Positions 1 to 64,000 of a stretch of 64,000 bases of DNA are shown piece by piece (position 1 is the first letter of the stretch; every line of letters begins with the position of its first letter). The position numbers and the translations under genes are program-made. The stretch is taken from contig NZ_OZ253465.1 in assembly GCF_965261555.1 (NCBI RefSeq), positions 686,667 through 750,666 of the forward strand, in the 5' to 3' direction. This stretch comes from Candidatus Palauibacter sp. GTDB lineage: Bacteria; Gemmatimonadota; Gemmatimonadetes; Palauibacterales; Palauibacteraceae. The notes below the pieces were generated by a model, which saw only the letters and a list, made by a program, of their open reading frames with translations, did not search any database and was not told where the DNA came from.

Positions 1-881
1 TCGACGTGACGGCGAGCCGGCGGCTGTTCGGCACGGGACCGGAGATCGCGGCGCGGATCCGGCAGCGGATCGCCGAGGAGGAGCGACTCACGGCCTCCGT
101 CGGCGTCGCCTCGAACAAGTACGTGGCGAAGGTGGCGAGCGACCTCAGGAAGCCGGACGCGCTCGTCGTCGTGCCGCCCGGCACCGAACGGGAGTTCCTG
201 GCGCCCCTTTCCGTTTCGCGACTCTGGGGGGCGGGGCCGAAGGTGCAGACCCGCCTGGCCCGGCTCGGTCTCCGGACGATCGGGGATGTGGCGCGCAACG
301 AACCCGAGTTCCTCGAGGCTTCCCTGGGCCGGAAGCTGGGGCGGCGCCTCCACGAACTCGCGAACGGCCTCGACGTGCGGAGAGTCGACCCGCGGCCGGG
401 CCGGAAGTCGCTCGGCAAGGAAGTGACCTTCCCGAAGGACGTCGAGGACCGCGCCCGGGTCGAGCGGACGCTGCTCGCCCTCTGCGAGGCGGTCGCGCGG
501 TCCCTGCGCAGGAAGGGGATCGCGGGGCGCACCGTGCAGTTGAAGCTGCGCTGGGACGGCTTCGAGACGCACACGCGCCAGCGGACGCTCGGGCGGCCGG
601 CGGACATGACGGAGGTCATCTGGCCCGTCGCCCGGGAGCTGTTCCGGGAGGCCGACGATCCCCGCCGCCTGGTCCGGCTCGTCGGGGTCAGCCTTTCCGG
701 CTTCGACCATCCCGAGGGCGCGCAACTCGGGCTCCTGGATGACGTCGACGACGACCCGGCGACCTCCGACGGGGAGAGCCGGCGCCGGCTGGCGAAGACG
801 ATGGACGCCGTGGCGGACCGGTTCGGCCGGGACGCGCTGAAGCGGGCCGCCCTTCTCGACTCGAACGAGCGAGGCACATAG
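1..881 (+). CDS. dinB: DNA polymerase IV (Y-family, DinB), C-terminal portion; 5' end lies outside window
   Basis: ORF 6..881 is open to the window edge; motifs SVGVASNKYVAKVASDLRKPD and GxGxK/little-finger region are typical of Pol IV. Confidence 0.8.
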   Translation, partial: DVTASRRLFGTGPEIAARIRQRIAEEERLTASVGVASNKYVAKVASDLRKPDALVVVPPGTEREFLAPLSVSRLWGAGPKVQTRLARLGLRTIGDVARNEPEFLEASLGRKLGRRLHELANGLDVRRVDPRPGRKSLGKEVTFPKDVEDRARVERTLLALCEAVARSLRRKGIAGRTVQLKLRWDGFETHTRQRTLGRPADMTEVIWPVARELFREADDPRRLVRLVGVSLSGFDHPEGAQLGLLDDVDDDPATSDGESRRRLAKTMDAVADRFGRDALKRAALLDSNERGT

Positions 882-883
882 CG

Positions 884-1387
884 ATGCAGGTATTCCCGAT
901 TCCGCCGGCCTCCGGGCGCGGCATCCTCTGGTTCTTCATCATCATGATGGTCGTGCTCGGCGCCGTGACGCTGATGATGGGCTGGGCGGCCTGGTCCACC
1001 CGGAACAGCCGGGCCGAAGTCTCGCCCGCGGGGCTGAAGCTGGTGGGAGACCTCTGGGGGCGAACCATCCCCCTCGACCGTCTCGAACTCGACGACGCGC
1101 GCGTCGTGGACCTCCGCGGCGAACCCGACCTCGTCCCGCGCCGACGCACCATGGGGACGGCGCTCGGGGACTACTCCGCGGGATGGTTCCGGCTCCGCAG
1201 CGGCGAGAAGGCACTCCTCTACCTCACGGACCGGCGACGGGTGGTGTACATTCCCACGCTCGACGGGTACTCGCTCCTCCTGAGCCAGAGCGACCCCCGG
1301 CGCTTTCTGGACGCCCTGCACGACGCGACCGGCGACGCGACCGACAGCGCGGCCGGCAACAGCGATGAAGCCACCGAAGGAGAGTGA
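884..1387 (+). CDS. membrane-anchored PH-domain-like protein (bacterial PH family), hypothetical
   Basis: 167-aa ORF 3 nt after dinB stop; N-terminal TM helix (ILWFFIIMMVVLGAVTLMMGWAAW) followed by a ~110-aa soluble domain with a bPH-like pattern. Confidence 0.5.
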   Translation: MQVFPIPPASGRGILWFFIIMMVVLGAVTLMMGWAAWSTRNSRAEVSPAGLKLVGDLWGRTIPLDRLELDDARVVDLRGEPDLVPRRRTMGTALGDYSAGWFRLRSGEKALLYLTDRRRVVYIPTLDGYSLLLSQSDPRRFLDALHDATGDATDSAAGNSDEATEGE

Positions 1388-1393
1388 CGACGG

Positions 1394-1981
1394 ATGCTCC
1401 CCACACGGGATGAAGCGCTCGCGATCGTCCACGAATACACCGAGAGCCCCGGACTCCGGCGCCACATGCTGGCGGTGGAGGCCGCCATGCGCGCCTACGC
1501 GAGGAAGTACGGCGAGGACGAGGACCGCTGGGGCGTGACGGGGCTGCTGCACGACTTCGACTACGAGCGCTGGCCCAACCACGACCACGCGGCGGATTCG
1601 GAGCATCCCTCGACCGGGGTCGCCATCCTCCGCGAGAAGGGGGTGGACGAGGACATCCTCGAGACGATCATGGCCCACGCGGACTACACGGATGTCGAAG
1701 CGACGACGCTGATGTCGAAGACGCTCCGGGCCGTGGACGAACTCACCGGCTTCATCACCGCCTGTGCCCTCGTGCGGCCGACCCGGCTCGCCGGCATGAA
1801 GACCCGTTCCGTACGAAAGAAGATGAAGGACAAGGCGTTCGCCGCCGCCGTGAGCCGGGACGAAATGATCGAGAATTGCGCTGAACTCGGCGAAGACATG
1901 GGCGAGCACATCGCCTTCGTCATCGCCGCCATGCAGCTTGCGGCGGAAGATCTCGGCCTGAACGGCCCCGCCGCGGGCTGA
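1394..1981 (+). CDS. HD/HDIG-domain metal-dependent phosphohydrolase
   Basis: 195 aa; H..HD motif (LLHDFDY), HMLAVEAAMRAYA and a C-terminal pattern typical of HDIG proteins. Confidence 0.75.
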   Translation: MLPTRDEALAIVHEYTESPGLRRHMLAVEAAMRAYARKYGEDEDRWGVTGLLHDFDYERWPNHDHAADSEHPSTGVAILREKGVDEDILETIMAHADYTDVEATTLMSKTLRAVDELTGFITACALVRPTRLAGMKTRSVRKKMKDKAFAAAVSRDEMIENCAELGEDMGEHIAFVIAAMQLAAEDLGLNGPAAG

Positions 1982-2022
1982 ACCGCCGTGAAGAACGCCG
2001 CCCGATTCGGAGGTGCCCGAGC

Positions 2023-2142
2023 ATGACCACGACGACGATCATCATGATGGTCCTCATCCTCGGATTCGTCTGGGGAGGACTCGCCGTCCTCGCGTCGGTC
2101 GCCTGGCGCAAGGAAGGCGCCAAGCGAGGCGGAGAGAGCTAA
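2023..2142 (+). CDS. small hydrophobic peptide (39 aa, single TM, WGG motif); possible transporter small subunit
   Basis: ATG at 2023; MTTTTIIMMVLILGFVWGGLAVLASVAWRKEGAKRGGES*; not in the ORF track because it overlaps the spurious N-terminal extension of ORF 2013..2927. Confidence 0.3.
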   Translation: MTTTTIIMMVLILGFVWGGLAVLASVAWRKEGAKRGGES

Positions 2143-2165
2143 CCGCCCACCATGGGCCACCCGCA

Positions 2166-2927
2166 ATGAGGGAGAGGCGGCGCGCGGGACGGATCCTCCT
2201 GGTGACGCTGGCCGCGCTGGCGGTCGGGTCGTGCTTCCTCCCCATCCCGCGCGCGATGCGCCCGCCCGAAGCGGTCGTCTCCGACTCGGCGGCCGCGCGA
2301 CAGGACTCGATCGCGAGAGCCGAGCAGGCCGCAGCCGCCCGACGCGACTCCATCCTCGCCGCGGAGCGCGAGGCCGCACGGCAGGATTCGATCGCGAGGG
2401 CGCAGCGGGAGGCCGCCCGACAGGACTCGATCGCGAGGGCCGCCGCGCGCCGGGACTCCATCCTCGCCGCGGAGCGGGAAGCCGCGCGCCGGGACTCGCT
2501 GGAGGCGGCCCGGCGCGACTCCCTGATCGCGGCCGCCCGACGCGACTCGATCGCCAGCATCGAGGCAGCCCGGGCCGCGGCCGCCGCGGAGTTGGCGCAG
2601 CTCCGCGAATCGGGCCCCGTCTACGTCGCCCACGATGAGGCGCCCCGCCTCGTGTGGGACACCGAGGCCGAGGCCGCGCTGGCCACGACGCTGCTGCCCG
2701 TGATCCGCGGCGAGGGGCTCGACCCGAACATCACGACCTCCGTCTGGCTTCTCGTGCGGACCGATGGAAGGGTCGAGGCGACCGTGATCCAGGTCTCTTC
2801 CGGCGACGGCGCCTTCGACGCGGCAGCCGTGCGGGCGGCCCGCGGACTGCTCTTCGCCCCCGCCCTCCGCGGCGGGCGCGCGGCGCCCGTCTGGGTCCTG
2901 CGCGAAATCTCGCTCCTCATGCGGTAG
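2166..2927 (+). CDS. TonB-family energy transducer (TonB C-terminal domain) with an RxDSIxxAx repeat linker
   Basis: Internal Met at 2166 followed by signal/TM (ILLVTLAALAVGSCF); C-terminal LLPVIRGEG..VWLLVRTDGRVEATVIQVSSGDGAFDAAAVRAARGLLFAPA matches the TonB_C fold; central 27-bp periodic repeats. Confidence 0.7.
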   Translation: MRERRRAGRILLVTLAALAVGSCFLPIPRAMRPPEAVVSDSAAARQDSIARAEQAAAARRDSILAAEREAARQDSIARAQREAARQDSIARAAARRDSILAAEREAARRDSLEAARRDSLIAAARRDSIASIEAARAAAAAELAQLRESGPVYVAHDEAPRLVWDTEAEAALATTLLPVIRGEGLDPNITTSVWLLVRTDGRVEATVIQVSSGDGAFDAAAVRAARGLLFAPALRGGRAAPVWVLREISLLMR

Positions 2928-2930
2928 CCG

Positions 2931-4298
2931 GTGTTTTCGGCGCTGTTCAGGGGACTCGGCGGGACCGCCGAGTGGACTCGAGATGAGGATCGCCACCCGC
3001 ACAGTGCGCGACTGAGCCGCCGCGCATTCACCCGTTTGGTCGGCTCGTTCATCCTCCTGGAGTCCGCGGGTCCTTCCACCGCCTCCGGCGCCGCGTTGGG
3101 GGAGTACTCACGGTACGGCTCTTCCGGCGCGGCGGGCGCCATTCCGGCGAACCGTACCGAAACGAACCCGGGAGTGCCCGGGCAGCAGGCCGTGCGGGGG
3201 ACTATCGACCTGACGATAGGCCGGACCGAGGGGGACGAGCGGTATCTCTTCGGGCGGATCCTCGGCTTGGCGTTGGACGCTCGCGGTCGAATCTACGTGT
3301 CCGATCTACACGCCGGCGTTCGTGTGTACGGGCCCTCGGGTGAGTTTCTCTTCCAGTTGGGTCGGATTGGCGGCGGGCCGTTGGAATACAGACGCTACCC
3401 AAGCAGCACGGCCATCCTGCCGGACGGACACCTGTGGATCGTGTCGTTTGAGGACAAGGTGCTGCGGGCCGATCCGGCGCAGGACGACGTATCCGCAGGT
3501 CTGGAGGTGGTACGCGTCGGGTCGAGCGGGAGTTGGTTGTACGATGGTCTGTTGGCCCTCGATCCCGAGGGAATGCTCATCGCGTCGGGAGGCGAGCCGG
3601 ATCGGCGCGACGGACTCCGCAGGCGGCGCGTTTCGCTGCGCGATGGAAGTACCGTCTCGAAGACCAACCCGTGGGCGCTGCGACCAACGCCGGAGGAGAT
3701 GGGCTGGCGGTTGTCGCCGAAGTTCTCACGGGCGGAGCTGGCGGAGGCCGAGGAATGGAATGCGTTGGGGTACTTGTATGGATTGGGCGGCCCTCCCCCT
3801 TACGGAACCGATCGGCTCATGGCGTTCTCGACCGACGGCCGGGTCGCCCTGGCGGTGACGACGACGTATCGCGTCGACATCTACGATTCTCTCCTGCGCC
3901 CCGTGACGGTCATCGAGCGGGACGAGCAAGGGCCGCAGCTGACGGCTGCCGAACGGCGGAATGCGGTCGCGCACACCGCGGCACGCCGCCGCGACGAAGA
4001 GTTCTACCCCTATGTTGACAGCGACATCCCGGACCGGAAGCCGCCGCTACGAGATCTGTGGTTCGACCGGGACGGGCGGCTGTGGCTCGAGCGCTACCTG
4101 GCGAACGAGCCGCAGCAACAGGGGGCCGACGTGTACGGCGTGGATGGGGACTACCTCTTTTCGGCTGAGTGGCCGCGCGGCGTGGATTTCGGTTACGGGG
4201 CAATTCGGGGCGACACCGGCCTCGGCGTCCAGACGGACGCACTCGGCATCCCGCGCGTTGTCCGTGTGCGGTTCAGTGCCGAGGAGGCGGATCCGTGA
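2931..4298 (+). CDS. NHL-type 6-bladed beta-propeller protein; divergent member of the paralog family arrayed at 28.4-38 kb
   Basis: GTG start overlapping the TonB stop; NHL-like GxxGxGEF/GPxE blades (YVSDLHAGVRVYGPSGEF..) and a C-terminal RVVRVRFS tail similar to the array paralogs; no clear signal peptide. Confidence 0.55.
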   Translation: MFSALFRGLGGTAEWTRDEDRHPHSARLSRRAFTRLVGSFILLESAGPSTASGAALGEYSRYGSSGAAGAIPANRTETNPGVPGQQAVRGTIDLTIGRTEGDERYLFGRILGLALDARGRIYVSDLHAGVRVYGPSGEFLFQLGRIGGGPLEYRRYPSSTAILPDGHLWIVSFEDKVLRADPAQDDVSAGLEVVRVGSSGSWLYDGLLALDPEGMLIASGGEPDRRDGLRRRRVSLRDGSTVSKTNPWALRPTPEEMGWRLSPKFSRAELAEAEEWNALGYLYGLGGPPPYGTDRLMAFSTDGRVALAVTTTYRVDIYDSLLRPVTVIERDEQGPQLTAAERRNAVAHTAARRRDEEFYPYVDSDIPDRKPPLRDLWFDRDGRLWLERYLANEPQQQGADVYGVDGDYLFSAEWPRGVDFGYGAIRGDTGLGVQTDALGIPRVVRVRFSAEEADP

Positions 4299-4364
4299 CC
4301 GCCTCGCGGCGTCCTGCGTGATATACTGTTGCGGCCCGCTCCCGGCGGATAGCTTGCGCGCCCG

Positions 4365-7300
4365 ATGCCACGCCGCGACGACATCTCCTCGATTCTTCTC
4401 ATAGGCTCCGGCCCGATCGTGATCGGCCAGGCCTGCGAGTTCGACTACTCCGGGACGCAGGCCTGCCGGGCGCTCCGCGAGGAGGGATATCGAGTCATCC
4501 TCGTGAACTCGAATCCCGCCACGATCATGACGGACCCGGACATCGCCGACGCGACCTACATCGAGCCGCTGACGGCCGACTGGGTCGCGCGGGTCATCGA
4601 GGCGGAGAAACCCGACGCGCTCATCCCGACGATGGGCGGCCAGACCGCGCTCAACGTCGCGCTCGAACTCGCCGAACGCGGGGTTCTCGACGAGCACGGG
4701 GTGGAGTTGATCGGCGCCGATGTCCGGGCGATCCAGCTTGCCGAGGACCGCGAGCAGTTCGCCGAAGCCATGGAACGGATCGGTCTCGCGCTGCCCCCCG
4801 GCGGCTTCGCCCGCTCGCTCGACGAGGCGCTCGCCCTCGTCGAGGACACGGGATTCCCCGCCATCATCCGGCCGTCCTTCACCCTCGGCGGCACCGGCGG
4901 AAGCACCGCGTACAACCGCGAGGAGTTCGAGGACCTCGTCCGCTCCGGCATCCGCTCCTCGCCGATCGGAGAGGTGCTCATCGACAAGAGCATCATCGGC
5001 TGGAAGGAGTTCGAACTCGAGGTGATGCGAGACCGGGCGGACAACGTCGTCATCGTCTGCTCGATCGAGAACTTCGACGCCATGGGCGTTCACACGGGCG
5101 ATTCGATCACCGTCGCGCCGGCGCTCACCCTCTCGGACCGCGAGTACCAGGCGATGCGGGATGCGGCGATCGCCTGCATCCGCGAGATCGGCGTGGACGC
5201 GGGCGGCTGCAACATCCAGTTCGCCGTGCATCCGACGACCGGCGAGATGCTCGTCATCGAGATGAACCCGAGGGTGTCCCGGAGTTCGGCGCTCGCGTCG
5301 AAGGCGACCGGCTTCCCGATCGCGCGCATCGGCGCCAAGCTCGCCGTCGGCTACCGCCTCGACGAGATCCCCAACGCGATCACGCAGGTGACGCCTTCCT
5401 GCTTCGAGCCGGTGCTCGACTACATGGTCGTGAAGATCCCGCGCTTCGCGTTCGAGAAGTTCCCGAAGGCCGACGCGACGCTCGGCGTGCAGATGAAGGC
5501 CGTGGGCGAGGTGATGGCGATCGGTCGCACCTTCCAGCAGGCGTGGCTGAAGGGCTTCCGCGCGCTCGAGAACGGGCGGTCGGGGTGGCTGCCCTCGCCG
5601 GACCCCGACGCGGACCGCCTAGAGGACGACGCCGTCGATACGGTGCGGGCCGCGATCCGCACCGCGACGCCCGAACGCCCCTTCCAGCTCTACCGCGCCT
5701 TCCAGGCGGGCCTCTCCGTGGACGAGATCAACCGGATCACGGGTATCGACCCCTGGTTCCTCTCCCAACTCGAGGAACTGGTGCGCGAGGGCCAGGCCTT
5801 CGCGGCGGCCGGGGAGGTCACGCCTGACGACGTCGAACGGTTGAAGCGCATCGGCTTCGGCGACGCGGAGCTGGGACAGTTGCGCGGGATTCCGGAAGCC
5901 GAGGTGCGCGAGGTGCGCCAGGCCGCCGGACTCCGGCCCGTCTACAAGACGGTCGACACCTGCGCGGGCGAGTTCCCCGCCGCCACGCCGTACCTCTACT
6001 CGACCTACGAGGACGAGAACGAATCCGAGCGCTCGGACCGGCGGAAGATCATCATCCTCGGCAGCGGCCCGAACCGCATCGGACAGGGCATCGAGTTCGA
6101 CTACTGCTGCGTTTCGGCCTCGCTCGCGCTGCGCGACGAAGGGTTCGAGACGATCATGATCAACTCGAATCCCGAGACCGTCTCCACCGACTTCGACATC
6201 TCGAACAAGCTCTACTTCGAGCCGCTCACGGTGGAGGACGTGCTCGCGATCGTGGAGCAGGAGGAGCCGGAGGGCGTCATCGTCCAGTTCGGCGGACAGA
6301 CGCCGCTGACGATCGCGCGCAAGCTCGAACAACTCGGCGTCCCCATCCTCGGGACGAGCGTGGAGTCGATCGACCGCACCGAGGACCGCCGCCGCTTCGA
6401 CGAACTCTGCCGTGAGCTCGGGGTTCCGATGCCGCCGGGCGGGACGGCGACGAGCATCGAGGAGGCGCTGGCGATCGCGGAGGAGATCGGGTATCCCGTT
6501 CTCGTCCGGCCCAGCTACGTGCTCGGCGGCCGCGCCATGGAGATCGTGTACGACCCGGTCTCGCTGCGGGAGTACTTCGCGCGCGCGGTGCAGGCGTCGC
6601 CCGAGCATCCCGTGCTCCTCGACCGGTTCCTCGAGGACGCGTGGGAGGCGGATGTCGACGCGGTGTGCGACGGGGAGACCGTCCTGATCGGCGGGATCAT
6701 GGAGCACATCGAGGAGGCGGGCATCCACTCGGGCGACTCGGCCTGCGTCCTGCCGCCCTACCTCCTGCGAGACGTCGACATGGAAGCCATGCGCCGCTTC
6801 ACGCGGGACTTCGCGCGGGCGCTGGACGTCCGGGGCCTCATCAACGTGCAGTTCGCCGTGCACGAGAAGACGGTGTACGTGCTCGAGGTGAATCCGCGCG
6901 CGAGCCGCACGGTGCCGTTCGTCAGCAAGGCGACGGGGGTCCCGCTCGCGCGGGTCGCCGCGCGGGTGCTCGCCGGCGTGAAGCTCGCCGATCTCGGACT
7001 CGGGGGCGAACTCGTCCCGCACCAGGTCTCCGTGAAGGAAGCGGTGCTCCCCTTCGACAAGATCCCGGATGCGGACACCGTGCTCGGGCCGGAGATGCGT
7101 TCCACGGGGGAGGTCATGGGATACGCGGACAGCTTCGGGCTCGCGTTCGCGAAATCGCAGATCTCCGTCTACCAGGGGCTGCCGACGGAGGGGGCCGTCG
7201 CGATCACCGTGCACGACCAGGACAAGCCGAACATGGTGCCGGTCGCGCGCCGTTTCCACGAACTCGGCTTCACGGTCCTCGCCACGGAGGGGACGGCGAG

Positions 7301-7628
7301 GTATCTGCGCGGCCGCGGCGTTCCGTGCGAGCGCATCCTCAAGGTGCACGAGGGGCGTCCGAACCTCCTCGACCGCATCGTCTCGGGCGAGGTGCAACTC
7401 CTCCTGAACACCCCGCTCGGCAAGCACGCCCAGTACGACGACTACATGATCCGCCGCGCCGCGGTCTCCCGCCGCGTGCCCTACACGACGACGCTCTCCG
7501 CGGCATCCGCGGCCGCCGACGCGATCATCGCCCTTCGCCACCGCCGGCACACGGTCCACAGCCTCCAGGCGCGTGACGTCGCCGAAGCGGAAGAGGACCG
7601 GCTCACGAGGACCGCCGGCTCCGTCTGA
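4365..7628 (+). CDS. carB: carbamoyl-phosphate synthase large subunit
   Basis: 1087 aa; N-terminus [24 protein letters not shown], duplicated ATP-grasp halves, C-terminal MGS-like domain. Confidence 0.95.
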
Positions 7629-7743
7629 CGTTCCCGCGGGGAGGCCTCCCCGGGCCGACGCCATCCCACTTTCCGACGCGGGCCGCCCACACTTATGCTA
7701 CGGAGGCACTTTGCCTTTCGGTTCCCTTCGCCCCGGTGCGTCC

Positions 7744-9384
7744 ATGGGTACAATCGGTAGACGAACGCTCGCAGCCACGCTGGTCGCCCTTCTCTCCGCT
7801 CCCACGGCTCTGGCGGCCGTGCAGGGCCTCCCCGACGATGAACTCGCGCCCCTCGTGGCCCGTGTCGAGGAAGGCGTACTCGAGCGCGCCAAGCTCGCCC
7901 AGGTCATGGTCGACAAGATCTTCTCCTTCTCCGAACTGGGGCAGCAGGAGATCGAGACCTCGGCCTACATCACCGGGATCCTGGAGGAGAACGGCTTCAC
8001 CGTCGAGTACGGGCCCGTGGGCATCCCGACCGCCTGGTTCGCGCGCTGGGGCAGCGGCTCGCCCGTCATCTCCTTCGGATCCGACATCGATGGAATTCCG
8101 AAGGCCAACCAGAAGCCCGGCGTCGCCTATCACGACCCGCTGATTCCGGGCGCGCCCGGCCACGGCGAAGGTCACAACTCCGGGCAGGCCGTGAACGTCG
8201 TGGCGGCGCTCGCGCTGAAGGACGTCATGGAGGCCGAGGGGATCGAGGGCACGCTCGTGCTCTGGCCCGGGGTCGCCGAAGAGCAGCTGGGCTCCAAGGC
8301 CTGGTACGTGCGGGACGGCTATCTCGAGGACATCGACGTCACCCTCTTCACGCACGTGAGCAGCAACCTGTCGGTGAGCTGGGGCCAGGGGAGCGGCACG
8401 GGGCTCGTCTCCGTGGAGTTCACCTTCGAGGGCGAGGCCGCCCACGGCGCGGGCGCTCCCTGGCGGGGCCGCAGCGCGCTCGACGCGGTCGAACTGATGA
8501 ACGTCGCCTGGAACTTCCGGCGCGAGCACCTGCGACCCGACCAGCGCTCCCACTACGTGATCAGCGACGGCGGCGACCAGCCGAACGTCGTGCCGCCGAG
8601 CGCTTCGGTATGGTACTTCATCCGCGAGATGGACTACGAGGACATCAAGCGCAACTTCGACACGGCCATCCGCATCGCGGAAGGCGCGGCCCTGATGACC
8701 GACACCGAAATGTCGTACCGGATCATCGGAGCCGCCTGGCCGCGACACTTCAACAAGGTCGTGGCCGAAACGATGCACGAACACATCGAGGAGGTCGGGC
8801 TTCCGGAGTGGACCGACGACGACCACGACTTCGCGAGCGCCGTGCAGCAGTCGGTGGGAAGCGTCCCATCCGGGATGCCCATCGCCCTCTCGGGCCTGGG
8901 GGAGCCGGGGCCGCGCCGGAGCGGCGGGTCCGACGACATCGGCGACATCTCGTGGAACGTGCCCACGGTGACGCTGCGCTTCCCGTCGAACGTGCCGGGG
9001 CTTCCGGGTCACCACTGGTCGAGCGCCATGGCGATGGCGACCCCCATCGCGCACAAGGGCGCGGTCGCCGGCGCGCGCGTCATGGCCCGCACGGCGCTCC
9101 AGCTCTTCGCCCAGCCGAAGCTCGTCGACGACGCGTGGACCTACTTCCGGGAGGAACAGACCTCCGCCATGGAGTATGTCCCCTTCATCGGCCCGGACGA
9201 CCCGCCCCCGATCGACCTCAACAGGGAGATCATGGACACCTTCCGTCCGCTCCTTGAGAAGTTCTATTATGACGAGACGCGCTTCGACACGTATCTTGAT
9301 CAGTTGGGGATCAAGTATCCGACTCTCTCGCGGCCGGCTTCGGCTTCCGCGGAGGACCGGCGGGATCACCCGGGATCGGATTGA
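7744..9384 (+). CDS. M20D family amidohydrolase/peptidase (AbgB-like) with signal peptide
   Basis: In-frame ATG at 7744 followed by a signal peptide (TLVALLSAPTALAAVQG); M20 dimerisation and metal-binding pattern (FTFEGEAAHGAGAPWRGRSALDAVELMN). Confidence 0.8.
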   Translation: MGTIGRRTLAATLVALLSAPTALAAVQGLPDDELAPLVARVEEGVLERAKLAQVMVDKIFSFSELGQQEIETSAYITGILEENGFTVEYGPVGIPTAWFARWGSGSPVISFGSDIDGIPKANQKPGVAYHDPLIPGAPGHGEGHNSGQAVNVVAALALKDVMEAEGIEGTLVLWPGVAEEQLGSKAWYVRDGYLEDIDVTLFTHVSSNLSVSWGQGSGTGLVSVEFTFEGEAAHGAGAPWRGRSALDAVELMNVAWNFRREHLRPDQRSHYVISDGGDQPNVVPPSASVWYFIREMDYEDIKRNFDTAIRIAEGAALMTDTEMSYRIIGAAWPRHFNKVVAETMHEHIEEVGLPEWTDDDHDFASAVQQSVGSVPSGMPIALSGLGEPGPRRSGGSDDIGDISWNVPTVTLRFPSNVPGLPGHHWSSAMAMATPIAHKGAVAGARVMARTALQLFAQPKLVDDAWTYFREEQTSAMEYVPFIGPDDPPPIDLNREIMDTFRPLLEKFYYDETRFDTYLDQLGIKYPTLSRPASASAEDRRDHPGSD

Positions 9385-9409
9385 GGACATTCGCAACCGG
9401 AGTTTTTCG

Positions 9410-9913
9410 ATGATCGACACAAGCCGCAGGCTTCTCTCCACAGCCGCCGCCATGCTGTTCGTGGTGACCCTCACCGGCGCGGGCGGCTCCACGGAGGCCG
9501 TCACGGAGCCCCCGGCCGACGCACCGGCGGCGGCATCGGCCGACGATCCCACCGAGGTGGGGTGGCGCCTCCTGGCCAGCCTCAACTACCGGACCGGCGA
9601 GCCGAGCGAGGAGTTGGCGGCCCTCTCGGGCAAGCTCGTCAAGATCCCCGGATTCACGGTGCCGCTCGAGGACTGGGCGTCCTCGGCGACGGAATTCCTC
9701 CTCGTGCCCTATGTCGGCGCCTGCATCCACACGCCGCCTCCACCGCCCAACCAGCTCGTCTACATCGAGATGGATGAGGGCAAGCGGGCGAAGCTGGACG
9801 GGTGGAACCCGGTGTGGGTCGAGGGCGTGCTGACGATCGAGATGACGGAGAGCGTGTACGGCTACGTCGGTTTCACCCTCTCCGGCCAGCAGGTCTATCC
9901 GTACGAGTCCTGA
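9410..9913 (+). CDS. DUF3299-family periplasmic protein (accessory to FtsX-type ABC exporters)
   Basis: ATG at 9410 with signal peptide; conserved VKIPGFTVPLE..LLVPYVGACIHTPPPPPNQLVYIEM pattern of DUF3299; directly upstream of an ABC ATPase/permease pair. Confidence 0.65.
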   Translation: MIDTSRRLLSTAAAMLFVVTLTGAGGSTEAVTEPPADAPAAASADDPTEVGWRLLASLNYRTGEPSEELAALSGKLVKIPGFTVPLEDWASSATEFLLVPYVGACIHTPPPPPNQLVYIEMDEGKRAKLDGWNPVWVEGVLTIEMTESVYGYVGFTLSGQQVYPYES

Positions 9914-9949
9914 TCCACGATGCGGCCACTCGCATGCATTGAGCGCGTC

Positions 9950-9985
9950 CTCGCAGCCCCGGGGGCGCGCTTTTTCATTGAACCA
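9950..9985 (+). terminator. possible intrinsic terminator / attenuator hairpin between the DUF3299 gene and the ABC ATPase
   Basis: GC-rich imperfect palindrome gcagccccgggggcgcgc followed by ctttttca. Confidence 0.3.
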
Positions 9986-10009
9986 CGCTCCGCAGGGAGA
10001 CGCCAGTAG

Positions 10010-10693
10010 ATGAGCCTCGCAATCGACCTCCGACGCCTGCGCTTCCGCTACGGTGGAGGCCCCTGGGTGCTGGACATCCCCGAACTGACCCTCGAGCGGG
10101 GGACGCGCGCGTTCCTGTTCGGTCCGAGCGGGAGCGGCAAGACCACGCTTCTCGGCGTGCTGGCGGGAGTGCTGGAAGCGGAAAAAGGCGAGGTCAGGGT
10201 GCTCGGCGAGGATCTCGCGTCGCTCTCGGGCGCGCAACGGGACGCCTTCCGGGCGGAGCACATCGGCTACGTCTTCCAGATGTTCAACCTCATCCCCTAC
10301 CTGTCGGTGCTCGACAACATCGCGCTCCCCGCGCGCATGAACGCGGAACGCCGGGCCCGGCTGGACGGGACAGGCGTGAGGGAGACCGCCACGCAGCTGG
10401 CCGATCATCTCCAGATCGGCGACCTGCTGAAGAAGCCGGTGACGGAACTCTCGGTGGGCCAGCAGCAGCGCGTGGCCGCCTGCCGGGCGCTGATCGGGTC
10501 TCCGGAACTCATCGTCGCCGATGAACCGACCTCCTCCCTCGACTTCGACCGCCGGGAGGCCTTCCTCGAACTGCTCTTCCAGGAGTGCGAGCGCGCCGGC
10601 GCCACGCTGGTGTTCGTGAGCCACGACCGCACCCTGGAGGGCATGTTCTCCCGCACCATCTCGCTTCCCGACGTCAACAAGGCGGTGCTCTGA
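10010..10693 (+). CDS. ABC transporter ATP-binding protein (MacB/LolD-like)
   Basis: Walker A GPSGSGKTT, signature LSVGQQQRVA, Walker B LIVADEPTSSLD; its stop overlaps the next start (TGATG). Confidence 0.9.
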   Translation: MSLAIDLRRLRFRYGGGPWVLDIPELTLERGTRAFLFGPSGSGKTTLLGVLAGVLEAEKGEVRVLGEDLASLSGAQRDAFRAEHIGYVFQMFNLIPYLSVLDNIALPARMNAERRARLDGTGVRETATQLADHLQIGDLLKKPVTELSVGQQQRVAACRALIGSPELIVADEPTSSLDFDRREAFLELLFQECERAGATLVFVSHDRTLEGMFSRTISLPDVNKAVL

Positions 10694-12201
10694 TGCTGGT
10701 CTTCGATCTCGCGCTCAAGTCGCTCCGCAATCGCGCCTTCAGCACCTCGCTCACGGTGGGCTCCATCGCCCTCAGCGTCGCCCTCCTGATCGGCGTGGAG
10801 AACGTGCGCGTGGGGATGCGCGAGAGCTTCTCCAACACCATCAGCCAGACCGACCTCATCGTGGGCACCAAGGGCGGCACGATTCAGCTGCTGCTGTATT
10901 CGGTCTTCGGCATGGGAGCGCCGACGGAGAACGTCTCGTGGGAGGCCTACAGAGAGTGGGCGGACCACCCCGCGGTCGAGTGGACCATCCCCTACGGCCT
11001 GGGGGACAGCCACAGAGGGTTCCGGGTCATCGGCACGAACGAGGACTTCTACCGCCACTACCGCTACCGCGGAGGTCAGCAGATCGCGCTGGCCGAGGGA
11101 CGGGCGAACGAGGGCCTGTTCGACGTGACGCTGGGCGCGGACGTGGCGACCGAGCTGAACTACGCGCTCGGCGACGAGATCGCGGTGACGCACGGGCTCG
11201 GCGAAGTGGGTTTCGTGACCCACGACCACATGCCCTTCACGGTCACGGGCGTCCTCGCGAAGACGTTCACCCCCGTCGACCGCGCGATCTACGTGACCCT
11301 CGAGGGCATGGAGGCCATCCACTGGGAGGACGGAGCGCCGCCAGCGTCGGACGACGAACACGACCACGAGGCGGAGGCGGAGGCGGCCCCCGCCGACGAT
11401 GGCCACGCCCATGACGACGAGGCCGAGGCGCACGCGGCTTCCGCCGACGACGGCCACGCCCATGACGACGAGGCCGAGGCGCACGCGGCTTCCGCCGACG
11501 ACGGCCACGCCCATGACGACGAGGCCGAGGCCGAGGCGGCTTCCGCCGACGATGGCCACGCCCACGACGACGAAGCGGAGGCGCAGGCGGCTCCCGCCGA
11601 TGATGGCCACGTCCACGCGGAGGATATCTCGATCGAGGATGTCGAGGTCACGCAGGTCACCTCGTTCTTCGTGGGCACGACCAACCGCCGGGACGTGCTC
11701 CAGCTGCAGCGCGAGATCAACGACTTCGAGGATGAGCCGATGATGGCCGTGATCCCCGGCGTCGCCCTGAACGAGATGTGGCAGGGCCTGGCCTACGCCG
11801 AGACCGGGCTGCGGCTGGTGGCCATCTTCGTTGTCCTGGTAGGGCTGCTCGGGATGCTGGTCTCGCTCTACACGTCGCTCAACGAGCGCCGGCGCGAGAT
11901 GGCGATCCTGCGCGCCGTCGGCGCCGGACCCAACCGGATCATCACCCTGCTCGTGCTCGAATCGCTGTGTCTGGCCTCGGCGGGAGCGCTCGCGGGACTC
12001 ACGCTGGTGTACGCGCTGCTCTCGGTCGCACAGCCCATCGTCGAGGCGCAGGCGGGGCTCTTCATCCCGATCCGGCCGCCCGGTTCCATCGAGCTGCTCT
12101 TCCTCGGCGCCGTGGTGCTGGCCGGATTCCTGATGGGCTTCGTACCCGCGCTCAAGGCCTACCGCACCGCCCTCCACGACGGGCTGGCGGTGCGGGTCTA
12201 G
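10693..12201 (+). CDS. ABC transporter permease (FtsX/MacB-like) with a His-rich repeat insertion in the periplasmic loop
   Basis: N-terminal TM then MacB_PCD-like loop, C-terminal FtsX 3-TM bundle; loop carries 4.5 x ADDGHAHDDEAEAHAAS repeats. Confidence 0.85.
   Translation: MLVFDLALKSLRNRAFSTSLTVGSIALSVALLIGVENVRVGMRESFSNTISQTDLIVGTKGGTIQLLLYSVFGMGAPTENVSWEAYREWADHPAVEWTIPYGLGDSHRGFRVIGTNEDFYRHYRYRGGQQIALAEGRANEGLFDVTLGADVATELNYALGDEIAVTHGLGEVGFVTHDHMPFTVTGVLAKTFTPVDRAIYVTLEGMEAIHWEDGAPPASDDEHDHEAEAEAAPADDGHAHDDEAEAHAASADDGHAHDDEAEAHAASADDGHAHDDEAEAEAASADDGHAHDDEAEAQAAPADDGHVHAEDISIEDVEVTQVTSFFVGTTNRRDVLQLQREINDFEDEPMMAVIPGVALNEMWQGLAYAETGLRLVAIFVVLVGLLGMLVSLYTSLNERRREMAILRAVGAGPNRIITLLVLESLCLASAGALAGLTLVYALLSVAQPIVEAQAGLFIPIRPPGSIELLFLGAVVLAGFLMGFVPALKAYRTALHDGLAVRV
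11392..11625 (+). repeat. 51-bp in-frame tandem repeat (about 4.5 units) encoding a His/Asp/Glu-rich motif
   Basis: Units at 11392, 11443, 11494 and 11545 are near-identical (gccgacgatggccacgcccatgacgacgaggccgaggcgcacgcggcttcc). Confidence 0.85.
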
Positions 12202-12243
12202 CGGACCGCGGGCTGCCGGCGGCCCTCAGCCTGCCGGTAGCTC

Positions 12244-13050
12244 TCAGCTCGATGCGCGGGCGGGCTCCTCCACCTGCGCATACGCGTCGTGCTCGTGGAT
12301 CGACTCGAAGTTGATCACGTGGACGCTGAACCAGGTCACGTGGCTCAGTGCGCGGAGACGGAGCGTGACCTCGCGGACCAGGTCCTCGACGAACCGGGGA
12401 TTGTCGTACGCGTGCTCCGTGACCCACTTCTCGTCGGCGCGTTTCAGCACGGGATAGAGCTCGCACGAGGCCGATGCGTCCACCAGCGCCACGACATCCT
12501 CTATCCACAGCCGCCCCGTGAAGCGCGTCTTGACGGTGACGATGCTGCGCTGGTTGTGCGCCCCGCGCGCGCTGATCTCCCGGGAGCACGGACACAGCGT
12601 CGTCACGGGGATCTTGACCGTGAGGATGAAGTCGTCCTCCGCTCCGCTGGAGGCGTCGAAGGCGCAATCGTACGACAGCAGGCCCGCCGCACCGGTCACG
12701 GGAGCTTGCTTCTCCACGAAGTAGGGGAAGGAGATGCCGAGGTGGGCGGTCTCGGCGTTGAGGCGCTCGCGCATCGTGCGCAGGATCGCGGGCAGCGCTT
12801 CCACCGAGATCTCGTCATCGTACGAATTGAGGATCTCCATGAAGCGGCTCATGTGGGTCCCCTTGAAGTCGTGGGGAAGGTCCACGGACATGTCGATGTT
12901 GGCGATCGTGTGCTGCGCCGTCTTCCGTCGGTCCCTCACGGAGATGGGAAAGCGGACGTTCTGTACGCCCACGCGGCTGATCGGCACCATGCGCGTGTCG
13001 GGATGGGCCTGCACGTCGGCCAGCGGGGCCGCGTCGAGGAAGTTCGTCAT
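12244..13050 (-). CDS. folE2: GTP cyclohydrolase I type 2 (FolE2/MptA family)
   Basis: 268 aa; family-typical N-terminus (DVQ..PDTRMVPISRVGVQNVRFPI) and a Cys-rich active-site region (TTLCPCSREIS). Confidence 0.75.
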   Translation of the reverse strand: MTNFLDAAPLADVQAHPDTRMVPISRVGVQNVRFPISVRDRRKTAQHTIANIDMSVDLPHDFKGTHMSRFMEILNSYDDEISVEALPAILRTMRERLNAETAHLGISFPYFVEKQAPVTGAAGLLSYDCAFDASSGAEDDFILTVKIPVTTLCPCSREISARGAHNQRSIVTVKTRFTGRLWIEDVVALVDASASCELYPVLKRADEKWVTEHAYDNPRFVEDLVREVTLRLRALSHVTWFSVHVINFESIHEHDAYAQVEEPARASS

Positions 13051-13143
13051 ATGTCTTCAACCTTACCGGGTTCATGCCGTCCATCGGGTTCCACGATCCA
13101 CCCAAACTATCGAAAAAAGGGCGCGAGGGCTCATATTCCCGCC

Positions 13144-13698
13144 ATGGACCATTCATCGGAAGGGCCCGGCGGCGCCGTCGCCCGGATCGGCATCGTCTCG
13201 GTTTCGGACCGCGCCTTCCGAGGCGTATACGAGGACCGGGGCGGTCCGACGGTCGAGGCGTACCTCAGCGACGTCCTCACCTCGCCGTGGGAGGCGGCCG
13301 CGCGCGTCATCCCCGACGAACCGGAGCTGATCCGCGCGACGCTGGTCGAGCTGGTCGACGAGGCCGGGTGTTGCCTCGTCATCACCACCGGGGGCACCGG
13401 ACCCGCCCCGCGCGACGTCACCCCGGAGGCGACCGCCGCGGTGCTGGACAAGGAACTCGCCGGCTTCGGTGAAGCGATGCGCGCGGTCTCCCGACCCCAC
13501 GTGCCGACCGCGATCCTCTCACGCCAGACCGCGGGCGTCCGGGGTTCGGCGCTGATCATCAACCTCCCGGGGTCGCCTAAGGCCGTGAGCGAGTGCCTGG
13601 ACGCGGTGTTCGCGGCGGTGCCCGACTGCGTCGACCTCATCGGCGGACCCCGTCTGGAAACCGATCCGGACAAGGTGGAGGCCTACCGTCCCCACTGA
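13144..13698 (+). CDS. mogA: molybdenum cofactor biosynthesis protein (MogA/MoaB family)
   Basis: In-frame ATG at 13144; MoCF_biosynth pattern IGIVSVSDRA..GGTGPAPRDVTPEAT..LPGSPKAV. Confidence 0.75.
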   Translation: MDHSSEGPGGAVARIGIVSVSDRAFRGVYEDRGGPTVEAYLSDVLTSPWEAAARVIPDEPELIRATLVELVDEAGCCLVITTGGTGPAPRDVTPEATAAVLDKELAGFGEAMRAVSRPHVPTAILSRQTAGVRGSALIINLPGSPKAVSECLDAVFAAVPDCVDLIGGPRLETDPDKVEAYRPH

Positions 13699-13716
13699 CC
13701 CGCGGCCGCTGCGGGT

Positions 13717-13756
13717 GGTTTGCATAATTATTCACCATCTGGTATAATTTTCCGCT
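13717..13756 (+). promoter_or_regulatory. candidate sigma70 promoter (TTGCAT-17-TATAAT) overlapped by two tandem ARG-box-like sites upstream of argG
   Basis: TTTGCATAATTATTCACC at 13719-13736 matches the ARG-box consensus tnTGAATwwwwATTCAnw with one core mismatch; a second weaker box CTGGTATAATTTTCCGCT lies 2 bp downstream; -35 TTGCAT at 13720-13725 and -10 TATAAT at 13743-13748. Confidence 0.5.
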
Positions 13757-13796
13757 TCTTGAGCCGTCTCTCCCCTGCGATTCTCAGGATCGACGC

Positions 13797-15122
13797 ATGA
13801 ATAACAGCACGACGAAGGACGTGAAGCGGGTCGCCCTCGCGTATTCCGGCGGCCTCGATACATCGGTGATGGTCACCTGGCTGAAGGAGAACTACGGCTG
13901 CGAAGTCGTCGCAGCCGTCGTGGACGTCGGACAGCGGGAAGACTTCAACGAGATCCGCGACAAGGCGCTGGCGACGGGGGCCGTCGCCTGCCGGGTCGTC
14001 GATCTCCGCGAGCGGTTCCTCACCGAGTGCGCGTTCCCGGCGCTCAAGGCGGGGGCCGTGTACGAGGGCCGCTACCTGCTCGGCACCTCCCTCGCCCGGC
14101 CCGTGATCGCGGCCGCCCAGGTCGAGGTCGCGCGGGAGTTCGACTGCGACGCCGTCGCGCACGGCTGCACCGGAAAGGGCAACGACCAGGTCCGCTTCGA
14201 ACTCGCCTACCAGGCGCTCGCGCCGGACCTGACCGTCATCGCCCCCTGGCGCGAATGGGAGATCACGTCGCGCGAGGACGCCTTCGCGTATGCCGCGGAG
14301 CGGGACATCCCCGTGCCGGGGAGCCCCCGGAAGCTCTACAGCATCGACCGAAATCTGTGGCACACCTCGTTCGAGGGCGGCATCCTCGAGGACCCGACGG
14401 CGGCGACGCCGGACGAGTTGCGCGAACTCACGGTGGACCCGGCCGAGGCGCCGGACACGCCCGCGGACGTCGTCATCTCGTTCGAACGCGGGGTGCCGGT
14501 CGCGCTCGACGGCGAAGCGCTCGATCCGGTGACGCTCGTGCAGAGGCTGAACGAGACGGCCGGGGCCCACGGGGTGGGGCGCGTCGACCTCGTGGAGAAC
14601 CGGCTCGTCGGCATGAAGAGCCGCGGAGTCTACGAGACGCCGGCCGGGACCGTCCTCCTCGCCGCGCTCGCGGACCTGGAGGCGCTCACCCTCGACCGCG
14701 ACACGGCGGGCTTCAAGCGCGGCATCGCGGACCGGTACGGGGAACTCGTCTACCAGGGTCTCTGGTTCTCGCCGCTGCGGGCGGCGTTCGACGCCTTCCT
14801 CGACGAGGCGCACGCCATGTCGACCGGAGACGTGACGGTGCGGCTGTTCAAGGGTTCCGCGATGCCCGTCGCGCGGACGTCCCGCTACTCGCTGTACCGG
14901 GAGGACCTCGCCACGTTCGAGGAGGATTCGGTCTACGACCAGGCCGATGCGGGCGGGTTCGTCCGCCTGTGGGGCCTCCCCTCGAGTCTCGCCGCGCGCG
15001 TGCGGGCGAGGGCGGCGAGCGGCGACCGGGACTGGGCCGCGTCCGCTTCCGTCGAGACCGTCCGAAGCTCGGCGAAGCCGATGCAGCGGCCCGGGCGGGC
15101 GGTGGCATCCGGGTCGCGCTGA
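13797..15122 (+). CDS. argG: argininosuccinate synthase
   Basis: N-terminal AYSGGLDTSV PP-loop and a conserved ArgG core; 441 aa. Confidence 0.95.
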   Translation: MNNSTTKDVKRVALAYSGGLDTSVMVTWLKENYGCEVVAAVVDVGQREDFNEIRDKALATGAVACRVVDLRERFLTECAFPALKAGAVYEGRYLLGTSLARPVIAAAQVEVAREFDCDAVAHGCTGKGNDQVRFELAYQALAPDLTVIAPWREWEITSREDAFAYAAERDIPVPGSPRKLYSIDRNLWHTSFEGGILEDPTAATPDELRELTVDPAEAPDTPADVVISFERGVPVALDGEALDPVTLVQRLNETAGAHGVGRVDLVENRLVGMKSRGVYETPAGTVLLAALADLEALTLDRDTAGFKRGIADRYGELVYQGLWFSPLRAAFDAFLDEAHAMSTGDVTVRLFKGSAMPVARTSRYSLYREDLATFEEDSVYDQADAGGFVRLWGLPSSLAARVRARAASGDRDWAASASVETVRSSAKPMQRPGRAVASGSR

Positions 15123-15130
15123 ACCGCCCG

Positions 15131-16603
15131 ATGCCGGATCCGGATGAAGCTCTCTGGGGAGGGCGCTTCGCGGCGCCCGTCCATCCGGCGGTCCAGGAGT
15201 TCACGAACTCGCTGCCGTTCGACCGCCGGCTCGTCCGACACGACCTCCTCGCGAGCCTTGCGCACGCCCGCATGCTGCGCGAGACGGAGATCCTCGCCGG
15301 GAGCGACAGCGACCTGATCCTGTCCGGCCTGTCGGAGATGCTGCGGGAGGTGGAGACGGGAGAACTCGAGGTCGGGGGGCCGGACGAGGACGTGCACACC
15401 TGGATCGAACGCACGCTCGTCGAGCGCGTGGGGGACGCCGGCAAGCGGCTCCACACGGCGAGGAGCCGGAACGACCAGACGGCGGTCGCGCTGAGGCTGT
15501 ACGTGCGCGAGCGCCTCGAGGACATCCTCTCCGGGGTCGCGGGGCTGCAGCGCGTGCTGACCGGCCAAGCGGCCTCGTTCCGCGAGACCTTTCTGCCCGG
15601 CTACACGCACCTCCAGCCGGGGCAGCCGGTGAGCCTCGCGCACCACCTTCTCGCCCACGCGGCCTCGCTCGGCGCGGACGCGGAACGGCTCCGGGCGGCG
15701 CACCGGCTGGCCGGCGTGTCGCCGCTCGGCGCGGGGGCGCTCGCCGGCACGTCGTTCCCCATCGATCCGGCCCGCTGCGCCGCCCTGCTCGGGCTCGACC
15801 GCACGTTCGCCAACAGCATGCACATCGTGGGCGACCGCGACTACGTGCTCGACGCGGCCTACGCGTGCGCCGTGCTCTCCGTGCATCTCTCGCGCTGGGC
15901 GGATGAGATCGTGCTCTGGTCGACGCGGGAGTTCGGGTTCATCGAACTCGACGACTCCGTGGCGCAGGGCAGCAGCATCATGCCGCAGAAAAAGAACCCC
16001 GAGGCGGCCGAGATCCTGCGCGGGAAGTCGGCCCGGGCGATCGGCAACGTGACGGCGCTGCTCGCGCTGATGAAGGGTCTTCCGCTCACGTTCAACAGCG
16101 ACTTTCAGGAAGACAAGGAACGCCTGTTCGACACGCTCGACACGGCGGACTGGTCCCTCGCCGCAGCGATTGCGGTGGCGCGGGGTGTTAACTACCGGAC
16201 GGACGTCATGGAAGCCGCGCTCGCGGGCGGGATGCTGACCGCCACCGAACTCGCCGACCATCTCGTCCGCCGCGGCGTCCCGTTCCGACGGGCGCACCAC
16301 CAGGTCGGCGAGGCGGTGCGCCTGGCCGAGGAAGGCGGAATGGAGCTATGGGAACTGGATTTCGAAACCCTGCGGACGTGCTGTCCTTCCGCGGGAGACG
16401 ACGTACACGAAGTGCTGCGGCCGCAGGCCGCCGTCGCGGCGCACGACTCGCCCGGCGGGCCGGCGCCGGGACGCGTGCTGGAGCAATTGCAGGAAGTCGA
16501 CCGCGAGGTGGCGGCGCTCGAAGCCTGGCTGGATGGGCGCACCGATCCGCCGATCCGGCGCGCCCACCTCGAGGAGCGGCTCCTGGACGCCGCGCTCGCA
16601 TAG
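15131..16603 (+). CDS. argH: argininosuccinate lyase
   Basis: In-frame ATG at 15131; fumarate-lyase signature GSSIMPQKKNPEAAE; 490 aa. Confidence 0.95.
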   Translation: MPDPDEALWGGRFAAPVHPAVQEFTNSLPFDRRLVRHDLLASLAHARMLRETEILAGSDSDLILSGLSEMLREVETGELEVGGPDEDVHTWIERTLVERVGDAGKRLHTARSRNDQTAVALRLYVRERLEDILSGVAGLQRVLTGQAASFRETFLPGYTHLQPGQPVSLAHHLLAHAASLGADAERLRAAHRLAGVSPLGAGALAGTSFPIDPARCAALLGLDRTFANSMHIVGDRDYVLDAAYACAVLSVHLSRWADEIVLWSTREFGFIELDDSVAQGSSIMPQKKNPEAAEILRGKSARAIGNVTALLALMKGLPLTFNSDFQEDKERLFDTLDTADWSLAAAIAVARGVNYRTDVMEAALAGGMLTATELADHLVRRGVPFRRAHHQVGEAVRLAEEGGMELWELDFETLRTCCPSAGDDVHEVLRPQAAVAAHDSPGGPAPGRVLEQLQEVDREVAALEAWLDGRTDPPIRRAHLEERLLDAALA

Positions 16604-16616
16604 CAGCGAGGCTGTC

Positions 16617-17084
16617 ATGACGCCCGAACGCCGCAGGACCCGCGAGCGGGCGATCCTTCACATCATCGACACCCAGGAGATCCGGAGCCAGATCGAACTC
16701 GTGGCGGCGCTCGCGCGAGAGGGGATCTCGACCACGCAGACGACGCTGTCCCGCGACTTCCGCCGCCTCGGCATCGTGAAGCGGGCCGACGCCGGCGGAC
16801 CCAGATATCACCGGCCCGGACGGGACACGACGCCGCCCTCCCCGCGGCGCATGCTGGAGGCGACGCTGAGCGAACTCGCGCTGGACGTCGGCCCGGGCGA
16901 TGCGCTGTTCGCGATTCGCACGCTGAGCGGCTGCGCCAATGCCGTCGCGATCTCCATCGACGAGGCGGATCTGGAGGGCGTCCTCGCGACGGTGGCGGGA
17001 GATGACACGATCCTCGTGCTGTGCCGCGACGCGGAGACCCGTTCCCGGCTCGTGAACGAGTTCAGGTCGCTCGCCCAACTCTGA
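16617..17084 (+). CDS. argR: arginine repressor
   Basis: In-frame ATG at 16617; N-terminal winged-helix (ELVAALAREGISTTQTTLSRDFRRLGI) and C-terminal arginine-binding domain (GDDTILVLC). Confidence 0.85.
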   Translation: MTPERRRTRERAILHIIDTQEIRSQIELVAALAREGISTTQTTLSRDFRRLGIVKRADAGGPRYHRPGRDTTPPSPRRMLEATLSELALDVGPGDALFAIRTLSGCANAVAISIDEADLEGVLATVAGDDTILVLCRDAETRSRLVNEFRSLAQL

Positions 17085-17086
17085 AC

Positions 17087-17130
17087 CGGCGCCGCGCGGC
17101 GGCGCGACTGACGTTAGTTTTGTTCCGTGT
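17087..17130 (+). terminator. possible intrinsic terminator after argR (GC-rich palindrome followed by a T-rich tract)
   Basis: ccggcgccgcgcggcggcgcg palindrome, then ..ttagttttgtt. Confidence 0.3.
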
Positions 17131-17199
17131 CGGCGCTCGTCTGCACGAACGGGCTCGGCGTCCCGTGCAAGAAGTCGCGCGACGCACGGATTTCGTCGG

Positions 17200-18408
17200 C
17201 TACGAGAAGAACTGCTGTCGCACCTCGCCGCTGCCGACGAACTGTGACAGCAGGCGATAGTTATTGCGTTCAAAGCGCACGCGGCCCGCCACGACGGCCG
17301 GATGAACTCCCACATCGCTTGCGAAGTGCATCACGTTCATCGCTGTGGGGCGTTCACGAACGCGGCTGGCGTCCCATACGTCCCCAGGGATCAGTGCCTC
17401 CTCCGCCCACTCGTCAGCCTCGACTTCGCGCGGATCCTCCGTGGAAGGCCGGGCGCGACGAAGGGACTGATCGTCGAGAAACGCCTGGGGATCGTCGTAG
17501 TCCATGTGACGCCCCACATGAGCCAGTTCGTGCAGCAGACAGAACCAGAAGTTGTCTATGCGATCGTGCCGGAGCGTCAGAGCCACCACGGGGGTCCCGT
17601 CGGCGAGCTGCAGCGCGGCGCCGTCAAGGTACGTGCGGGGCAGGTGTTCCAGGGCCACGAACGGGATTCCAAGTTCCGCCAAGGTGGCGGCGGCGCGGCG
17701 GGGACCATCTCGCAGCGGACTCATCTTTGCCAGTTCGCCCAGCACCTCCGGGGTGATGCAGCCCGGAGCGAAATCCGCCTCTGGTCGGTTCGCGTTCGCG
17801 ACCGCCATCACCTGCCAACACCAGGCCTGCAGCGCGTAGGCGTCCGACTTGGCGTTTGCCCGGAGGCCCGTTTGCCGAAACATCACGGCGCTGCCGGGCC
17901 CAACGCCGGCGCGCTCAACAAACCGCTCCATGATCTCCTTGGCATGGTGAACCAGAGATGGAACCTTCGGGACCCATCCGCGATTGGCCATCGTGCGGAG
18001 CGGGAAACGCCTCCAGTGGTCGTCGTCCCAGTCTTCCGGCGGATCCGGCCGCCGCAGCAGAATGTCGGCCCGAACGTCCAGGTGCTTATGTAGCGCCCGT
18101 GCCATGGGGAGCGTCAGCGGGCGCTTGCGACCGAGTACTTCCGACACCCTCGCGGCACTCCCGATGAAGGGAACCAGGTCACGAGGCGACAGACCGCGCT
18201 CTTCCATGCGCAACTTGATGGCGTCGACTGGATCCAGGTCGCCAATGGGGAAGTGCCTGCGCTCATAGAGTTCCACCAAGTCCGCCAGGATGTCCAACTC
18301 TCCCGCTCGATCGCTCCCCGGATCCGCGCCCATCAGTTCGGAAATCCGAGAAAGAGCGGCCTGGTAGGCCGTGTCGGAGCGGATGGGTCTCAGCTGTGGC
18401 ATCTTCAT
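17200..18408 (-). CDS. higA: HigA antitoxin (E. coli-type XRE HTH) fused to an ImmA/IrrE family metallopeptidase domain
   Basis: Start MKMPQLRP at 18408 overlaps the higB stop by 11 nt; N-terminal ~125 aa align with E. coli HigA (IGSAARVSEVLGRKRPLTLPMARAL vs IGSKSMVSRVLSGKRKLTLEHAKKL); C-terminal ~270 aa carry the HEXXH motif (LLHELAHV) of COG2856/DUF955. Confidence 0.8.
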   Translation of the reverse strand: MKMPQLRPIRSDTAYQAALSRISELMGADPGSDRAGELDILADLVELYERRHFPIGDLDPVDAIKLRMEERGLSPRDLVPFIGSAARVSEVLGRKRPLTLPMARALHKHLDVRADILLRRPDPPEDWDDDHWRRFPLRTMANRGWVPKVPSLVHHAKEIMERFVERAGVGPGSAVMFRQTGLRANAKSDAYALQAWCWQVMAVANANRPEADFAPGCITPEVLGELAKMSPLRDGPRRAAATLAELGIPFVALEHLPRTYLDGAALQLADGTPVVALTLRHDRIDNFWFCLLHELAHVGRHMDYDDPQAFLDDQSLRRARPSTEDPREVEADEWAEEALIPGDVWDASRVRERPTAMNVMHFASDVGVHPAVVAGRVRFERNNYRLLSQFVGSGEVRQQFFS

Positions 18409-18418
18409 GTTCCCCCAG

Positions 18419-18712
18419 TCAGATCGTGGCCGCGTCCACTCCGTTGTATTCGCTGTGCGTGCCCGCAAACCGCACGAAGACTATCCCGTTGGCGTAGTCC
18501 ACTTGCACGACGATTCGGTAACGGTTTCCTCGAATCCTGAAAACCACTCTGCGATCGGGCAGGATGCTTGGATTCCATCTACCGGCCCGGATATCAGCAG
18601 GGCTGACCCACTCAGCCCGTTCGACACCTTGAATCCAGTCCACGAACGCGCTCCGCGCGTCCGCGTGATCCCTTGCGCAGTCGTGGATCAGTTTCGTGGA
18701 GATGATCCGCAT
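18419..18712 (-). CDS. higB: type II toxin HigB (RelE/ParE superfamily)
   Basis: 97 aa; ..FRIRGNRYRIVVQVDYANGIVFVRFAGTHSEYNGVD matches the HigB family consensus. Confidence 0.85.
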   Translation of the reverse strand: MRIISTKLIHDCARDHADARSAFVDWIQGVERAEWVSPADIRAGRWNPSILPDRRVVFRIRGNRYRIVVQVDYANGIVFVRFAGTHSEYNGVDAATI

Positions 18713-18778
18713 GGCATCCTGACATCGAGTACATCCTCATCCAAGACATCGCACTTAGTAAGTTTCCAAACCGGAAAG

Positions 18779-20017
18779 TTAAGTGCCGGTCGCGTCATCG
18801 TCAAAGATCCGAGCAGGCTGCGGATCGTTGCCTTCCCCGCCGTCTCTTGCTGGCCGAACCCGCGCCGCGCGCAGGTCCGACAGAGGGATCGGAGGGCCGC
18901 CCCACGCGACGCCCCGCATCATGGCGATGGCCGTGGAACGAAGCAGTGCGTACGCCACGATCACGACGGCGAGCGGAAAAACGAGGACGAGCCAGGGATG
19001 GGCGTCATCCCGCAGTACGGTCAGCGCCGGCAGAAGGCTGGTGAGCAGGCAGGCCGTGAAGATGATGGCGGGGACGGTCTCGCCGGTCGCCCAGAGCAGT
19101 GGCGCCAGCACGCCCGGAGCGGTCGCAAGCCACGACAGCCCCGCGGCGGATACGAGGGAATCGGCGAGACGGTAGTTCCGCGCGGCGAAGAGGTTCTTCT
19201 CCGTCCCGTGAACGAAACCGCCGACGGAATCGTACCAGGGGCACGCGATCATCGCTTCGCCGTTGAGGAACTCCGACTGCATCCCGGACTCCTTCACGAG
19301 CTGACCCATCCGCAGATCCTCGTCGGGCCTGAGGGCGACGCTTCGGTGCCCGCCGAGGGCACGGTACGAATCGGCACGCATGATCGTATAACCTCCGACG
19401 CCCATGAAGGCCGAACTGCGAGGGTCGCGGACCTTCCACAGACGCTTGGTGGCGGAGATGCAAAGCCGAAGGGCCATCGTGCAGGCCCGAAGCAAGGTGC
19501 CGCTCACCGCGACACGGGGGCCCGCGCTGAGATGGTCCAGACCTCCGCGCAGGAGATGCCGCACGCCGAAGGCGACGGCGTCCGGCTCGAAGGTAATGTC
19601 GCCATCGGTGAAGAGCAGAAGCTCTCCCGCAGCCGCGTCCGCCCCCCGTTGGGTCGCGTAGTTCTTGCCGAACCAGCCGTCGGGAAGCTCCTCCACATGG
19701 AGCACCGATAGCCGCCCGTTCTCGCGGGCCAGGTTCTCGGCGATCTCCCCTGTACGGTCTTCCGACCGGTCGTTGACGAAGATGACTTCGAAGTCCGGGT
19801 AGCGTATGGCAAGCAGGGAGCGCAGCGCCTCCTCCACTGACCGTGCCTCGTTCCTGGCCGCCACGATCACCGAGAGACGGGGAAGCGGAGCGTCGTCCGC
19901 GCGGGGCGGAGCCACCTCGTCGAGCCGGCGAACCTTGAGTTCGCTGTAGATGACGGTCCCCGCGAGGCCAGCCCACACGACGAGCGTGAAGACCCCGAGG
20001 GCAACGAGAAGAGTCAT
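18779..20017 (-). CDS. family 2 glycosyltransferase (membrane-associated)
   Basis: GT-A signature SVIVAARNE..DFEVIFVNDRSED..FTDGD (DxD) followed by C-terminal TM helices. Confidence 0.7.
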   Translation of the reverse strand: MTLLVALGVFTLVVWAGLAGTVIYSELKVRRLDEVAPPRADDAPLPRLSVIVAARNEARSVEEALRSLLAIRYPDFEVIFVNDRSEDRTGEIAENLARENGRLSVLHVEELPDGWFGKNYATQRGADAAAGELLLFTDGDITFEPDAVAFGVRHLLRGGLDHLSAGPRVAVSGTLLRACTMALRLCISATKRLWKVRDPRSSAFMGVGGYTIMRADSYRALGGHRSVALRPDEDLRMGQLVKESGMQSEFLNGEAMIACPWYDSVGGFVHGTEKNLFAARNYRLADSLVSAAGLSWLATAPGVLAPLLWATGETVPAIIFTACLLTSLLPALTVLRDDAHPWLVLVFPLAVVIVAYALLRSTAIAMMRGVAWGGPPIPLSDLRAARVRPARDGGEGNDPQPARIFDDDATGT

Positions 20018-20047
20018 CGCGAGAGCCGAGGCGGGGAGAGCCCCGCG

Positions 20048-21580
20048 CTACCGCGTGCCGCTCGTGATCGCCTGTCCCGGGTAGACGCCGGGTACAAGCT
20101 CTCCGTCCCGGACCACGGCCGTCCCCTCGACGAGCAGGTGCATCACGCCCTCCGAGGGCGCCGCCGGGTCCGCGTAGGTCGCGCGATCGATGATCGTCTC
20201 AGGATCGAACACGACGATATCCGCGTCGGCGCCGACCTGGACCCTTCCCTTCCGCGCCATGACCGGGGCGAACCCCTCGACGCGCTGCGCCGGCAGGATC
20301 GTCATCTTCGCGAGGGCGTCCATCAGATTCAGCGCCCCGCGCTCGCGCACGTAGTATCCGAGCACCCGGGAATAGGTGCCGGCGCCGCGCGGGTGGATCG
20401 CCTGGTACAGGTAGGGGATCCCGTCGCTCGCCACGATGACGTCGGGCTGCGCGACGATCCACTCGTTCGTCTCCTCGCTCCTCCCGTGGATCACGACCCA
20501 GCCACCCTGATCCCGGTAGTGCCGGAAGGTCGCGGCGTTCAGCCGCTCCGGCGTCCCCGACCACTGCAGGCGGCCGTATTCCTCGTCGGAGGCGCCCTCC
20601 CACGGGTCGAACAGGGCCGATTCGATGCGCGTCGAGCCCGCGGTGTAGGGGTAGGACTCCGTCGTGATGTCGATCCCTCGCTCGCGCGCCCCGCGGATCA
20701 TCTCCAGCGTCATGCGCGCCATCTCGTCGGCGCTCGAGTTCATGTGGACGATGTGGAGCGAGGCCCCGGTCGCGAGCGCGTTCGCGATCACCTCCTGGAA
20801 GGCCCCCAGCGTACCGCCCGAGTTCTCGCCCCGGATGTGGACGTAGGCCGGCGCCCCCTGCGCGGCCGCGAGCTGGAAGACGCGGTAGATCTCCGTCCTC
20901 GAGGCGCCCGGCGTGTACGTGATGCCGAACCCGATGCCGAGCCCGCCCTCCTCCAGGCCCGTCGCGATGAGCCCGTTCAGTTCGAGCATCTCGTCGTCGT
21001 CGATTCCTCCGTAGACCGCATCGAACTCGAAGGGGCTGGCTTCGCCCGGCGGCGTCATCACCGAGTGGCCGACATCAAAACCCGCGAGCAGCTTGGTGCG
21101 CGCGCCCGGGTGGCTCACCGTCGCCCCGAAGTGGATGGGCGCCGTCCCCTCGCGGGAGGCGACCCATTCGGCCACCGGGTACACGCCGAGCTCCATCTCG
21201 AGGGCCGTCGTCACGCCGTCGAGCGCCTGGAGCTTCGCGCTCACGGTGTCCTGCCCGTGCGCGTGCAGGTCGACGAAGCCGGGCGCGACGACGAGGCCGG
21301 CGGCGTCGACCGTGTCCCGTCCCGTGACGCCCCCCTCCGAGATGGCCGTGATGCGTCCGCCGGCGACCGCGACATCGCGCACGGCGTCGAGCCGCGTCTC
21401 CGGGTCCATGACCCGGCCCCCGAGGATGACGAGGTCCGCGACGCCTTCCGGTCCGGCGGGGGCGTCTCCGCTTCCGGGGGAACCCTCGGGGGAAGCGCAG
21501 GCCGCAAACGCGAGGGCCGCCAGCCACGCCGTTCGCCGTCCACGACCGCCCGTGCGACCCGCGGTGCGATGGATCGTCAT
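20048..21580 (-). CDS. D-aminoacylase-family amidohydrolase (N-acyl-D-amino-acid deacylase-like) with signal peptide
   Basis: Metal-binding GFVDLHAHG; N-terminal ADLVILGGRVMDP and a C-terminal beta-sandwich typical of D-aminoacylases. Confidence 0.8.
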   Translation of the reverse strand: MTIHRTAGRTGGRGRRTAWLAALAFAACASPEGSPGSGDAPAGPEGVADLVILGGRVMDPETRLDAVRDVAVAGGRITAISEGGVTGRDTVDAAGLVVAPGFVDLHAHGQDTVSAKLQALDGVTTALEMELGVYPVAEWVASREGTAPIHFGATVSHPGARTKLLAGFDVGHSVMTPPGEASPFEFDAVYGGIDDDEMLELNGLIATGLEEGGLGIGFGITYTPGASRTEIYRVFQLAAAQGAPAYVHIRGENSGGTLGAFQEVIANALATGASLHIVHMNSSADEMARMTLEMIRGARERGIDITTESYPYTAGSTRIESALFDPWEGASDEEYGRLQWSGTPERLNAATFRHYRDQGGWVVIHGRSEETNEWIVAQPDVIVASDGIPYLYQAIHPRGAGTYSRVLGYYVRERGALNLMDALAKMTILPAQRVEGFAPVMARKGRVQVGADADIVVFDPETIIDRATYADPAAPSEGVMHLLVEGTAVVRDGELVPGVYPGQAITSGTR

Positions 21581-22974
21581 GCGACCACCTTTCCCGGGTT
21601 CATGAGGCCCTTCGGATCCAGCGCCTCCTTGATCGAGCGCATGGCGTCGACCGCATCTCCGTGCTGCGCCCGCATGTAGGGGACCTTCCCGTAGCCGACC
21701 CCGTGCTCGCCGGTGCAGGTGCCCCCGACCGAGATCGCCTGCTCGATCATGCGCGCGTTCACCCGCTTCGCGCGCGCCATCTCATCCTCATCATCCGGAT
21801 CGATGATGAAGAGGACGTGGAAGTTGCCGTCTCCGGCGTGGGCGACGATCGGGGCGAGGAGGCCCTCCGCGTCGATGTCCTCGCGGGTCTTCAGGAGGCA
21901 GTCGGCGAGCGAAGAGATCGGGACGCAGACGTCCGTCGCCCACCCCCGGGCCCCCGGACGGAGGGCGAGCGACGCGTAGTAGGCCTCGTGCCGGGCCGCC
22001 CACAGCCGCGAGCGTTCCTCGGCCCGCGTGGCCCACTCGAAGTCCGTCCCGCCGAGTTCCTTCGCGATGAGACCCACCTCGGTCGACTGTTCCTCGACGC
22101 CGGCGGCCGACCCGTGGAACTCGAAGAAGAGGGTGGGACGCACCGGGTAGTCGAAGTCGGAGTACCGGTTCACCGCGTCCATCTGCACATCGTCGAGGAG
22201 TTCGACGCGCGCGACCGGCACCCCGCTCTGGATCGTGTAGATCACCGCGTCCACCGCGTCGGCCAGCGTCGGGAAGGAGCACACCGCCGAGGCGATCGCC
22301 TCCGGGATCCCGTGCAGCCGGAGCAGGACCTCCGTGATGATGCCGATCGTGCCCTCGGAGCCCAGGAAAAGCCGCGTGAGGTCGTAGCCAGCGGAGGATT
22401 TTCGCGCGCGCCCGCCCGTCCGGATGACCGTCCCGTCCGGGAGCACGACGGTGAGCCCGAGCACGTTCTCCCGCATCGTGCCGTAGCGGACCGTGGTCGT
22501 CCCCGACGCGCCGGTCGCGGCCATCCCGCCCAGGCTCGCGTCAGCGCCCGGGTCGATGGGGAAGAAGAGGCCCGTCCCCTTCAGGTGCTGTTCCAGCGCC
22601 TTGCGCGTCATCCCCGCCTCGACGCGGCAGTCCATGTCCTCGGGGTTGAGGTCGATGAGGCGCGTGAGGCCGCTCGTGGCGATCGTCACTCCGCCGCGCA
22701 GCGCGGCGACGTGCCCTTCGAGCGAGGTCCCGGCGCCGAAACCGATCATCGGGACGCCGTGCCGGTGGCAGGCGCGCACGGCCGCGGACACCTCGGCCGT
22801 GGATTCGGGGAAGACGACCGCGTCGGGCGGCTCGTTGGCGTGGAACGACTCGCCCTCGCCATGCTGCCGGCGCATCGCCTCGGCCGTCGTGAACCGGTCG
22901 CCGAACACCTCTTCGAGTTCGGTCTCGAGCGCCGCCGGGAGCGGGGTCCGTTGCGTCGGTGCGGTCGTGCTCAT
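21577..22974 (-). CDS. FAD-linked oxidase (GlcD / D-lactate dehydrogenase family)
   Basis: FAD_binding_4 pattern (VVFPESTAEVSAAVRACHRHGVPMIGFGAGTSLEGH) and the C-terminal FAD-oxidase_C domain. Confidence 0.85.
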   Translation of the reverse strand: MSTTAPTQRTPLPAALETELEEVFGDRFTTAEAMRRQHGEGESFHANEPPDAVVFPESTAEVSAAVRACHRHGVPMIGFGAGTSLEGHVAALRGGVTIATSGLTRLIDLNPEDMDCRVEAGMTRKALEQHLKGTGLFFPIDPGADASLGGMAATGASGTTTVRYGTMRENVLGLTVVLPDGTVIRTGGRARKSSAGYDLTRLFLGSEGTIGIITEVLLRLHGIPEAIASAVCSFPTLADAVDAVIYTIQSGVPVARVELLDDVQMDAVNRYSDFDYPVRPTLFFEFHGSAAGVEEQSTEVGLIAKELGGTDFEWATRAEERSRLWAARHEAYYASLALRPGARGWATDVCVPISSLADCLLKTREDIDAEGLLAPIVAHAGDGNFHVLFIIDPDDEDEMARAKRVNARMIEQAISVGGTCTGEHGVGYGKVPYMRAQHGDAVDAMRSIKEALDPKGLMNPGKVVA

Positions 22975-23081
22975 GCCGGACGTTGCCGCCGGGGCCCGCC
23001 CCGCGTCAAACGCTCCCCGAGGGACGGCGATCCGGCGCCCGCTCTCTTGACCCGTCCCGGCGTCGCCCGGACTTTGCGCGC

Positions 23082-23558
23082 ATGGACATGCGTGGAGTGA
23101 TGCTCTTTCTGCATCTGGTCGGGCTGGCGCTGTGGTTCGGCGTCACCCTTTCGCTCGCGATCCTCGGCGTCCGGGCCAACAAGACGGGCGACCGGAACGT
23201 GATCGCGTTCATCTATCGCGCCGGCCACCGGCTGCTACGGGGCCCCGGGCTCCTCGGCATGCTGCTGACCACGATCGCGGGCTTCGGCCTCGCCGGACTC
23301 GGCGGCTACGGCGTCTTCCGGCTCACGCCGCACTGGCAGTTTCAGATGCAGGTGCTGGGGCTCATCGCCTTCGTCCTCGCGGTCGCGATCCAGATCCCCA
23401 ACTCGGGCCGGCTCGCGCGCGCCGCGGAGGCCTCCGCCAACGCCGACGAGGACAGCGCCTCGTTCGTCCGCTTCCGGAAGACGAACGCGATCGTCGCCTC
23501 GATCAACGGCGCCCTGATCCTCATCGTCACCCTGCTGGGCACCATCCGCCCCATGTAG
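23082..23558 (+). CDS. small integral membrane protein (4 predicted TM; DUF2269-like), hypothetical
   Basis: In-frame ATG at 23082; four hydrophobic segments. Confidence 0.45.
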   Translation: MDMRGVMLFLHLVGLALWFGVTLSLAILGVRANKTGDRNVIAFIYRAGHRLLRGPGLLGMLLTTIAGFGLAGLGGYGVFRLTPHWQFQMQVLGLIAFVLAVAIQIPNSGRLARAAEASANADEDSASFVRFRKTNAIVASINGALILIVTLLGTIRPM

Positions 23559-23564
23559 GCGGGT

Positions 23565-25859
23565 TCAGTCGGAGGGCGAAGCGAGGTCGGCGAGCCGCGC
23601 GAAGTGATCTGCCCGCCGGTAGGCCCGTTCCGCGGCGTCCGGGTTCCCGTGCAACTCCTCGGAAACGCCATGGAAGACGTGCGCCATGTAGTACACCCCG
23701 GGGATGTTCGACCTCGTGGACGGATCCGGCCACTCGTCCCATGCCAGGACGTCATCCACGAGGAACACGCCTTCCAGCAGTTCTCCGGTGCGGATCCGGT
23801 CGTTCCACGTCGGCAGCGGCGAGTCGGGAAAGTACTCGCTCAGGTCAACGAGGTTCTCGGAGGCCTCGAGCGGCCCGTCCACGAGCTTGAAGGCGAGTCC
23901 CTGCCGCACGAGGTGCGGCTGAAGTCCCCATTTGCCGTACACCGGTGAGGCCGTCGCCGCGAAGTAGACCGGCCGGTCGCCCAGCGCCTGCCGCGCGATC
24001 TGGAACACGCGGATATCGGCTGGCGATAGAACGTCGCCTTCGCTCAGCGGACCCGTGATCCAGTCGGAAAGCCGATAGGTCGAGTCCTCGGATATGGACT
24101 GTCCCCGCGAGAGGGCATCGATCCCCGTACCGGATGGCGGGACGGCCGAACGCGTCGGCGTCGTCGTGGCCATCTCCGCGTACAGCTCCGCCGCCGTCTC
24201 CGGGTCGAAGGGGCGCTGGCAAACGATGGTCGTGGGGGCATCCTCCGGTGACTCCCCCGGTTCGCACGGCTTCGTCAGCCGCCGCAGCTGCCGGTGGTAC
24301 CAGTCCGTCCCCAGGTACGACTGGACGATGACCGTCACGTCGCGCCGGATCCCCTCCACCTCCTGCAGATACCAGAGCGGGAAGGTGTCGTTGTCGCCGT
24401 AGGTGAAGAGCACGGCGTAGGGTTCGACGGACTGCAGCATGTTGTAGGCGAGGTTGCGCGCCGCGCGGTCTCCGCTCCGGTCGGCCCGGGCAAAGTTGAA
24501 GAAGAAGGGGATGAGGCCGAGCGCGAGGAGCGCGGCCGCCTTCCGGTGCCGGGGGCCGAATCCCGCCGGCACCCGCTCCGGCTCGCGCCCCGCGGCGGAC
24601 GCGGTCCACCGTCCCCACAGGGCGGCGAGCCCGAGTCCGGCGTAGATCCCCCACATCTGGAAACCGATGATGAAGAAGTAGTCGCGTTCGCGGACCTCGT
24701 GGGCCGCGATGCTCGGCGCCTCCTCCCAGTACATCGAGTAGCCGTACCTGAAGTTCAGGTAGTAGACGAGCAGCAGCGTGACGGTGAAGAAGAGCGTGCC
24801 CGCGTAGACGAAGGTCTTCCGGTCCCGGCGCAGGTGGGTCCACAGGCCGACGAGCGCGAGGAAGAGGAAGAGGATGCTCGCGGCGACCCGGGCGCCCGGG
24901 GGCAGCGAGCGCGCCCACTGCCAGTCGAAGTACTGCCAGTAGTTCGCGTACTGGGCCGACAGCGGCGCCTGGCGCAGCGTGACCGGCGTCGGGGCGTACT
25001 GGGCGCGTATCAGCGAGAGGGCGAGCGGTTCGCACGCCACGGCGAGCTTGCTCTGCCCGTAGGGGTCGTCGATCCGCCGCGGCGTGACGGCCGAGAGGAG
25101 CGTCGGACACTCCGGGTCCGCCTCGTCGATGACCGGGTTCTGCGCCGAGCGGATGGGGACGAAGAGGAACTGCAGGGAGTAGCCCACGGCGAGCAGCGCC
25201 ACGGCGGGTCCCAGGACGCGCGGGTTCAGGGCGGCCCGCCAGCGGTGCAGCAGCACGAAGACGGCCAGCGCCAGCGCCGGCAGCATCGACATCGTGTGGT
25301 TCGCCCACCCCAGCCCGAGCAGGAGCGCGATGAGGAGGAGAAGACGGTTCCCGCGCACCGTGTCCGCCCGGTCCATCCAGACCATGGCGAGGTAGCTCAC
25401 GAGGGCCACGACGAACATCGAGAGGGGATAGACCTTCTCGTTCAGGTTCGATTGCGTCCACACCGTGAAGGCGGTGGCCCCGATCCACACGGCGGCGATC
25501 GCGGCGACGAGCACCTCGTGACGGTTCTCGCGGAAGCGCCCGACGATGCGGACGACGGCCAGGAACCAGAAGAAGCTCGCCCCGGCGGAGAGGGTGGCGC
25601 CGAGCGCATTGATCCGCAGCGCGACCGGGAGCCCGGTGAACCCCGTCAGGAGGTCCCACACGCGGCCGACGACGACGAAGAGGGGATTCCCCGGCGGGTG
25701 GGGGAGCCCGAGGATGTGCGCCGTGGTCACGTACTCCGACGCGTCCCAGAACCCGACCGTCGGAGCGAGCGTCAGGAGATAGAGAACCCAGATCGCTGAC
25801 GCGGTCAGCAGCCCCCAGGCCCGTAGCGTCAGCCGGCCGACCTTCTCCCGCTCCACCAC
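23565..25859 (-). CDS. DUF2723-domain polytopic membrane protein (GT-C / PMT-TMEM260-like putative glycosyltransferase), paralog A
   Basis: GFWDASEYVTTAHILGLPHPPGNPLF motif; about 11 TM helices plus a C-terminal soluble domain; start taken as GTG at 25859, 7 nt after the upstream paralog's stop (alternative ATG at 25928 would overlap it by 62 nt). Confidence 0.7.
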   Translation of the reverse strand: MVEREKVGRLTLRAWGLLTASAIWVLYLLTLAPTVGFWDASEYVTTAHILGLPHPPGNPLFVVVGRVWDLLTGFTGLPVALRINALGATLSAGASFFWFLAVVRIVGRFRENRHEVLVAAIAAVWIGATAFTVWTQSNLNEKVYPLSMFVVALVSYLAMVWMDRADTVRGNRLLLLIALLLGLGWANHTMSMLPALALAVFVLLHRWRAALNPRVLGPAVALLAVGYSLQFLFVPIRSAQNPVIDEADPECPTLLSAVTPRRIDDPYGQSKLAVACEPLALSLIRAQYAPTPVTLRQAPLSAQYANYWQYFDWQWARSLPPGARVAASILFLFLALVGLWTHLRRDRKTFVYAGTLFFTVTLLLVYYLNFRYGYSMYWEEAPSIAAHEVRERDYFFIIGFQMWGIYAGLGLAALWGRWTASAAGREPERVPAGFGPRHRKAAALLALGLIPFFFNFARADRSGDRAARNLAYNMLQSVEPYAVLFTYGDNDTFPLWYLQEVEGIRRDVTVIVQSYLGTDWYHRQLRRLTKPCEPGESPEDAPTTIVCQRPFDPETAAELYAEMATTTPTRSAVPPSGTGIDALSRGQSISEDSTYRLSDWITGPLSEGDVLSPADIRVFQIARQALGDRPVYFAATASPVYGKWGLQPHLVRQGLAFKLVDGPLEASENLVDLSEYFPDSPLPTWNDRIRTGELLEGVFLVDDVLAWDEWPDPSTRSNIPGVYYMAHVFHGVSEELHGNPDAAERAYRRADHFARLADLASPSD

Positions 25860-25866
25860 ACTCAAC

Positions 25867-28194
25867 CTAGTTGGCGGGGGCGCCGAGACCCGCAAGGAAC
25901 CCGAAACGGTCCGCGCGCTGGTACGCACGCTCGGCGGCTTCCACGTCGCCCAGGTGCTCCTCCGTCATCCCCTGCAGGTAGTACGCGAGGTAGTACTGGG
26001 CCGGGATGCTCGACTGCGTGGACGGCTCGGGCCACTCCTCCCATCCCAGCACGTCTTCGACCTCGAACACCTCCCACAGCAGTTCCGCCGTGCGCACCCG
26101 GTCGTTCCACGTCGGCGAAATCGTGTTCGGCATGTACTCGCGCAGGTCCACGAGGGCGTCCGTCGCCTCGAGCGGTGCGTCCACGAGCTTGAAGGCGAGC
26201 CCGTGCCGGACGAGGTGCGGCTGCAGCCCCCACTTCCCGTACACGGGCGGGGCGGTCGCCGCGAAGTAGACCGGCCGGTCCCCCAGCGACTGCTGCATGA
26301 TATGGAACACGAGGATGTCGGGGTACAGAATCGAGTCCCCGCCGCGCACCGTCGCCGTCACCGCGCTCGAGACCCGGAACGCCGTGTCACGGGCGACCGC
26401 GATCCCCGGCGTGAGCCCGTCGATCTGCGCGTCGTTCAGGGCGATGATCGAGCGCGTGGGCGGGGTCGCTTCCGCGTCGGCATACGGGCTCGCCGCGTTG
26501 GCCGTGTCGAACGGCCGCTGGCACACGACGGTCGTCGGGGAATCCGCCGCGGACACCCCCGGCTCGCACGGCGTCGTCAGCGACCGCAACTGCTTCGGAT
26601 ACCAGTCCGTGCCGAGGTAGGAGTGGACGATGACGGTCACGTCGCGCCGAATCCCTTCCACCTCCTGCAGGTACCAGAGCGGGAAGGTGTCGTTGTCCCC
26701 GTTCGTGAACAGCACGGCGTACGGCTCGACCGACTGCAGGATGTTGTACGCCCAGTCGCGGGCCGCGCTGTCCTCCGTCCGGTCCGCGCGCGCGAAGTTG
26801 AACAGGAAGGGCACGAAGGCGACGGCGAGGATCGGCGCCGCCCTCCGGTGCCGCGCGCTGAACCCGGCCGGGCGGTCCTGCGGAAGACTCGTCCGGTCCG
26901 TGGGCACCGCGCTCCTCCGTCGATCCGGGGCGGACCAGTTGCCCCACAGCGCGACGAGCCCCAGCCCGGCGTAGATCCCCCACAGCTGGAAGCCGATGAT
27001 GTAGAAGTAGTCCCGCTCCCGGACCTCGTGCTGGAGGATGTTCGGCACCTCCTCCAGGTAGAGGGAGTAGCCGTGCTTGAAATTCAGGTAGTAGACGAGG
27101 AGCAGCGTGACCGTGAAGAAGAGCGTGCCCGCGTAGACGAAGGTCTTCCGGTCGCTCCGGAAGTGGGTCCACAGACCGAGGAGCGCGAGGAAGAGGAAGA
27201 TCATGCTGACGGCAACCCGGCCGCCCGGCGGCAGCGAGCGCGCCCACTGCCAGTCGAAGTACTGCCAGTAGTTCGCGTACTGGCGGTGAAGCGGAGCCTG
27301 GCGCTGCGTGACCGGCCCCGGCCCGTACTGGTCGCGGATGAGCGACAGCGCGAGCGGCTCGCACGCCACCGAGATCTTGCTGTTCCCGAACCGGTCGTCG
27401 ATCACGCTCGGCGTGACGGCCGAGAGGAGCGTCGGGCACTCCGGGTCCGCCTCGTCGATGATCGGGTTCTGCGCCGACCGGATGGGGACGAAGAGGAGCT
27501 GCACCGAGTAGCCGACCGCGAAGAGCGCAACCCCCAGCCCGAGGACGCGCGGGTTCAGCGCGGCCCGCCAGCGGTGGAGGAGGACGAAGAGCGCCAGCGC
27601 CGGGCCCGGCAGCAGCGACATCGTGTGGTTCGACCAGCCCAGGCCGAGCAGGAGCGCGATGAGCACGAGCAGCCGGTTTCCGCGGGCGGTGTCCGCCTCG
27701 TCCACCCACACCATCGTCAGGTAGCTCACGAGCGAGACGATGAAGAGGGAGAGCGTGTAGACCTTCTCGTTCAGATTCGACTGGGTCCAGACGGTGAAGG
27801 CGGTCGCCCCGATCCAGACCGCGACCATCGAGGCCACGAGGATCTCGTGCCGGTTCTCGCGGAAGTGCGCGACCATGCGCGCCACCGCGAGGAAGGAGAA
27901 GAAGCTCGCGCCGGCGGAGAGCGTCGCGCTGAGCACGTTGATGCGGAGCGCGACCGGGAGGCCGGTGAAGCCGAGCAGGAGGTCCCACACGCGGCCCACG
28001 AGGACGAAGAACGGGTTCCCCGGCGGGTGCGGGAGCCCGAGGATGTGGGCCGTGGTCACGTACTCCGACGTGTCCCAGAACCCGGTCGTCGGCGCGATCG
28101 TGAGCAGATAGAGCGACCACACGCCGAGGGCCGTCACAAGCCCCCACAGACGCAACGTCAGCGGACCGATCTTCTCGCGCTCGATACCGTTCAT
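25867..28194 (-). CDS. DUF2723-domain polytopic membrane protein, paralog B (tandem duplicate of 23565..25859)
   Basis: 775 aa, collinear with paralog A along its whole length (GFWDTSEYVTTAHILGLPHPPGNPFF). Confidence 0.75.
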   Translation of the reverse strand: MNGIEREKIGPLTLRLWGLVTALGVWSLYLLTIAPTTGFWDTSEYVTTAHILGLPHPPGNPFFVLVGRVWDLLLGFTGLPVALRINVLSATLSAGASFFSFLAVARMVAHFRENRHEILVASMVAVWIGATAFTVWTQSNLNEKVYTLSLFIVSLVSYLTMVWVDEADTARGNRLLVLIALLLGLGWSNHTMSLLPGPALALFVLLHRWRAALNPRVLGLGVALFAVGYSVQLLFVPIRSAQNPIIDEADPECPTLLSAVTPSVIDDRFGNSKISVACEPLALSLIRDQYGPGPVTQRQAPLHRQYANYWQYFDWQWARSLPPGGRVAVSMIFLFLALLGLWTHFRSDRKTFVYAGTLFFTVTLLLVYYLNFKHGYSLYLEEVPNILQHEVRERDYFYIIGFQLWGIYAGLGLVALWGNWSAPDRRRSAVPTDRTSLPQDRPAGFSARHRRAAPILAVAFVPFLFNFARADRTEDSAARDWAYNILQSVEPYAVLFTNGDNDTFPLWYLQEVEGIRRDVTVIVHSYLGTDWYPKQLRSLTTPCEPGVSAADSPTTVVCQRPFDTANAASPYADAEATPPTRSIIALNDAQIDGLTPGIAVARDTAFRVSSAVTATVRGGDSILYPDILVFHIMQQSLGDRPVYFAATAPPVYGKWGLQPHLVRHGLAFKLVDAPLEATDALVDLREYMPNTISPTWNDRVRTAELLWEVFEVEDVLGWEEWPEPSTQSSIPAQYYLAYYLQGMTEEHLGDVEAAERAYQRADRFGFLAGLGAPAN

Positions 28195-28354
28195 TACGCC
28201 CCTGCTACGCTCTCCTGGTCGGGAAGTTCGTTGGGAAGATACCGCCTCCGGCCTGTCGGGTCCCGAGCCGGCCGGGCTGAGCGGCTCCGACCGGCCGACG
28301 CGGCGCGCCGAAACTAGCCGGCGGGTCGGATGGGAGCGAGCGGCTGCCGGGCCG

Positions 28355-28475
28355 TCAGGGGTCGGATCGGTCGAACTGCCACAGTTGGACGTACTCGATT
28401 CCGAGTTCGTCGTTGCGCCGCCCTGGAGGTAGTCAGGGCCGATTTCGAAGACGGAGAACCTTCGCGCGCCCGTGT
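28355..28475 (-). pseudogene. frameshifted C-terminal remnant of an NHL-propeller lipoprotein paralog
   Basis: The reverse strand encodes ..RRFSVFEIGPDYLQG, then a frameshift, then RRNDELGIEYVQLWQFDRSDP* and a stop; this matches the conserved C-terminus (EIGEDYLLG..DELGVEYVQLWSL) of the array genes. Confidence 0.55.
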
Positions 28476-28479
28476 CCGT

Positions 28480-29691
28480 TCATCGGTCCTCCGAGCTCGT
28501 GGCGACCTCCGGTGGGAGAGGGTAGAGCGACACGTACTCGATGTCGAGTTCGTCCTGCTCGATGACGATCAAGTGTCGCTCACCGACGCGGGTCAGCCTG
28601 GCGCTCGCGGGGAGGGCGCCGCGCCCGCGGAGACGCCCGTCGGCGTCGAATGCGAGCCAGCGCTGTCCCTCCGGGTCCCCGGGGCGGCGCCACTCCTCCA
28701 CCCAGAAGCCGCCGTCCGGGGCCGCGCGAAGCCCGGAGACCGTACCGAACTGTTCGGCGACCGGCGCCGCGTCGAAGAACCTGAGCGCCTGCCGCCGCTG
28801 CTCCTCGTTGGTCGCGCTCCGGACCGCCTCCTCGCGTGCCGCCGCCACGTGCGCCTCGGTGACGGTGCGGTCGCGCCCCGCCCAGCGGACCAGCCGGGCC
28901 AGTCGGCCGTCGGGATCGAGGATGCGGACCTCGTACGCGTCGCCCATCGCCAGCGCGATGGCGTCGTCGAGGGCGGTCGCGCCGGCGAGCCCTTCGAAAT
29001 GCCGCGCGAGAAGGACCGTCTCTCCCCCGATGTCCACCGGGCCGAGACGCCAGCCCGGGACGTTGAACACCGTGTCCCGGAGCACTCCGGAGCCGGCGAA
29101 GCGAAGCCCGATGAGCGGCGACCAGGTGAAGTCTTCCGAGCGGGTCATCAGGAGGCTCGTGACGAGCACGCTCCCGTCGCCGAAGCGCCCTCCGGGCAGC
29201 GGGGCGGCCGGGAGCGGGCGCATCGGGCTGACCGAGAGGAAACCGCCACCGGCGGTCCAGTAGGCGAGCCTTCGATTCCTCCAGTCATGGATCACGAGGG
29301 AATCCGCCCCCGCGCTCCAGACGCGCTGCGGCAGGCCGATTTCCCGCGGTCCCTGCCCCAGGGATCCGAAGGAGCGGAGAATGCCGCCGTCCGGGGCGAA
29401 CACACGGATGAGCGGCTCGACCTGGCTCACGACCACGACGGAGCCGTCATCCAGTTCGAGGGCGTCGACAATTCGGAACATCTGGTATTCGGGCGGACCG
29501 TCTTGCATGCCCAGGCGCAAGTTGGGCCGAGGCGGCAGGTCGAACTCCGGGATGTCTCCGCGGTTCTCGACGATCTCGACGCCCGCGCTGTCGCGCACCA
29601 CGAAGTCCTGGGCGCGAGCACCGGTCGATGCGTCGCAGGCGAGGCACAGGACGGCGACAGCCAGGATCGTGATCCTCCGGAAGTTGTCCAT
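28480..29691 (-). CDS. NHL-type beta-propeller lipoprotein, array paralog 1
   Basis: Lipoprotein signal MDNFRRITILAVAVLCLAC; blades carrying GQGPREIG-like motifs; C-terminal DELDIEYVSLYPL. Confidence 0.7.
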   Translation of the reverse strand: MDNFRRITILAVAVLCLACDASTGARAQDFVVRDSAGVEIVENRGDIPEFDLPPRPNLRLGMQDGPPEYQMFRIVDALELDDGSVVVVSQVEPLIRVFAPDGGILRSFGSLGQGPREIGLPQRVWSAGADSLVIHDWRNRRLAYWTAGGGFLSVSPMRPLPAAPLPGGRFGDGSVLVTSLLMTRSEDFTWSPLIGLRFAGSGVLRDTVFNVPGWRLGPVDIGGETVLLARHFEGLAGATALDDAIALAMGDAYEVRILDPDGRLARLVRWAGRDRTVTEAHVAAAREEAVRSATNEEQRRQALRFFDAAPVAEQFGTVSGLRAAPDGGFWVEEWRRPGDPEGQRWLAFDADGRLRGRGALPASARLTRVGERHLIVIEQDELDIEYVSLYPLPPEVATSSEDR

Positions 29692-29709
29692 TGGTCTCTC
29701 CCCCTCCCG

Positions 29710-30837
29710 CTATGGGACCCGGGTGAAGCGGACGCGTGCGGCGCGCCAGACATCGAGAGAGTCGCGCGTCGTGCCGTAGAGGGTCGACTCGGTGACCCAG
29801 GGGGAGCCGAGGTGGCTGACGCGGCGCGGCCAGCGGTATCGCGCCACCAGCGTGCGCGCGCGGTAGACGTCGGCCTCGCGCATCTCCTGCCCATCGACCC
29901 CCGTCTTCTCCACCCACAGCCGGCCGCCGCGATCGAAGAAGAGTTCGGCGAGTACCGGCTTGCGGTCCGGGATCCCGTGCGGGTGGTCCCGCAGGTCGAA
30001 TCTCTCCTTCTCCTGGTCGATCCGGGCCTGCGCGCCCTGGCGTTCGTCCGGGCTCAACTCTGGTCCCTGCAGCGGCGCCTGGATCAGCGACGCGCTCCCA
30101 TCGGGATGGTGCAGCGTGACCGCATACGCGGAACTGACCGCCGTGGCCCACCAGCCGCCCGTCCCGTGCCCGTGGATCCACAGCGGGCCGAAGGGCTGGT
30201 AGAGGAAGAATGTGGCGGCCTGGTCCCCCACTCTGATGTCGACCGGGCTGAAGCCGGTGGCCTGCTCCTCTTCCGTCGCCATCGGGACCGTATCCACCGC
30301 CAGGCCCGGCCCCAAGTGGAAACGCGTGAACCGGGTGTCGCCGGCCGCCATCCCGAGATCGACGAGCCGGCCCTCCGCGTCGAAGGTGACCGGAGCGATC
30401 AGGTTGAAGGAGGCGTTCATGCTCCTGAGCCCGCGCGCGTACTCCGCGCCGTCGTCGTCGAGTCTGAACGCGCTGTAGCGGACGCTCTCCCGTACCCACA
30501 GGAGGCCTTCGGGCCCGAAGGTCATGCAGCAGGGATTCGTCAGTTCGCCGGGCCCCTCCCCCTGGCCGCCGAAGCGGAAGGCGAAGCGGCCGTCCGGGTC
30601 GAACACCCGCACCTCGTGCGTCTGATAGTCCGCCACGATCACCCGTCCGCGGTCGTCCTCCACGACGGAGCCGATGGTCGTGAACAGGTAGGGATCCTCC
30701 CCCTCGATCTCGCCGATCTCAAGGTCGATCATGCCCTCGAAGACCGGAATTTCGGGAGGCGGAGCCGGGGCACCGCTATCGACACACGCGGCGACTCCCC
30801 CCAACAGCGCGACCGCGACCGGGATTCGGGGCTTCAC
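29710..30837 (-). CDS. NHL-type beta-propeller lipoprotein, array paralog 2
   Basis: GTG start at 30837 overlaps the upstream stop (GTGA); signal VKPRIPVAVALLGGVAAC; GQGEGPGELTNP blade motif. Confidence 0.7.
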   Translation of the reverse strand: MKPRIPVAVALLGGVAACVDSGAPAPPPEIPVFEGMIDLEIGEIEGEDPYLFTTIGSVVEDDRGRVIVADYQTHEVRVFDPDGRFAFRFGGQGEGPGELTNPCCMTFGPEGLLWVRESVRYSAFRLDDDGAEYARGLRSMNASFNLIAPVTFDAEGRLVDLGMAAGDTRFTRFHLGPGLAVDTVPMATEEEQATGFSPVDIRVGDQAATFFLYQPFGPLWIHGHGTGGWWATAVSSAYAVTLHHPDGSASLIQAPLQGPELSPDERQGAQARIDQEKERFDLRDHPHGIPDRKPVLAELFFDRGGRLWVEKTGVDGQEMREADVYRARTLVARYRWPRRVSHLGSPWVTESTLYGTTRDSLDVWRAARVRFTRVP

Positions 30838-32045
30838 GAACCGGATCGGTCGAGGGTCCAGGACTCCACGTACTCGATGTCGAGTTCGTCGTCCCGCGTG
30901 CCGAGGATGTAGTCCTCGCCAATCTCCGTGACGTCGAAGCTCCCGGGCATCTCGACCAGGCCGAGGACGCGTCCCTCCGGGTCGAACACGGTCCACAGCC
31001 GGTGCTCTTCCCCGGGAAGCCGGTATTCCTCGACCCAAAGGTGCCCGAGACGGTCGACGAACACCCCGTTGAAGGCGGGGAACGCCTCGACGAGCGGCAT
31101 GCCCGCAACCGCGTCGAGCGCCTCGGGCCGGTCGGGGTTCTGGCGGACGACGTAGTCACGCAGGTCGGCCCGGGTTGGAGCGCGGGCCTCGTGGTCGCGA
31201 CGGACGATCCTCGCCAGCGACCCGTCCGCGCGATATCCGCGGATCTCATAGCGGTCGTTCGTGGTGATGACGATCAGGTCACCCCATGCGAACGCGAACG
31301 CGCGGCGAGCGAACGGGTAGGCCCGGGGAAACGTCCTCTCGGCGGTAGTGGCGACGTACAGTTCCGATCCGGGGTACGCGCCCAGGTCCCGGTGTACGCT
31401 CCCGTCCGCCTCCAGAATCCCGTATTCGAGGTCCGGGCGCGTGAGTTCCGACGTGCCCGGCGTGCCGCCCGAGTACGACGTGAGGGTCTGGGCCAGGATC
31501 CTCCCGTCCGGAAGCTGGCCGACCGCGCTCTCGTAGCGGCCCTGCAGCCTGAAGGCGCGACCGAACGTTCCGCGCGCGGAGAAGACGGACAGCCGGCGCT
31601 GGAACGGCTCCCTGGCCATCAGCGAATCGCCCGCCCACCGCTCCAGACTCGCCGGAGCCATGGCGCCGAATTCGCCCGGACCGTCGCCCTGGCCTCCCCA
31701 CGACTCGAGGTGGACGCCGTCGGAGTCGAAGACGCGGAGTTCGCCGGAACCCGCGTTGGCGACCACGATCCGCCCGTCGGAAAGCCGCATCGCGTCGTAG
31801 GCGCGGAAGAGTTCGTACGCCGGATCTCCCGCCGGGGACCCGATCGTCACGGCCGGTGCCTCCCCTACCCGCCATCCCAGTCGCGAATCGAGCGGAGGCC
31901 GCTCGTTCTCGACGATCGTGACCCCGGCGCTGTCCCTGACGACGCTTCTCGGGCTTCCGCGGCCATCCCCACCGCCGTCACCACCACCCGCACACGCCAA
32001 CCCCACCATACCCGCGAGGAGGGCCGTCAGAGTTCTCCCGTCCAT
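30834..32045 (-). CDS. NHL-type beta-propeller lipoprotein, array paralog 3
   Basis: Signal LLAGMVGLACAGG; GQGDGPGEFG motif; C-terminal DELDIEYVESWTL. Confidence 0.7.
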   Translation of the reverse strand: MDGRTLTALLAGMVGLACAGGGDGGGDGRGSPRSVVRDSAGVTIVENERPPLDSRLGWRVGEAPAVTIGSPAGDPAYELFRAYDAMRLSDGRIVVANAGSGELRVFDSDGVHLESWGGQGDGPGEFGAMAPASLERWAGDSLMAREPFQRRLSVFSARGTFGRAFRLQGRYESAVGQLPDGRILAQTLTSYSGGTPGTSELTRPDLEYGILEADGSVHRDLGAYPGSELYVATTAERTFPRAYPFARRAFAFAWGDLIVITTNDRYEIRGYRADGSLARIVRRDHEARAPTRADLRDYVVRQNPDRPEALDAVAGMPLVEAFPAFNGVFVDRLGHLWVEEYRLPGEEHRLWTVFDPEGRVLGLVEMPGSFDVTEIGEDYILGTRDDELDIEYVESWTLDRSGS

Positions 32046-32319
32046 GACTCTCCCCTATTGGCTCGGTTCCATCGTACCGAACCGGGGACACGATCAGCGG
32101 CGGGTTGGTTGTGCGGAGGTCGAGCTACCCCGCCAGGTGGACGCCCGGGACAGCGCCCCCCTTTGCCGGAACGCAAGAGCCCCGAGGACGAGAAGCGCCC
32201 TCGGGGCCCTTACCCCAGCGTCTTGCTGCACCCGAAGGCCTTTTGCAGTAGAGGACGACCTGAGGCATACACTTGTAGGATCGTCAACTCTCAGCCAAAC
32301 CGCAACCTGCGGAGTTGCT

Positions 32320-33033
32320 ATGCTACCCATCGAAGGCCTTCGAAGTGCGCTTTCAGCGGAGCGGCTGAGTGCCTACGCTCTCCCTGAGGACACCGACGAG
32401 ATCGACTGCGTGGCCAGGTATCTGTGGAATCTGGCGCGGTGCAGCGCCCTCCAACCGGCGCTTCATACCCTTGAAATTACCGTCCGGAACCGCCTTTTCG
32501 ACATCTCCAGAAAGATCATCGATGAGACCAAGCTCAGTCATGACAAGGTTCCGTGTTGGCTCGATGCTCGACCTTCGCTGCTTGCCGAACCCGAGCGTGA
32601 CGCCGTCGAGAAGGCGAAAGCAACGATCTTGGGACGGAGGAGTCCGCTGACCGAGGGCCGGCTTGTCTCGGTCCTGGGGTTTGGTTTCTGGGTGAGCCTG
32701 TGCAAACGGTCATATGAACAGGGGCGCACGGGTGGGCCGCGCCTCTGGCCCGAGTTGGCGACGAGGGGATTCCCGCATCCGCCCAACGCCAGGCGCACAC
32801 GAAGCCAGATCTTCCACGCCCTGAATCCACTCCGCGAACTACGCAACCGCGTTTCTCACCACGAAGCCGTTTGGGACCGGAAGCTCGACCGAAGCCATCG
32901 AGAGATCCTCGAGACCATAGCCTGGATCAACCCCGAATTGGCGGCGACCCTGGAGAAACACTCGCCGCTGCCGGCAGTACTCGACCGGGGCGTCGCCGGT
33001 TTCCGCGCTCAGGCCGAGGCGATCGTCAAGTGA
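32320..33033 (+). CDS. Abi-like protein (Abi_2 / AbiD-AbiF family, abortive-infection-type)
   Basis: In-frame ATG at 32320; LSAERLSAYA..YLWNLARCSAL..LEITVRNRL..LRELRNRVSHHEAVW matches the Abi_2 hallmark pattern; local GC is clearly lower than the flanks. Confidence 0.7.
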   Translation: MLPIEGLRSALSAERLSAYALPEDTDEIDCVARYLWNLARCSALQPALHTLEITVRNRLFDISRKIIDETKLSHDKVPCWLDARPSLLAEPERDAVEKAKATILGRRSPLTEGRLVSVLGFGFWVSLCKRSYEQGRTGGPRLWPELATRGFPHPPNARRTRSQIFHALNPLRELRNRVSHHEAVWDRKLDRSHREILETIAWINPELAATLEKHSPLPAVLDRGVAGFRAQAEAIVK

Positions 33034-33049
33034 CGCCGGCCGGCTTTGC

Positions 33050-34261
33050 CTACTGTCGAGGTCGCTCTGCCAGTTCGTACACGACGACGTTTTGTATGTC
33101 GAGGTCGTCCCTCAGCACGCCGAGGACGAGGGCTCCGGTCACGTCGAGGATCTGGAACCTCGGCGGCGTCTCGACCTGTCCCAGCCACTCTCCGTCCGGG
33201 GAAATGACGGTGTACGGGGACCCCTCTTCCGGGTAGGCGGGCCGGTAGGAGGGCAGCCATATGTTGCCGTCCGCGTCGGCGAAGGGGGTACTGAAGAACG
33301 GAATCGGCTGGCCGATCATGGCGCGATACCGGTCCATGTCTTCCTGAATGATCTCCTCGAGCCGGGCATCGGACACTCCGTAGTGCCTCCGGCCCAACGC
33401 TCGATTATAGGCCTCGCCGTGCTCCAGGAGTTCCTCGGCCAGCAGGTTGGGCTCGGGACGCCAGCGCACGATCTGGGTTACCCTGCCGTCCGGCAGGCGC
33501 CAGGCGATCTCGGGCCTGTCGGACCTCGTATGGACGAACCGCCCCGCCGCGACCGCGACCTCGCCGATGGGCCGGATGATCAGACGCGGCTGCTCCGACC
33601 GCTGTCGCGGGTAGTGGTCGTACGACGCCACCGTGTCGAGGGCGCCGGTTTCGATATCGAACAGGGTCATGTGCCCGGCGAGCCACTCCTCCTCTATGTC
33701 GATCCAGAGACGGTGGGGGTATCGGTCCATCATCATCAGCTCGCCGGATGAACCGATCCCCGCCACACCGAAGTGCGCTGCCCGCGGGAGGTTCACGATG
33801 CGCGCGACCGAATCGCCGACGAAGAGCGTGAGGCGGGACTGACGATCATCAGGCACAAGGACGCTGTCCTGGCCCAGGACGAACACCGCGTAGGGGGAGA
33901 TGACTTCGCCCGGTCCCTCTCCTGCCCTGGCGAGCACCTCGTGCGTCGCGCCGTCCGGACTCAGGACGATCACTTCGCTGTACCAGGCAACGACCGCGCT
34001 TCCATCCGGCAAGAGCCGGCCGGCGTCGACGAACTGAAACTCGTAGTCGCCGGGGTTGGCTCCGTGCCGGTACAGCGGCTCGGCCGCGAGGGTGAAGGGA
34101 GCCTCGACCTCCGGCACACCTGCGTACTCGACGATCCGCACGCCCGTGCTGTCCCGGATCTGGACCTGGATCTCGCCGGCGGGCCCGGCGTCGCCCCCGC
34201 AGGCAGCGAGGGCCGCCGCCAGAATCAGTACGCGGCTCGGCGTGAGTACGCGGCGCGTCAC
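33050..34261 (-). CDS. NHL-type beta-propeller lipoprotein, array paralog 4
   Basis: GTG at 34261 overlaps the upstream stop (GTGA); signal VLILAAALAACGG; GEGPGEV motif; C-terminal DLDIQNVVVYEL. Confidence 0.7.
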   Translation of the reverse strand: MTRRVLTPSRVLILAAALAACGGDAGPAGEIQVQIRDSTGVRIVEYAGVPEVEAPFTLAAEPLYRHGANPGDYEFQFVDAGRLLPDGSAVVAWYSEVIVLSPDGATHEVLARAGEGPGEVISPYAVFVLGQDSVLVPDDRQSRLTLFVGDSVARIVNLPRAAHFGVAGIGSSGELMMMDRYPHRLWIDIEEEWLAGHMTLFDIETGALDTVASYDHYPRQRSEQPRLIIRPIGEVAVAAGRFVHTRSDRPEIAWRLPDGRVTQIVRWRPEPNLLAEELLEHGEAYNRALGRRHYGVSDARLEEIIQEDMDRYRAMIGQPIPFFSTPFADADGNIWLPSYRPAYPEEGSPYTVISPDGEWLGQVETPPRFQILDVTGALVLGVLRDDLDIQNVVVYELAERPRQ

Positions 34262-35367
34262 CGGGCGAAGGGCAGGTTCGCGATGTCGTACCAGTCGAGG
34301 GCTCGGTCCGGAATCCCGTCGCCATCGTCCGGCCCCACCTGCCGATCGACGAGCACGACCAGAGTCGACCCCAGGAGGTCGAAGGCCCTGAGCCGGTCCC
34401 GGACCCGCACCGACCCGACGTATTCGGCGTCGTCGTACACGTCCAGCCAAGACCATTCGTGCTGGTCGCGGCCCGTGGCGACCCAGTAGCGGTTGGCGGC
34501 GTCGAAGAGATGCTCGCCCGCGGACAGATAGTAGTGCTTCGGAGTGGCGCTATACCTCTCCAACCCCTCGTCGATGGCGGGCGTGCGCGGGAGACCCTGC
34601 GATCTGTTGAGGGCCAGGAGTTCCTCTTCCCGCCGGGCCAGGTCCCGCTCGTTCGGGAGTTCCGGGACGTAAGTCGGTGCGCGGAGCACCGTGGCGTCGC
34701 CGGCGTCGCCGACGAAGACCAGATGCCCTTCGCAGGCCACGAACGCCCAGCCCCCGGCCGGGTCCGGGATACCATGGATGATCTGCCCGCACTCGATGCC
34801 CCACGGACCGGGCGGCGACTCTTCCTGCCCCACCGTCTCCCCGGAGGCGAGGTCCACCTCGTACCGGGTCATCAGCGATCCGGACATCCGGCCGAGCATC
34901 ACCATGTAGTCCAGCGACACGCCTGAAATCGCGGTGCCGAACGATGGGAAGGGCTGGAATACATCCGGGAGCAGCACATCCGACACGTAGACGCCCGATG
35001 GCTCGAAGACCGTGAAGCGGCCCAGGTCGGAATCCACCACGCCGACCGTTCCCGCCTCTCCGCGAGCGAGAGACGTGGGATCGCCGAACTCCCCGGGACC
35101 TTCGCCCTCGCGCCCGAAGACTCCCACGACGCCGCCTTCACCCGCCACGCAGCGGACCTGCCCTTCGTAGGAGTCGATGACGCAGGCGGTTCGCTCGTCT
35201 GCGAGCAGCGCGACTTCCTCGCTCTCGCTCAGGGGCACGGCGGCCGTGCCGATCAACTCGGGCGTGAAGACGGCCTCGTCTGTGGCTTCACCCGAACCGC
35301 ACGCCACGGCGATGACCAGGAGTGGAAGGCACGCGCCCGCGCGGCCGCGCGGAACGCGGATGGTCAT
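34258..35367 (-). CDS. NHL-type beta-propeller lipoprotein, array paralog 5 (more divergent)
   Basis: ATG (Met75 of the track ORF) overlaps the upstream stop (ATGA); signal LPLLVIAVACGSG; REGEGPGEFG motif. Confidence 0.65.
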   Translation of the reverse strand: MTIRVPRGRAGACLPLLVIAVACGSGEATDEAVFTPELIGTAAVPLSESEEVALLADERTACVIDSYEGQVRCVAGEGGVVGVFGREGEGPGEFGDPTSLARGEAGTVGVVDSDLGRFTVFEPSGVYVSDVLLPDVFQPFPSFGTAISGVSLDYMVMLGRMSGSLMTRYEVDLASGETVGQEESPPGPWGIECGQIIHGIPDPAGGWAFVACEGHLVFVGDAGDATVLRAPTYVPELPNERDLARREEELLALNRSQGLPRTPAIDEGLERYSATPKHYYLSAGEHLFDAANRYWVATGRDQHEWSWLDVYDDAEYVGSVRVRDRLRAFDLLGSTLVVLVDRQVGPDDGDGIPDRALDWYDIANLPFAR

Positions 35368-36812
35368 GACTTCTCCAGGGAATAGAGGCGGACGTATTCG
35401 ACGCCCCGGCTGTCGCTCCATACGCCGAGCAGGTAGTCGTCGCCGATCTCGAGGCCGGGGGCCATGCTCGCGATGAACCCCCGGTTCAACCCTGCCGGGA
35501 CGGAGACGCTGCCCAGCCAGGTGCCGTCCGCGGCGAAGACCTCGAACGGCGCCACTTCGATCCCCGCGCCGAAGAACGGCTCCACCCACAGACTCCCCGT
35601 CTCATCCAGGCGGATGGACCGCAGCACGGGGAGCGTCGGAGCCCTCGGATCGTCGCGGCGACGACGCCCCATTCCCTCCGCCTGCTCGCGCGAGACGCCG
35701 CCGTACATGACGTTCGTCTCAATGTACTCCTCGATCTCCGCGTCCACGTGGGCGTCCGTGACGGGGACCGGGGCGATGTCGCGACTGAGGATCCGCCTCG
35801 TCCCGCCGTCCTCGAGGGAGATCGACCGTATGTGGAACGCCTCCGTATCGACTGCCGCGAGCGTCCCGGGAGTGACAGCGAACCGCGGCCCTTTCCCGAA
35901 GTCGTAGCCGATGTAGGCGACGTTCTCGCCGTACCGCGCGATCACCTGCTCCGCGCCGGGGAAGTCCGAGACCGCCCGGATCGCGCCGTCGGCCAGGTCG
36001 AAGGTCGCGACTCTGACGGCGGGCCATCGCACGACCCCTCCCTCCGGCATCTCGGTATTGTCCGTGAAGGCCATGACGAGATCGCGACCCGAGACGCCGA
36101 GCGCGCGCTGCGGCATGGATCCGCTCCAAGGCGATTCGACGGGGAGCGTGCGGACGAGTTCGCCCGCCGCGTCGAAGATCTGCACGCGCCCGAGCGCGAG
36201 GTCGTACGTGACGAGCGAGTCGCCGGCGAGCACGCCGAGGAAGGAGAGGAACCGGTGTTCGCCGGGCCCTTCGCCTTCTCCGGCCGCGCGCCACACGAAG
36301 GTTCCCGCGGCATCGTAGCGGCGGAGTTCGCCGGAGCCCCCGTCCCCGAGAACGATGTCGCCGGAGCCGAGGCGGACCGCGCCGACCACGCCGTCGAGTT
36401 CGTAGTCGGGATCTCCGGTCGCGGTCCCGATCTCGAGCAGCGGCGGCTCGCCCACGGTCCAGCCCTCGCCCGGGCCCCACGCCGGCTCGACGGCCGTGGC
36501 GATGGCCACGCCGGCCGAGTCCGAGTGCAGCGTGCCCGCCGGCGCCCCCGCCGAATCGCAGGCTTGCACGGCGAGCACGACCGAGAGTGGAACGAAAGCG
36601 CCCGCGCGCCATGGGGTCGGCCGGCCCGCGCTCCACCGACGGCGAGTCAGGAGGCGGGCTCCCGCGACAACGACCAGAGCTGGACGTATTCGACACCCAA
36701 CTCGTCGGATACCCATCCCAGCAGGTAGTCCTCGCCGATCTCGAAGATGCGGAGGCCGGCCGGGGTCTCGACCAGGCCCTGGACCCGTCCCTCCGCGTCG
36801 AAGACGGTCCAC
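35364..36812 (-). CDS. NHL-type beta-propeller lipoprotein, array paralog 6 (start uncertain)
   Basis: GEGEGPGEH motif and C-terminal RGVEYVRLYSLEKS; lipobox ..LSVVLAVQAC near residue 85 of the track ORF, so the true start probably lies within about 36650-36720; the track start overlaps paralog 7 by 166 nt. Confidence 0.6.
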   Translation of the reverse strand: MDRLRRGGTGPGPGRDPGRPPHLRDRRGLPAGMGIRRVGCRIRPALVVVAGARLLTRRRWSAGRPTPWRAGAFVPLSVVLAVQACDSAGAPAGTLHSDSAGVAIATAVEPAWGPGEGWTVGEPPLLEIGTATGDPDYELDGVVGAVRLGSGDIVLGDGGSGELRRYDAAGTFVWRAAGEGEGPGEHRFLSFLGVLAGDSLVTYDLALGRVQIFDAAGELVRTLPVESPWSGSMPQRALGVSGRDLVMAFTDNTEMPEGGVVRWPAVRVATFDLADGAIRAVSDFPGAEQVIARYGENVAYIGYDFGKGPRFAVTPGTLAAVDTEAFHIRSISLEDGGTRRILSRDIAPVPVTDAHVDAEIEEYIETNVMYGGVSREQAEGMGRRRRDDPRAPTLPVLRSIRLDETGSLWVEPFFGAGIEVAPFEVFAADGTWLGSVSVPAGLNRGFIASMAPGLEIGDDYLLGVWSDSRGVEYVRLYSLEKS

Positions 36813-37984
36813 ACGGCGGCTTCGTACGCCCGCACCCAGAGATAGCCGGCACGGTCCGACAGAACCTCCTCGAAGGCGGGATACGACTCCACCAGCGGCA
36901 TGTCCCGCACGGCATCGAGGCTGCTGCGTCGGTCCTCGTCGGGGAGATCCGCGTAGCGCTGGGCGTAGTACTCGTCCAGATCGGCCTGCGTGGGGCGCTC
37001 CAGGTCACCGTCGCAGCGTACCACCCTGACCAGCGACCCATCGGAGGCGAAGGCCTTGATCTCGTAGCTGTCCTGCACGCCGATCGCGGCGAGTTCTTCC
37101 CACACGGCCCCCGTGGTGCCGCGACCGAAGGGGTGAGGCATGCCGCCCTGGAGGCTGCCGTCCGCCTCGAAGATGGCGTAGAACTCGCTTCCCGGAAATT
37201 CGCCGAGCGAAGCGAACCGCGCGCCGTGTTCGTCCAGGATTCCCCATTCCGCGCTGGAGCGGACGAGGCCCGAGGACCCTGTCATGTCCATGTTGAGGCC
37301 ACCTCCGCTACCGCGGGTGAAGATCTTCCCGTCCGGGAGCAGGTCCACGACGTTGAGCATGGTGGGGTCGAGGGATACGTCACGACCGTGGTTCCCCTCC
37401 GCATCGAACAACGACAGGCGGGTGCCCCAGGGATTCACGGCGGCGATCGAGTCGCCGGGCCACGAGGCCACGGCGCTCGGGCTGTAGCTGACGAACTCCC
37501 CCGGGCCCTCGCCCCGGCCTCCCGCCGTCGCGGAGTGGGAGCCGTCCGCGTTGAAGATTCTGAGTTCGTTGCTGCCCGAGTTGGCGATGACGATCCGGCC
37601 CTCCGCGAGCCGGGTGGCGTCGGTGACGCGGAACAACTGGTCGGCTCCGCCGCCGTCAACGGCGCCGATCGAAAGGGACGGCTCCGCGCCGAACGTCCAC
37701 GGCAGCCGCGTGTCCAGCGCGGGCGCCGGGTTCTCCACGATGCTGACGCCGGCGCTGTCACGGATCGCCGCCACGAGCCCCCGGTCGCCGTTCTCGACGG
37801 TGCCCTCGCACCCCACGGCGGGAAGGGCCAGCGCGAGGATGCCGGTTGCGAGGCACCCCGTGGTGGCCGGCCGGGGCGGTGAGATCGGACCCGGCGCGCT
37901 CGCAGGCCGAGAGAGGAGTGGCCAGGGCCCCGGGACCCGGGAGCCGCGGATTCTCGGATGGCGGCGACGCCTATGGTCTCGCAT
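36647..37984 (-). CDS. NHL-type beta-propeller lipoprotein, array paralog 7 (start uncertain)
   Basis: Lipobox GILALALPAVGC; GRGEGPGEF motif; C-terminal DELGVEYVQLWSLSREPAS; about 40 aa of N-terminal extension in the track ORF is probably not translated. Confidence 0.6.
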   Translation of the reverse strand: MRDHRRRRHPRIRGSRVPGPWPLLSRPASAPGPISPPRPATTGCLATGILALALPAVGCEGTVENGDRGLVAAIRDSAGVSIVENPAPALDTRLPWTFGAEPSLSIGAVDGGGADQLFRVTDATRLAEGRIVIANSGSNELRIFNADGSHSATAGGRGEGPGEFVSYSPSAVASWPGDSIAAVNPWGTRLSLFDAEGNHGRDVSLDPTMLNVVDLLPDGKIFTRGSGGGLNMDMTGSSGLVRSSAEWGILDEHGARFASLGEFPGSEFYAIFEADGSLQGGMPHPFGRGTTGAVWEELAAIGVQDSYEIKAFASDGSLVRVVRCDGDLERPTQADLDEYYAQRYADLPDEDRRSSLDAVRDMPLVESYPAFEEVLSDRAGYLWVRAYEAAVWTVFDAEGRVQGLVETPAGLRIFEIGEDYLLGWVSDELGVEYVQLWSLSREPAS

Positions 37985-38001
37985 GACGCGTGGAGTTCCC
38001 C

Positions 38002-39861
38002 TCAGGGTTCTGAGTTCAAGACGCCCACTTGCCGCGGGATGTCAACGAGTGCGGAGCGCTCGAAGCGGACGCGGCCTTGGGCGTCGAGGACGAAGTTGGC
38101 TTGGATCGCGTACACGCCGAACGCGTCCGTCGCGTCGTCCTCAAGATCGTAGTAGACGGGATACGTGATCCCGCGCTCCTCAATGAACGCATCCATCTCC
38201 ACCCCCGCCGGATCCCGCCAGGCGATAGACAGCACCCGTGCGCCCAGGCGCTCCATCGTCTCCTGAAGACGCACCACGTCCGGGATCTTCTGGACGCACG
38301 GCGGACACCACCGGGCCCAGAAGATGACCACAGTGGGTTTTCCGGCGGTCAGGTCGGCCAGTGTGTGCCGGTTTCCGCCCGCATCGGTTACCTGAGCGTC
38401 GCCGGGGGTCCACTCCACGGCAGCGGACAGGACATTGGGCAACACCTGAACGGTCCCGGCGTCGAGCAGGTCGCGCCATTCGGGGCCGTCGGGGTCGTGA
38501 CCGACCAGCATGGCGAGCGAGTCGGCCTCTTCCGGGGACGTGATCGGGTCGGAGGCCAACGCCGCGTAGGCACGCGCAGCGCCCTCCACGTCGCCGGCAT
38601 TCAGCTTCAACTCGCCGAGGATCTCGAACAAATCCGGGCTCGCTGACCGGGTCGTCGCCTCCTCGACGATTCCCATGGCCGCGTCCGGGCTCGCGAATTC
38701 GTTGAGAAACCTGGCGTAGTCCTTCAACAGGGCACCGCGCTGGACGGCGACCGATTGAGCGTGCTCGTCGGCGGTTCGCCCCAGCGGCCGGACCGGGTCC
38801 GGCAACTCATAGCGCACCCTCGCGAGTTCCACGGCGCGTGAGCGACGCTCAGGGATCACGGCAATCATTCGGGGCAGCGCCAATCCCACCAACCCATAGG
38901 GGAACAAACGCTCGACCCATCGGTCCAGTGCGTTGAGGTCCCTCGCCGCGATGGCGAGCTCAAAGGCGAAAGCCTCAAACGGGCTCGTTGTCCCCTGGGC
39001 GTCCGGCCAATGACGCTCGAATTCGGCCAGCGCCAGCGCCGTATCTCCGTCGGTCTCCAATCGCGTCAAGGTCCTCCATCCGATGTCCATGGCCCAGGCG
39101 TCCGTCCCAGCCGTCTGTTCGGCGATAGACGTCCAGTGGGCACCACCCTCTTGGTGGAGCACGGCGGCGGCATAGCCGGAAAGCCCCTGGATCGCGGACA
39201 GCGAGAGTTCTTCGCTACGGTCCTTGTAGTGTTCGTGCAGCTCGGCGAAATGCGCCTGGTGCCACGCGAAGAGGCTGTCGCCTGTGGTCGATCCCAGAGC
39301 CGATCTCTCGAAAGAGCGAAGCTCACTCCAGCCGTCGAGCGAGTCCGGATACAACTCCATTGCACGGCGAAGCGCCTCCAGCGATGTGTGCACGTTCCGA
39401 TCCTCGAACTCGTCGGCCCGGCGCCTGAACGCGTGGTAGAGTGGCCTGTCGTCCGGTGCGTGCACGAGGAGATCGAAGAGCCGACCGCTGTTCGCGTCGA
39501 GCCGCTCGCCCGTCGCGTCCTCCACAACGAAGGCGGCGTAAACCGCGGCTTCCGGCAGGGTGAACCGCGTAGAAAAAGTGCCGCCGGATCCTCGGTTCAT
39601 GGTGGGGATCGTGAGCAGCCTCTCCTCGAGCCGAACCCGCCAGGACTTGTCATCGGCGGTTCCATACGTGCCACGCAGCACAAGTTCGGGTGCGTCGGCA
39701 AGCGTCCCGATCGGCGTATACGTGACCGTAATCTCGTCGCCCGCCATCGGGCGTTCGGGGGCGAAACGAAGCCCGGTCTCCCCTGGTGCCGTCTCCCGTG
39801 CGCAGGATAGCGCAGTTCCCACCGCGAGGGAGAGCGCAATCGCTCTGGACATTCTGATCAT
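38002..39861 (-). CDS. TlpA-like thiol-disulfide oxidoreductase lipoprotein with a long helical (TPR-like) N-terminal domain
   Basis: Signal MIRMSRAIALSLAVGTALSC; C-terminal thioredoxin fold with VVIFWARWCPPCVQ (CxxC). Confidence 0.75.
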   Translation of the reverse strand: MIRMSRAIALSLAVGTALSCARETAPGETGLRFAPERPMAGDEITVTYTPIGTLADAPELVLRGTYGTADDKSWRVRLEERLLTIPTMNRGSGGTFSTRFTLPEAAVYAAFVVEDATGERLDANSGRLFDLLVHAPDDRPLYHAFRRRADEFEDRNVHTSLEALRRAMELYPDSLDGWSELRSFERSALGSTTGDSLFAWHQAHFAELHEHYKDRSEELSLSAIQGLSGYAAAVLHQEGGAHWTSIAEQTAGTDAWAMDIGWRTLTRLETDGDTALALAEFERHWPDAQGTTSPFEAFAFELAIAARDLNALDRWVERLFPYGLVGLALPRMIAVIPERRSRAVELARVRYELPDPVRPLGRTADEHAQSVAVQRGALLKDYARFLNEFASPDAAMGIVEEATTRSASPDLFEILGELKLNAGDVEGAARAYAALASDPITSPEEADSLAMLVGHDPDGPEWRDLLDAGTVQVLPNVLSAAVEWTPGDAQVTDAGGNRHTLADLTAGKPTVVIFWARWCPPCVQKIPDVVRLQETMERLGARVLSIAWRDPAGVEMDAFIEERGITYPVYYDLEDDATDAFGVYAIQANFVLDAQGRVRFERSALVDIPRQVGVLNSEP

Positions 39862-39876
39862 TGGGTTTTCCGCGGC

Positions 39877-41652
39877 TCAGCCGGGATTCCGTGGTACGGT
39901 GTCCGTCGCCGGGGGACTCAGCAATTCGAGGAGGAAGTCGACGGCCTCTTCGGATTCGGTGCGGCCGAGCCAGTAGATGCCGCGCTCCCGCACTTCCTGA
40001 TCCGGTTCGTCGCGGATCAGTTCCATCAGTACCCTCGGAACCGTGGGGTCGGATCCGGCCCGCTGATAAATCGCGTAGATGGCCTGCCGCTTCAGGAAGG
40101 CCTCGGACAGCTCTCCGTACAGGTCGGCGAGATACGCCACCGTCAGCGTCGGGTGGGCCGCCCACGCGCTGAAGGCCGCGCCGCGCACGTCGCTGGCCAC
40201 CTCCGTGTCGTACGCGACCAGGCGCGCCCATTCGGCGGTCTGCATGTCCTCCTTCTGCCTCACCTTGCGCGCCAGCGCGCTGAGCAGAGACACCTTGTGA
40301 TCGTCCGAATCGAGCTGCTCGTAGAGTCGAACGAACACTCCGCCTTCCACGTGATCGAGGTCGCGCAGCGCATTGATCGCCTGGTAACGAATGCGGCCCG
40401 ACTTCGAGCGGTTGGCGAACGCGGCGACGAGAGCGTTCTGGATCGCGGTCGGCGCCGACGCGTCCACGGCATACCGGCTGCTGCGGAGCCCGCTGATCGC
40501 GTCGCTCTGCTCGGCGTCGTCATCCGAATCCCGGAGGGTTGCCGCGAGCACCCGGAACGCGGCCCGGGAGTTGAAACGCCACATTTCCTGAAGAGCGCTT
40601 CTGCGAACCGACTGTTCCGGATGGTTGGCGATGATGCCCAGGAGGACTCGCTCGGCTTCCTCGGTTTCCTCCCTCGCGATGAGCTCAACCGCCTCATCGT
40701 GAAGCCGCATCGAGCACTCATCCTCGCGGGCCAGGACATCGCGAAGCACCTGCACCCGGTTGACGTCATCGAAGCGCATCACGGCCTCGAGCGCCGCCAG
40801 CTGCACCGACACGTCTTCACACGCTTCCTGTTCCTGTGACCTGGCGCGCAGGGCCTCTTGGAGTTCCACCCGCTGCCAATGGAGGTTCGAAGCCTCGCGC
40901 ACGTAATCCGCAACCTGGCGCTCGTAGTCGGCCACGGGATCCGCCTGATCCGCCAACCGCCGGACGTAGTCGGCCACGCCCTGTACGTCCGGCTCGCCCT
41001 GTACGTCGGCCAGCAGTTCTGCGGCCACCGAGTCCGGCAGATCCGGCAGATCCGGCAGATCTGTCAGGTCGGCCGTCGACACGGGAAGCGAGAGGATGCG
41101 CCCCCCCACCTCCATGGGCATCACGCGAAAGCCCGGTATCGGGGCGGCAACGTCGAGCGTCTCCTCGGCCTCGCGCAACAGCTGCTCCGCATCGCCGGCG
41201 TCGCCGCTCGACGCGAGCTGGCTTTTGATCTCGAAGTCCAGGGCCCGCGCGTCGTGGTACAGCCGTCCGGCGGTCCTGCCCATGTTCGCCGGTCGCGCTT
41301 CGTCAAACCCGACCATCAGTATTTCCAGCAGCAAACGCGCTTCGGCCAGGTCGCCGAGGCGATAGCGGGCGAACGCTTCCCAGTAGTAGGAGTCGGGCTC
41401 GAACCGGGGTGTAGTGAGCGCGGACTCGGTTCGGACCGCCTGGAAGAGCGCCACCGCGCGTTCGAACTCCTCCGCGTTGATGGCGCGACGCGCTTCGAGG
41501 AAGCGCGCCACCTCTTCCTGCTGGACCGTCTGCGCGGCCAGGCTCTCCGCCCCGAACGCCCGCAGCGCATCGGGCGCGGGCGCGGCGTTCACGATGGCGA
41601 GGCCGGCGAGCAGCAGCCCGGTCCGGGTCAAGTGTCTCACGCGGTCACTCAT
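39877..41652 (-). CDS. HEAT/ARM-repeat protein with signal peptide
   Basis: Preferred start is Met292 of the track ORF (ATG 41652; alternative 41718), followed by a signal peptide (LLLAGLAIVNAAPA); the C-terminal half carries HEAT_2/PBS-lyase-like repeats (VRRSALQEM.., IRYQAINALRDL.., VRERGIYWLGR); the low-complexity 5' extension is discounted. Confidence 0.6.
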   Translation of the reverse strand: MSDRVRHLTRTGLLLAGLAIVNAAPAPDALRAFGAESLAAQTVQQEEVARFLEARRAINAEEFERAVALFQAVRTESALTTPRFEPDSYYWEAFARYRLGDLAEARLLLEILMVGFDEARPANMGRTAGRLYHDARALDFEIKSQLASSGDAGDAEQLLREAEETLDVAAPIPGFRVMPMEVGGRILSLPVSTADLTDLPDLPDLPDSVAAELLADVQGEPDVQGVADYVRRLADQADPVADYERQVADYVREASNLHWQRVELQEALRARSQEQEACEDVSVQLAALEAVMRFDDVNRVQVLRDVLAREDECSMRLHDEAVELIAREETEEAERVLLGIIANHPEQSVRRSALQEMWRFNSRAAFRVLAATLRDSDDDAEQSDAISGLRSSRYAVDASAPTAIQNALVAAFANRSKSGRIRYQAINALRDLDHVEGGVFVRLYEQLDSDDHKVSLLSALARKVRQKEDMQTAEWARLVAYDTEVASDVRGAAFSAWAAHPTLTVAYLADLYGELSEAFLKRQAIYAIYQRAGSDPTVPRVLMELIRDEPDQEVRERGIYWLGRTESEEAVDFLLELLSPPATDTVPRNPG

Positions 41653-41723
41653 GGTATGCCTCCGTACTCTATGGTCGACTCTGTGGTCGCTCTCCGTCGT
41701 CCTGTATCGCGCCTGCATCCGGA

Positions 41724-42821
41724 TCACGTGCCGCTCGCGGAGCGAAGCCGCAGCAGCGTCCCCTGCCGTTCCATGCTCTCGCGGGCCAGTTCGCGCTCGA
41801 AGTCCGGAGCGTCCGGGCCCAGGCGCGCGATCTGCACGAGGACGAGCTCGAGATCCTGCAGCAGCGTCCGCGCCTGCTGCCCGTCGGCGGCGGGCGTGGC
41901 GAGCCGTGAACGGGTCTCCACGAGCAGTTCGCGCGCCCACCGGGCGAGATCCTCCTGGGACTCGTCGGTGCCGATGTCCGTCCGGAAGGCGACGAGCAGG
42001 GTGCGGGCCCGGTCGAGGTGTCCCGCCATGTCGTACTCGTCGACGCTGGCGCGCCCCGCGGCGCCGGCAGGCCGTTGCGCCGGCGAGCTGACGGCGGCGC
42101 GGACCGGCGGGTCCGCCTCGGGCCGGGCCGCCGCCGGGGCCGGATCGGCTGCCGGCGGGCGCACGACCGCCGCGAACTGCCGGTTCGTCTCCAGGGGCTC
42201 CTCGACGACGGAAAGGGCCAGCGCCTCCTCGGCGGCCGTCGGCGCGAGGGGCCCGGAGTCGGTCGCGGCGACCGTCGGCCCGGTCGACGCAGCCGCTCCG
42301 ACCGACGCCGGGGCCGCCGACGCCACCGTCTCGGGCTCGGCAGGCACCGCCAGCTGCGGGCCGCCGTCGAGCGCCACGGCGAGCGCGACCGAAGCGGCGG
42401 CGGCTCCCGTCAGCCACGCGGCTGTCCGACCGGGCCGCCGCCCGAGCGTCCGGGCCACGACGAGCCGGAGCGGTCCGCGGGTCGCCTCGCGCGCGCCGGG
42501 GGTTTCGGGCTGCCGCGCGACCCATTCAGCTTCGATGCGTTCCCACATCGCCTCGCGCGGCGCGGGCGGCGGATCGTGGTAGCCCAGCACCTCGAGCGGG
42601 CGATCAGCGGCGTCGCCGACGCAGTCCACGGCATCCGCGATGCCCGACAAGTCCGCCGCCTCCGGCGAGTCCGACACCGGCGGCGCGCCCAGCCGCGTCT
42701 CGATCCCGGCCCACATCGCCTCGACCGGAGGCTCCGGCGGGTCGTGGTAGTCCGCCGCCTCCCGGCGGAGGAACCGGGCGAAGCGGCTCGCGTCGTCCGT
42801 GCGATCCTTCAGCATGCCCAT
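41724..42821 (-). CDS. membrane anti-sigma factor with a duplicated N-terminal motif
   Basis: Start at MGMLKD (42821) overlaps the sigma-factor stop; the motif DYHDPPEPPVEAMWAGIE recurs as GYHDPPPAPREAMWERIE; single TM (AAWLTGAAAASVALAVAL); Ala/Pro-rich periplasmic region. Confidence 0.6.
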   Translation of the reverse strand: MGMLKDRTDDASRFARFLRREAADYHDPPEPPVEAMWAGIETRLGAPPVSDSPEAADLSGIADAVDCVGDAADRPLEVLGYHDPPPAPREAMWERIEAEWVARQPETPGAREATRGPLRLVVARTLGRRPGRTAAWLTGAAAASVALAVALDGGPQLAVPAEPETVASAAPASVGAAASTGPTVAATDSGPLAPTAAEEALALSVVEEPLETNRQFAAVVRPPAADPAPAAARPEADPPVRAAVSSPAQRPAGAAGRASVDEYDMAGHLDRARTLLVAFRTDIGTDESQEDLARWARELLVETRSRLATPAADGQQARTLLQDLELVLVQIARLGPDAPDFERELARESMERQGTLLRLRSASGT

Positions 42822-43411
42822 TCTCCCGCGAAGTCCGCGAGCTTCTCCCGCAGGCGGCTGCGGGCCCGGAAGAGCTGCGACTTGGAGGTCCCGGCCTTGA
42901 TCCCGAGCATCGCCCCGATCTCCTCGTGCGTGTAGCCCTCGAGGTCGTGCAGCAGGAAGACGGTTCGATAGCCCGCGGGAAGCTCGTCGATCGCGCGGTG
43001 CAGCCGGTCCTTGACGTCGGGTTCGAGCCGGTTCGGGCCGCCCGTCGAGCGGAGGTCGTCGTGCAGCGCGGTCTCGCGGCTGCGGAACCGCTTCACCTTG
43101 CGGAGCCCGTTCAGCGACACCGTCGTCGCGATCGATCCCAGCCACGTCCCGAACGCGGCCTCGCCGCGAAACGTGTCGATCTTCGTGAACGCCCGCACGA
43201 ACGTCTCCTGCGTGAAATCCTCGGCGAGATGGTCCTCGCCCGCGAACCGGTAGCATATCCGGAACACGCGGTCCACGTGCGCGTCGTACAACGCGCGCGC
43301 CGCGTCCTCGTCGCCGTCCCTGAGCCGCTGAATGAGTTGCGGTTCCGTCACCGTGCCGGGATCTCCGGGTACACGTCGGTTCTTCCGCTTCCAGAACGGT
43401 GACACAGCCAA
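42809..43411 (-). CDS. ECF (group IV) RNA polymerase sigma-70 factor
   Basis: Region 2 (DFTQETFVRAF) and region 4 (LPAGYRTVFLLHDLEGYTHEEIGAMLGIKAGTSKSQLFRAR) signatures. Confidence 0.9.
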   Translation of the reverse strand: MAVSPFWKRKNRRVPGDPGTVTEPQLIQRLRDGDEDAARALYDAHVDRVFRICYRFAGEDHLAEDFTQETFVRAFTKIDTFRGEAAFGTWLGSIATTVSLNGLRKVKRFRSRETALHDDLRSTGGPNRLEPDVKDRLHRAIDELPAGYRTVFLLHDLEGYTHEEIGAMLGIKAGTSKSQLFRARSRLREKLADFAGEWAC

Positions 43412-43537
43412 CGCAGGATTAGTTGCGCGGGGGACGACCGGACCGCGGCGGGGATGCGCCGCGGCCGGTCGATCGGGGGCGGGGTTCCGCGAGGGGCCGA
43501 GACTCCCGGCCGGGCGCCGGGCGCCCGGACCCGCTAC

Positions 43538-44755
43538 TCAGGCGACGGCGACCGCCGCCCCCTGAATCACTTCGGCGATGTGTTCCAGCGCCCATTCGAG
43601 GCTGGCCTTTTCGATCGTGAGCGGAGGCGCAAAGCGGATCACCTGCTCGTGCGTCTCCTTGGCGAGGATCCCGCGCGCCTGCAGTTCCTCGCAGAACGGA
43701 CGGGCATCCCCGGACTCGTCGCGGATCACGACGCCGATGAACAGGCCGCGTCCACGCACGTGATCCACGTGGGGAGAGTCGATGGATTCCAGCTCCCGCT
43801 TGAACCAGGAGCCCAGTTCGTTCGACCGCCCGGCGAGATCCTCATCCCGTATCACGTCCAGCGCCGCCATGCCGACGGCCGCGGCGAGCGGATTCCCGCC
43901 GAACGTCGAGCCGTGGTCCCCCGGATGGAAGACGTCCATGATCTCGGAGTTCGCGAGGATCCCGGAGACGGGGAACACGCCTCCGCCGAGCGCCTTTCCG
44001 ACGATCATGATGTCGCCTCGGTCCGCCTCCCAGTCGGCGCAGAACAGCTTGCCGGTCCGCCCGAGGCCCGTCTGGATCTCGTCGTTGATCATGAGGACGT
44101 CGTTCGCCCGGCAGATCTCCAGCGCCCGCGCATAGAAACCATCCGGCGGCACGACGACGCCCGCCTCGCCCTGGATGGGCTCGACGAGGAAGCCGACGGT
44201 GTTCGGCGTGATCGCCGCCTCGAGCGCATCCGCGTCGCCGTAGGGAATCGGCACGAAGCCCGGCGTGAAGGGACCGAACCCGAAGGTGGACCCCTGGTCC
44301 GAGGAGAAACCGACGATGGTCGTCGTCCGGCCGTGGAAGTTCTGCTCGCAGACGATGATCTCCGCCCGGTCCTCCGCCACGCCCTTCACGGTGTAGCCCC
44401 ACTTGCGGGCCGCCTTGATCGCCGTCTCCACGCCCTCGGCGCCGGTGTTCATCGGCAGCGCGCGCTCGAACCCCGTCATCTCGCACAGTTGCTGGAGGAA
44501 CGGACCCATCCGGTCGTTGTGGAAGGCGCGCGACGTGAGCGTGAGCTTCTCCGCCTGCGCGCGCAGCGCCTCGATGATGCGGGGGTGACGGTGTCCCTGG
44601 TTCACCGCGGAATAGGCGCTCAGCATGTCGAGGTACTTCCTGCCCTCGACGTCCCACACCCACTCGCCCTCGCCGCGCTCGAGCACGACGGGAAGCGGGT
44701 GGTAGTTGTGGGCGCTCCACTTGTCGACCTGAGAGATGTAATCGCTGGTGTTCAT
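43538..44755 (-). CDS. rocD: ornithine aminotransferase (class III PLP aminotransferase)
   Basis: 405 aa; N-terminus ..WSAHNYHPLPVVLERGEGEWVWDVEGRKYLD and the conserved OAT core. Confidence 0.85.
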   Translation of the reverse strand: MNTSDYISQVDKWSAHNYHPLPVVLERGEGEWVWDVEGRKYLDMLSAYSAVNQGHRHPRIIEALRAQAEKLTLTSRAFHNDRMGPFLQQLCEMTGFERALPMNTGAEGVETAIKAARKWGYTVKGVAEDRAEIIVCEQNFHGRTTTIVGFSSDQGSTFGFGPFTPGFVPIPYGDADALEAAITPNTVGFLVEPIQGEAGVVVPPDGFYARALEICRANDVLMINDEIQTGLGRTGKLFCADWEADRGDIMIVGKALGGGVFPVSGILANSEIMDVFHPGDHGSTFGGNPLAAAVGMAALDVIRDEDLAGRSNELGSWFKRELESIDSPHVDHVRGRGLFIGVVIRDESGDARPFCEELQARGILAKETHEQVIRFAPPLTIEKASLEWALEHIAEVIQGAAVAVA

Positions 44756-44948
44756 CGCTTCCTCATTGGGCTGCCGAGCAATCCTCGGCCCGCGGTTGGA
44801 GCTGAACCCCGTCGGGGGACGGGAACCGTTCCTCGCCGGATCGAACCGGACCTGGGAGAGTAGACGAAAAGCCCACGCCCGACAAGGTGATTCGGGCGCG
44901 TGTTCCCGCCGATCTCCGTCCCCTGCCGCGGGCTGCTACCTTGGGCGC

Positions 44949-46436
44949 ATGAGCGACGCCTCCGCCATCCCCGACTTTACCGAATTCTCCCGCCTCGCCG
45001 AGCCCGGGCGGATGGTTCCCGTGGCCATCGAAATCCCGTTCGATCTGGACACTCCAGTGACGGCGTTCTCGAAGCTGCGGCGCGGCCCCTTCTCCTTCCT
45101 GCTCGAGTCGGTCGAGGGAGGGGAACGCTGGGCGCGATTCAGCTTCGTCGGCTCCGAGCCCCGGGAAGCGTGGCGACTCGACGGTTCGGAGATCCGGCTC
45201 TGGACGCCTACGGGGGGTTGGGGCGAGCCCGAGACCACGAGCGACCCCTTCGGCGCCTTCGAGGCCTGGATCACCCGATACGAACCGGTCGAACTCTCCT
45301 CCCTGCCGCGGTTCTGGGGCGGGGCCGTCGGATTCTTCGGCTACGACACGGTGCGCTGGATCGAGCGGCTGCCCGACGCGCCGCCGGACGACCTCGGCGT
45401 GCCGGACGCCTGCTTCATGGCGACGGAGCGCATGCTCATCGTCGACAACCTGTATTCCCGGGCCTTCGCCGTGGCGGCCGTGCCGGTCACGCCCGACGAC
45501 GACCCGGCCGAGCTGTACGGGGACGCCGTGGACCGACTCGCCGACTGGGTGCGCGGCCTGGAGAGACCGCACGGGCTGGGGCCGCTCGGCAACGGCGGGG
45601 AGGCGAGCACGCCGAACGTGGCCGGAAACCGCTCGCGGGACGATTACGAGGCGGCCGTCGAGCGCATCCGCGAGTACATCGTGGCGGGAGATGCCTACCA
45701 GGTCGTCGTCTCGCAGCGCGCCGGCGCCCGTTACGAGGGCGATCCGCTGGAACTCTACCGCGCCCTCCGCCGCAGCAATCCATCCCCCTACCTCTTCTTC
45801 ATTGAATTGGACGGCATGCGCCTCATCGGGTCGTCCCCCGAGACACTCGTCCGGGTGGAAGACGGGATCGTGACCGTGCGCCCGATCGCCGGAACGCGTC
45901 CGCGCGGAGCCACGCCGTGCGAGGACGAACGGCACGCGCGCGAGCTGCTCGCCGACGAGAAGGAGCGGGCGGAACACCTCATGCTGGTGGATCTCGGCCG
46001 CAACGATGTGAGCCGGGTCGCCCGTCCCGGCTCCGTCGAGGTGTCGCGCTTCATGGAGGTCGAGCGCTACAGCCACGTCATGCACCTCGTGAGCGAGGTG
46101 GCCGGGTCGCTGAAGGACGGAGCCGACGCCGTCGATGCCTTCAAGGCCTGCTTCCCCGCCGGCACGCTCACCGGCGCCCCGAAGGTGCGCGCGATGGAGA
46201 TCGTCGATGAACTCGAACCGACGCGGCGAGGACCGTACGGCGGGGCGGCGGGCTACGTCGGATACGGCGCGACGAGCCTCGACATGGCCATCGTGATCCG
46301 CACGCTGCTCTCCGTCGGGGACCGCGTGTACGCGCAGGCCGGGGCCGGGATCGTCTACGACTCCGAACCCGCGCGCGAGTGGGAAGAGACCCGCCACAAG
46401 GCCCGCGTCCTCCTGGAGGCCCTGACGAAGGTCTAG
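44949..46436 (+). CDS. trpE: anthranilate synthase component I
   Basis: In-frame ATG at 44949; chorismate-binding C-terminus (..CFPAGTLTGAPKVRAMEIVDELEPTRRGPYGGAAGYV..). Confidence 0.9.
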   Translation: MSDASAIPDFTEFSRLAEPGRMVPVAIEIPFDLDTPVTAFSKLRRGPFSFLLESVEGGERWARFSFVGSEPREAWRLDGSEIRLWTPTGGWGEPETTSDPFGAFEAWITRYEPVELSSLPRFWGGAVGFFGYDTVRWIERLPDAPPDDLGVPDACFMATERMLIVDNLYSRAFAVAAVPVTPDDDPAELYGDAVDRLADWVRGLERPHGLGPLGNGGEASTPNVAGNRSRDDYEAAVERIREYIVAGDAYQVVVSQRAGARYEGDPLELYRALRRSNPSPYLFFIELDGMRLIGSSPETLVRVEDGIVTVRPIAGTRPRGATPCEDERHARELLADEKERAEHLMLVDLGRNDVSRVARPGSVEVSRFMEVERYSHVMHLVSEVAGSLKDGADAVDAFKACFPAGTLTGAPKVRAMEIVDELEPTRRGPYGGAAGYVGYGATSLDMAIVIRTLLSVGDRVYAQAGAGIVYDSEPAREWEETRHKARVLLEALTKV

Positions 46437-46446
46437 CGGGGTGTCG

Positions 46447-46839
46447 CTAGCGGGCGAGGCGCTCCTCGCGGGCGATGATGGGGTCGATCTGGTCGGCGTA
46501 TTCCTTGGCGTAGGCTAGGGCTTCCTCGAGGGCCTCCGTCCGCGTCCCGGCGAAGCGCTGGCCCACGGCGGCGCTCATCGCCCGGCCGGGTCCCGCCGCC
46601 GCGGCGATCTCCCATACCTCCGGCCCGCCGCGGAGCGCTGCGCGCCTGCCCGCCCGCGTCTCCCGGAACTCGATCTGCGGGAATCTCTGCGCGGCGAGCC
46701 ACTCCATCAGGATGTTTCTGAGTCCTTCCGAGGGCGTCCATTGCTGCTCGAGGAACACGCGTTCGAGTTCCGACTCGACCTCGCGTGAGACACGCGTGCA
46801 GAGGGGACGGGGCAGAGGCATGTATACATGGTATACCAT
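46447..46839 (-). CDS. hypothetical protein (C-terminus weakly resembles DUF433-like antitoxin-associated proteins)
   Basis: Internal start MVYHVYMPL at 46839; AT-richer palindromic sequence (catgtatacatggtataccat) at the start; the track ORF's 5' extension overlaps trpE's 3' end. Confidence 0.35.
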   Translation of the reverse strand: MVYHVYMPLPRPLCTRVSREVESELERVFLEQQWTPSEGLRNILMEWLAAQRFPQIEFRETRAGRRAALRGGPEVWEIAAAAGPGRAMSAAVGQRFAGTRTEALEEALAYAKEYADQIDPIIAREERLAR

Positions 46840-47039
46840 CCTCCGGAGACGTGCCAGTCCGGGCGGAACCATCGGCTCTGCGGCGAACGGCGATGTAACC
46901 CTTTCCCGGTTCGCGGCGTCTACGGGTGTATCGCGGGGGCGCTGCCGCTCCCGGAAGTCGGATGGAACCGGAACGAGGGAACGCGCTTCGGCCTCGGTTT
47001 CAGCCCTGGCTACGGCACTGGACAGGAGGCGACGCGACC

Positions 47040-49019
47040 ATGGCAACCCTGAACGTACGCAGAATCCGGCAGCGAATCGGCGTCCTGTTGGCGCTCACGC
47101 TCATGATCGCGGGCCCGGCCCCGGCGCACGCCCAGTCGGAGACGGGCGCCGTGCGGGGGACGGTGCTCGATGCGACGGCCGGCGTCGGGGTCGCGGGAGC
47201 GCAGGTCTTCGTGGCCGGGACGACGATCGGCACGCTGACCGACGCGGATGGCGGCTATTCGCTTTCGGGCGTGCCCGCCGGGGAGCGGGTCGTCACAGTC
47301 CGGTTGATCGGCTACAGGGAGACGAGCAAGTCGATCACCGTGACGGCAGGCGAGACGGTGACGCTGGATTTTTCCGTCGAGCAGACAGCGGTGCGACGGC
47401 ACGATCTCACCGTGACGGGCGTGGCCGGCGAGACCCCGCAGGTGGTCCCGTACGTGGTCGAGCGCGCCGCGCGCGGCCTTGCGGCCACCTCGGTCATGCG
47501 CGCGTACGCCGACTTCAACACCGAGTCGTACGCCCGGATCGAGGAGAACGGTTTCCGGAGCGTCGGCGCGTCACCCCTCTCCACCTTCTCGATCGATGTG
47601 GACCGTGCGTCGTATGCGAACGTCCGACGCTTCATCCAGGCGGGGGAGCGGCCGCCCGTCGACGCGGTCCGGATCGAGGAGATGATCAACTACTTCCCGT
47701 ACGAGTGGGACTCCGAGCGGGACACGGCACCCGGCGGGCGGAACTCGGCAGCCGGCGACCACCCGTTCCAACTCCTCACGGAGGTGTGGGACGCGCCCTG
47801 GAAGCCGGAGCACCGGCTCGTTCGCATCGGACTCCGCGCGCCCTCCATCGACACGGAGGACCTGCCGCCGAGCAACCTGGTCTTCCTGCTCGACGTGTCG
47901 GGGTCGATGTCGTCGCCCGACAAGCTCCCGCTGCTGAAGAAGGCCTTCGCCCTGCTCGCCGAACAGCTCCGACCGCAGGACCGGGTCGCGATCGTCGTCT
48001 ACGCCGGCGCGGCGGGGCTCGTGCTTCCTCCGACGCCGGGGAATCGGCGCGCCCGGATCCTGTCCGCGGTGGAGCGGCTGCAGCCGGGCGGAAGCACGGC
48101 GGGCGGCGCCGGGATCGCGCTCGCCTACGAGGTCGCGCGGGAGCACTTCGTCGAGGACGGCAACAACCGCGTCATTCTCGCGACGGACGGCGACTTCAAC
48201 GTCGGCGCCTCCAGCGACGCCGAGATGGTGCGCCTCATCGAGAAGGAACGGGAGGGCGGGATCTTCCTCACGGTCCTCGGCTTCGGCACCGGCAACCTGA
48301 AGGATTCGAAGATGGAGCAGATCGCGGACCACGGGAACGGCAACTTCCACTACGTGGATGGCCTCCTCGAAGCCCGCAAGGTGCTCGTGGAGGAGATGGG
48401 AGGGACGCTCTTCACGGTCGCGAAGGACGTGAAGCTGCAGGTGGAGTTCAACCCCGCGCGCGCCGCCGCATACCGGCTGATCGGGTACGAGAACCGGTTG
48501 CTCGCCGACGAGGACTTCAACGACGACACGAAGGACGCGGGCGAACTCGGGGCCGGCCACACGGTGACCGCGCTGTACGAGGTCGTGCCAGCAGGTCTCC
48601 CAATCCCCCGCACCGTGGATCCGCTGCGCTACCAGCCGACGGCCGAGCCGCGGCCCCCGGTTGAAGCGCCCCCGGCTGAAGCGCCCCCCGCTGCGTTCGA
48701 GGACGAACTGCTCTACGTGAAGATCCGTTACAAGGATCCGGACGGTTCCCAGAGCAGGCTCCTGGCGCACGCGGTCGCGGACCGCGCCCGGTCGCCCTCG
48801 CGGAGTTTCCGCTTCGCCGCGGCCGTGGCGGGGTTCGGCATGCTGCTGCGCGACTCGCCCCACGCCGGAGGGCTCACGCCGGACGATGTCATCGCAATGG
48901 CGGAGAGGGGACGGGGCGACGACCGGCGGGGCTATCGCGGCGAGTTCATCCGACTCGTGGAGGCCGTGCGCGACCTGGATCTGCTCGGAACGGCAGCAGA
49001 GGAGGACGACCAGCGTTAA
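47040..49019 (+). CDS. von Willebrand factor A domain protein, YfbK-like (N-terminal carboxypeptidase-regulatory-like domain + VWA + DUF3520)
   Basis: In-frame ATG at 47040 with signal peptide; VWA MIDAS motif LVFLLDVSGSMSS; DUF3520-like C-terminus. Confidence 0.8.
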   Translation: MATLNVRRIRQRIGVLLALTLMIAGPAPAHAQSETGAVRGTVLDATAGVGVAGAQVFVAGTTIGTLTDADGGYSLSGVPAGERVVTVRLIGYRETSKSITVTAGETVTLDFSVEQTAVRRHDLTVTGVAGETPQVVPYVVERAARGLAATSVMRAYADFNTESYARIEENGFRSVGASPLSTFSIDVDRASYANVRRFIQAGERPPVDAVRIEEMINYFPYEWDSERDTAPGGRNSAAGDHPFQLLTEVWDAPWKPEHRLVRIGLRAPSIDTEDLPPSNLVFLLDVSGSMSSPDKLPLLKKAFALLAEQLRPQDRVAIVVYAGAAGLVLPPTPGNRRARILSAVERLQPGGSTAGGAGIALAYEVAREHFVEDGNNRVILATDGDFNVGASSDAEMVRLIEKEREGGIFLTVLGFGTGNLKDSKMEQIADHGNGNFHYVDGLLEARKVLVEEMGGTLFTVAKDVKLQVEFNPARAAAYRLIGYENRLLADEDFNDDTKDAGELGAGHTVTALYEVVPAGLPIPRTVDPLRYQPTAEPRPPVEAPPAEAPPAAFEDELLYVKIRYKDPDGSQSRLLAHAVADRARSPSRSFRFAAAVAGFGMLLRDSPHAGGLTPDDVIAMAERGRGDDRRGYRGEFIRLVEAVRDLDLLGTAAEEDDQR

Positions 49020-49094
49020 TGTGGCGGCTCATCCCCGGGCCGCGGCGCTGAGCGAGTCGGCCGCGGCGGCCCGCACCGGGAGGAGCCGCGCCCG

Positions 49095-49835
49095 TTGAAG
49101 CTCAATCGACGCATCTCCGGCCAGATCGAACGGCCGGCGGACAAACGACGCTACGTGCGCCGACTGTTCGCCGGCGTGGCCGGCCGTTACGACCTCACCA
49201 ACGATCTCATGTCGCTGGGTCTCCACCGCCGCTGGAAGCGCCGGCTGCTCGCACGGGCCGACCTGCGCCCGGACCACCGCGTCCTCGATCTCGCGGCCGG
49301 CACCGGAGACCTCGCCCGGGGAGCGCTGGATCGGGCCGCGCGCGAGGCGTTCGAGATCCACGTCGTGGCCGCGGATCTCACGCCGGAGATGATGAGGGTG
49401 GGGCGCGGACGCCCGGGCCCCGACCTCGCCGGCTGGATCGGGGCCGATGCGCTCCGTCTGCCCTTTCCCGATGGCGCGTTCGACCGTGTCGTCGTCGGCT
49501 ACGGACTGAGGAACTTCGCCGGCCTGGACTCCGCTTTGGCCGAGAGCTTCCGCTGCCTGCGCCCGGGCGGCCGGCTGATCTCACTCGACTTCGGCCACCC
49601 TCGCTCCGCGGCGCTGCGCCGCATCTACCTCGGATATCTCGACGCCTCGACTCGCATCGCGGGTTGGGCGCTCCACCGCGATCCCGAGTCCTACGTGTAC
49701 ATCCCCGAGTCGCTGAGGAGGTTCCCGGACCAGAGGGAGATGGTCCGCAGGATGGAAGCGGCCGGGTTCGTGGAGTGCGGTTACGAAGACCTGATGATGG
49801 GCACGATGGCCATCAACTACGGAAACCGCCGTTAG
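49095..49835 (+). CDS. ubiE: demethylmenaquinone / ubiquinone C-methyltransferase (UbiE/MenG family)
   Basis: Family N-terminus RYDLTNDLMSLGLHRRWKRR and SAM motif VLDLAAGTGD; the track start is TTG and the true start may lie a few codons downstream. Confidence 0.8.
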   Translation: MKLNRRISGQIERPADKRRYVRRLFAGVAGRYDLTNDLMSLGLHRRWKRRLLARADLRPDHRVLDLAAGTGDLARGALDRAAREAFEIHVVAADLTPEMMRVGRGRPGPDLAGWIGADALRLPFPDGAFDRVVVGYGLRNFAGLDSALAESFRCLRPGGRLISLDFGHPRSAALRRIYLGYLDASTRIAGWALHRDPESYVYIPESLRRFPDQREMVRRMEAAGFVECGYEDLMMGTMAINYGNRR

Positions 49836-49875
49836 CGTCGCGGCTGGAGCCTCGGGCTGGCAGCCCGTGGCAAAC

Positions 49876-50067
49876 CTACATGCCCGGGTTGGATTCCGTC
49901 TTCCAGACGGTGAACTGGCGCTGGCCGGATTCGCTTTCCTCGAGGCGAACTTTCAGCGCATCGCCATCGGCCAGTCGCATGTGGTCGCGCATCTCCAGAG
50001 GAATCGTGATGCGGCCGCCGCTTCCTACGGTGATGTCGCGGTAGTACATGACGCGGAAGATCGCCAT
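49876..50067 (-). CDS. AbrB/MazE/SpoVT-family DNA-binding protein (antitoxin-like), solitary
   Basis: 63 aa, ATG start; swapped-hairpin pattern GGRITIPLEMRDHMRLADGDALKV. Confidence 0.55.
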   Translation of the reverse strand: MAIFRVMYYRDITVGSGGRITIPLEMRDHMRLADGDALKVRLEESESGQRQFTVWKTESNPGM

Positions 50068-50106
50068 CTAACCTCCCCATGGAGGGTTGGATTTCGGCAA
50101 AGTGAG

Positions 50107-50129
50107 GGGAATCCTCAATATGGGGATTC
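50107..50129. promoter_or_regulatory. inverted repeat (GGGAATCC-N7-GGGGATTC) in the divergent promoter region between the AbrB-like gene and the natA-like gene
   Basis: gggaatcctcaatatggggattc; the arms are reverse complements (gaatcc / ggattc). Confidence 0.3.
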
Positions 50130-50198
50130 AACGGCCCCCGCGGTAGGCCGGACCGCCGAACGCGCGGGGCGGCAGACGAGTCCGCTGCTTGGCGACGG

Positions 50199-51176
50199 GT
50201 GCGGGCAGTCCGTATGATCGGGGCCGTGAATACACCGGCCATTCGCCTCCGCGGCGTCACGAAGCGCTTCGACAGGAAGACGGCGGTCCGCGACCTCGAC
50301 CTCGAGATCCCACGCGGATCGATCTACGGGCTCATCGGGCCGAACGGCGCCGGAAAGACGACGACGCTCCGGATCATCCTCGACATCATCGGGCCCGACG
50401 CGGGCTCCGTGGACGTCTTCGGTTCCCCCAACGTCGAGGCCATGCGCACCCGCATCGGGTACCTGCCGGAGGAGCGCGGCATGTACCAGAAGATGACGGC
50501 CGCGGACCACCTCGCGTTCTTCGGCCAACTGAAGGGACTGAAGCGGAAGGAGGCGCTCGCGCGTGCCCGGTCCGGGCTGGACGCGGTGGGTCTCGGCGAC
50601 CGGGCGGACGACAAGGTGGAGACCTTCTCGAAGGGGATGGCCCAGAAGGCCCAGTTCCTGGGGGTCATCCTTCACGAACCCGACCTGCTGGTGCTCGACG
50701 AGCCCTTCAGCGGCCTCGATCCGCTGAACGTCGAACTGTTCAAGCAACTGCTGCAGGAACGACAGCGGGCCGGAGCCACGATCCTGCTCTCGACGCACCT
50801 CATCGAGGACGCCGAGCGCCTGTGCGAGCGGGTGTGCATGATCGCGGGAGCGACCAAGGTGCTCGATGGCCGGGTCCGCGACATCAAGGCCGCGGCGGGG
50901 CGGCGCGACATCGCGCTGTCCTTCGAGGGGAACCCCACGTTCCTCGATGCGCCGGACCTCATCGAGGACATCTCGGCGCACGGCACGTACGTGGAGGTCC
51001 GCATGCTGGAAGGGGCGGATCCGCAGGCGCTGTTGCGGCGGGCGGTGGACGGCGGCGCCCTGATCTCGCGCTTCGAACTCATCGAACCCTCGCTGCGCCA
51101 GATCTTCATCGAGAAGGCGACGGAGGCCGGACTCTCGCACGAGGACGAGAGCGAAGACGACGAGGCGGCGGCATGA
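50199..51176 (+). CDS. ABC-2 type transporter ATP-binding protein (NatA-like)
   Basis: Walker A GPNGAGKTT, signature FSKGMAQK, Walker B LLVLDEPFSGLD; GTG at 50199 or ATG at 50214. Confidence 0.9.
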   Translation: MRAVRMIGAVNTPAIRLRGVTKRFDRKTAVRDLDLEIPRGSIYGLIGPNGAGKTTTLRIILDIIGPDAGSVDVFGSPNVEAMRTRIGYLPEERGMYQKMTAADHLAFFGQLKGLKRKEALARARSGLDAVGLGDRADDKVETFSKGMAQKAQFLGVILHEPDLLVLDEPFSGLDPLNVELFKQLLQERQRAGATILLSTHLIEDAERLCERVCMIAGATKVLDGRVRDIKAAAGRRDIALSFEGNPTFLDAPDLIEDISAHGTYVEVRMLEGADPQALLRRAVDGGALISRFELIEPSLRQIFIEKATEAGLSHEDESEDDEAAA

Positions 51177-52504
51177 ACCCGTTCACACCCAGGGTCGCGG
51201 CCGTGATCCGCCGGGAGTTCATCCTGCGCGTGAAGTCGAAGTGGTTCCTCCTCTCCACGCTGGGCCTCCCCGTGCTGATCGTCGGCCTCGGCGTCCTCTC
51301 CGCCTTCCTGGCCGTGAGAGGGGCGACGGATGCGGGCGAGGAGCGCCGGCTCATCGGGGTCGCCGATCCCGCCGGGCTGATCGGTGACCTCCTGATCGAG
51401 GAGTTCCTCGCGGACTCGCTCGACGCCGTGCGCGCCGCGGACATGGAGGCGGTATCGGTCGACGAGGCGCGGACGCGGCTCGCCGGCTCCTCGTACGATC
51501 TGCTGCTGATGATCCCGCAGAGTGAGGGCCGGCGCTCCGCGGAGATGCCGGGGGCGACGCCGGACGCGGACGAAGGGGAGGGCGACGACGAGCGGACGAC
51601 GCTGCTCGCGCGGGCCAGCGTGCCTTCCGTCATCGAGGGCTCGGTCCGTGGCGCCCTTCAGCGGGCATCGGTACGGGCGCGCCTGCGCTCGATCGGCGTG
51701 CAGAGCATCGATCCCGGCGCGCTGCTCCAGCGGACCTCGTTCGACGTCATCAACGTCACGGAGTCCGGCGAAGCGCGGTCCCAGGATATCTACCGGGCGC
51801 TCAGCTTCGGCATCGCGTTCTTCTTCTACTTCATCCTGCTCATCTACGGCCAGATGATCGTGCGGGCGATCCTCGAGGAGAAGCAGTCCGACATCGTCGA
51901 GATCATGGTCTCCTCCCTTCGCCCGTGGGAACTGATGCTGGGCAAGATCGTGGGCGTCGGCGCCGTGGGTATCGCGCAGATGGCCGTCTGGGCGCTGGTC
52001 TTCGCGCTCGCGGCGGTGTACGGCCTCACCGCCGGGGCATCCACGCTGGCGGAGGCGGGGATCGACATCGCGAGCATCCCGGTCCCGTGGGGCACGCTCG
52101 TGTTGATGTTCTTCTTCCTCGTCTTCGGCTACCTGCTCTACGCAGGCATGTTCGCGGGGGCCGGCGCCACGATCAGCAACGAGCACGACGCCCAGCAGGT
52201 CATGCTCCCGATCACGATGCTGATCATCCTCCCCTTCATCGCGACGCAGGGCGTGATCCAGAGCCCGAACGCGGGCTGGGGCGTCATCCTCTCCCTCGTG
52301 CCGTTCTTCAGTCCGCTGGTGATGCCGGCGCGGCTGTTCGCCACCTCGGTCCCGGTGTGGCAGTGGCTCGTGTCGCTGGTTCTGCTGGGAGTCTTCGTCC
52401 TCGGGGCGGCGTGGGTCGCGGGTCGCATCTTCCGGGTCGGGATTCTGATGAAGGGCCAGCGCGCCAACCTGCCGCAGGTGCTGCGGTGGATACGCCACGG
52501 TTAG
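51173..52504 (+). CDS. ABC-2 family transporter permease (NatB-like)
   Basis: ATG at 51173 overlaps the natA stop (ATGA); N-terminal TM, a large extracytoplasmic loop, C-terminal 5-TM bundle. Confidence 0.8.
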   Translation: MNPFTPRVAAVIRREFILRVKSKWFLLSTLGLPVLIVGLGVLSAFLAVRGATDAGEERRLIGVADPAGLIGDLLIEEFLADSLDAVRAADMEAVSVDEARTRLAGSSYDLLLMIPQSEGRRSAEMPGATPDADEGEGDDERTTLLARASVPSVIEGSVRGALQRASVRARLRSIGVQSIDPGALLQRTSFDVINVTESGEARSQDIYRALSFGIAFFFYFILLIYGQMIVRAILEEKQSDIVEIMVSSLRPWELMLGKIVGVGAVGIAQMAVWALVFALAAVYGLTAGASTLAEAGIDIASIPVPWGTLVLMFFFLVFGYLLYAGMFAGAGATISNEHDAQQVMLPITMLIILPFIATQGVIQSPNAGWGVILSLVPFFSPLVMPARLFATSVPVWQWLVSLVLLGVFVLGAAWVAGRIFRVGILMKGQRANLPQVLRWIRHG

Positions 52505-53343
52505 CCGTCCCTGACAGACGCGCGCGGCGAACCTCCTTCGCCCTCCTCTTCGCCCTCGGCGGGGGAGTCTGCGCGGGGGCGTGCGGGACCGACTCGGACA
52601 CGTTCGTGCTCGGCGCCACGACGTCCACCTACGATTCGGGCCTGCTCGAACACCTGATCGCCCGCTTCAACGAAGACCATCCCGGGCTCCGGGTGCGCAC
52701 GGTCATCGCGGGAAGCGGCGAAGCGCTGCAACTCGGCCGCACGGGGGACGTGGATCTCCTGCTCGTGCACGCGCCCGAAGCCGAGGCACGCTTCGTCGAG
52801 GCGGGGTACGCGCCGCGGCGGAGTCCCGTCCTCGTCAACGGGTACGTGATCGCGGGGCCGCCCTCGGATCCGGCCCGGATTCGCGGGGCCGCATCCCCCT
52901 CCGAGGCGTTCGCGACCCTCGCGCGGGGGGAGCACGACTTCGTCTCGCGCGGCGACAGTTCGGGCACGCACTACCGCGAAATCGCCTTCTGGCGCGAGGC
53001 GGGGGTGACCGGGGGCGGTGCCTGGTACGTGGAGTCCGGACAGGGACAGGCCACGACGCTGCACGTGGCGAGCGAACGCCGCGCCTACGTCCTCACGGAT
53101 GTCGCGACGCTCGCGATGCTCTCGCCGGTGCTCGACCTGGATCCGCTCGTCGCGGACCACCCCTCGCTGCGCAACGTCTACTCGCTGCTCGCGCCGCGCG
53201 CCGCGGCCCGGCCGGAACGGGCCGCCGTCTTCGCGGACTGGCTACGCTCCGGAAACGGGCGCCGCGCGATCGGGGAATTCCGGGTGCGGGGCGGCCCGGA
53301 GGCCCTCTTCGCCCCGTGGCCCCGCGACGATCCGACTCCCTAG
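52486..53343 (+). CDS. tupA: tungstate/molybdate ABC transporter substrate-binding lipoprotein (TupA/WtpA-like, COG2998)
   Basis: PBP pattern LGATTSTYDSGLLEHL..; lipobox LFALGGGVCAGAC; start uncertain (candidate GTG at 52486 overlapping the permease 3' end). Confidence 0.65.
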   Translation: MDTPRLAVPDRRARRTSFALLFALGGGVCAGACGTDSDTFVLGATTSTYDSGLLEHLIARFNEDHPGLRVRTVIAGSGEALQLGRTGDVDLLLVHAPEAEARFVEAGYAPRRSPVLVNGYVIAGPPSDPARIRGAASPSEAFATLARGEHDFVSRGDSSGTHYREIAFWREAGVTGGGAWYVESGQGQATTLHVASERRAYVLTDVATLAMLSPVLDLDPLVADHPSLRNVYSLLAPRAAARPERAAVFADWLRSGNGRRAIGEFRVRGGPEALFAPWPRDDPTP

Positions 53344-53352
53344 ATTCCGCGC

Positions 53353-54051
53353 GTGGATCCGCTGCTCGAGGCTCTCCGGCTCATCACGTCGGGTGACCTG
53401 TACGTCTGGAACGTCATCCTCCGCTCTCTGCAGATCAGCGGATCGGCGCTCCTCCTGGCCATGGTCATCGGACTCCCCATCGGGATCGCGGTCGGGCTGA
53501 CGCGATTCCGGCTTCGCCTGCCCGTGGTCGCGGTGATCAACGCGGGTCTCGCCTTCCCTCCCGTCGTCGTCGGCCTCGGCGTCTTCCTCCTGCTCTCGCG
53601 GGCAGGTCCGCTCGGCGACCTGCAACTCCTCTACACGCCGGCCGCCATGATCGGCGCCCAGGCGATCCTCGCGGGCCCGTACATCGCCGCGGTGAGCCTC
53701 GCCGCCGTGGAGAACATCCCCCCGGACATCGCGCTTCAGGCGCGGGCGCTCGGCGCGAGCCGGCGGCAGGCGATCCTCCTGCAGCTGAGGGAGGTGCGGA
53801 CGTCGCTCGTGGCCGCGGTGGCGGCGGGGTTCGGGGCCATCATCAGCGAGGTGGGCGCGGTGATGATGGTGGGAGGCAACATCCTCGGCGAAACCCGGGT
53901 GATGACGACCGCGATCGTGCTGGAGACGCGGCGCGGCAACTTCGACGTCGCGATCGCCATGGGGATCGTACTCATGCTCATCGCTCTCTGCGTGAACGCG
54001 GCGCTCCTCCTGCTCGGCCGGCGGGCGATCCGCCGCGGGCAGGTCGCGTGA
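53353..54051 (+). CDS. tupB: tungstate/molybdate ABC transporter permease (TupB-like)
   Basis: Five TM helices; BPD_transp_1 EAA-like loop (..EVGAVMMVGGN..). Confidence 0.8.
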   Translation: MDPLLEALRLITSGDLYVWNVILRSLQISGSALLLAMVIGLPIGIAVGLTRFRLRLPVVAVINAGLAFPPVVVGLGVFLLLSRAGPLGDLQLLYTPAAMIGAQAILAGPYIAAVSLAAVENIPPDIALQARALGASRRQAILLQLREVRTSLVAAVAAGFGAIISEVGAVMMVGGNILGETRVMTTAIVLETRRGNFDVAIAMGIVLMLIALCVNAALLLLGRRAIRRGQVA

Positions 54052-55175
54052 ACGCCGCGAGCGGACCGCTCCTCGGCGGAGTCGGCCTGCGCCGGAGCTA
54101 CGGCGGAAGGACGGCCGTCGAGGTGGACCGCATCGAGCTGCGGGAGGGCGAGATGCTCGCGGTGTTCGGGCCGAACGGGGCCGGGAAATCGACGTTGCTG
54201 CGCCTTCTCGCCATGCTGGAGAAGCCCGACGCCGGAGAGGTCGCGTTCCGCGGCGGGTCGGGACGGCCGGCCGAGCGGGCGCTCCGGGCCGCGTCCGCGG
54301 TCGTGTTCCAGCGCCCCCACTTCTGGAGCGACTCCGTCGAGTACAACGTTGGGCTCGGGCTGGCCCTGCGCGGCGTGCCCCGGCCCGAGGCCCGCGCCCG
54401 CTCGCGCGCGGTGTGCGAGCAACTCGCGATCTCGCACCTGCTGGGAGCCCCGATATCGCGGTTGTCCGGGGGGGAGGCGCAGCGCGTGGCGCTCGCGCGG
54501 GCGCTCGTTCTCGACCCGGAGATCCTCTTCCTCGACGAGCCGACGGCGAATCTCGATACGGATTCGCGGCTCGACCTCCGCCACGACCTGGAGCGCGTGG
54601 CCCGGGAGCGGGCGACGAGCGTCTTTCTCATCACCCACGACCGGGGCGAGGCCTTCCACCTCGCGGATCGGGTCGCCGTGATCCGGGACGGGAAGCTGGT
54701 CCAGACGGGCACGCCGAAGGAGATCTACGAGAATCCCGCGGACGTCTACACGGCGCGCGTCACCGGGGCGGAGTTCACGATCTCCGGCGCCGTGACGCGG
54801 GCGCACGAGCGCATGGTCACCGTCGACATCGGGGGCGCTTCGCTCGTGGCCCTCGGCGAGGCGGTCCCGGGGACGCCGGTGAAGATCGCCTATCGGCCAG
54901 AGGACCTCGTCCTCGGGCCCCCGGACGTCCCCCCCGCGGATCTGAGCACGCGCAACCTGGTCGTGGCGACGGTGGAGGAACGGCGCGACATGGGCGGGCT
55001 CGTGCGGCTGCGGCTTCGCGGTCCCGTCGAACTCGTGGCCCTCGTCACGCTCGACGCGGCGGAGGAGCTCGGCGTCGAACCCGGCGCGCGCTTCGCGGTA
55101 CGCGCGAAGGCCACCGCGCTCCATGCGTTCGCGGCGGCCCCGCCGGCCCCAACCCTGCCGGATCCGGCCAGTTAG
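54048..55175 (+). CDS. tupC: tungstate/molybdate ABC transporter ATP-binding protein with C-terminal TOBE/Mop domain (TupC-like)
   Basis: GTG start overlaps the tupB stop (GTGA); Walker A GPNGAGKST, signature LSGGEAQRVALARAL; C-terminal TOBE-like beta domain. Confidence 0.85.
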   Translation: MNAASGPLLGGVGLRRSYGGRTAVEVDRIELREGEMLAVFGPNGAGKSTLLRLLAMLEKPDAGEVAFRGGSGRPAERALRAASAVVFQRPHFWSDSVEYNVGLGLALRGVPRPEARARSRAVCEQLAISHLLGAPISRLSGGEAQRVALARALVLDPEILFLDEPTANLDTDSRLDLRHDLERVARERATSVFLITHDRGEAFHLADRVAVIRDGKLVQTGTPKEIYENPADVYTARVTGAEFTISGAVTRAHERMVTVDIGGASLVALGEAVPGTPVKIAYRPEDLVLGPPDVPPADLSTRNLVVATVEERRDMGGLVRLRLRGPVELVALVTLDAAEELGVEPGARFAVRAKATALHAFAAAPPAPTLPDPAS

Positions 55176-55192
55176 GGCTTTTCCGCAGCCGG

Positions 55193-56425
55193 TTAGCCCG
55201 AATTCCGCCGGAGCGCGGGGCCCGTCCAGATGACGATGGCTCCGCAGCGCCCCACGGCCCCGCCGAACTCGGCCGGCAACTCGCTCGGGCCTCGATAGAC
55301 TTCGATCCCGGCGATCTCGGACGGCGAGACGAAGTTGTCGATCGATTCGCCGGCACCGCCGTCGCGGATCACGCGCACGCCGTCCAGGTAGACGTTCGCG
55401 TTCATGCACCCGTACTCGGCGCGACTGCTCAGGCTGGGCACGCCGCGCGTCATGCGGATGGTGCAGTTGTTGTTCGCGCCTCCGGTGCACTCGGTGCGCA
55501 CGCCCGGAATCCGTCCCAGGTAGTGCGTGACGCGGATCGCGCCGGCGTCCTGGATGTCGTCGCGCGTAAGGAATATCCCGGCGCCGATCGCCTCGCCGAG
55601 TTCTCGCCGGTCGTAGAACCCCTGAAGCTCCAGCCGCTTCTCGCGCAGTGCCGTGACGACGATCGGTGCGAGTTCGATCGGGTCCACGCTGAGTTCGAAG
55701 TCCACCTGCACGGTTCGATCGCTCGGGAGGCGCACCAACTGGTCCAGGGGATCGAAGGTGAGGTGGTCCACGGTCACGCGGTACATCCCCGGATCGAGGT
55801 CGGTGAACATGAAGCGGCCGCTGCCATCGGTCATTCCCTGCTGGTCCTCCGCCAGCAGCGTGTCCGAAAGAACGACGTTCGCGGCTTCCACCGGACGGCC
55901 GGACCGCCGATCCACCACCCGACCCACGATTCGGCCGGGCACGGTGAGCAGGCGGGCGAGCGCACCTTCCTCCACGCCCACGAGGATGTCCCACCCGGCG
56001 GGGGGGCCGGGTGCGATGTTCACTCGCGTCGGCTCCGTGCGGAAGGACGTGAACCTCGCGCTCACCGTGAGATCCTGCTCGGGCGGGAGACCGCAGAGGA
56101 CGTACACGCCCTCGCTGTCCGCATCCACCGAGACGGTGCGCTGCCGTCCCTCGCGTTCGGTCCAGCTCGCCGTGACGGTGGCCCCCGGAATGAGTATTCC
56201 CTGAAGCGTATCGCGGACGACGCCGGCGAGACCGGTGAGGGACGGATCCGTCCCCGCCGGACACGTCACGATGCCATGGGGCGGGGTAAGGGTCAGGCTC
56301 TGAGCGGCGAGACGAGACCCGGCCGACGTCAGGATGGCGGCTCCCGCCAGGGCGAAGGACGCGACCCGGCAGACGGCCCTTCTCCGCGCCTGCGCCTCCG
56401 AACGAACCTCTCGCTGTGTTCGCAT
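55193..56425 (-). CDS. secreted protein: carboxypeptidase-regulatory-like domains + TonB-dependent-receptor plug-like C-terminal domain (no barrel)
   Basis: Start at Met63 of the track ORF with signal peptide (VASFALAGAAILTSAGSRLAAQS); C-terminus ..IEVYRGPSELPAEFGGAVGRCGAIVIWT is plug-like. Confidence 0.55.
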   Translation of the reverse strand: MRTQREVRSEAQARRRAVCRVASFALAGAAILTSAGSRLAAQSLTLTPPHGIVTCPAGTDPSLTGLAGVVRDTLQGILIPGATVTASWTEREGRQRTVSVDADSEGVYVLCGLPPEQDLTVSARFTSFRTEPTRVNIAPGPPAGWDILVGVEEGALARLLTVPGRIVGRVVDRRSGRPVEAANVVLSDTLLAEDQQGMTDGSGRFMFTDLDPGMYRVTVDHLTFDPLDQLVRLPSDRTVQVDFELSVDPIELAPIVVTALREKRLELQGFYDRRELGEAIGAGIFLTRDDIQDAGAIRVTHYLGRIPGVRTECTGGANNNCTIRMTRGVPSLSSRAEYGCMNANVYLDGVRVIRDGGAGESIDNFVSPSEIAGIEVYRGPSELPAEFGGAVGRCGAIVIWTGPALRRNSG

Positions 56426-56612
56426 CCCGCAGTCTCCGCCACGACGTCGACAAGCCACGCATGGAAAGTAATGCGGGCGCGGTTCGCGCACACGACACGC
56501 GACGCGCCGGGGCCGCCCCGGACCTTCAGGGATTTGCGACGGGCGACGGTATTGCGAGACACTCCCGCACGCTGTCACTCTTTCGAGGGTTCTTCGGCCG
56601 CGGAGTCTCATC

Positions 56613-57065
56613 TTGCAAATCGTGCGAAACCGGCAAGTGCGCTACGCAATCGGCGTCGTTTGCATCCTCGTTGGATTGTCCGGCTGCCTGGATCTGGGGA
56701 TCGGAATCTCCCCGACCGTGGGGAACATGCTCTCGTCCGTGGTCAGCGAGGGATCCGCCCTGCCCGAGTTCGCGCGCGCCGCCGGGGGGCCCGGATCCAT
56801 GCGAGTCTCGGGCCAGATCGTGGGCCGGCTGCGGTGCGATTACCTGTCCCCCGATCTGCGGGAGGTCGACGGAGGGCTGGAGCTGGCCATCACGATCGTG
56901 TCGGGCCGGCAGGGCTGCAACAGCCGGACGCCCTCGACGCTGTCCTACGTGGCGAACATCTACAACGTCGAGCCCGGGTCCTGGTCGATTCTCGTGGAGC
57001 ACCGCTACGAAGGCGTGGACGGAACGCCCGGCGAGCGGCTGTACGACGTCGTCACGGTAAACTAG
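56613..57065 (+). CDS. hypothetical small lipoprotein
   Basis: TTG/GTG start region; lipobox IGVVCILVGLSGC; 150 aa. Confidence 0.4.
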   Translation: MQIVRNRQVRYAIGVVCILVGLSGCLDLGIGISPTVGNMLSSVVSEGSALPEFARAAGGPGSMRVSGQIVGRLRCDYLSPDLREVDGGLELAITIVSGRQGCNSRTPSTLSYVANIYNVEPGSWSILVEHRYEGVDGTPGERLYDVVTVN

Positions 57066-57130
57066 CCGCCGGAAGCCCGCGCCCGCAGCGTCACTCCAAC
57101 GGCTACAGCGTCACCCCGGCGCTCGCGGCG

Positions 57131-57400
57131 TCACTCCAGAGGCTTGGAGCGGGAATGGAGTCCCAGCAGATCCGCGTCGCTCATGTCGGCCAGCGCGCGC
57201 GTGGCCTCGGCCACGCTGCGACTCTCGTGTGGCAGCCAGCGCGGTGGCGCGAAGGGGTCCTCGAGGCACACGAAGTAGATACGGGCCGCGTGCGGCGTAT
57301 TCGGCTGGCCGCCCGAGACGTAGGCTTCCCAGCGGACCATTCCCCCGTCGAGGAAGGTGCGGGAGAGCGCCTTCTTCGGATCCACCCTCGCGCCGCTCAC
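57131..57400 (-). CDS. hypothetical small protein (89 aa), overlapping partner of 57397..57686
   Basis: GTG start overlaps the upstream stop (GTGA). Confidence 0.35.
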   Translation of the reverse strand: MSGARVDPKKALSRTFLDGGMVRWEAYVSGGQPNTPHAARIYFVCLEDPFAPPRWLPHESRSVAEATRALADMSDADLLGLHSRSKPLE

Positions 57401-57686
57401 ACCTTCACCGAGCGCGCGAGCAGTTCGCGGAGTCCCGCCTCGTTCATCTCGGACACGGCCTGCTTCGGCACCTTGGAGATCCCCGGCGGCGCCTGGTTGT
57501 AGCGCTGGGGGATGGTGATGTCGTCCTGGTTCCGGAACATCACGAGCAGCCGGGGCGACTGCTGCGTGGTGCCCGAGAAGATCGAGAACTCGGCCTCCCA
57601 GGTGGCCCCGGACTCGCTCTTGAACCGGGTTCGGGCGCTGTCCGCAGCCCCATCCATCCGGAAGATCAGTTTCTTCAGAAGCGACA
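57397..57686 (-). CDS. hypothetical small protein (96 aa)
   Basis: Start taken at Met51 of the track ORF (MSLLKKLIF..); lower-GC segment; its stop overlaps the start of the next small ORF. Confidence 0.35.
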
Positions 57687-57835
57687 TGGGCGCCACACTA
57701 GGCGAGTCGGGCGCGACCCGCCAGCCCGCGGCCAGCCTGAAGGCTTCCGGTGCGGGCGAGAAGCTGCGACTATGCATTGGATTCGAGCCCGGCGGAGGGT
57801 TTGCGGCCATCCGTCGGCCACGCAAGGAGAACGTC

Positions 57836-59014
57836 ATGCCGGTCCACCGTCGCTCGTCCCGCGCCGCTGCGGCGCCCCGCCTGTACTCTGCGACGATCGT
57901 CTTCCTTCTCGGCGTCTTCGTCCTTCCGTCCGTTGCGGCCGGTCAGGACGCGGACGTCATCGACGCGTTCTCGCGGCGGATCGCGGCGGATGTCGAAGCG
58001 GACGGCATCGGCGGGATCACGGCGGCGGTCTTCAAGGGGGATCAGGTGCTGTGGGCGCAGGGGTTCGGCTGGGCCGATCCGGCGAACCGCGTGCCCGCGG
58101 GGGTGCGAACGATCTACCGGACCGGATCGATCTCGAAGTCGGTGACGGCGATCCTGATGGCGGACCTCGTGGAGGAAGGGACGGTCGCACTCGATGACGC
58201 CGTCGTGGACCACCTGCCCGAGGCCGCCGGCTTCGGGGACCCGCCGGCCGACATGGCGCCGATCACGTTACGGCAATTGGCGAGCCATACGGCCGGCCTC
58301 ATTCGGGAGCCCGAACTCGAAGGCGCCGCTGCGGGGCCGATCGAGGACTGGGGATACAAGATCGTCGCTTCGATCCCCCACACTCGCTACGACACGATGC
58401 CCGGAGCCCGATATCAGTACTCCAACATCGGGTACGGCGTCCTCGGCTACGCGCTGCAGCGGGCCGCCGGGACGTCCTTCATGGACCTCGTCGAGGACCG
58501 CCTGTTCGAACCCCTTGGGATGCGCTCCTCGACCTTCATCGTCGGCCCCGACCTGTGGCGGCGAGTCGCGGTGGGCTTCGCGAACGGAGCCGACGGCGTC
58601 GTGAACTCCGACTTTCCGGCGCTCGAGCACGACGGACGCGGATACAAGGTGCCGAACGGCGGTGTCTACGCGACGGTCGGAGATCTTGCGACGTTCGCGG
58701 CCGCGGTCATGGGCATGACCGAACACGAACTCCTGGAGCCGGCGACCCGACGGGAGGTCATGACGGTCCAGACGCCCGAGGATCCCGACGCGGGGTACGG
58801 ACTCGGCTTCTCGATTCGTCCTGTCGCGCTCGAGGGCGGCGCCGTGCGGTTCGTCGGCCACGGCGGTTCCGTCGCCGGATACAACATGTACCTCGTGTTC
58901 GAACCCGAGAGCGGCTACGGCGTCGCGCTTGGCCGCAACTACAATCGCGGCGCCACCAACCTCGGCGAGGCCGGGAACGGGCTCCTCCAGGCGCTGCTCG
59001 AGGCCGGCGGTTGA
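57836..59014 (+). CDS. beta-lactamase-fold serine hydrolase (class C / PBP4-like family) with signal peptide
   Basis: Met109 of the track ORF followed by a signal peptide; active-site SISK (S-x-x-K), YSN, and HGG near the C-terminus. Confidence 0.85.
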   Translation: MPVHRRSSRAAAAPRLYSATIVFLLGVFVLPSVAAGQDADVIDAFSRRIAADVEADGIGGITAAVFKGDQVLWAQGFGWADPANRVPAGVRTIYRTGSISKSVTAILMADLVEEGTVALDDAVVDHLPEAAGFGDPPADMAPITLRQLASHTAGLIREPELEGAAAGPIEDWGYKIVASIPHTRYDTMPGARYQYSNIGYGVLGYALQRAAGTSFMDLVEDRLFEPLGMRSSTFIVGPDLWRRVAVGFANGADGVVNSDFPALEHDGRGYKVPNGGVYATVGDLATFAAAVMGMTEHELLEPATRREVMTVQTPEDPDAGYGLGFSIRPVALEGGAVRFVGHGGSVAGYNMYLVFEPESGYGVALGRNYNRGATNLGEAGNGLLQALLEAGG

Positions 59015-60105
59015 CCTCCCCCACCCGTCCGCTCCTCCGCGGCACCGCGCCGCTCCTCCTGCGGGCAGCCGCTCTCGCGCTGGCGGCGGCCGCTCTCGCG
59101 CTGGCGGCGGCCGCTCTCGCGCCGTACCCGGCCGCGGCGCAGGAGGAAGAGGAAGAGCGGGTCCTCCGCATTTGCCGGCAACTCGGTCAGGCGGAGCTCG
59201 AAGTCGGCATCGAGGGCACGATCCGGGACGATGAGAGCAAGGTTCCGCTGCCAGGGGCGACGGTCGTGATCCGCTACGAGGCCGAACGCGGGCTGCCGAC
59301 GCCGGAGGACGTGCGGCTCGAGGCGGATGGGCGAGGGCGATACCAGGCCTGCGGCCTCGAGGCGTTTCGGGAGATCCGGGTGCGCCCGAACTATCGGTCC
59401 CGGCGCGGGAAGGAGCGCAAGGTCGAACTCGACCGGTCGAAGTTCGTCGACCTCGAGGTGGATATGGGGGACGCCGCCTTCGTCGTCCTCTCCGTCGTGG
59501 ACGCCGCTGACGGGCGACCGGTGGCAGGCGCGCAGATCGACTTCTCCCCGCTGCCCGTCTCCGGGGTCACGGATTCTCTCGGACGCGCGGCGTTCCGCTC
59601 CATGCCGCCGCTCACCTACGGTCTGCGCGTCGCGCACATCGGTTACGCGCCCCTCGAGACCGACATCAACATCCTCACGGACCAGAGCGCGGAATTCCGC
59701 GTCGAACTCAACACCCGGGCGATCGCGCTCGCGCCGATCGAGGTGAGAGTGACCGGCCGCGACCCGTTTCTGCTCACGTCGGGGTTCTACGAACGCCGCC
59801 AGTCCATCGACGAGGGCTACTTCGCGACCTACCCGGAGATCGACCAGTTCGTGCACCTCGGGCAGGTGTTCCAGTTTAAACGGGAACTCTCCGTCCGGTA
59901 CCGCCGGAACCAGCTCATCCTCCTCAACGGCCGGCCGGCCGGCCGCCTCGGGTTCACTCGGAGAAACCTGGACGAACTGAAATTCGACACCGTTCGGGGC
60001 ATCGAGGCGTACAGGTGCAGCGAGGCGCCGCCGGAGATCATGAACCAGGTGCCGAACGCCAGGCTCCTGACCGACTGCAACCTCGTCGCGATCTGGACGT
60101 ACTGA
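59011..60105 (+). CDS. secreted protein: carboxypeptidase-regulatory-like domains + plug-like C-terminal domain (paralog of 55193..56425)
   Basis: TTG start overlaps the upstream stop (TTGA); Ala/Leu signal peptide containing a 21-bp tandem repeat; C-terminus ..TVRGIEAYRCSEAPPEIMN..LVAIWTY. Confidence 0.55.
   Translation: MTSPTRPLLRGTAPLLLRAAALALAAAALALAAAALAPYPAAAQEEEEERVLRICRQLGQAELEVGIEGTIRDDESKVPLPGATVVIRYEAERGLPTPEDVRLEADGRGRYQACGLEAFREIRVRPNYRSRRGKERKVELDRSKFVDLEVDMGDAAFVVLSVVDAADGRPVAGAQIDFSPLPVSGVTDSLGRAAFRSMPPLTYGLRVAHIGYAPLETDINILTDQSAEFRVELNTRAIALAPIEVRVTGRDPFLLTSGFYERRQSIDEGYFATYPEIDQFVHLGQVFQFKRELSVRYRRNQLILLNGRPAGRLGFTRRNLDELKFDTVRGIEAYRCSEAPPEIMNQVPNARLLTDCNLVAIWTY
59068..59124 (+). 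repeat. 21-bp tandem repeat (about 2.7 units of gccgctctcgcgctggcggcg) within the signal-peptide-coding region
   Basis: Units at 59068 and 59089 are identical, with a partial third unit at 59110. Confidence 0.8.
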
Positions 60106-60141
60106 CCCCCCGAGACCGCCTCCTCCTGACAGGACGATTCC

Positions 60142-61569
60142 TTGAGCGACACTGGTCGGCCCGAAGGGGAAACTGCGACTCCCCCACGTTCCGGAGTGTG
60201 GAGGACGCTTCGGGCGCTGCTGTGGGGAACGCACGAGGACTTCACGTCGGGAAGCCTGAACCGCGGGGTCCTGCTCCTCGCCATCCCGATGGTGCTGGAG
60301 ATGGCGGGGGAGTCGCTCTTCTTCCTCGTGGACATGGCTGTCGTGAGCCGGCTCGGGGCCGGCGCCCTGGCCGCGATCGCCCTCACGGAAGCGATGCTGT
60401 CCGTCATCTATTCGATCGCGATGGGCCTCGCGATGGCCACCACGGCGATGGTCGCGAGACGGACGGGAGAGAAGGACGAGCGCGGCGCAGCGAGGGCCGC
60501 CGTGCAGGCGATCGTGCTGAGCGTCGGGATCGCCGTGGTCCTCGGCCTCGCCGGGGCGATGACGGCCCCGTGGCTGCTCCGGGTCATGGGAGGATCCCCG
60601 GAAGTCGTCGCCGCGGGCACGACCTTCGCGCGCATCCAGCTCGGCGGGATGGTCGTCATCATCCTCCTCTTCGTGAACAACGCGATCTACCGGGGGGCGG
60701 GCGACCCATCGATGGCCATGCGTTCCGTGTGGCTGGCGAACGGGATCAACATCGTGCTCGACCCCGTGCTCGTGTTCGGCCTCTGGATCTTCCCGGAACT
60801 CGGCCTCCCGGGCGCCGCCGTGGCCACGACGACCGGACGCGGGATCGGGGCCGTGTACCAGTTGTGGCACCTGTCGCGCGGCGAGCGCATCCGGGTGCGG
60901 CGCGACGACCTCCGGGTCCGTTTGCCCGTCATCGGCCGGCTAATCCGCGTGTCGGTCGGGGGCGTGGGCCAGATGCTCGTGACCCAGGTCAGCTACATCG
61001 CCTCGATCCGGATCCTGTCCGAGTTCGGGACGATCGCGCTCGCCGGCTACACGATGGCCATCCGCGTCGTCATCTTCATCATCCTCCCCGCCTGGGGCCT
61101 CGCGAACGCCGCCGCCACGCTCGTGGGCCAGAATCTCGGCGCGGAGAAGCCGGATCGCGCCGAGCGGGCCGTCTACCTCACGGGCTTCTGGAACATGCTG
61201 TTCATGGCCGTGGTAACGGTCGTTTTCGTGGCCTTCCCTGAGCCGATTCTCGCGCCGTTCGCCCCGGACCCGGAGACGCTCGACGTGGGCGTCCGCGCGC
61301 TCCGGATCATCAGCTACGGGTACATCTTCTACGCCTGGGGCATGGTGACGATGCAGGCCTTCAACGGAGCCGGCGACACGGCGACGCCGACCTGGATCAA
61401 CATCTGGGTCTTCTGGTTCTTCCAGCTCCCCGTCGCGGCGCTCCTCGCGTTCGGCGCCGGGTGGGGCGAGACGGGCGTGTTCTGGTCGTTCGCGGTCGCC
61501 TACTCCCTGTCGGCCGTCGTCGGCCTCTACCTCTTCCGCCGCGGCCGCTGGAAGCAGAAGGAGGTGTAG
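60142..61569 (+). CDS. MATE family efflux transporter
   Basis: 475 aa, 12 TM; MatE patterns (LAIPMVLEM.., ..AMRSVWLANGINIVLDPVLVFG..); TTG start. Confidence 0.85.
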   Translation: MSDTGRPEGETATPPRSGVWRTLRALLWGTHEDFTSGSLNRGVLLLAIPMVLEMAGESLFFLVDMAVVSRLGAGALAAIALTEAMLSVIYSIAMGLAMATTAMVARRTGEKDERGAARAAVQAIVLSVGIAVVLGLAGAMTAPWLLRVMGGSPEVVAAGTTFARIQLGGMVVIILLFVNNAIYRGAGDPSMAMRSVWLANGINIVLDPVLVFGLWIFPELGLPGAAVATTTGRGIGAVYQLWHLSRGERIRVRRDDLRVRLPVIGRLIRVSVGGVGQMLVTQVSYIASIRILSEFGTIALAGYTMAIRVVIFIILPAWGLANAAATLVGQNLGAEKPDRAERAVYLTGFWNMLFMAVVTVVFVAFPEPILAPFAPDPETLDVGVRALRIISYGYIFYAWGMVTMQAFNGAGDTATPTWINIWVFWFFQLPVAALLAFGAGWGETGVFWSFAVAYSLSAVVGLYLFRRGRWKQKEV

Positions 61570-61702
61570 CTCGCGGTCGGTGCGGCGCTCTACGTGTCCT
61601 CTCAATTGGTGTGCCTGATAATTGCCAGTGCGCCAAGAAACCGGTTCCACGGATCTGCTCGGCCAGGTGCAATAGTCGTGTCGCGCCGAATCACTGGTTG
61701 CC

Positions 61703-62101
61703 TCAGCTGTAGCTGCACGCACCTTCCAGCCCCTTCCGTCGCCAGCCGGCGGGATCGGTCCCAAGCTGACTTGACGCCGAGACGAGGGAGTCGTCGAGGT
61801 CGAACTCGTGGGGACGAGCCGCAATCGGGAGACGGCGAAGGCCGACTTGACGAGCTGTCGAAGGGAGGATGCGCGAAGGTGGAATGGGTGGGCTTGATCC
61901 TGGCACCAGGAAGGTGTTTTGACGGAAGACCTCGAGGAGATTGCCGATCGCGTCGTTGTCGTGGCCGGAGGGAAACTTGTGAGTGACTGCGATATCCCGG
62001 AGGGTGCGGCGCCGACCGGCCTTGGCGGTGCGCTTGTCCCCTGCACGTACCTCAACGAACATCGGGACGTCCATGCAGTTGCTCCGTGAACGAGGTGTCA
62101 C
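61703..62101 (-). mobile_element. IS5-family-like transposase fragment (decayed, about 130 aa)
   Basis: ..GRRRTLRDIAVTHKFPSGHDNDAIGNLLEVFRQNTFLVPGSSPPIPPSRILP.. resembles the DDE-region order of IS5 transposases (..ADKGYDSDAIRELLE..PVIPPRSNR..); the segment 61570-62070 has lower GC; no intact ORF or terminal inverted repeats were identified. Confidence 0.4.
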
Positions 62102-62348
62102 GTGTGCAATCGGGAAGGCGCTCTTCGATGACGAGGGCCGAATCTGGGTCGCCCGCTTCGAGCCCTTCGTGTTCGTCGAGAGGCTTTACTACGTGCTCGA
62201 ACCCGATGGCGAACCTGTGGCGCGACTCCGGATCCCGGCGGAAAAACGGGCGCTGCTCTCCGGCGTTCGCGGCGATCGAGTGCTGCTGGCCGGAAAGGAC
62301 GCGCTCGACGTCCCGCGGATCGAGGTCGTACGGATCCGGAAGCCCTGA
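62071..62348 (+). pseudogene. 5'-truncated C-terminal fragment of an NHL-propeller paralog
   Basis: ..GRIWVARFEPFVFVE..EPDGEPVARLRIPAE..LLAGKDALDVPRIEVVRIRKP* resembles the last ~90 aa of the array paralogs; the upstream part is replaced by the IS-like fragment. Confidence 0.45.
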
Positions 62349-62388
62349 CGCCTGGGGTCTGGTGACAAGGAGGTGTAGGCGAACCAGG

Positions 62389-63804
62389 CTAGGCGGAGCA
62401 CCGGATGCGGCCCGGGGACCCGCTAGACCGAAGCGCGAGCACGACGCGAACCTGCGCCCCCTCGGCGACATCTACGGTCTGCACGGAGCTGTCGAAGCCT
62501 CCACACAGGGCACGGATCTTGTATGAGCCCGGGGGAAGACCCGTCAGCGAGAATGCGCCCGTGCGGTCCGTTACGGCGCGGAAATCCGTATCGTCGACGG
62601 TGATACGTACGGCCTCGAGCGGCTGGCGGGTCACCTCGTTGACAGCGAGACCCGTGACCGATCCCGGAGGGGTAACGGGCGCGCTGAGCCTCACCTCGGC
62701 GCCCGCCCTGGCCGGAACCACCGAGGGAAGGCCCGAATGGGGGCCGTAGGCGGCCGTCAGTTCCAGGGTTACGTCGGCCGGGAGATCGCACAGCCGGTAT
62801 CGTCCGATCGAGTCTGTGCGGACCACGGTTTCGACGCGTTCGAGGCCGTTGGGATCCTCGGGATTCGCGTAAGACGCGAACACATGCGCGGCGGGTAGCC
62901 GGACCTGAGTAACCTCGTCTTCCACCAATCCGTTCACCGCCACTTCGCCGGACCGGCCGGCGGGCTCGCACAGGTTGACCTCGATCTTGGGGATCTCCGC
63001 CTCCGCCGCCGTCCAGTTGGACCACAGGATGATCGCGCCGCAGGTCATGGTGCCCGGGTTCCAAGCAAAGAACGGGATCTTGCTACCGGGTTGGTACAAC
63101 TCCGCAGCACCGACATCGTACGCCGAAAGTTCTTCCAGCAGTGTCGGGATCGGCTCCGCGGGAGAACGGGCGGTTCCCGCCGGATTCAGGGAGTACGACC
63201 TGCTCGTCCCCCAACCGTCGGCCTGTCCGACCGGCCTCCGGTCGAGGTATACGGGGATCTTTCGGCACCGCGGCAACGGGGCCCGCATCTGGAGAGTCGA
63301 CATGAAGTCCGAGAGCCTCACGAAGCCTACCTTGTTCGCCTCGATCCATTCGGGCTCAAGGAAGACGCCCCAGCCCTCCTCCATGCGTTCGTAGAAGCCG
63401 GACTCCGCGAGGCGGGGCGGGCGTCCTTCCACGTCGACTTCGAGCGGATCCAGCGGGATCGCTTGCGGCTGCAGGCGCACATCCAGCCGCGGTGGGGCCT
63501 GGGAGCCGATCTCCAACGGGGCACTGAGGACCTCGTAGCCGAGGCGCCGCACGGCGAGCGTGTATGTCCCCGGCGCAACTTGAGCGAAGGCGAACGCGCC
63601 GTCGGGTCCCGTGATGGTTTCCCGAGCCGAACCCGACGGGTCGGCCAGCCGGACTGTCGCGCCTTCGATCGGCTCGCCCGTTCCATCGTCGGTGATCGTC
63701 CCCTCGATCCGAACCGCCTCCTGGGCGTTCGCGGCGTCGGGCAGGAAGGCGTTCCCCGCCACGAGGACGACGGCCAGAGCCAACAGAGGGACCCTCTTCG
63801 TCAT
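62389..63804 (-). CDS. secreted protein: N- and C-terminal carboxypeptidase-regulatory-like domains flanking a plug-like region (third paralog)
   Basis: Start MTKRVPLLALAVVLVAGNA (Met17 of the track ORF); ..GFYERMEEGWGVF.. is shared with 59011..60105 (GFYERRQSIDEGYF). Confidence 0.55.
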   Translation of the reverse strand: MTKRVPLLALAVVLVAGNAFLPDAANAQEAVRIEGTITDDGTGEPIEGATVRLADPSGSARETITGPDGAFAFAQVAPGTYTLAVRRLGYEVLSAPLEIGSQAPPRLDVRLQPQAIPLDPLEVDVEGRPPRLAESGFYERMEEGWGVFLEPEWIEANKVGFVRLSDFMSTLQMRAPLPRCRKIPVYLDRRPVGQADGWGTSRSYSLNPAGTARSPAEPIPTLLEELSAYDVGAAELYQPGSKIPFFAWNPGTMTCGAIILWSNWTAAEAEIPKIEVNLCEPAGRSGEVAVNGLVEDEVTQVRLPAAHVFASYANPEDPNGLERVETVVRTDSIGRYRLCDLPADVTLELTAAYGPHSGLPSVVPARAGAEVRLSAPVTPPGSVTGLAVNEVTRQPLEAVRITVDDTDFRAVTDRTGAFSLTGLPPGSYKIRALCGGFDSSVQTVDVAEGAQVRVVLALRSSGSPGRIRCSA

Positions 63805-63823
63805 CCCTGGCAGCCCTTTCCGG

Positions 63824-64000
63824 CTAGATGGAGCACGTGCCGCGTCTCGCAAGTTGCGTCGAGCGCAGGTGGAGGACGAGGGCCACGCTCCCTCCCTCGG
63901 CCAGTTCCACCTCGTGCGTGGGACCCGTATACCCGGCGCACACGGCCCGTATCCTGTAGGACCCCGGCGGAAGATCCTCGAGGGAAAACCTGCCCGCCCG
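63824..64000 (-). CDS. C-terminal end of another carboxypeptidase-regulatory-like domain protein (partial; continues beyond the window)
   Basis: The reverse strand encodes ..GRFSLEDLPPGSYRIRAVCAGYTGPTHEVELAEGGSVALVLHLRSTQLARRGTCSI*, parallel to the C-terminus of 62389..63804. Confidence 0.45.
   Translation of the reverse strand, partial: RAGRFSLEDLPPGSYRIRAVCAGYTGPTHEVELAEGGSVALVLHLRSTQLARRGTCSI

Follow-up and report, generated by a model that had tools for sequence, protein, structure and literature searches.

A histidine-rich tandem-repeat loop in a Zrg/PA4063-PA4066-type ABC permease of Candidatus Palauibacter, a candidate metal-capturing tract at loci without zrgA

Introduction

The closest described relatives of the locus analyzed here are two MacB-like split ABC systems, ZrgABCDE of Vibrio cholerae and V. 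parahaemolyticus and PA4063-PA4066 of Pseudomonas aeruginosa, operons that in both genera are Zur-regulated and linked to zinc (PMC9817125, PMC9820375, PMC11481552). The mechanism of these systems is disputed, with the Vibrio homologues reported as zinc importers (PMC9820375), whereas PA4064/PA4065 of Pseudomonas has been proposed to export pyochelin-cobalt (PMC11481552). His-rich loops, present in ZnuA proteins (cluster A-I) and in ZrgA/PA4063, give these proteins extra low-affinity sites (PMC8561739, PMC9820375), and in culture V. cholerae can do without the His-rich loop of its ZrgA (PMC9820375). Here we describe a related locus in a 64-kb stretch of DNA (64,000 nucleotides, hereafter the window) from the 3.8-Mb genome of Candidatus Palauibacter, a marine member of the Gemmatimonadota, in which a His-rich segment is carried by the permease itself.

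Results

Gene order and the start of the operon

The preliminary description of this DNA placed a DUF3299 gene and the genes of an ABC system at 9410-12201, and these exact coordinates are borne out by our gene calls and Pfam matches (Table 1). The cytoplasmic ATPase is intact, with Walker A (GPSGSGKT), signature (LSVGQQQR), Walker B (LIVADEP) and H-loop (SHD) motifs all read in its translation; its best NCBIfam matches are FtsE, YbbA and LolD, each under its own cut-off, and its stop codon overlaps the start of the permease gene in the sequence TGATG. Upstream, 25 nt separate DUF3299 from the gene for a secreted M20 amidohydrolase, a synteny that holds in 8 loci, and the ABC genes and DUF3299 are probably co-transcribed with this M20 gene. 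The promoter-like element ahead of it is not called by a strict sigma-70 scan; both of its hexamers are kept in 8 of 8 Palauibacter/Longimicrobiales loci despite differing upstream genes, and we infer that it likely marks the start of an M20-DUF3299-ATPase-permease transcript. On the far side, the gene for FolE2, a zinc-independent isozyme that is often a member of Zur regulons, is convergent with the permease gene. This adjacency is restricted to the window locus and two related loci (L001 and L002), and is a weak hint at a link to zinc.

Table 1. Coordinates of the features described, counted from the first nucleotide of the window
Feature	Position	Strand	Evidence or remark
Promoter-like element TTTCCG-N18-TATGCT	7670..7699	+	~45 nt upstream of M20 start codon
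Secreted M20-family amidohydrolase gene	7744..9384	+	NCBIfam TIGR01891 amidohydrolase, 2.8e-46
DUF3299 gene	9410..9913	+	Pfam PF11736, 1.6e-33; PDB 4hsp, 2.2e-22
GC-rich hairpin, stem 9941-9972, then TTTTTC	9941..9977	+	Between DUF3299 and ATPase genes
ABC ATPase gene, ZrgC/PA4064-like	10010..10693	+	Pfam ABC_tran PF00005, ~3e-30 (3.1e-30)
Permease gene, type VII ABC, ZrgB/PA4065 family, 502 aa	10693..12201	+	Pfam MacB_PCD and FtsX
His/Asp/Glu-rich disordered loop, residues 211-321	11323..11655	+	Directly after invariant His210
51-bp tandem repeat, 5.0 copies, 17-residue units AADDGHAHDDEAEA(H/E/Q)A(S/P)	11362..11615	+	Tandem Repeats Finder (TRF)
GTP cyclohydrolase FolE2 gene	12244..13050	-	NCBIfam FolE2, 7.3e-86; context only

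Fold and family of the permease

The permease matches the Pfam families MacB_PCD (PF12704, 2e-13) and FtsX (PF02687, 3.6e-17), and its AlphaFold2 model (mean pLDDT 86.5), with support from hydropathy, places transmembrane helices at residues ~15-47, 355-398, 413-454 and 465-498 and a periplasmic domain at 48-354, with Lys/Arg residues concentrated near the N-terminus and in the loop that joins TM2 to TM3. A Foldseek search of the PDB with this model returned LolE (2.1e-13), Spr0694/5 (2.6e-11) and MacB (2.8e-11), with HrtBA and YbbAP also among the top matches, at TM-scores that are modest (0.35-0.53 on the query), partly owing to a disordered loop of 111 residues. The permease is therefore a member of the type VII ABC superfamily (MacB/FtsX-like), in agreement with its earlier description as MacB/LolCDE-like. 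No type VII ABC transporter is known to move substrates across the inner membrane.

Several more specific assignments were rejected. A MacAB-TolC tripartite pump does not fit a separate ATPase gene, a MacB score of 23.4 bits against a cut-off of 966, and neighbors (M20, DUF3299, folE2) that include no adaptor; LolCDE-type lipoprotein release does not fit a single permease gene and an NCBIfam lolCE score of 37.3 bits against a cut-off of 362; and a classical ZnuABC-type importer does not fit a four-helix type VII permease in an operon with no binding-protein gene.

Over residues 1-502, the permease is 37% identical to that of a Pseudomonas cichorii locus (L040) whose neighboring genes match PA4063 (5.7e-52) and PA4066 (2.4e-55), and on the strength of these alignments we assign the DUF3299, ATPase and permease module to the Zrg/PA4063-PA4066 family. 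Five residues of the periplasmic domain, D105, H167, H177, D196 and H210, are nearly invariant: 144-145 of 145 sequences have them, as does every one of the 79 locus permeases. They form a candidate fixed metal site of three His and two Asp.

A tandem repeat encodes a His-rich periplasmic loop

The preliminary description also reported an in-frame 51-bp repeat in the permease gene, and Tandem Repeats Finder recovers it with a period of 51, 5.0 copies, 90% matches and a score of 389. The units are of the DDGHAHDDEAEA type and preserve the reading frame; at the DNA level the four central units are identical at 45-48 of 51 positions (88-94%), and degenerate units lie on both flanks. The loop that contains them runs for 111 residues from His210 to the sequence VTSFFVG, so that the insert starts immediately past one of the five near-invariant Asp/His residues, and it comprises 14 His, 41 Asp+Glu and 32 Ala, with Lys and Arg both absent; its acidic character is as first described, and the His count is corrected from about 15 to 14. 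It holds ~6 units of the form DDGHxH(D/E)3, with ~5 in the TRF array and one further degenerate unit (DDEHDH). The topology places the loop between TM1 and TM2, within the periplasmic domain, as had been proposed. With pLDDT below 50 across most of residues 214-296 and climbing again from about residue 300, the AlphaFold2 model predicts this strongly acidic periplasmic tract to be flexible and disordered.

An insert of the same motif is present at the same site in 119 of 119 close homologues, which come from many independent assemblies, some of them chromosome-level. Its length ranges from 42 to 206 residues and its content from 4 to 35 His, and a related locus (L003) has a loop of 274 residues with 56 His; repeat periods in relatives are 45, 87, 102 and 18 bp. 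The earlier suggestion that repeat copy number may vary is thus supported by strong variation among near relatives. Across the 119 homologues, 93% of 1788 His are in HxH pairs, these pairs are preceded by Asp at -3 (82%), Asp at -2 (90%) and Gly at -1 (71%), and Lys+Arg make up 0.1% of the insert, the pattern of a constrained motif rather than of random low complexity. Among 144 distant representatives (clustering threshold 50% identity), the loop site holds 3 or more His in 52% and 10 or more in 22%, with the richest loop containing 54 His in 174 residues, and the permease tree suggests that the His-rich composition arose about ten times at this one site. The same site is filled by Met/Pro-rich repeats in Gemmatimonadaceae and by a 76-residue non-His insert in a Pseudomonas metagenome-assembled genome (MAG). 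The His-rich loop recurs family-wide at this site and is not peculiar to the window permease.

His-rich loops and zrgA do not occur together

Of 80 related loci, 33 contain zrgA. Searching a six-frame translation of the whole 64-kb window with a ZrgA profile made from these 33 loci gave no match, and no ZrgA match carries the name Palauibacter, although the gene may be located at another place in the 3.8-Mb genome. Flanking DNA was sufficient for a comparison at 62 loci, where loops with 3 or more His occur at 0 loci with zrgA and 19 without it, and loops with fewer than 3 His at 26 with zrgA and 17 without it (Fisher 2.5e-6, phylogeny ignored), and at least five phylogenetically separate contrasts agree with this pattern. 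On these counts, the His-rich loop and zrgA are complementary in distribution across phyla. ZrgA proteins are themselves His-rich, at 7-13 His per 40 residues.

This pattern can be followed as an evolutionary series within the Gemmatimonadota. Three loci (L081, L083 and L025) combine zrgA with a plain loop of 30 residues, and the outgroup operons of this zrgA type include a Fur-family gene; the window locus departs from them in all three features, i.e., zrgA, the plain loop and the Fur-family gene. L009 and L013 lack zrgA and keep a plain loop, the loops of L007, L011 and L029 each contain one HTH, and the Palauibacter clade has expanded repeat arrays. Seventeen loci, among them the close relatives L009 and L013 with their plain loops, have neither zrgA nor a His-rich loop, so the tract is not needed whenever zrgA is missing.

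We found no Fur-family open reading frame within the 64-kb window and no AT-rich palindrome near the operon. The AT-rich, box-like element of zrgA-type Gemmatimonadota loci has 0 matches in the window, even at 3 mismatches, and the Zur motif of this phylum may differ. In other phyla, His-loop-type loci are flanked by unrelated genes of housekeeping or regulatory type, and the gene content of the window locus shows no sign of Ni, Co or Cu enzymes or of regulators for these metals.

The DUF3299 paralogue and the hairpin at the fusion seam

The DUF3299 protein, the periplasmic component of the system, has an N-terminal signal-like segment and the conserved motif LLVPYxGACIHxPPPPxNQ, and its PDB match, 4hsp, is PA4066 (PMC8561739). 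In line with the earlier linking of DUF3299 to metal handling, this protein equals ZrgE/PA4066 of the Zur-regulated systems, and the view of DUF3299 as a conserved partner of such ABC systems is correct for the family, where it adjoins the permease in 72 of 80 loci, but has to be qualified for the window copy. This copy clusters with DUF3299b of the outgroup loci L081 and L083, away from the ABC-linked DUF3299a, and the window M20 shares 82-84% identity with the M20 that is paired with DUF3299b in the same two loci, where no ABC genes follow. We class the window DUF3299 from its sequence as the M20-linked paralogue "b" and not the ABC-linked one, and the window operon as an M20-DUF3299 pair joined to ABC genes.

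The GC-rich hairpin and T-run sit exactly at the seam of this fusion. The stem has 13 pairs, 9 of them G-C, and is kept in L002 and L009 with pair-preserving substitutions (U.G to C-G, U.G to U-A) and differing loops; it is weak in L003/L006, and L001, the nearest relative, has lost it by deletion, the ATPase there starting 33 nt past the DUF3299 stop. Its prior interpretation as an attenuator that sets stoichiometry stands in that the hairpin is real, but it is not universal, and because it lies at the fusion seam and is deleted in L001, attenuation becomes just one possible reading. Another, to which we give slightly less than an even chance, is that the hairpin is the old terminator of an ancestral M20-DUF3299 unit left at the seam, and not an evolved attenuator, a reading favored by its position at the junction, by the M20-linked paralogue that in outgroups has no ABC genes after it, by the deletion in L001, and by the number of terminator-like sites, which as a class is at chance level (2 found, 2.1 expected in shuffles). 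However, L002 and L009 retain the U-run as well as the paired stem, no matching hairpin was found downstream of DUF3299b in L081, and only ~32 nt, including a GGGAGA ribosome-binding site, lie between the T-run and the ATPase start, so the ABC genes probably depend on read-through, which in practice is attenuation.

Discussion

We consider it reasonably likely that the loop is a tethered metal-capturing tract, probably for zinc, that stands in for ZrgA. The individual parts of this reading differ in strength. Metal binding, already proposed in the preliminary description, is likely, and is well motivated by the recurrence of the loop at one site, its constrained motif and its complementarity with zrgA. 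The chances that zinc is the main metal are about even, and we regard the substitution of the tract for ZrgA as equally balanced; acquisition, rather than export, as the net role of the system is possible, at odds a little under even. The tract, tethered to the permease, would collect divalent metal with low affinity and high capacity, most likely Zn2+ at about one ion per repeat unit. It would lift the local metal concentration and hand the metal on to a fixed site within its own domain, putatively built from D105, H167, H177, D196 and H210, with ATP-driven motions of the periplasmic domain then performing the next step. It would in this way do in cis what the His-rich loops of soluble ZrgA/PA4063 do in trans elsewhere, and replication slippage in the repeat could tune the number of binding units between strains. 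Against this reading stand the 17 loci with neither zrgA nor a His-rich loop, the finding of no Fur/Zur gene or box in the 64-kb window, the unrelated neighbors of His-loop-type loci in other phyla, the dispensable ZrgA loop of V. cholerae (PMC9820375), the export of pyochelin-cobalt proposed for the Pseudomonas homologue (PMC11481552), and a type VII fold with no known role in transport across the inner membrane.

Other explanations bear on the origin of the tract and on its function. Assembly error, named in the preliminary description as a possible refuter, is hardly credible as the source of the repeat: short-read assemblers can collapse or expand 51-bp repeats at 88-94% identity, but the insert is in frame, has a conserved motif and lies at the same codon position in homologues from independent assemblies, including chromosome-level ones. 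Because all 119 close homologues carry it at the same site, the insert is not an artifact as a class, and repeat copy number is plausibly the sole part that assembly error could change. A neutral tract, i.e., a slippage-prone, low-complexity expansion that is tolerated in a permissive surface loop and has no metal role, would fit the spread of loop lengths among close relatives, the Met/Pro-rich and other non-His inserts at the site, the lack of both tract and zrgA in L009 and L013, and the dispensability in culture of the ZrgA His loop (PMC9820375). We nevertheless find it quite improbable, given the tight motif, with nearly all His in HxH pairs, a DDG prefix and almost no Lys/Arg, the ~10 origins at one site and presence in 52% of distant representatives, zero co-occurrence with zrgA, and a start directly after an invariant His.

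The word "exporter" in the preliminary description is not retained here, as homologues have been reported both as zinc importers and as an exporter of pyochelin-cobalt. A MacB-type exporter, or a device for extrusion or detoxification in the periplasm, in which the tract binds the expelled metal or metallophore, or senses metal and gates the ATPase, would agree with the type VII fold and its mechanotransmission on periplasmic substrates, with the export proposed for PA4064/PA4065 (PMC11481552), with the proposal that PA4063 is a concentration sensor (PMC8561739), and with the finding of neither a zinc-starvation regulator nor its box in the 64-kb window. It is unlikely in view of the MacB score (23 bits against 966), an operon with no adjoining membrane-fusion or outer-membrane-factor gene, the growth under zinc limitation that Vibrio homologues support (PMC9820375, PMC9817125), and the Fur-family gene of outgroup Gemmatimonadota operons, which fits a metal-responsive operon like the Zur-controlled uptake systems. 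Somewhat unlikely, too, is that the metal for which the tract serves in this marine organism is not zinc but another, such as Ni, Co, Cu(II) or Cd; the sole experimentally characterized relatives are Zur-regulated and zinc-linked, and no Ni, Co or Cu enzymes or regulators are indicated at the locus. On the side of another metal, carboxylate-flanked HxH motifs are ligands for Ni2+, Cu2+ and Co2+ as well, Co is bound by PA4063 besides Zn, and the Pseudomonas system has an effect on cobalt content; the Met/Pro-rich repeats of sister lineages at the same site would, by analogy with Met-rich copper proteins, suit Cu(I).

Returning to a metal-capturing tract in the permease, we tentatively suggest, as a conjecture held with reserve, that the His-rich tract is a movable module, placed either on soluble ZrgA or in cis on the permease loop beside the three-His, two-Asp site, with the type VII periplasmic domain as the actual metal-handling machine, ZrgA as an accessory antenna and not a binding protein of the classical sort, and the number of units tuned by repeat slippage. 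If so, this would be a mode of ABC-driven metal acquisition unlike that of binding-protein-dependent importers. The 4-56 His found among the homologues and related loci examined is the range that such tuning would span, and in marine Gemmatimonadota the copy number of a tandem repeat may thereby determine how much metal a membrane protein can bind.

Comparison with known systems

With MacB, LolCDE, FtsEX, HrtBA and YbbAP, the window permease shares fold and topology (Foldseek E 2e-13 to 1e-8), but its periplasmic domain has no detectable sequence similarity to the solved members, the transmembrane region alone matching, and its NCBIfam scores fall well short of the cut-offs for MacB, LolCE and FtsX. 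The locus also differs in its single permease gene and in having no gene for an adaptor or outer-membrane partner.

With ZrgABCDE and PA4063-PA4066, the window locus has in common a separate ATPase, a four-helix permease with a large periplasmic domain, an adjacent DUF3299 gene, a permease that can be aligned over its full length (37% to that of L040), and the invariant Asp/His residues. It differs in the absence of zrgA (PF10986/DUF2796) and zrgD, in a His-rich tract located in the permease loop and not in ZrgA, and in a DUF3299 gene of the other paralogue type, which precedes the ABC genes and follows that of an M20 amidohydrolase; neither a Fur/Zur gene nor a box was detected in the 64-kb window, and the host is a marine Gemmatimonadota. 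Like the loops of ZnuA and ZrgA/PA4063, the tract is a flexible, disordered His/Asp/Glu-rich segment beside a fixed metal site, here a candidate one; unlike them, it is part of a membrane permease and arises from near-perfect tandem DNA repeats, and the permease loops of some relatives are far longer, to 274 residues with 56 His in L003. A system of the Zrg/PA4063-PA4066 kind, with its role in zinc starvation, was already known; new here are a His-rich element that is part of the permease and follows an invariant His immediately, the five invariant periplasmic Asp/His as a candidate fixed site, and the mutual exclusion across phyla of the in-cis tract and zrgA, i.e., a variable repeat borne by the permease in place of a separate ZrgA.

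Membership of the window module in the Zrg/PA4063-PA4066 family

The preliminary description reported a DUF3299 gene, an ABC ATPase gene and an FtsX/MacB-type permease gene in the window; our coordinates agree and Pfam supports all three identities. The ATPase stop codon overlaps the permease start codon (TGATG).

Positions of the features discussed, in the window and in related loci (L-numbers)
Sequence	Feature	Positions	Strand	Basis
Window	Start of M20 gene, signal region	7744-7830		
Window	DUF3299 gene	9410-9913	+	Pfam
Window	Motif shared with PA4066	9700-9745		
Window	GC-rich hairpin and T-run	9941-9977		
Window	ABC ATPase gene	10010-10693	+	Pfam
Window	FtsX/MacB-type permease gene	10693-12201	+	Pfam
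Window	51-bp tandem repeat	11362-11615		Tandem Repeats Finder
Window	Permease-folE2 gap, palindrome and direct repeat	12201-12248		
Window	Sigma-70-like promoter match upstream of argG	13719-13748		
L003	Permease with 274-residue loop	8001-9998		
L005, L008, L012, L014, L065	Met/Pro-rich loop repeats	about 8600-8900 per locus		
L019	Amidohydro_1 gene between two DUF3299 genes	9319-12304		
L036	Long permease	8001-10178		
L081	zrgA-type operon	779-5702		
L083	zrgA-type operon	704-5651		

The window DUF3299 protein matches PDB 4hsp (2.2e-22), which is PA4066 of Pseudomonas aeruginosa (PMC8561739). Using a query from a 20-sequence alignment and one genome per species, we identified 80 related loci, with DUF3299 adjoining the permease in 72. 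No contig in the collection matched the window permease sequence exactly. For example, the neighbours in the P. cichorii locus (L040) match PA4063 (5.7e-52) and PA4066 (2.4e-55), and the L040 permease is 37% identical to that of the window, with residues 1-502 aligned. The PA4066 match, the L040 alignment and the DUF3299 adjacency therefore place the window module in the Zrg/PA4063-PA4066 family. Two other assignments, a tripartite MacAB pump and LolCDE, were rejected, since the scores against MacB and LolCE lie far under the curated cut-offs, as does the score against FtsX.

In Vibrio, ZrgE is a DUF3299 protein, and zrgE, the permease, the ATPase and zrgA are increased 75- to 205-fold in zinc limitation (PMC9817125). 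ZrgA/PA4063 (PF10986, formerly DUF2796) is a periplasmic zinc binder with disordered His-rich loops, and the Vibrio system needs it (PMC9820375). The Pseudomonas permease and ATPase have been modelled as a split MacB-type transporter, with pyochelin-cobalt export proposed, and no evident zinc binding was reported for PA4066 (PMC11481552). The motif LLVPYxGACIHxPPPPxNQ (DUF3299 residues about 98-112) is common to PA4066 and the window protein, and its single Cys and single His could form a candidate ligand pair.

For loci of the His-loop type in other phyla, 20 neighbours were scanned against Pfam; the contexts are heterogeneous, with zinc-specific genes not found among them, and the ATPase-permease-DUF3299 module acts as a stand-alone cassette. 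The family also includes permeases of 725-775 residues with a short, plain loop (L036 and the representatives P0121, 725 aa, and P0137, 775 aa); their additional length must come from a large region outside the loop, probably C-terminal.

A repeat-encoded histidine-rich loop in the permease

Run on the assembled sequence, Tandem Repeats Finder returned a period of 51 bp with 5.0 copies (90% matches, score 389), bearing out the in-frame repeat claimed earlier. The reading frame is kept, the four central units have 45-48 of 51 bases in common, and degenerate units border them on either side. The encoded loop (residues 211-321) contains 14 His, 41 Asp plus Glu and 32 Ala in 111 residues and lacks both Lys and Arg, so that the His-rich, acidic composition proposed in the preliminary description stands, with 14 His rather than about 15; the rest of the permease has 8 His. 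The permease and folE2 genes converge on a 42-nt gap. It is taken up by a GC-rich palindrome together with 2.0 copies of an 18-bp direct repeat, and may act as a bidirectional terminator without a T-run.

Hydropathy analysis gave four hydrophobic segments, with Lys/Arg clusters at the N-terminus and in the TM2-TM3 loop. An AlphaFold2 model (77 sequences; mean pLDDT 86.5, core mostly >95) has helices at residues 15-47, 355-398, 413-454 and 465-498, and pLDDT falls below 50 across most of 214-296, climbing again from about residue 300. Foldseek matched the PDB structures of LolCDE, the pneumococcal Spr0694/5 transporter, MacB, HrtBA and YbbAP (E 2e-13 to 1e-8), and we found no solved structure with sequence similarity to the periplasmic domain. 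Homology with solved type VII ABC transporters places residues 48-354, the repeat included, in the periplasm, in agreement with the placement first proposed. The order of secondary-structure elements suggests that the insert sits where the chain exits the distal subdomain, heading back to the membrane-proximal one.

In all 119 close homologues whose anchor could be recognised, a His/Asp/Glu-rich insert occupies exactly the same position, ranging from 42 to 206 residues and from 4 to 35 His, and loop length differs by tens of residues between proteins that share 94% or more identity over the rest of the chain. The preliminary description had raised copy-number variation of the repeat as a possibility. 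Tandem repeats at this site in related loci have periods of 45, 87, 102 and 18 bp. An insert at one site in 119 homologues, with differing sizes and periods, is therefore a genuine feature with quick turnover. Most of the 1788 loop His of the close homologues (93%) lie in HxH pairs, Lys plus Arg amount to 0.1%, and the consensus is P-A-D-D-G-H-[AV]-H-[DE]-[ED]-E-A-E-A-A; judged from these sequences, the loop motif is constrained.

Across the wider family (144 full-length representatives, clustered at 50% identity), the loop at this site has a median length of 29 residues, and loops with at least three, five and ten His make up 52%, 38% and 22%, respectively; the two extremes reach 54 His over 174 residues and 41 His over 172. 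His210, which directly precedes the loop, is kept together with D105, H167, H177 and D196 in 144-145 of 145 sequences, and all five are present in 79 of 79 locus permeases, with or without zrgA. These three His and two Asp form a strong candidate for a metal site, since they stay invariant in a zinc-linked family whose overall identity is 35-59%. In Gemmatimonadaceae (five loci, and representatives P0122 and P0125), Met/Pro-rich MPGAxPPP repeats of up to about 125 residues (DNA periods 24-84 bp) replace the His-rich ones in the same loop; by analogy with Met-rich copper proteins they might suit Cu(I), or they may be a plain spacer.

Distribution of histidine-rich loops and zrgA

When neighbouring ORFs were clustered, the ZrgA family (PF10986, 4.7e-52) emerged in 33 loci, and about ten loci proved to have a Fur-family gene. 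Of the loci, 62 had sufficient flanking DNA for a count; zrgA is absent from all 19 with at least three His in the loop, and those with fewer divide into 26 with zrgA and 17 without it (Fisher's exact test, 2.5e-6, loci treated without phylogenetic correction). On a loop-masked neighbour-joining tree of the permeases, each of the two characters switches state roughly ten times, and at least five separate contrasts agree in direction: Xanthomonas L030 vs Lysobacteraceae L061, L026 vs L069, L015 and L019 vs L060, L023 and L046 vs L074, and the Palauibacter clade vs L025. ZrgA proteins are themselves His-rich, with a DHDHDEDDH-type run in that of L025; this was still seen in a wider scan for His-rich neighbour proteins that was otherwise too noisy, because out-of-frame ORFs in high-GC DNA are rich in Arg and His. 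The whole 64-kb window is devoid of a ZrgA ORF. With the ZrgA of L025 as query, many Gemmatimonadota homologues were obtained and none named Palauibacter among the best 120 of 217 hits, the latter a weak indication.

Operon history and regulation

In the outgroup Gemmatimonadota loci L081 and L083, two separate units lie a few kilobases apart. The first has zrgA divergent from a string of DUF3299a (the ABC-linked paralogue), ATPase, permease, a DsbA-like thioredoxin and a 122-residue Fur-family regulator, with MerC before Fur only in L081; its permease (420-421 aa) has a 30-residue loop with no His. The second unit consists of an M20 amidohydrolase gene followed by DUF3299b, the M20-linked paralogue. 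The Palauibacter/Longimicrobiales order is M20, DUF3299b, ATPase, permease. Since the window M20 is 82-84% identical to those of L081 and L083, and the window DUF3299 groups with DUF3299b and not DUF3299a, this operon is a fusion of the two outgroup units in which zrgA, DUF3299a and the Fur tail were lost. Across this clade the loop is plain in L009 and L013, carries a single HTH in L007, L011 and L029, and is expanded into arrays in the window, L001-L004 and L006, with L003 the extreme (56 His in a 665-residue permease). The window M20 begins MGTIGRRTLAATLVALL, a signal with a twin-arginine-like RR that would imply export of a folded enzyme. A second metallohydrolase-DUF3299 pairing occurs in Desulfosediminicola (L019), downstream of the permease.

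A promoter-like element upstream of M20 (TTTCCG-N18-TATGCT) is kept in 8 of 8 Palauibacter/Longimicrobiales loci despite different upstream genes, and this, with an M20-DUF3299 gap of 25 nt, suggests a single transcript for the M20-DUF3299-ABC genes. The hairpin and T-run noted earlier between the DUF3299 and ATPase genes are present as a 13-pair GC-rich stem followed by TTTTTC, at the operon fusion seam. The T-run is about 32 nt from the ATPase start, including a GGGAGA ribosome-binding site; this leaves scant room for a promoter, and the ABC genes therefore probably rely on read-through past the hairpin, plausibly a partial terminator. It could be either an evolved attenuator or a leftover terminator: L002 and L009 retain the 13-pair stem and U-run with differing loop sequences and with stem substitutions that keep pairing (U.G to C-G, U.G to U-A), the hairpin is weaker in L003 and L006, and L001, the closest relative, has lost it by deletion, its ATPase starting 33 nt past the DUF3299 stop.

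Near the operon, intergenic reading and an inverted-repeat scan for a Zur box gave only GC-rich, chance-level palindromes and none that was AT-rich, and no Fur-family ORF is present in the 64-kb window. The divergent zrgA-DUF3299a spacer of L081 and L083 contains an AT-rich, box-like element, GAATAnATTnTCAGT, that has no match in the window even at three mismatches; L025 and L082 have comparable elements. Zinc regulation is therefore unsupported here. FolE2 is a zinc-independent isozyme, often Zur-regulated, and the convergent folE2 neighbour is a weak hint of a zinc link. The region's only strong sigma-70-like promoter match, TTTGCA-N18-TATAAT with TG, lies upstream of argG and overlaps TGCATAATTATTCA, a near-palindrome of AT-rich sequence similar to an ARG box.

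Interpretation and comparison with known systems

The evidence best supports a reading in which the repeat product is a tethered, periplasmic tract that collects metal, most likely zinc. This tract would feed the conserved candidate site in the periplasmic domain of the permease and would stand in for the His-rich loops of ZrgA. Caution is warranted because 17 loci lack both zrgA and a His-rich loop, because the ZrgA loop is dispensable in culture (PMC9820375), and because the direction of transport in the Zrg/PA4063-PA4066 family is disputed.

Three rival explanations were considered. Neutral expansion of the loop would sit readily with its quick turnover and with the loci that have neither feature; set beside it are the constrained HxH motif and the repeated opposition of loop and zrgA on the tree. 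The system might instead be an exporter or sensor, a reading that draws on the export proposed in Pseudomonas, to be weighed with the induction of the Vibrio genes in zinc limitation. That induction likewise stands opposite the rival that the tract serves another metal, for which the proposed cobalt substrate can be cited.

In the searchable literature we found no report of a His-rich tract within the permease, of a His-rich loop recurring at one site beside an invariant His, of mutual exclusion between such a loop and zrgA, of a His tract built from fast-varying tandem repeats, or of a chimeric M20-DUF3299b-ABC operon. The Zrg-type system itself is already known, and zinc proteins with His-rich loops are a familiar idea.

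Follow-up and report, generated by a model that had tools for sequence, protein, structure and literature searches.

A HigB-like and HigA–M78 peptidase gene pair of the PD-λ-2 family, without gene C, in a Gemmatimonadota-like genome

We find a two-gene locus on the minus strand of the window, the 64 kb stretch of DNA analysed here, that to judge from its predicted proteins belongs with near certainty to the HigB/HigA–M78 family and corresponds to genes A and B of PD-λ-2 without gene C. The first gene (18419..18712) encodes a 97-aa, PD-λ-2 A-like protein of predicted RelE/HigB fold and the second (17200..18408) a PD-λ-2 B-like fusion of a HigA-type antitoxin, a helical region and an M78 peptidase, 402 aa long from the ATG at 18408 or 400 aa from that at 18402. 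Our preferred explanation, whose chances we judge to be about even, is that of a horizontally acquired, stand-alone HigB/HigA–M78 pair, A and B without C, operating by a four-step working model. The novelty implied by the first-pass annotation was overstated, as full-length PADLOC models exist for the two proteins and RefSeq records of plasmids already carry the pair, labelled “HigB family toxin” and “ImmA/IrrE family metallo-endopeptidase”. Because such modules were predicted in 2009, were shown in 2022 to defend E. coli against phage and are common on plasmids and chromosomes, we regard this one as an ordinary family member; by itself the window locus adds little, extending a known and widespread module to a Gemmatimonadota-like genome. 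What could guide decisive experiments is the conservation of the pair without C, the covarying arms of its candidate operator and the recurrent loss of higB with the fusion intact.

The assignment of the 97-aa protein to the RelE fold and to HigB, made earlier from the sequence, is borne out by a match to Pfam HigB_toxin (PF09907, E=1.3e-21) and by matches to the E. coli HigB structures 5ifg_A and 5ycl_B (E ~2e-3 over residues 1-91), and the PADLOC PD-Lambda-2_A model matches at 4.2e-28. Conservation reaches 96% or more at eight residues (F58, G62, N63, R66, R81, T85, H86 and Y89) across 72 intact homologues and the window copy, and the same eight are common to E. coli HigB; the window protein keeps every conserved residue. 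Of these, R66, R81, H86 and Y89 are putative catalytic residues, to judge from their conservation and from what is generally known of the RelE family. As the first step of the working model, homology suggests that the protein would act as a ribosome-dependent mRNA endonuclease toxin. A search of NCBIfam returned no match for this protein or for the fusion protein.

The two genes were at first described as overlapping by 11 nt, an overlap that is absent: the higB-like gene ends with the TGA at 18421-18419 and the first ATG of the fusion gene, by direct reading of the sequence, lies at 18408, leaving 10 nt between them. The second ATG, at 18402, agrees with the N-termini of homologues and lengthens the spacer to 16 nt; the spacer, CTGGGGGAAC, contains a Shine-Dalgarno-like GGGGGA (18412..18417, minus strand, by sequence reading). 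The sole start of the fusion gene that would give an overlap is an in-frame upstream TTG at 18468, for which the overlap would be 50 nt and the product 422 aa; this start was rejected because the N-termini of homologues align at MPQL/MADI. The 402-aa second protein is indeed encoded by one uninterrupted open reading frame from the ATG at 18408 to its end at 17200, with neither a stop nor a frameshift between the HTH and peptidase parts. A reading as two genes instead of a fusion was rejected, since the frame runs unbroken in the window copy and, in 79/80 relatives, reaches full length with no stop.

The fusion protein matches the PADLOC PD-Lambda-2_B model at 5.9e-131 (aa 3-400, on a 402-position model), and nearly all of the best 120 of its more than 4,297 homologues are of similar length (~400-420 aa). 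Its AF2 model has a mean pLDDT of 77, and its structural matches are HigA, CapP and IrrE/PprI. The N-terminus had been recognised as HigA, HTH included, and this holds: IGSAARVSEVLGRKRPLTL aligns with IGSKSMVSRVLSGKRKLTL of E. coli HigA, and the domain extends over aa 1-118 (18055..18408, minus strand). With a 53-sequence family profile, HigA (5ifg_B/5ycl_A) is matched at E=7e-10, positions 6-113 aligning with HigA 20-131, and stand-alone HigA antitoxins that are paired with HigB toxins share 37-53% identity with aa 1-118. By homology, this segment is a complete E. coli-type HigA, which in the second step of the model would bind and neutralise HigB as the E. coli HigBA pair suggests.

The C-terminal M78 (ImmA/IrrE/CapP-type) metallopeptidase domain spans aa 246-402 (17203..17673, minus strand). 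Its Pfam Peptidase_M78 match is narrowly above the cut-off (23.5 bits against 22, E=5e-5), and membership of the M78 family is backed by the PADLOC capP model (3e-5) and by the structural matches to CapP and IrrE/PprI. The HEXXH motif was rightly called intact: HELAH (aa 293-297, 17518..17532, minus strand, by sequence reading), the zinc-binding and catalytic motif, is invariant across homologues and present in 80/80 related loci, and Glu328 (nt 17425-17427, minus strand), the probable third zinc ligand, is likewise invariant. Their spacing resembles that of H96, H100 and E129 in CapP. The C-terminal GAF sensor domain, which activates IrrE and CapP and is a feature of that subtype, is absent from the fusion protein.

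Between these domains lies a conserved helical region (aa 132-245, 17674..18015, minus strand) in which W132, F135, P136, W145, R183, N185, K187, W196 and C197 are invariant. Plasmid relatives with another XRE N-terminus match the window protein from aa 135 to 400, and the helical region, by this comparison, travels with the peptidase domain. Within it is an invariant basic loop containing LRANAK (aa 174-189, 17842..17889, minus strand), predicted to be disordered (pLDDT <50 at aa 174-186), with R178, R183, N185, A186 and K187 at least 95% conserved. We infer that it may be a cleavage or a pseudosubstrate loop; IrrE cleaves DdrO at IEL/RGKRPRD, within a basic loop (PMC6868357). Across the fusion protein as a whole, the window copy has 0 changes at the 73 columns that are at least 95% conserved in the family.

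By analogy with ImmA/ImmR, IrrE/DdrO and CapP/CapH, the M78 domain would be, in the fourth step of the model, a latent, signal-activated protease that cuts the fusion protein itself or its dimer partner, possibly in the disordered LRANAK loop, and cleavage would both derepress the operon and free HigB, with growth arrest or abortive infection as the outcome. Such signal-triggered self-inactivation of HigA with release of HigB, as the earlier reading of this DNA had it, is plausible on these analogies. The same self-inactivation idea had been put forward by Makarova et al. in 2009 for RelE/PIN toxins with Xre–COG2856 fusions (PMC2701414). A more specific version, which we think unlikely, is that of a LexA-like self-cleaving antitoxin and repressor in which the helical region replaces GAF as the sensor and M78 cuts L-R-A-N-A-K (aa 182-187) in cis or across the dimer, so that a single cut would free HigB and derepress the operon; in about one fifth of relatives the cassette would also be a promoter-proximal controller of CBASS. 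Were this LexA-like version true, the two genes would by themselves make up a complete, protease-autonomous module for abortive infection, with no need for Lon, Clp or the C protein of PD-λ-2.

The third step of the model, in which the HigA HTH would repress the operon, draws on phylogenetic footprinting of the sequence TTCCC-N5-GGGAA, here TTTCC-N5-GGAAA. A near-palindrome had been noted in the higB promoter region; it is present and looks operator-like, but it lies at 18763..18777 and not at about 18737-18760. The palindrome, TTTCCAAACCGGAAA, for which no strand is assigned, lies immediately behind the stop codon of the upstream glycosyltransferase gene, at a distance of 51-65 nt upstream from the higB ATG. 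It was detected by a pattern search, its 5-bp arms being shorter than the seed of the repeat search, and is the single TTYCC-N5-GGRAA site in the whole 64 kb. Uniqueness within the window is weak evidence in itself, because 0.16 sites are expected by chance and 15% of shuffles contain at least one; what makes the palindrome credible as an operator is its conservation in relatives. The closest relative, L001, has an identical copy, TTCCC-N5-GGGAA is found at the same position in four further loci (L002, L003, L005 and L007), other phyla have it at -56, and the half-site [TA]GGRA occurs near -50 in 54/74 loci and near -25 in 32/74. An upstream inverted repeat is present in 21/74 loci against 5/423 control segments, and the two arms covary (TTTCC/GGAAA versus TTCCC/GGGAA). 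We consider the palindrome a candidate HigA operator and autorepression plausible on this footprinting. A sigma-70 consensus scan of 16900-19100, including the surroundings of the palindrome, detected no promoter, and the two terminator-like matches in that interval are inside coding sequence and within chance expectation.

The locus was said to be lower in GC than its neighbours, and it is: GC is 0.565-0.67 across 17000-18800 and ~0.70 in the flanks, and the fusion gene has a GC3 of 0.75, compared with 0.85-0.93 for most window genes. The module forms a low-GC island amid housekeeping genes, with argR downstream in convergent orientation and a GT2 glycosyltransferase and an amidohydrolase gene upstream. 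These flanks are common to L001 only, other Longimicrobiales having just the module in common, and relatives are present on 372 plasmids. From the GC and GC3 dip, the flanks found only in L001 and the plasmid relatives, the module was most likely acquired horizontally. As for marks of insertion, neither a tRNA gene nor any convincing pair of flanking direct repeats was found at the locus; a 29-nt repeat, D2, was considered as a flanking repeat and rejected, being GC-rich, 79% identical and probably due to chance. The low-GC island might also be read as the decayed, inactive leftover of a mobile element without current function, and L001, with a nonsense codon in higB and a ~980 bp internal deletion in the adjacent glycosyltransferase gene, would fit such decay. 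We regard this as highly improbable for the window copy, in which both reading frames are intact, A has all of its conserved residues, B is unchanged at the 73 conserved columns and the candidate operator palindrome is intact.

Among related loci the HigB-like gene is immediately upstream of the fusion gene on the same strand in 79/80 cases, across many phyla, with a spacing of -4 to +16 nt where both genes are intact. Of the 79 relatives 72 have an intact higB and seven a broken one, in a set that was picked by similarity to B and in which loci with a broken B are under-sampled. The lesions are a nonsense codon (L001), deletions (L003, L004, L078) and frameshifts (L016, L036, L039), some of which could be long-read assembly errors. 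All seven of these loci retain a full-length fusion gene with HELAH, and in six of the seven the fusion protein shows 0 changes at the 73 conserved columns.

These losses bear on which protein is the toxin. In the sole experiment on the HigB/HigA–M78 family, PD-λ-2 B, and not A, was toxic alone when overexpressed, and it was rescued by A (PMC9519451), the reverse of a simple HigB-toxin and HigA-antitoxin polarity. The window proteins strongly match the PADLOC PD-λ-2 models, and the conservation of B, in which 73 columns reach 95% or more, far exceeds that of a typical antitoxin. On such grounds the HigA–M78 fusion could itself be the toxic effector, an unrestrained protease or DNA-binding protein acting on host targets, and the HigB-like protein its inhibitor or sensor. 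We think this polarity distinctly unlikely. Were B lethal in the absence of A at native expression, one would hardly expect seven of 79 loci to keep an intact, conserved B beside a broken A, and the toxicity in E. coli was obtained by overexpression. The COG2856 proteins that were assayed by themselves in pneumococcus were not toxic (PMC4257102), and where aa 1-118 have a homologue in a separate HigA protein, that protein is an ordinary antitoxin. Because its RNase-type residues, the Arg, His and Tyr in common with RNase HigB, are conserved in A and because A is broken where B is intact, the comparative data lean towards the classical polarity, with HigB as toxin and HigA as antitoxin. The polarity and the C requirement reported for PD-λ-2, the missing GAF domain and the scan that detected no sigma-70-like promoter around the palindrome are points that run against our preferred explanation.

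In ~15/79 relatives a CBASS operon follows the fusion gene directly on the same strand, starting 13-50 nt after it, as in L025 (CD-NTase, HORMA, AAA+, Cap17-like) and L080 (SMODS and a 178-aa gene). This co-directional linkage suggests that the cassette may also be a general controller of defence operons. Taken further, B would be a fused CapH–CapP-type repressor and protease that gates a downstream defence operon, HigB would serve for addiction or as a back-up, and the window copy would be a cargo-less, solitary, self-regulating remnant. The conserved operator-like palindrome agrees with such a switch, as does the description by Lau et al. of CapH–CapP fusions in 15 CBASS systems and, with a vapC-like gene, in one DISARM system. 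We nevertheless find it improbable that gating is the main role, as no defence cargo can be recognised downstream in ~64/79 related loci, in the plasmid copies or in the window, and the HigB gene is retained in 72/79 loci. Being conserved and intact even without cargo, the pair must serve some function independently of it.

Among known systems the closest is PD-λ-2 of E. coli ECOR42 (Vassallo et al. 2022, PMC9519451), a three-gene anti-phage system that acts by abortive infection, in which C is required for defence and A is assigned to PF09907 in the paper's supplement. The window locus has its A and B in the same order, a PF09907 HigB-like gene and then a HigA-like Xre HTH–ImmA/IrrE gene (PF06114). 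It differs in having no gene C and in its Gemmatimonadota-like, high-GC host: no PADLOC match to C (P4 Beta-like, PF14350) was obtained in the neighbours or the 30 window genes scanned for defence components (those at 6-9384, 10585-44755 and 61983-63852), and a check of 36 ORFs downstream of the pair in related loci also failed to turn up C. With HigB–HigA of E. coli K-12 (YgjN–YgjM; PDB 5IFG, 6KML, 6KMQ) the pair shares toxin-first order, a homologous toxin and aa 1-118, and an upstream palindrome as candidate operator, whereas its antitoxin carries ~285 extra aa, the helical region and M78 peptidase, and removal of the antitoxin would therefore not have to rely on Lon or Clp. With ImmR/ImmA of ICEBs1, DdrO/IrrE of Deinococcus and CapH/CapP of CBASS it shares HEXXH with a downstream Glu, the M78 fold and an XRE-type HTH, and some relatives head CBASS operons. 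Unlike in those switches, the N-terminal HTH and the protease form one polypeptide and a HigB-like gene is always present; the window protein also has neither GAF nor an evident cysteine-switch loop after HEXXH, and capH and capP are divergent whereas the HigB/HigA–M78 module is co-directional with any cargo. A literature search on HigA with M78 returned nothing beyond the 2009 and 2022 studies and the CapH/CapP work. In the first of these, Makarova, Wolf and Koonin (PMC2701414) predicted RelE/PIN toxins with Xre–COG2856 fusions to be three-component systems, listed among recurrent pairs that of RelE with a “COG2856 Zn peptidase (fused to HTH)”, and proposed that the protease cleaves the Xre part. 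The window pair fits this predicted class exactly, without any difference in architecture.

Both genes lie on the minus strand, where a 97-aa HigB-like ORF (A, 18712-18419) is directly followed by a long ORF (B, 18408-17200) encoding a HigA-helical region-M78 peptidase fusion. The first-pass annotation had the two genes overlapping by 11 nt; read from the sequence, the higB stop codon TGA occupies 18421-18419 and the first ATG of B (MKMPQL...) is at 18408, leaving no overlap and a spacer of 10 nt (CTGGGGGAAC), or of 16 nt from the second ATG at 18402, with a Shine-Dalgarno-like GGGGGA inside it. Homologues align with their N-termini at this second Met, and the true product is therefore 400-402 aa. 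The only start that overlaps higB, a TTG at 18468 (by 50 nt), is unsupported. We found no reading-frame break between the HTH and peptidase parts of the B ORF, so that the two form one fusion gene, as had been proposed.

The HigB identity claimed for A is borne out by Pfam HigB_toxin (PF09907; E=1.3e-21), by PD-Lambda-2_A of the anti-phage model library PADLOC (4.2e-28) and by matches to structures of E. coli/Shigella HigB (5ifg_A, 5ycl_B). Eight residues (F58, G62, N63, R66, R81, T85, H86 and Y89), at least 96% conserved among 72 intact homologues and the window copy, are common to E. coli HigB. PADLOC PD-Lambda-2_B matches B over aa 3-400 (5.9e-131; model of 402 positions), accompanied by a weak capP match; Pfam returned only Peptidase_M78, marginally (aa 272-376; 23.5 bits, with the cut-off at 22), and an NCBIfam search of B gave no match. 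The PADLOC matches are decisive for the identity of both proteins.

A profile of 53 B homologues aligns with almost the entire E. coli HigA antitoxin (5ifg_B, 5ycl_A; 7e-10), and by tblastn residues 1-118 are 37-53% identical to stand-alone HigA genes of ~118 aa, which upholds the HigA-type N-terminus; hundreds of plasmids, and also Stx phages, carry these genes beside HigB. The annotated HEXXH is likewise confirmed: HELAH (aa 293-297) and Glu328 are invariant across the family and mirror the spacing of the CapP zinc site, H96/H100/E129. C197 and C290 are also invariant. IrrE and CapP carry a C-terminal GAF domain, whereas B has none and in its place has a conserved helical region (aa 132-245) N-terminal to the peptidase. 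Plasmid relatives with another XRE N-terminus match B at aa 135-400, the helical region moving with the peptidase. Such matches (H8-H16, H18, H20-H22 and H25) are found on rhizobial, Agrobacterium and Acinetobacter plasmids (e.g., NZ_CP121661.1 484615-485388), are annotated as XRE family regulators and show that the protease module has been joined to N-terminal HTHs of at least two kinds.

A HigB-like ORF lies directly upstream of B, on the same strand, in 79 of 80 related loci (L001-L080); the remaining one is truncated by a contig end. Seven of these 79 loci carry a disrupted A; the set was chosen by similarity to B, and some of the A frameshifts may be assembly errors. The closest relative, L001 (OY762926.1), has an in-frame TGA in its higB (L001:3694-4000); L003 has lost the C-terminal two-thirds, L004 and L078 the N-terminal part, and L016, L036 and L039 are frameshifted, the last two, from Entotheonella, at about the same place. 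In the six other than L001 the disrupted higB lies just upstream of position 4001. In all seven B is full-length with HELAH kept, and in six it is unchanged at 73 highly conserved columns; the seventh, L004, is clean by tblastn, its column score being an extraction artefact. A stop in B occurs in L079 only (1 of 80 loci), where A is intact. Type II systems usually decay by loss of the toxin with the antitoxin retained. The polarity in which B is toxic and A protective comes from PD-λ-2, isolated from E. coli ECOR42, whose three components are HigB-like (A), HigA-Xre-peptidase (B) and P4-Beta-like (C, PF14350), and where overexpressed B alone was toxic and was rescued by A (Vassallo et al. 2022, PMC9519451). 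The comparative data for native loci point the other way: loss of A with retention of B is difficult to reconcile with a B that would be lethal without A at native expression, and A keeps the residues common to E. coli HigB. Every conserved residue is intact in the window copy, making it unlikely that this module is a decaying remnant.

A palindrome, TTTCCAAACCGGAAA, had been noted upstream of higB; it is present and conserved, and its true position, 18763-18777, is ~20 nt from that first reported. It occupies the stretch 51-65 nt ahead of the higB ATG and starts two nt past the glycosyltransferase stop codon. It is the sole such site in the window, yet at least one occurs in 15% of shuffles, and its uniqueness taken alone is weak evidence. 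It is its conservation among relatives that makes it credible as a candidate operator: L001 has an identical palindrome; in L002, L003, L005 and L007 the equally distant site reads TTCCC-N5-GGGAA, both arms having changed together; and GTTCCC-N5-GGGAAC recurs at -56 in many loci of other phyla. Of 74 loci, 54 have the half-site [TA]GGRA near -50 and 32 have it near -25, and an inverted repeat occurs in 21/74 upstream regions versus 5/423 control segments. In many relatives the sites are interleaved with TTGACA/TATAnn-like hexamers; a consensus scan found no sigma-70 promoter near the window palindrome.

Homologues of B number more than 4,297 at E <= 1e-5, with relatives in 395 species-representative genomes and 372 plasmid records. 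The closest are Gemmatimonadota/Longimicrobiales MAGs (72-92% identity); others include Vicinamibacterales, Nitrospirales, Binatia, Alphaproteobacteria, Spirochaetia and Entotheonella. Housekeeping genes surround the pair in the window, where its neighbours are a GT2 glycosyltransferase gene and convergent argR-argH. GC is lower in the module, as first described, at 0.565-0.67 versus ~0.70 outside, and the fusion gene has a GC3 of 0.75 versus 0.85-0.93 for most genes. Only L001 shares the flanks (~87% nucleotide identity); other Longimicrobiales share the module alone (70-74%). The low GC and GC3, the flanks shared with L001 alone and the plasmid records together mark the pair as a mobile cassette; flanking repeats and a tRNA gene were searched for around the module and not found. 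L001, otherwise syntenic, lacks ~980 bp of the glycosyltransferase gene (window 18779-20017; 18808-19789 versus L001:3571-3598), and this gutted gene together with the nonsense higB indicates that the glycosyltransferase-side flank is unstable. Extra partial fusion-gene copies upstream (L028:3051-3536, aa 2-161) or downstream (L012:5638-5745, aa 6-41) of intact modules may have been left behind by tandem duplication or recombination. Window segments 33050-34456, 35942-36313, 38002-42525 and 61983-63852 also have lower GC3 (0.74-0.80 versus a bulk of 0.85-0.95) and may be further horizontal acquisitions; none matches a PADLOC model at 1e-5.

B is followed on the same strand by a CBASS operon in ~15 of the 79 related loci, at a distance of 13-50 nt from the B stop, and CD-NTases account for 12 of 36 downstream ORFs tested (best 2.6e-128). 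Clustering assigns four loci, L025 among them, to a type III-like form (CD-NTase, HORMA, AAA+ ATPase and Cap17-like effector; L025:5272-8777) and 11, L080 among them, to a second form (SMODS cyclase and a 178-aa protein; L080:5237-6749); the others are L018, L028, L029, L030, L031, L033, L035, L045, L052, L059, L065, L069 and L075. Several of the cyclase ORFs appear truncated. This gene order suggests that the cassette can head defence operons and supports a tie to defence. It also supports a possible regulatory role for the cassette; capH and capP genes are divergent, whereas the cassette is co-directional with the CBASS operon. The window copy is without CBASS cargo. Neither PD-λ-2 C, which was required for defence against λvir (Vassallo et al. 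2022, PMC9519451), nor any other PADLOC-recognised defence gene adjoins the pair or occurs among the 30 other window genes scanned (at 6-9384, 10585-44755 and 61983-63852). The sole PADLOC match among these, of a 538-aa protein (10585-12201, plus strand) to CARF_m8--CARF_LolE_TM, is partial (2.3e-8, aa 398-525) and probably reflects a LolE/FtsX-type permease domain, not a defence gene.

We give an even chance to a joint model in which HigB would act as an mRNA interferase, the HigA domain would neutralise it and repress the operon at the palindrome, and the M78 domain would be a latent protease, prompted by some signal to inactivate the fusion protein. A candidate target is a basic loop (...LRANAK...; aa 174-189, window 17842-17889) within the unassigned helical region that separates the HigA domain from the peptidase. 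It is invariant at R178, L182, R183, N185, A186 and K187, is predicted to be disordered (pLDDT <50) and could act as a cleavage site or a pseudosubstrate. Speculatively, it resembles the IEL/RGKRPRD loop within which IrrE cuts DdrO (PMC6868357). Competing readings include reverse polarity, as seen in the E. coli assay, and a mainly regulatory role in which B would be a fused CapH-CapP-type switch.

Two points aside, the overlap and the coordinates of the palindrome, the first-pass annotation was essentially correct, and the architecture it described is already catalogued; the locus adds a member to a known family. RefSeq plasmid annotation contains the same two-gene pair, with L081 (Acinetobacter) and L082 (Deefgea) as examples; A is called 'type II toxin-antitoxin system HigB family toxin' there, and B 'ImmA/IrrE family metallo-endopeptidase'. 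RelE and PIN toxins paired with a 'COG2856 Zn peptidase (fused to HTH)' were listed by Makarova, Wolf and Koonin (2009, PMC2701414), who proposed a three-component system in which the protease cleaves the Xre moiety; the self-inactivation put forward in the first-pass annotation is a reasonable idea, and an old one. Lau et al. (2022) reported CapH-CapP fusions in 15 CBASS systems, and one DISARM system with a vapC-like gene and a CapH-CapP fusion ahead of it.

Follow-up and report, generated by a model that had tools for sequence, protein, structure and literature searches.

A tandem array of candidate lipoproteins with predicted NHL-type beta-propellers in Candidatus Palauibacter

The window analysed here is a 64,000-nt stretch of the genome of Candidatus Palauibacter sp., a marine member of the Gemmatimonadota (GCF_965261555.1, NZ_OZ253465.1:686667-750666). 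ORF calls, pairwise comparison and alignment revealed seven intact, mutually homologous ORFs in tandem on the minus strand (P1 to P7). The coordinates proposed in a first-pass annotation were borne out, and the ORFs are separate genes rather than fragments of one mis-split ORF. The features referred to below are as follows.

2931..4298 (+): P8, 455 aa, of the P2 subtype, without a lipobox and with a conserved Tat-like leader (...LSRRAFTRLVGSFILL...)
23565..28194 (-): two tandem genes for TMEM260-like (DUF2723) GT-C glycosyltransferases, the downstream boundary of the array (PF11028, E 1e-39 to 1e-40)
28355..28479 (-): remnant 1, a frameshifted 3' piece of an additional copy, with P1 on one side and the TMEM260-like gene on the other
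28480..29691 (-): P1, 403 aa, lipoprotein-type leader MDNFRRITILAVAVLCLAC, predicted NHL-type propeller, tail DELDIEYVSLYPL
29710..30837 (-): P2, 375 aa, of the P2/P8 subtype, with a GTG start that shares 4 nt (GTGA) with the P3 stop
30834..32045 (-): P3, 403 aa, taken as the reference copy in structure modelling
32072..32095 (-): conserved 24-mer in the intergenic region upstream of P3 (a single match in the window, 0 expected)
32320..33033 (+): inserted gene, 237 aa, a candidate Abi-like anti-phage defence gene (PD-T4-5) that interrupts the array
33050..34261 (-): P4, 403 aa, with a GTG start that shares 4 nt (GTGA) with the P5 stop
34258..35367 (-): P5, 369 aa, the subtype that diverges most, with a start that shares 4 nt (ATGA) with the P6 stop
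35364..36650 (-): P6, most likely start CTG 36650, which overlaps the P7 stop as CTGA; 31-aa leader (M)TRRRWSAGRPTPWRAGAFVPLSVVLAVQAC
36647..37984 (-): P7, 445 aa counted from ATG 37984
38002..43411 (-): upstream block as a whole, on the same strand as the array, made up of the next four genes
38002-39861 (-): TlpA-like lipoprotein with TPR and redoxin domains (Pfam match)
39877-41652 (-): secreted HEAT-repeat protein (Pfam match)
41724-42815 (-): putative anti-sigma factor, assigned by position only, without a Pfam match
42809-43411 (-): ECF sigma factor (Pfam match)
62124..62339 (+): remnant 2, an isolated piece of the C-terminal blade of a copy (35% identity to P8 over 75 aa by tblastn)

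The 4-nt overlaps lie exactly where they had been reported (GTGA at 30834-30837 and 34258-34261, ATGA at 35364-35367), and a CTGA at P7/P6 joins these three if CTG is the P6 start. The position of the P2 start and its overlap are conserved in L001 and L002, two of the related loci in relatives (L001-L008) that were compared with the window; the syntenic array was followed in the Palauibacter loci, and 81 related loci were considered overall. We took a translationally coupled operon to consist of same-strand genes whose starts and stops overlap, free of transcription signals and opposite-strand genes between them. Coupling of this kind is predicted locally, at the overlapping junctions. The proposal that the whole array is one translationally coupled polycistron is not supported, because the opposite-strand gene at 32320-33033 divides P4 from P3 and splits the array into P7-P4 and P3-P1.

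This convergent gene, which the earlier reading had missed, occupies the 1,004-nt gap between P4 and P3 (32046-33049). It matches PADLOC PD-T4-5 (E 5e-15) and, weakly, Abi_2 (E 0.036). The whole ORF (31918-33033) has a GC content of 0.634 and a GC3 of 0.70, compared with ~0.69 and 0.85-0.89 in the flanks, and no homolog of the gene was found in the 81 related loci. At the same spot, L001 carries a MarR and an isochorismatase gene. The 24-mer occurs once per syntenic locus in relatives, where it adjoins different insertions in different genomes, and its 17-mer core is found once each in L001-L004.

To define lipoboxes we used a strict rule of the PROSITE PS51257 type, [LVI][ASTVI][GAS]C preceded by a positively charged N-region and a hydrophobic stretch. 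It is satisfied by P2, P3, P4, P5 and P6, whereas P1 (LCLAC) and P7 (PAVGC) satisfy only a relaxed version; the lipobox ascribed to all seven copies therefore stands under the relaxed rule. Among 120 homologs, 59 fit the strict and 103 the relaxed pattern. By these pattern rules the array copies are candidate bacterial lipoproteins (SPase II substrates).

The starts of P6 and P7, left open in the first-pass annotation, are largely settled by ortholog leaders. In L003 and L008 the leaders of the P6 orthologs are 31 aa long and align at every residue, favouring CTG 36650. The alternative, ATG 36716, would give a 70-nt overlap, and no further ATG, GTG or TTG follows it before the P6 h-region. P7 orthologs begin MS(R/Q)PT.RGCLA..., where the window reads I-S-P-P-R-P-A-T-T-G-C-L-A, and the codon that they use as start is ATC here (37885). 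Judging from the alignment, P7 translation would begin either at this ATC or at the upstream ATG. Both start situations are unusual, and could alternatively reflect decay or an assembly error.

Structure models and fold searches gave a propeller fold for P3 (pLDDT 87.4, pTM 0.85) and for P5 (AF2 pLDDT 80, NHL fold). Because P2 and P5 align to most other copies only locally, the homology of P5 was established by profile comparison with P3/P7 (hhalign 97.9%, E 3e-13). With a typical and the most divergent copy examined, the models support the view that the array genes encode NHL-type beta-propellers with lipoprotein leaders. The propeller would have six, possibly seven, blades, of which one is a canonical NHL blade and the others are degenerate, and it contains a short helical insert. 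In a search of PDB sequences (hmmsearch), the family profile matched the NHL domains of Thin (E 5e-33, 5 stretches), TRIM71 (1e-26) and TRIM2 (2e-25), every blade being matched through profile positions 87-164, which correspond to one blade. NHL homology thus holds at the profile level, but no array copy reaches the gathering score of PF01436 (20 bits): P2 scores 16.9 and P3 14.3 bits, and P1, P4, P5, P6 and P7 have no match. P8 scores 20.8 bits as a whole protein, with no single stretch passing.

Two motif claims needed revision. The GxGxGPGEF motif does not recur across blades; a GxGxGPGE-type motif occurs once per protein, in the canonical NHL blade. As for the DELxIEYVxLYxL tail, P1, P3, P6 and P7 show it clearly, P4 has a weaker version, and in P2 and P5 it is degenerate. 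Invariant residues across all eight copies are limited to Gly, Pro, one Glu and one Trp, and the alignment contains no conserved metal or catalytic constellation.

P8 was confirmed as a distant eighth member, with 31% identity to P2 over 389 aa. It had been described as lacking a signal peptide; a lipobox is indeed absent, but P8 and its orthologs share a conserved LSRRxFxxL twin-arginine-like leader, and more distant relatives have a signal anchor or a lipobox. P8 is preceded by DinB-like, bPH and HD genes and, 3 nt away, by a gene for a TonB_C-domain protein; CarB lies downstream. We considered whether P8 is a TolB, defined by a location in a tolQ-tolR-tolA-tolB-pal cluster and an N-terminal alpha/beta domain plus PD40 propeller. 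This was rejected, as no such cluster surrounds P8 and no ExbB/TolQ, ExbD/TolR or Pal genes were found nearby. Both decayed fragments noted previously are real. Remnant 1 translates as 'FSVFEIGPDYLQG' in one frame and 'NDELGIEYVQLWQFDRSDP*' in another, and it has a tail similar to the one in L002's terminal P3-like copy (...DELDIERVQLWPLDRSDP).

Identity among paralog pairs that align over their full length is 24-44%, in place of the 30-50% given before, with P2 and P5 mostly restricted to local alignments. The maximum is P3/P7 (44%), and P1 and P3 share 33% over their full length. Each paralog has its own ortholog at 73-91% in other Palauibacter species (for example, 73-82% for P1 in L002-L008 and ~80% for P4 in L001 and L002), and P5 forms its own well-conserved orthogroup with 60-93% identity across Longimicrobiales. 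As orthologs are so much more similar than paralogs, the expansion is old, as had been suggested, and not a recent duplication. Copy number varies between relatives: depending on the genome, the syntenic array contains 3, 7, 7, 9 or more, 10, 11-12 and at least 13 copies. In L001, the P4 ortholog has a leader of the P5 type. Between the window and L001, dN/dS is 0.20-0.44 for P2, P3 and P4 and 0.04-0.27 for flanking genes, and GC3 in the array (0.85-0.89) is typical of the genome's genes. The copies are kept under purifying but relaxed selection. The family looks specific to Gemmatimonadota, and its homologs are named only 'hypothetical protein' or '6-bladed beta-propeller' in the source databases, in line with the earlier statement that no function had been described for such an array. 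A phylum-specific family with variable copy number is real; the fold is already familiar.

We favour, with a probability of roughly 60%, a tandem multigene family under birth-and-death evolution, with copies gained and lost repeatedly, that encodes diversified, non-enzymatic, envelope-anchored binding propellers. Ancient paralogs are reshuffled among Palauibacter species as copies duplicate, are deleted or recombine with one another and as foreign genes insert. At least two units would be expressed, one (TlpA)-P7-P6-P5-P4 with tight 4-nt start/stop overlaps and one P3-P2-P1 that has an upstream region to itself. Once processed by SPase II and lipidated, the propellers would sit on a cell-envelope membrane, facing the periplasm or exposed at the surface, where they may bind small ligands, polymers or partner proteins, their specificities having diversified. 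They are probably neither enzymes nor clients of the TlpA/ECF genes next to them.

Enzymes with a six-bladed NHL/SGL propeller include PAL, gluconolactonase and phytase, and the array proteins could be lyases, lactonases or other hydrolases that cover different envelope or external substrates. Weak SGL and ScyF similarities and the many charged residues conserved inside the P3/P7 subfamily are consistent with this. We nevertheless consider it unlikely, and favour binding over catalysis, because the invariant residues listed above include no catalytic or metal-binding set and the SGL matches are insignificant (E 0.05-0.08, far short of threshold); moreover, the fold searches ranked non-enzymatic NHL binding domains and exported, uncharacterised proteins of Bacteroides highest. 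Among paralogs this divergent, a lack of invariant catalytic residues may well be compatible with subfamily-specific enzymes, and P5, with four invariant cysteines (C62, C73, C193, C212), may differ from the rest. These cysteines also fit a further reading, in which the array forms the regulon, or the set of clients, of the same-strand ECF block (confirmed as annotated, with the anti-sigma factor putative), supplying envelope-stress effectors or substrates of a TlpA-like thiol reductase from an ECF promoter. The spacing is suggestive (17 nt from TlpA to the P7 ATG, then 4-nt overlaps to P4), and ECF, anti-sigma and HEAT genes are conserved upstream in L001 and L005. However, 93 of 103 mature homologs lack any cysteine, which argues against redox clients; a TlpA-like gene precedes the array in only one relative (L008), and an unrelated 337-aa protein takes its place in L001-L004. 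The opposite-strand gene cuts P3-P1 off from the block. An ECF gene lies within 10 kb at only 8 of 74 non-syntenic loci, about the chance level for this ECF-rich phylum by a rough estimate; TlpA-like genes outside the syntenic Palauibacter locus accompany the family no more than expected by chance, and no neighbouring family recurs across loci. The earlier suggestion of envelope-stress clients thus appears quite improbable.

The Bacteroidota O-glycosylation sequon is D(S/T)(A/I/L/V/M/T), and the invariant D-S-A and D-S-[LIV] of the propellers could be sequons for the adjacent TMEM260-like enzymes, making this a locus of glycosylated envelope lipoproteins. The TMEM260-like pair directly follows the array in every syntenic Palauibacter locus, L001, L002, L004, L005 and L008 among them, and P3/P7-type homologs have DSA at residue 38 (114/120) and DS[ILVM] at residue 140 (120/120). 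Yet these genes are absent from all non-syntenic loci, and sequon-like triplets are absent from P5 and not enriched relative to shuffled sequence, except nominally in P4. The D-S motifs may be conserved by structure alone, since they lie in structural strands of the fold. Literature found on bacterial DUF2723 names no substrates, the one paper going no further than a mention of distant bacterial homologs (PMC10214176). We regard the glycosylation reading as very unlikely. Scarcely any probability attaches to the array being decaying, non-functional duplicated DNA: the two remnants, the non-canonical starts of P6 and P7 and the loss of the lipobox cysteine from the L006 ortholog of P6 point that way, but all seven ORFs are intact, with typical codon-position GC, dN/dS of 0.2-0.44 and conserved orthologs of each copy across species.

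The family of candidate binding propellers has several relatives in fold. The closest Pfam model is PF17170 (DUF5128, '6-bladed beta-propeller'; gathering score 22.9 bits), which P2 (30.1) and P7 (24.6) pass and P3 (20.3) does not; P1, P4, P5 and P6 have no match, leaving 4 of the 7 copies without one by this count. Some orthologs bear this name at NCBI, and a minority of database homologs have a precomputed match. The matches cover only positions 24-142 of the 321-position model, that is, 65-90 residues of the canonical NHL blade region (66 in P2). The Bacteroides structural-genomics proteins BF0058 (PDB 4raa, ~13% sequence identity) and DUF4221 BVU_1028 (PDB 3s9j) are likewise exported propellers of ~350-400 aa without an assigned function. 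In contrast to these proteins, the array clade is marked by an N-terminal RDSAGVxIVEN hairpin, a helical insert and a DELxIEYVxLW tail, all of its own.

TRIM-NHL domains (Brat, TRIM71/LIN-41, TRIM2/3, Thin), each blade of which is matched by the family profile, are non-enzymatic binding platforms, cytoplasmic RNA- or protein-binding parts of multidomain E3 ligases. The array propeller instead stands alone in a predicted lipid-anchored envelope protein, with the NHL motif in one blade only. NHL (PF01436) is among the repeat classes enriched in sponge microbiomes (PMC9531527), and surveys of sponge symbionts count Pfam NHL matches at E < 1e-5 (PMC11706023). Many homologs of the family come from sponge- or coral-derived Gemmatimonadota MAGs. 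Unlike the Pfam-countable NHL repeats of such 'eukaryotic-like proteins', the family scores E 4e-4 to 0.04 or nothing, so these counts would miss it.

A lipid-anchored or periplasmic propeller serving as a binding platform is known from BtuG (BT1954/BT2095, surface B12-binding), BamB, Bacteroidota BamH and TolB, and the array proteins may play a similar role. BT1954 and BT2095 are among the Foldseek matches (E about 1e-7). In BtuG and BamB the propeller is 7- or 8-bladed. BamH includes a 6-bladed propeller domain whose role is not known (bioRxiv 10.1101/2025.01.31.636011). No transporter, BAM or Tol genes were found near the family loci. Whereas BtuG, BamB, BamH and TolB are single-copy parts of defined machines, the array comprises up to at least 13 tandem copies of variable presence.

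Seven intact ORFs of the family lie consecutively on the minus strand between 28480 and 37984, as the first-pass annotation had described. The eighth member and the two decayed fragments that it listed were likewise located in the window by tblastn with all copies.

Family members, remnants and inserted gene in the window
2931-4298, plus strand: P8, eighth family member (tblastn with all copies)
28355-28479, minus strand: family remnant (tblastn with all copies)
28480-29691, minus strand: P1, intact ORF
29710-30837, minus strand: P2, intact ORF
30834-32045, minus strand: P3, intact ORF
32320 (most likely start)-33033, plus strand: Abi-like candidate anti-phage defence gene, 237 aa (PADLOC, Abi_2 match)
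33050-34261, minus strand: P4, intact ORF
34258-35367, minus strand: P5, intact ORF
35364-36650/36716, minus strand: P6, intact ORF with two candidate starts
36647-37984, minus strand: P7, intact ORF
62124-62339, plus strand: family remnant (tblastn with all copies)

By the source names of the closest database homologs, the window belongs to Candidatus Palauibacter (Gemmatimonadota). Its G+C content is ~69%, and the closest database matches of its individual genes have 91-95% identity. P1-P7 have a GC3 of 0.85-0.89, the same codon-position G+C as nearby housekeeping genes, which indicates that they are real genes. The paralogs had been thought to share 30-50% identity; the measured values are lower, 24-44% among pairs that align end to end. 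P3 and P7 are the closest pair (44%), and P2 pairs with P8 at 31%. Pairwise comparison of P5 with the other copies gave local alignments only. Profile-profile comparison matched it with 97.9% probability (E 3e-13, 267 columns); together with the eight-way alignment, this shows homology of all copies along their length. The motifs described for the family hold in part. The GxGxGPGE-type motif is present, but once per protein rather than once per blade. P1, P3, P6 and P7 carry a clear C-terminal DELxIEYVxLW/Y tail; that of P4 is weaker, and those of P2 and P5 are degenerate. Of the lipoboxes assigned to all copies, those of P2-P6 are PROSITE-style and those of P1 and P7 fit a relaxed form. A lipobox of at least the relaxed form occurs in 103 of 120 database homologs.

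Structure prediction on P3 and P5 bore out the proposed NHL-type propeller body. The AlphaFold2 model of P3, built from a 51-sequence alignment (pLDDT 87.4, pTM 0.85), is all-beta, with four-strand repeats and two short helices. Foldseek matched it in the PDB to the NHL domains of Thin, TRIM71 and Brat (E ~1e-11) and to the exported Bacteroides fragilis protein BF0058 (4raa). P5, the most divergent copy, gave a model (pLDDT 80) with the same topology and top fold hits. The family profile matched every TRIM-NHL blade through one region, positions 87-164, so one blade is canonical NHL and the rest are degenerate. The canonical blade is all that Pfam detects: PF17170 (DUF5128, "6-bladed beta-propeller") scored over threshold in P2 and P7 and narrowly under it in P3, with no match in the other array copies, and PF01436 was under threshold in all array copies. 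The NCBIfam search gave nothing meaningful, with sub-threshold similarity to ScyF only.

P8 had been described as lacking a signal peptide. The lipobox is indeed absent, but the claim of no signal is probably wrong. P8 and its 68-95% identical orthologs keep an N-terminal ...LSRR(A/T)F(T/G)(R/K)L(V/I)G... followed by a hydrophobic stretch, which makes a twin-arginine-like leader. The leader of P8 and its orthologs is LSRRAFTRLVGSFILL (window 2931-3080, plus strand). Distant P8 relatives have a signal anchor or a lipobox in its place; members of the P2/P8 subtype thus differ in their predicted export or anchor signal (Tat-like, signal anchor or lipobox). We rejected the idea that P8 is a TolB counterpart within a Tol or TonB operon, as the upstream genes are DinB, bPH, HD and a single TonB_C protein.

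The start sites of P6 and P7 were compared with those of orthologs in related genomes. Our ORF listing considered ATG, GTG and TTG starts only. Upstream of its signal sequence, P6 has just one of these in frame, ATG 36716, and a start there would make a 70-nt overlap with P7. The P6 orthologs at loci L003 and L008 have 31-aa leaders (MDHGGRGCLLMRWVRARICLPLLAGFVLQAC) that can be aligned to the window in the frame of P6. Their start codon corresponds in the window to CTG 36650-36648, which forms a CTGA overlap with the P7 stop. A CTG start gives P6 a normal 31-aa leader and the array a fourth 4-nt junction. Our best guess is that P6 begins at this unusual start codon. Given the in-frame alignment of these leaders, we also rejected P6 as a frameshifted pseudogene with ATG 36612 one frame off the lipobox; the "ATG" at 36612 belongs to CCA-TGG (Pro-Trp). 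P7 orthologs begin with MS(R/Q)PT.RGCLA, and their ATG is ATC (37885) in the window. Translation of P7 would start either at this ATC or at ATG 37984, 17 nt past the TlpA stop. In the L006 ortholog of P6 (leader ~5254-5373), proline replaces the lipobox cysteine (...SALQAPGLAG versus ...LQACDSAG elsewhere), and this protein may have lost its lipid anchor.

All three reported 4-nt start/stop overlaps are exactly in place (P2/P3, 30834-30837; P4/P5, 34258-34261; P5/P6, 35364-35367). The single translationally coupled polycistron deduced from them is ruled out, because a plus-strand gene interrupts the array. It lies in the 1,004-nt gap that separates the P4 stop (33050) from the P3 start (32045), and is oriented convergently to P4 and divergently to P3. 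Measured whole, from 31918, the inserted ORF has a G+C of 0.634 and a GC3 of 0.70, clearly under its surroundings. It matches the PADLOC model PD-T4-5 (E 5e-15), the Abi_2 match being weak, and no homolog was found in any of 81 related loci. At best, (TlpA)-P7-P6-P5-P4 would form one unit and P3-P2-P1 another. A segment of 24 nt directly upstream of P3 (32072-32095, minus strand) has a single counterpart in each of four syntenic relatives, immediately downstream of the P4-type gene (L001 8605-8621, L002 6011-6027, L003 6528-6544, L004 5939-5955). The insertions beside it differ, an Abi-like gene in the window and MarR plus isochorismatase in L001, and the spot seems insertion-prone. The segment itself may represent a hot spot for insertions or a promoter region. 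Scans for consensus promoters and terminators gave nothing exceeding shuffled expectation, and an ad hoc scan for ECF-like motifs gave three scattered hits with no pattern.

Every window paralog has its own ortholog in other Palauibacter genomes, at 73-91% identity. The duplications therefore predate the split of the Palauibacter species, in agreement with the old expansion first suggested. The syntenic array is flanked by ECF-antisigma-HEAT genes and two TMEM260-like genes, and comparison across genomes established that its copy number varies: 3 in L001, 7 in both this window and L005, at least 9 in L006, 10 in L008, 11-12 in L002/L004 and at least 13 in L003. The order of subtypes also varies from genome to genome, and the remnant at 28355-28479 is the counterpart of terminal copies still kept in L002. 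The P4 ortholog of L001 (7349-8599) joins a P5-type leader (MRHACRGRL...RAGACLPLLAVAAACGS) to a mature sequence of P4 type, and P5 is missing from L001; this chimera looks like a deletion via recombination between neighbouring paralogs.

By rough Nei-Gojobori estimates against L001, the array genes have a dN/dS of 0.20-0.44 (dS 0.25-0.35), and the flanking ECF and TMEM260-like genes one of 0.04-0.27 (dS 0.10-0.17). These values indicate that selection on the array copies is purifying yet relaxed. Synonymous divergence across 28480-34261 exceeds that of the flanks two- to threefold, a rough figure given strongly biased codon usage, and points to older alleles at the array locus or to recombination there with other lineages. 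The P5 subtype is 60-93% conserved across Longimicrobiales, compared with ~43% for other subtypes from these genomes, and may serve a separate function under tighter constraint.

Searching one genome per species with a deeper alignment than that of the eight paralogs gave at least 423 relatives; the 79 best loci all belong to Gemmatimonadota. Tandem clusters are common in Longimicrobiales, and single genomes carry at least 16-17 copies, counting fetched loci alone. An exhaustive profile search returned 113,017 hits, mostly giant generic NHL-repeat proteins, which is not a family count. This is a real tandem family, well delimited and confined to one phylum, with a history of copy gain and loss.

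We propose that the copies would act as lipid-anchored, non-enzymatic binding modules of the cell envelope. For the anatomy and this inferred role as one joint explanation, we estimate a probability of roughly 0.6, with far more certainty about the anatomy than about the function. Across the eight paralogs, the invariant residues are glycines, prolines, one glutamate and one tryptophan, nothing else. This fits a diversified binding scaffold better than a shared active site and weakens the case for enzymes. Decay of the array is likewise weakened, since the P1-P7 ORFs are intact, with gene-like codon-position G+C and purifying selection.

Other readings draw on the neighbourhood. The upstream block of ECF sigma, putative anti-sigma, HEAT and TlpA genes is present as described, and the copies could belong to an ECF/TlpA regulon or be glycosylation substrates of the TMEM260-like enzymes. 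We searched 81 loci by tblastn for ECF, TlpA and TMEM260-like genes and clustered ~950 neighbour ORFs. No recurrent partner family emerged from the clusters, and none of the three gene types recurred with the family outside the syntenic Palauibacter locus, which weakens the regulon. Of 74 other loci, just 8 have an ECF sigma gene within 10 kb, by our own estimate about chance level for an ECF-rich phylum. TMEM260-like genes were found in none of the non-syntenic loci, which counts against glycosylation substrates. Cysteine is absent from 93 of 103 mature proteins, which speaks against the propellers as TlpA disulfide clients; P5, with four invariant cysteines, is the exception. The role as envelope-stress clients raised by the first-pass annotation is not supported, given both the missing ECF/TlpA link and the scarcity of cysteine.

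The flanking genes have features of their own. The ECF sigma gene and the putative anti-sigma gene share 7 nt at their stop/start junction (ATGCTGA, 42809-42815), consistent with the usual co-translation of sigma/anti-sigma pairs. The TlpA position is held in several relatives by an unrelated protein of 337 aa, conserved and secreted, with no Pfam hit on record (L001 6240-7253, L002 1387-2400); the window and L008 carry the TlpA-like gene there. Two tandem paralogs for TMEM260-like GT-C glycosyltransferases (DUF2723; 23565-28194, minus strand) bound the array in every syntenic genome. The second evolves much faster than the first (ortholog identity 71-90% versus 85-98%; dN/dS 0.27 versus 0.08).

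A more specific possibility, which we consider improbable, is that the arrays are a rapidly reshuffled, surface-exposed repertoire of lipid-anchored NHL propellers for recognising varying external partners. Its users would be marine and sponge- or coral-associated Gemmatimonadota, and the partners could be host matrix, prey or particle polymers, or phages. Diversifying pressure would then lie behind copy gain and loss, inter-copy recombination and the elevated divergence of the locus. In one version, the adjacent TMEM260-like transferases would O-glycosylate the invariant DS[A/L/I] motifs, which, if true, would be the first substrates for bacterial DUF2723 enzymes.

Gemmatimonadota are abundant in soil, sea and sponges and almost uncultured, and we know of no account of their envelope biology. 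The family is one of the large lineage-specific expansions in this phylum, and standard annotation barely detects it, since Pfam gives no hit for the majority of copies. Defining it would improve the annotation of Gemmatimonadota genomes. Sponge microbiomes are enriched in "eukaryotic-like" domains, NHL repeats among them (PMC9531527); the family would slip past Pfam-based NHL counts, and its definition would correct the NHL-based counts of "eukaryotic-like proteins" for sponge symbionts. The old paralogs with clear orthologs are also a tractable set for studying how an envelope binding repertoire diversifies. On present evidence, the family offers neither a new mechanism nor an answer to an open question.

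As first stated, no function is described for the family: our literature search gave no paper on it and no mention of DUF5128, and the ecogenomics paper on Palauibacterales says nothing of an expansion of propellers, NHL proteins or lipoproteins. We regard the family as a subfamily of a kind already known though uncharacterised: the fold is a known one, the junctions are of the ordinary operon style, and nothing about the mechanism is surprising. Its closest described relatives are Pfam DUF5128 and DUF4221, with Bacteroides structural-genomics structures, themselves uncharacterised. By function, the nearest analogy is with BtuG, BamB, BamH and TolB, propeller lipoproteins that serve as binding platforms; unlike these, the family described here forms a variable tandem array.
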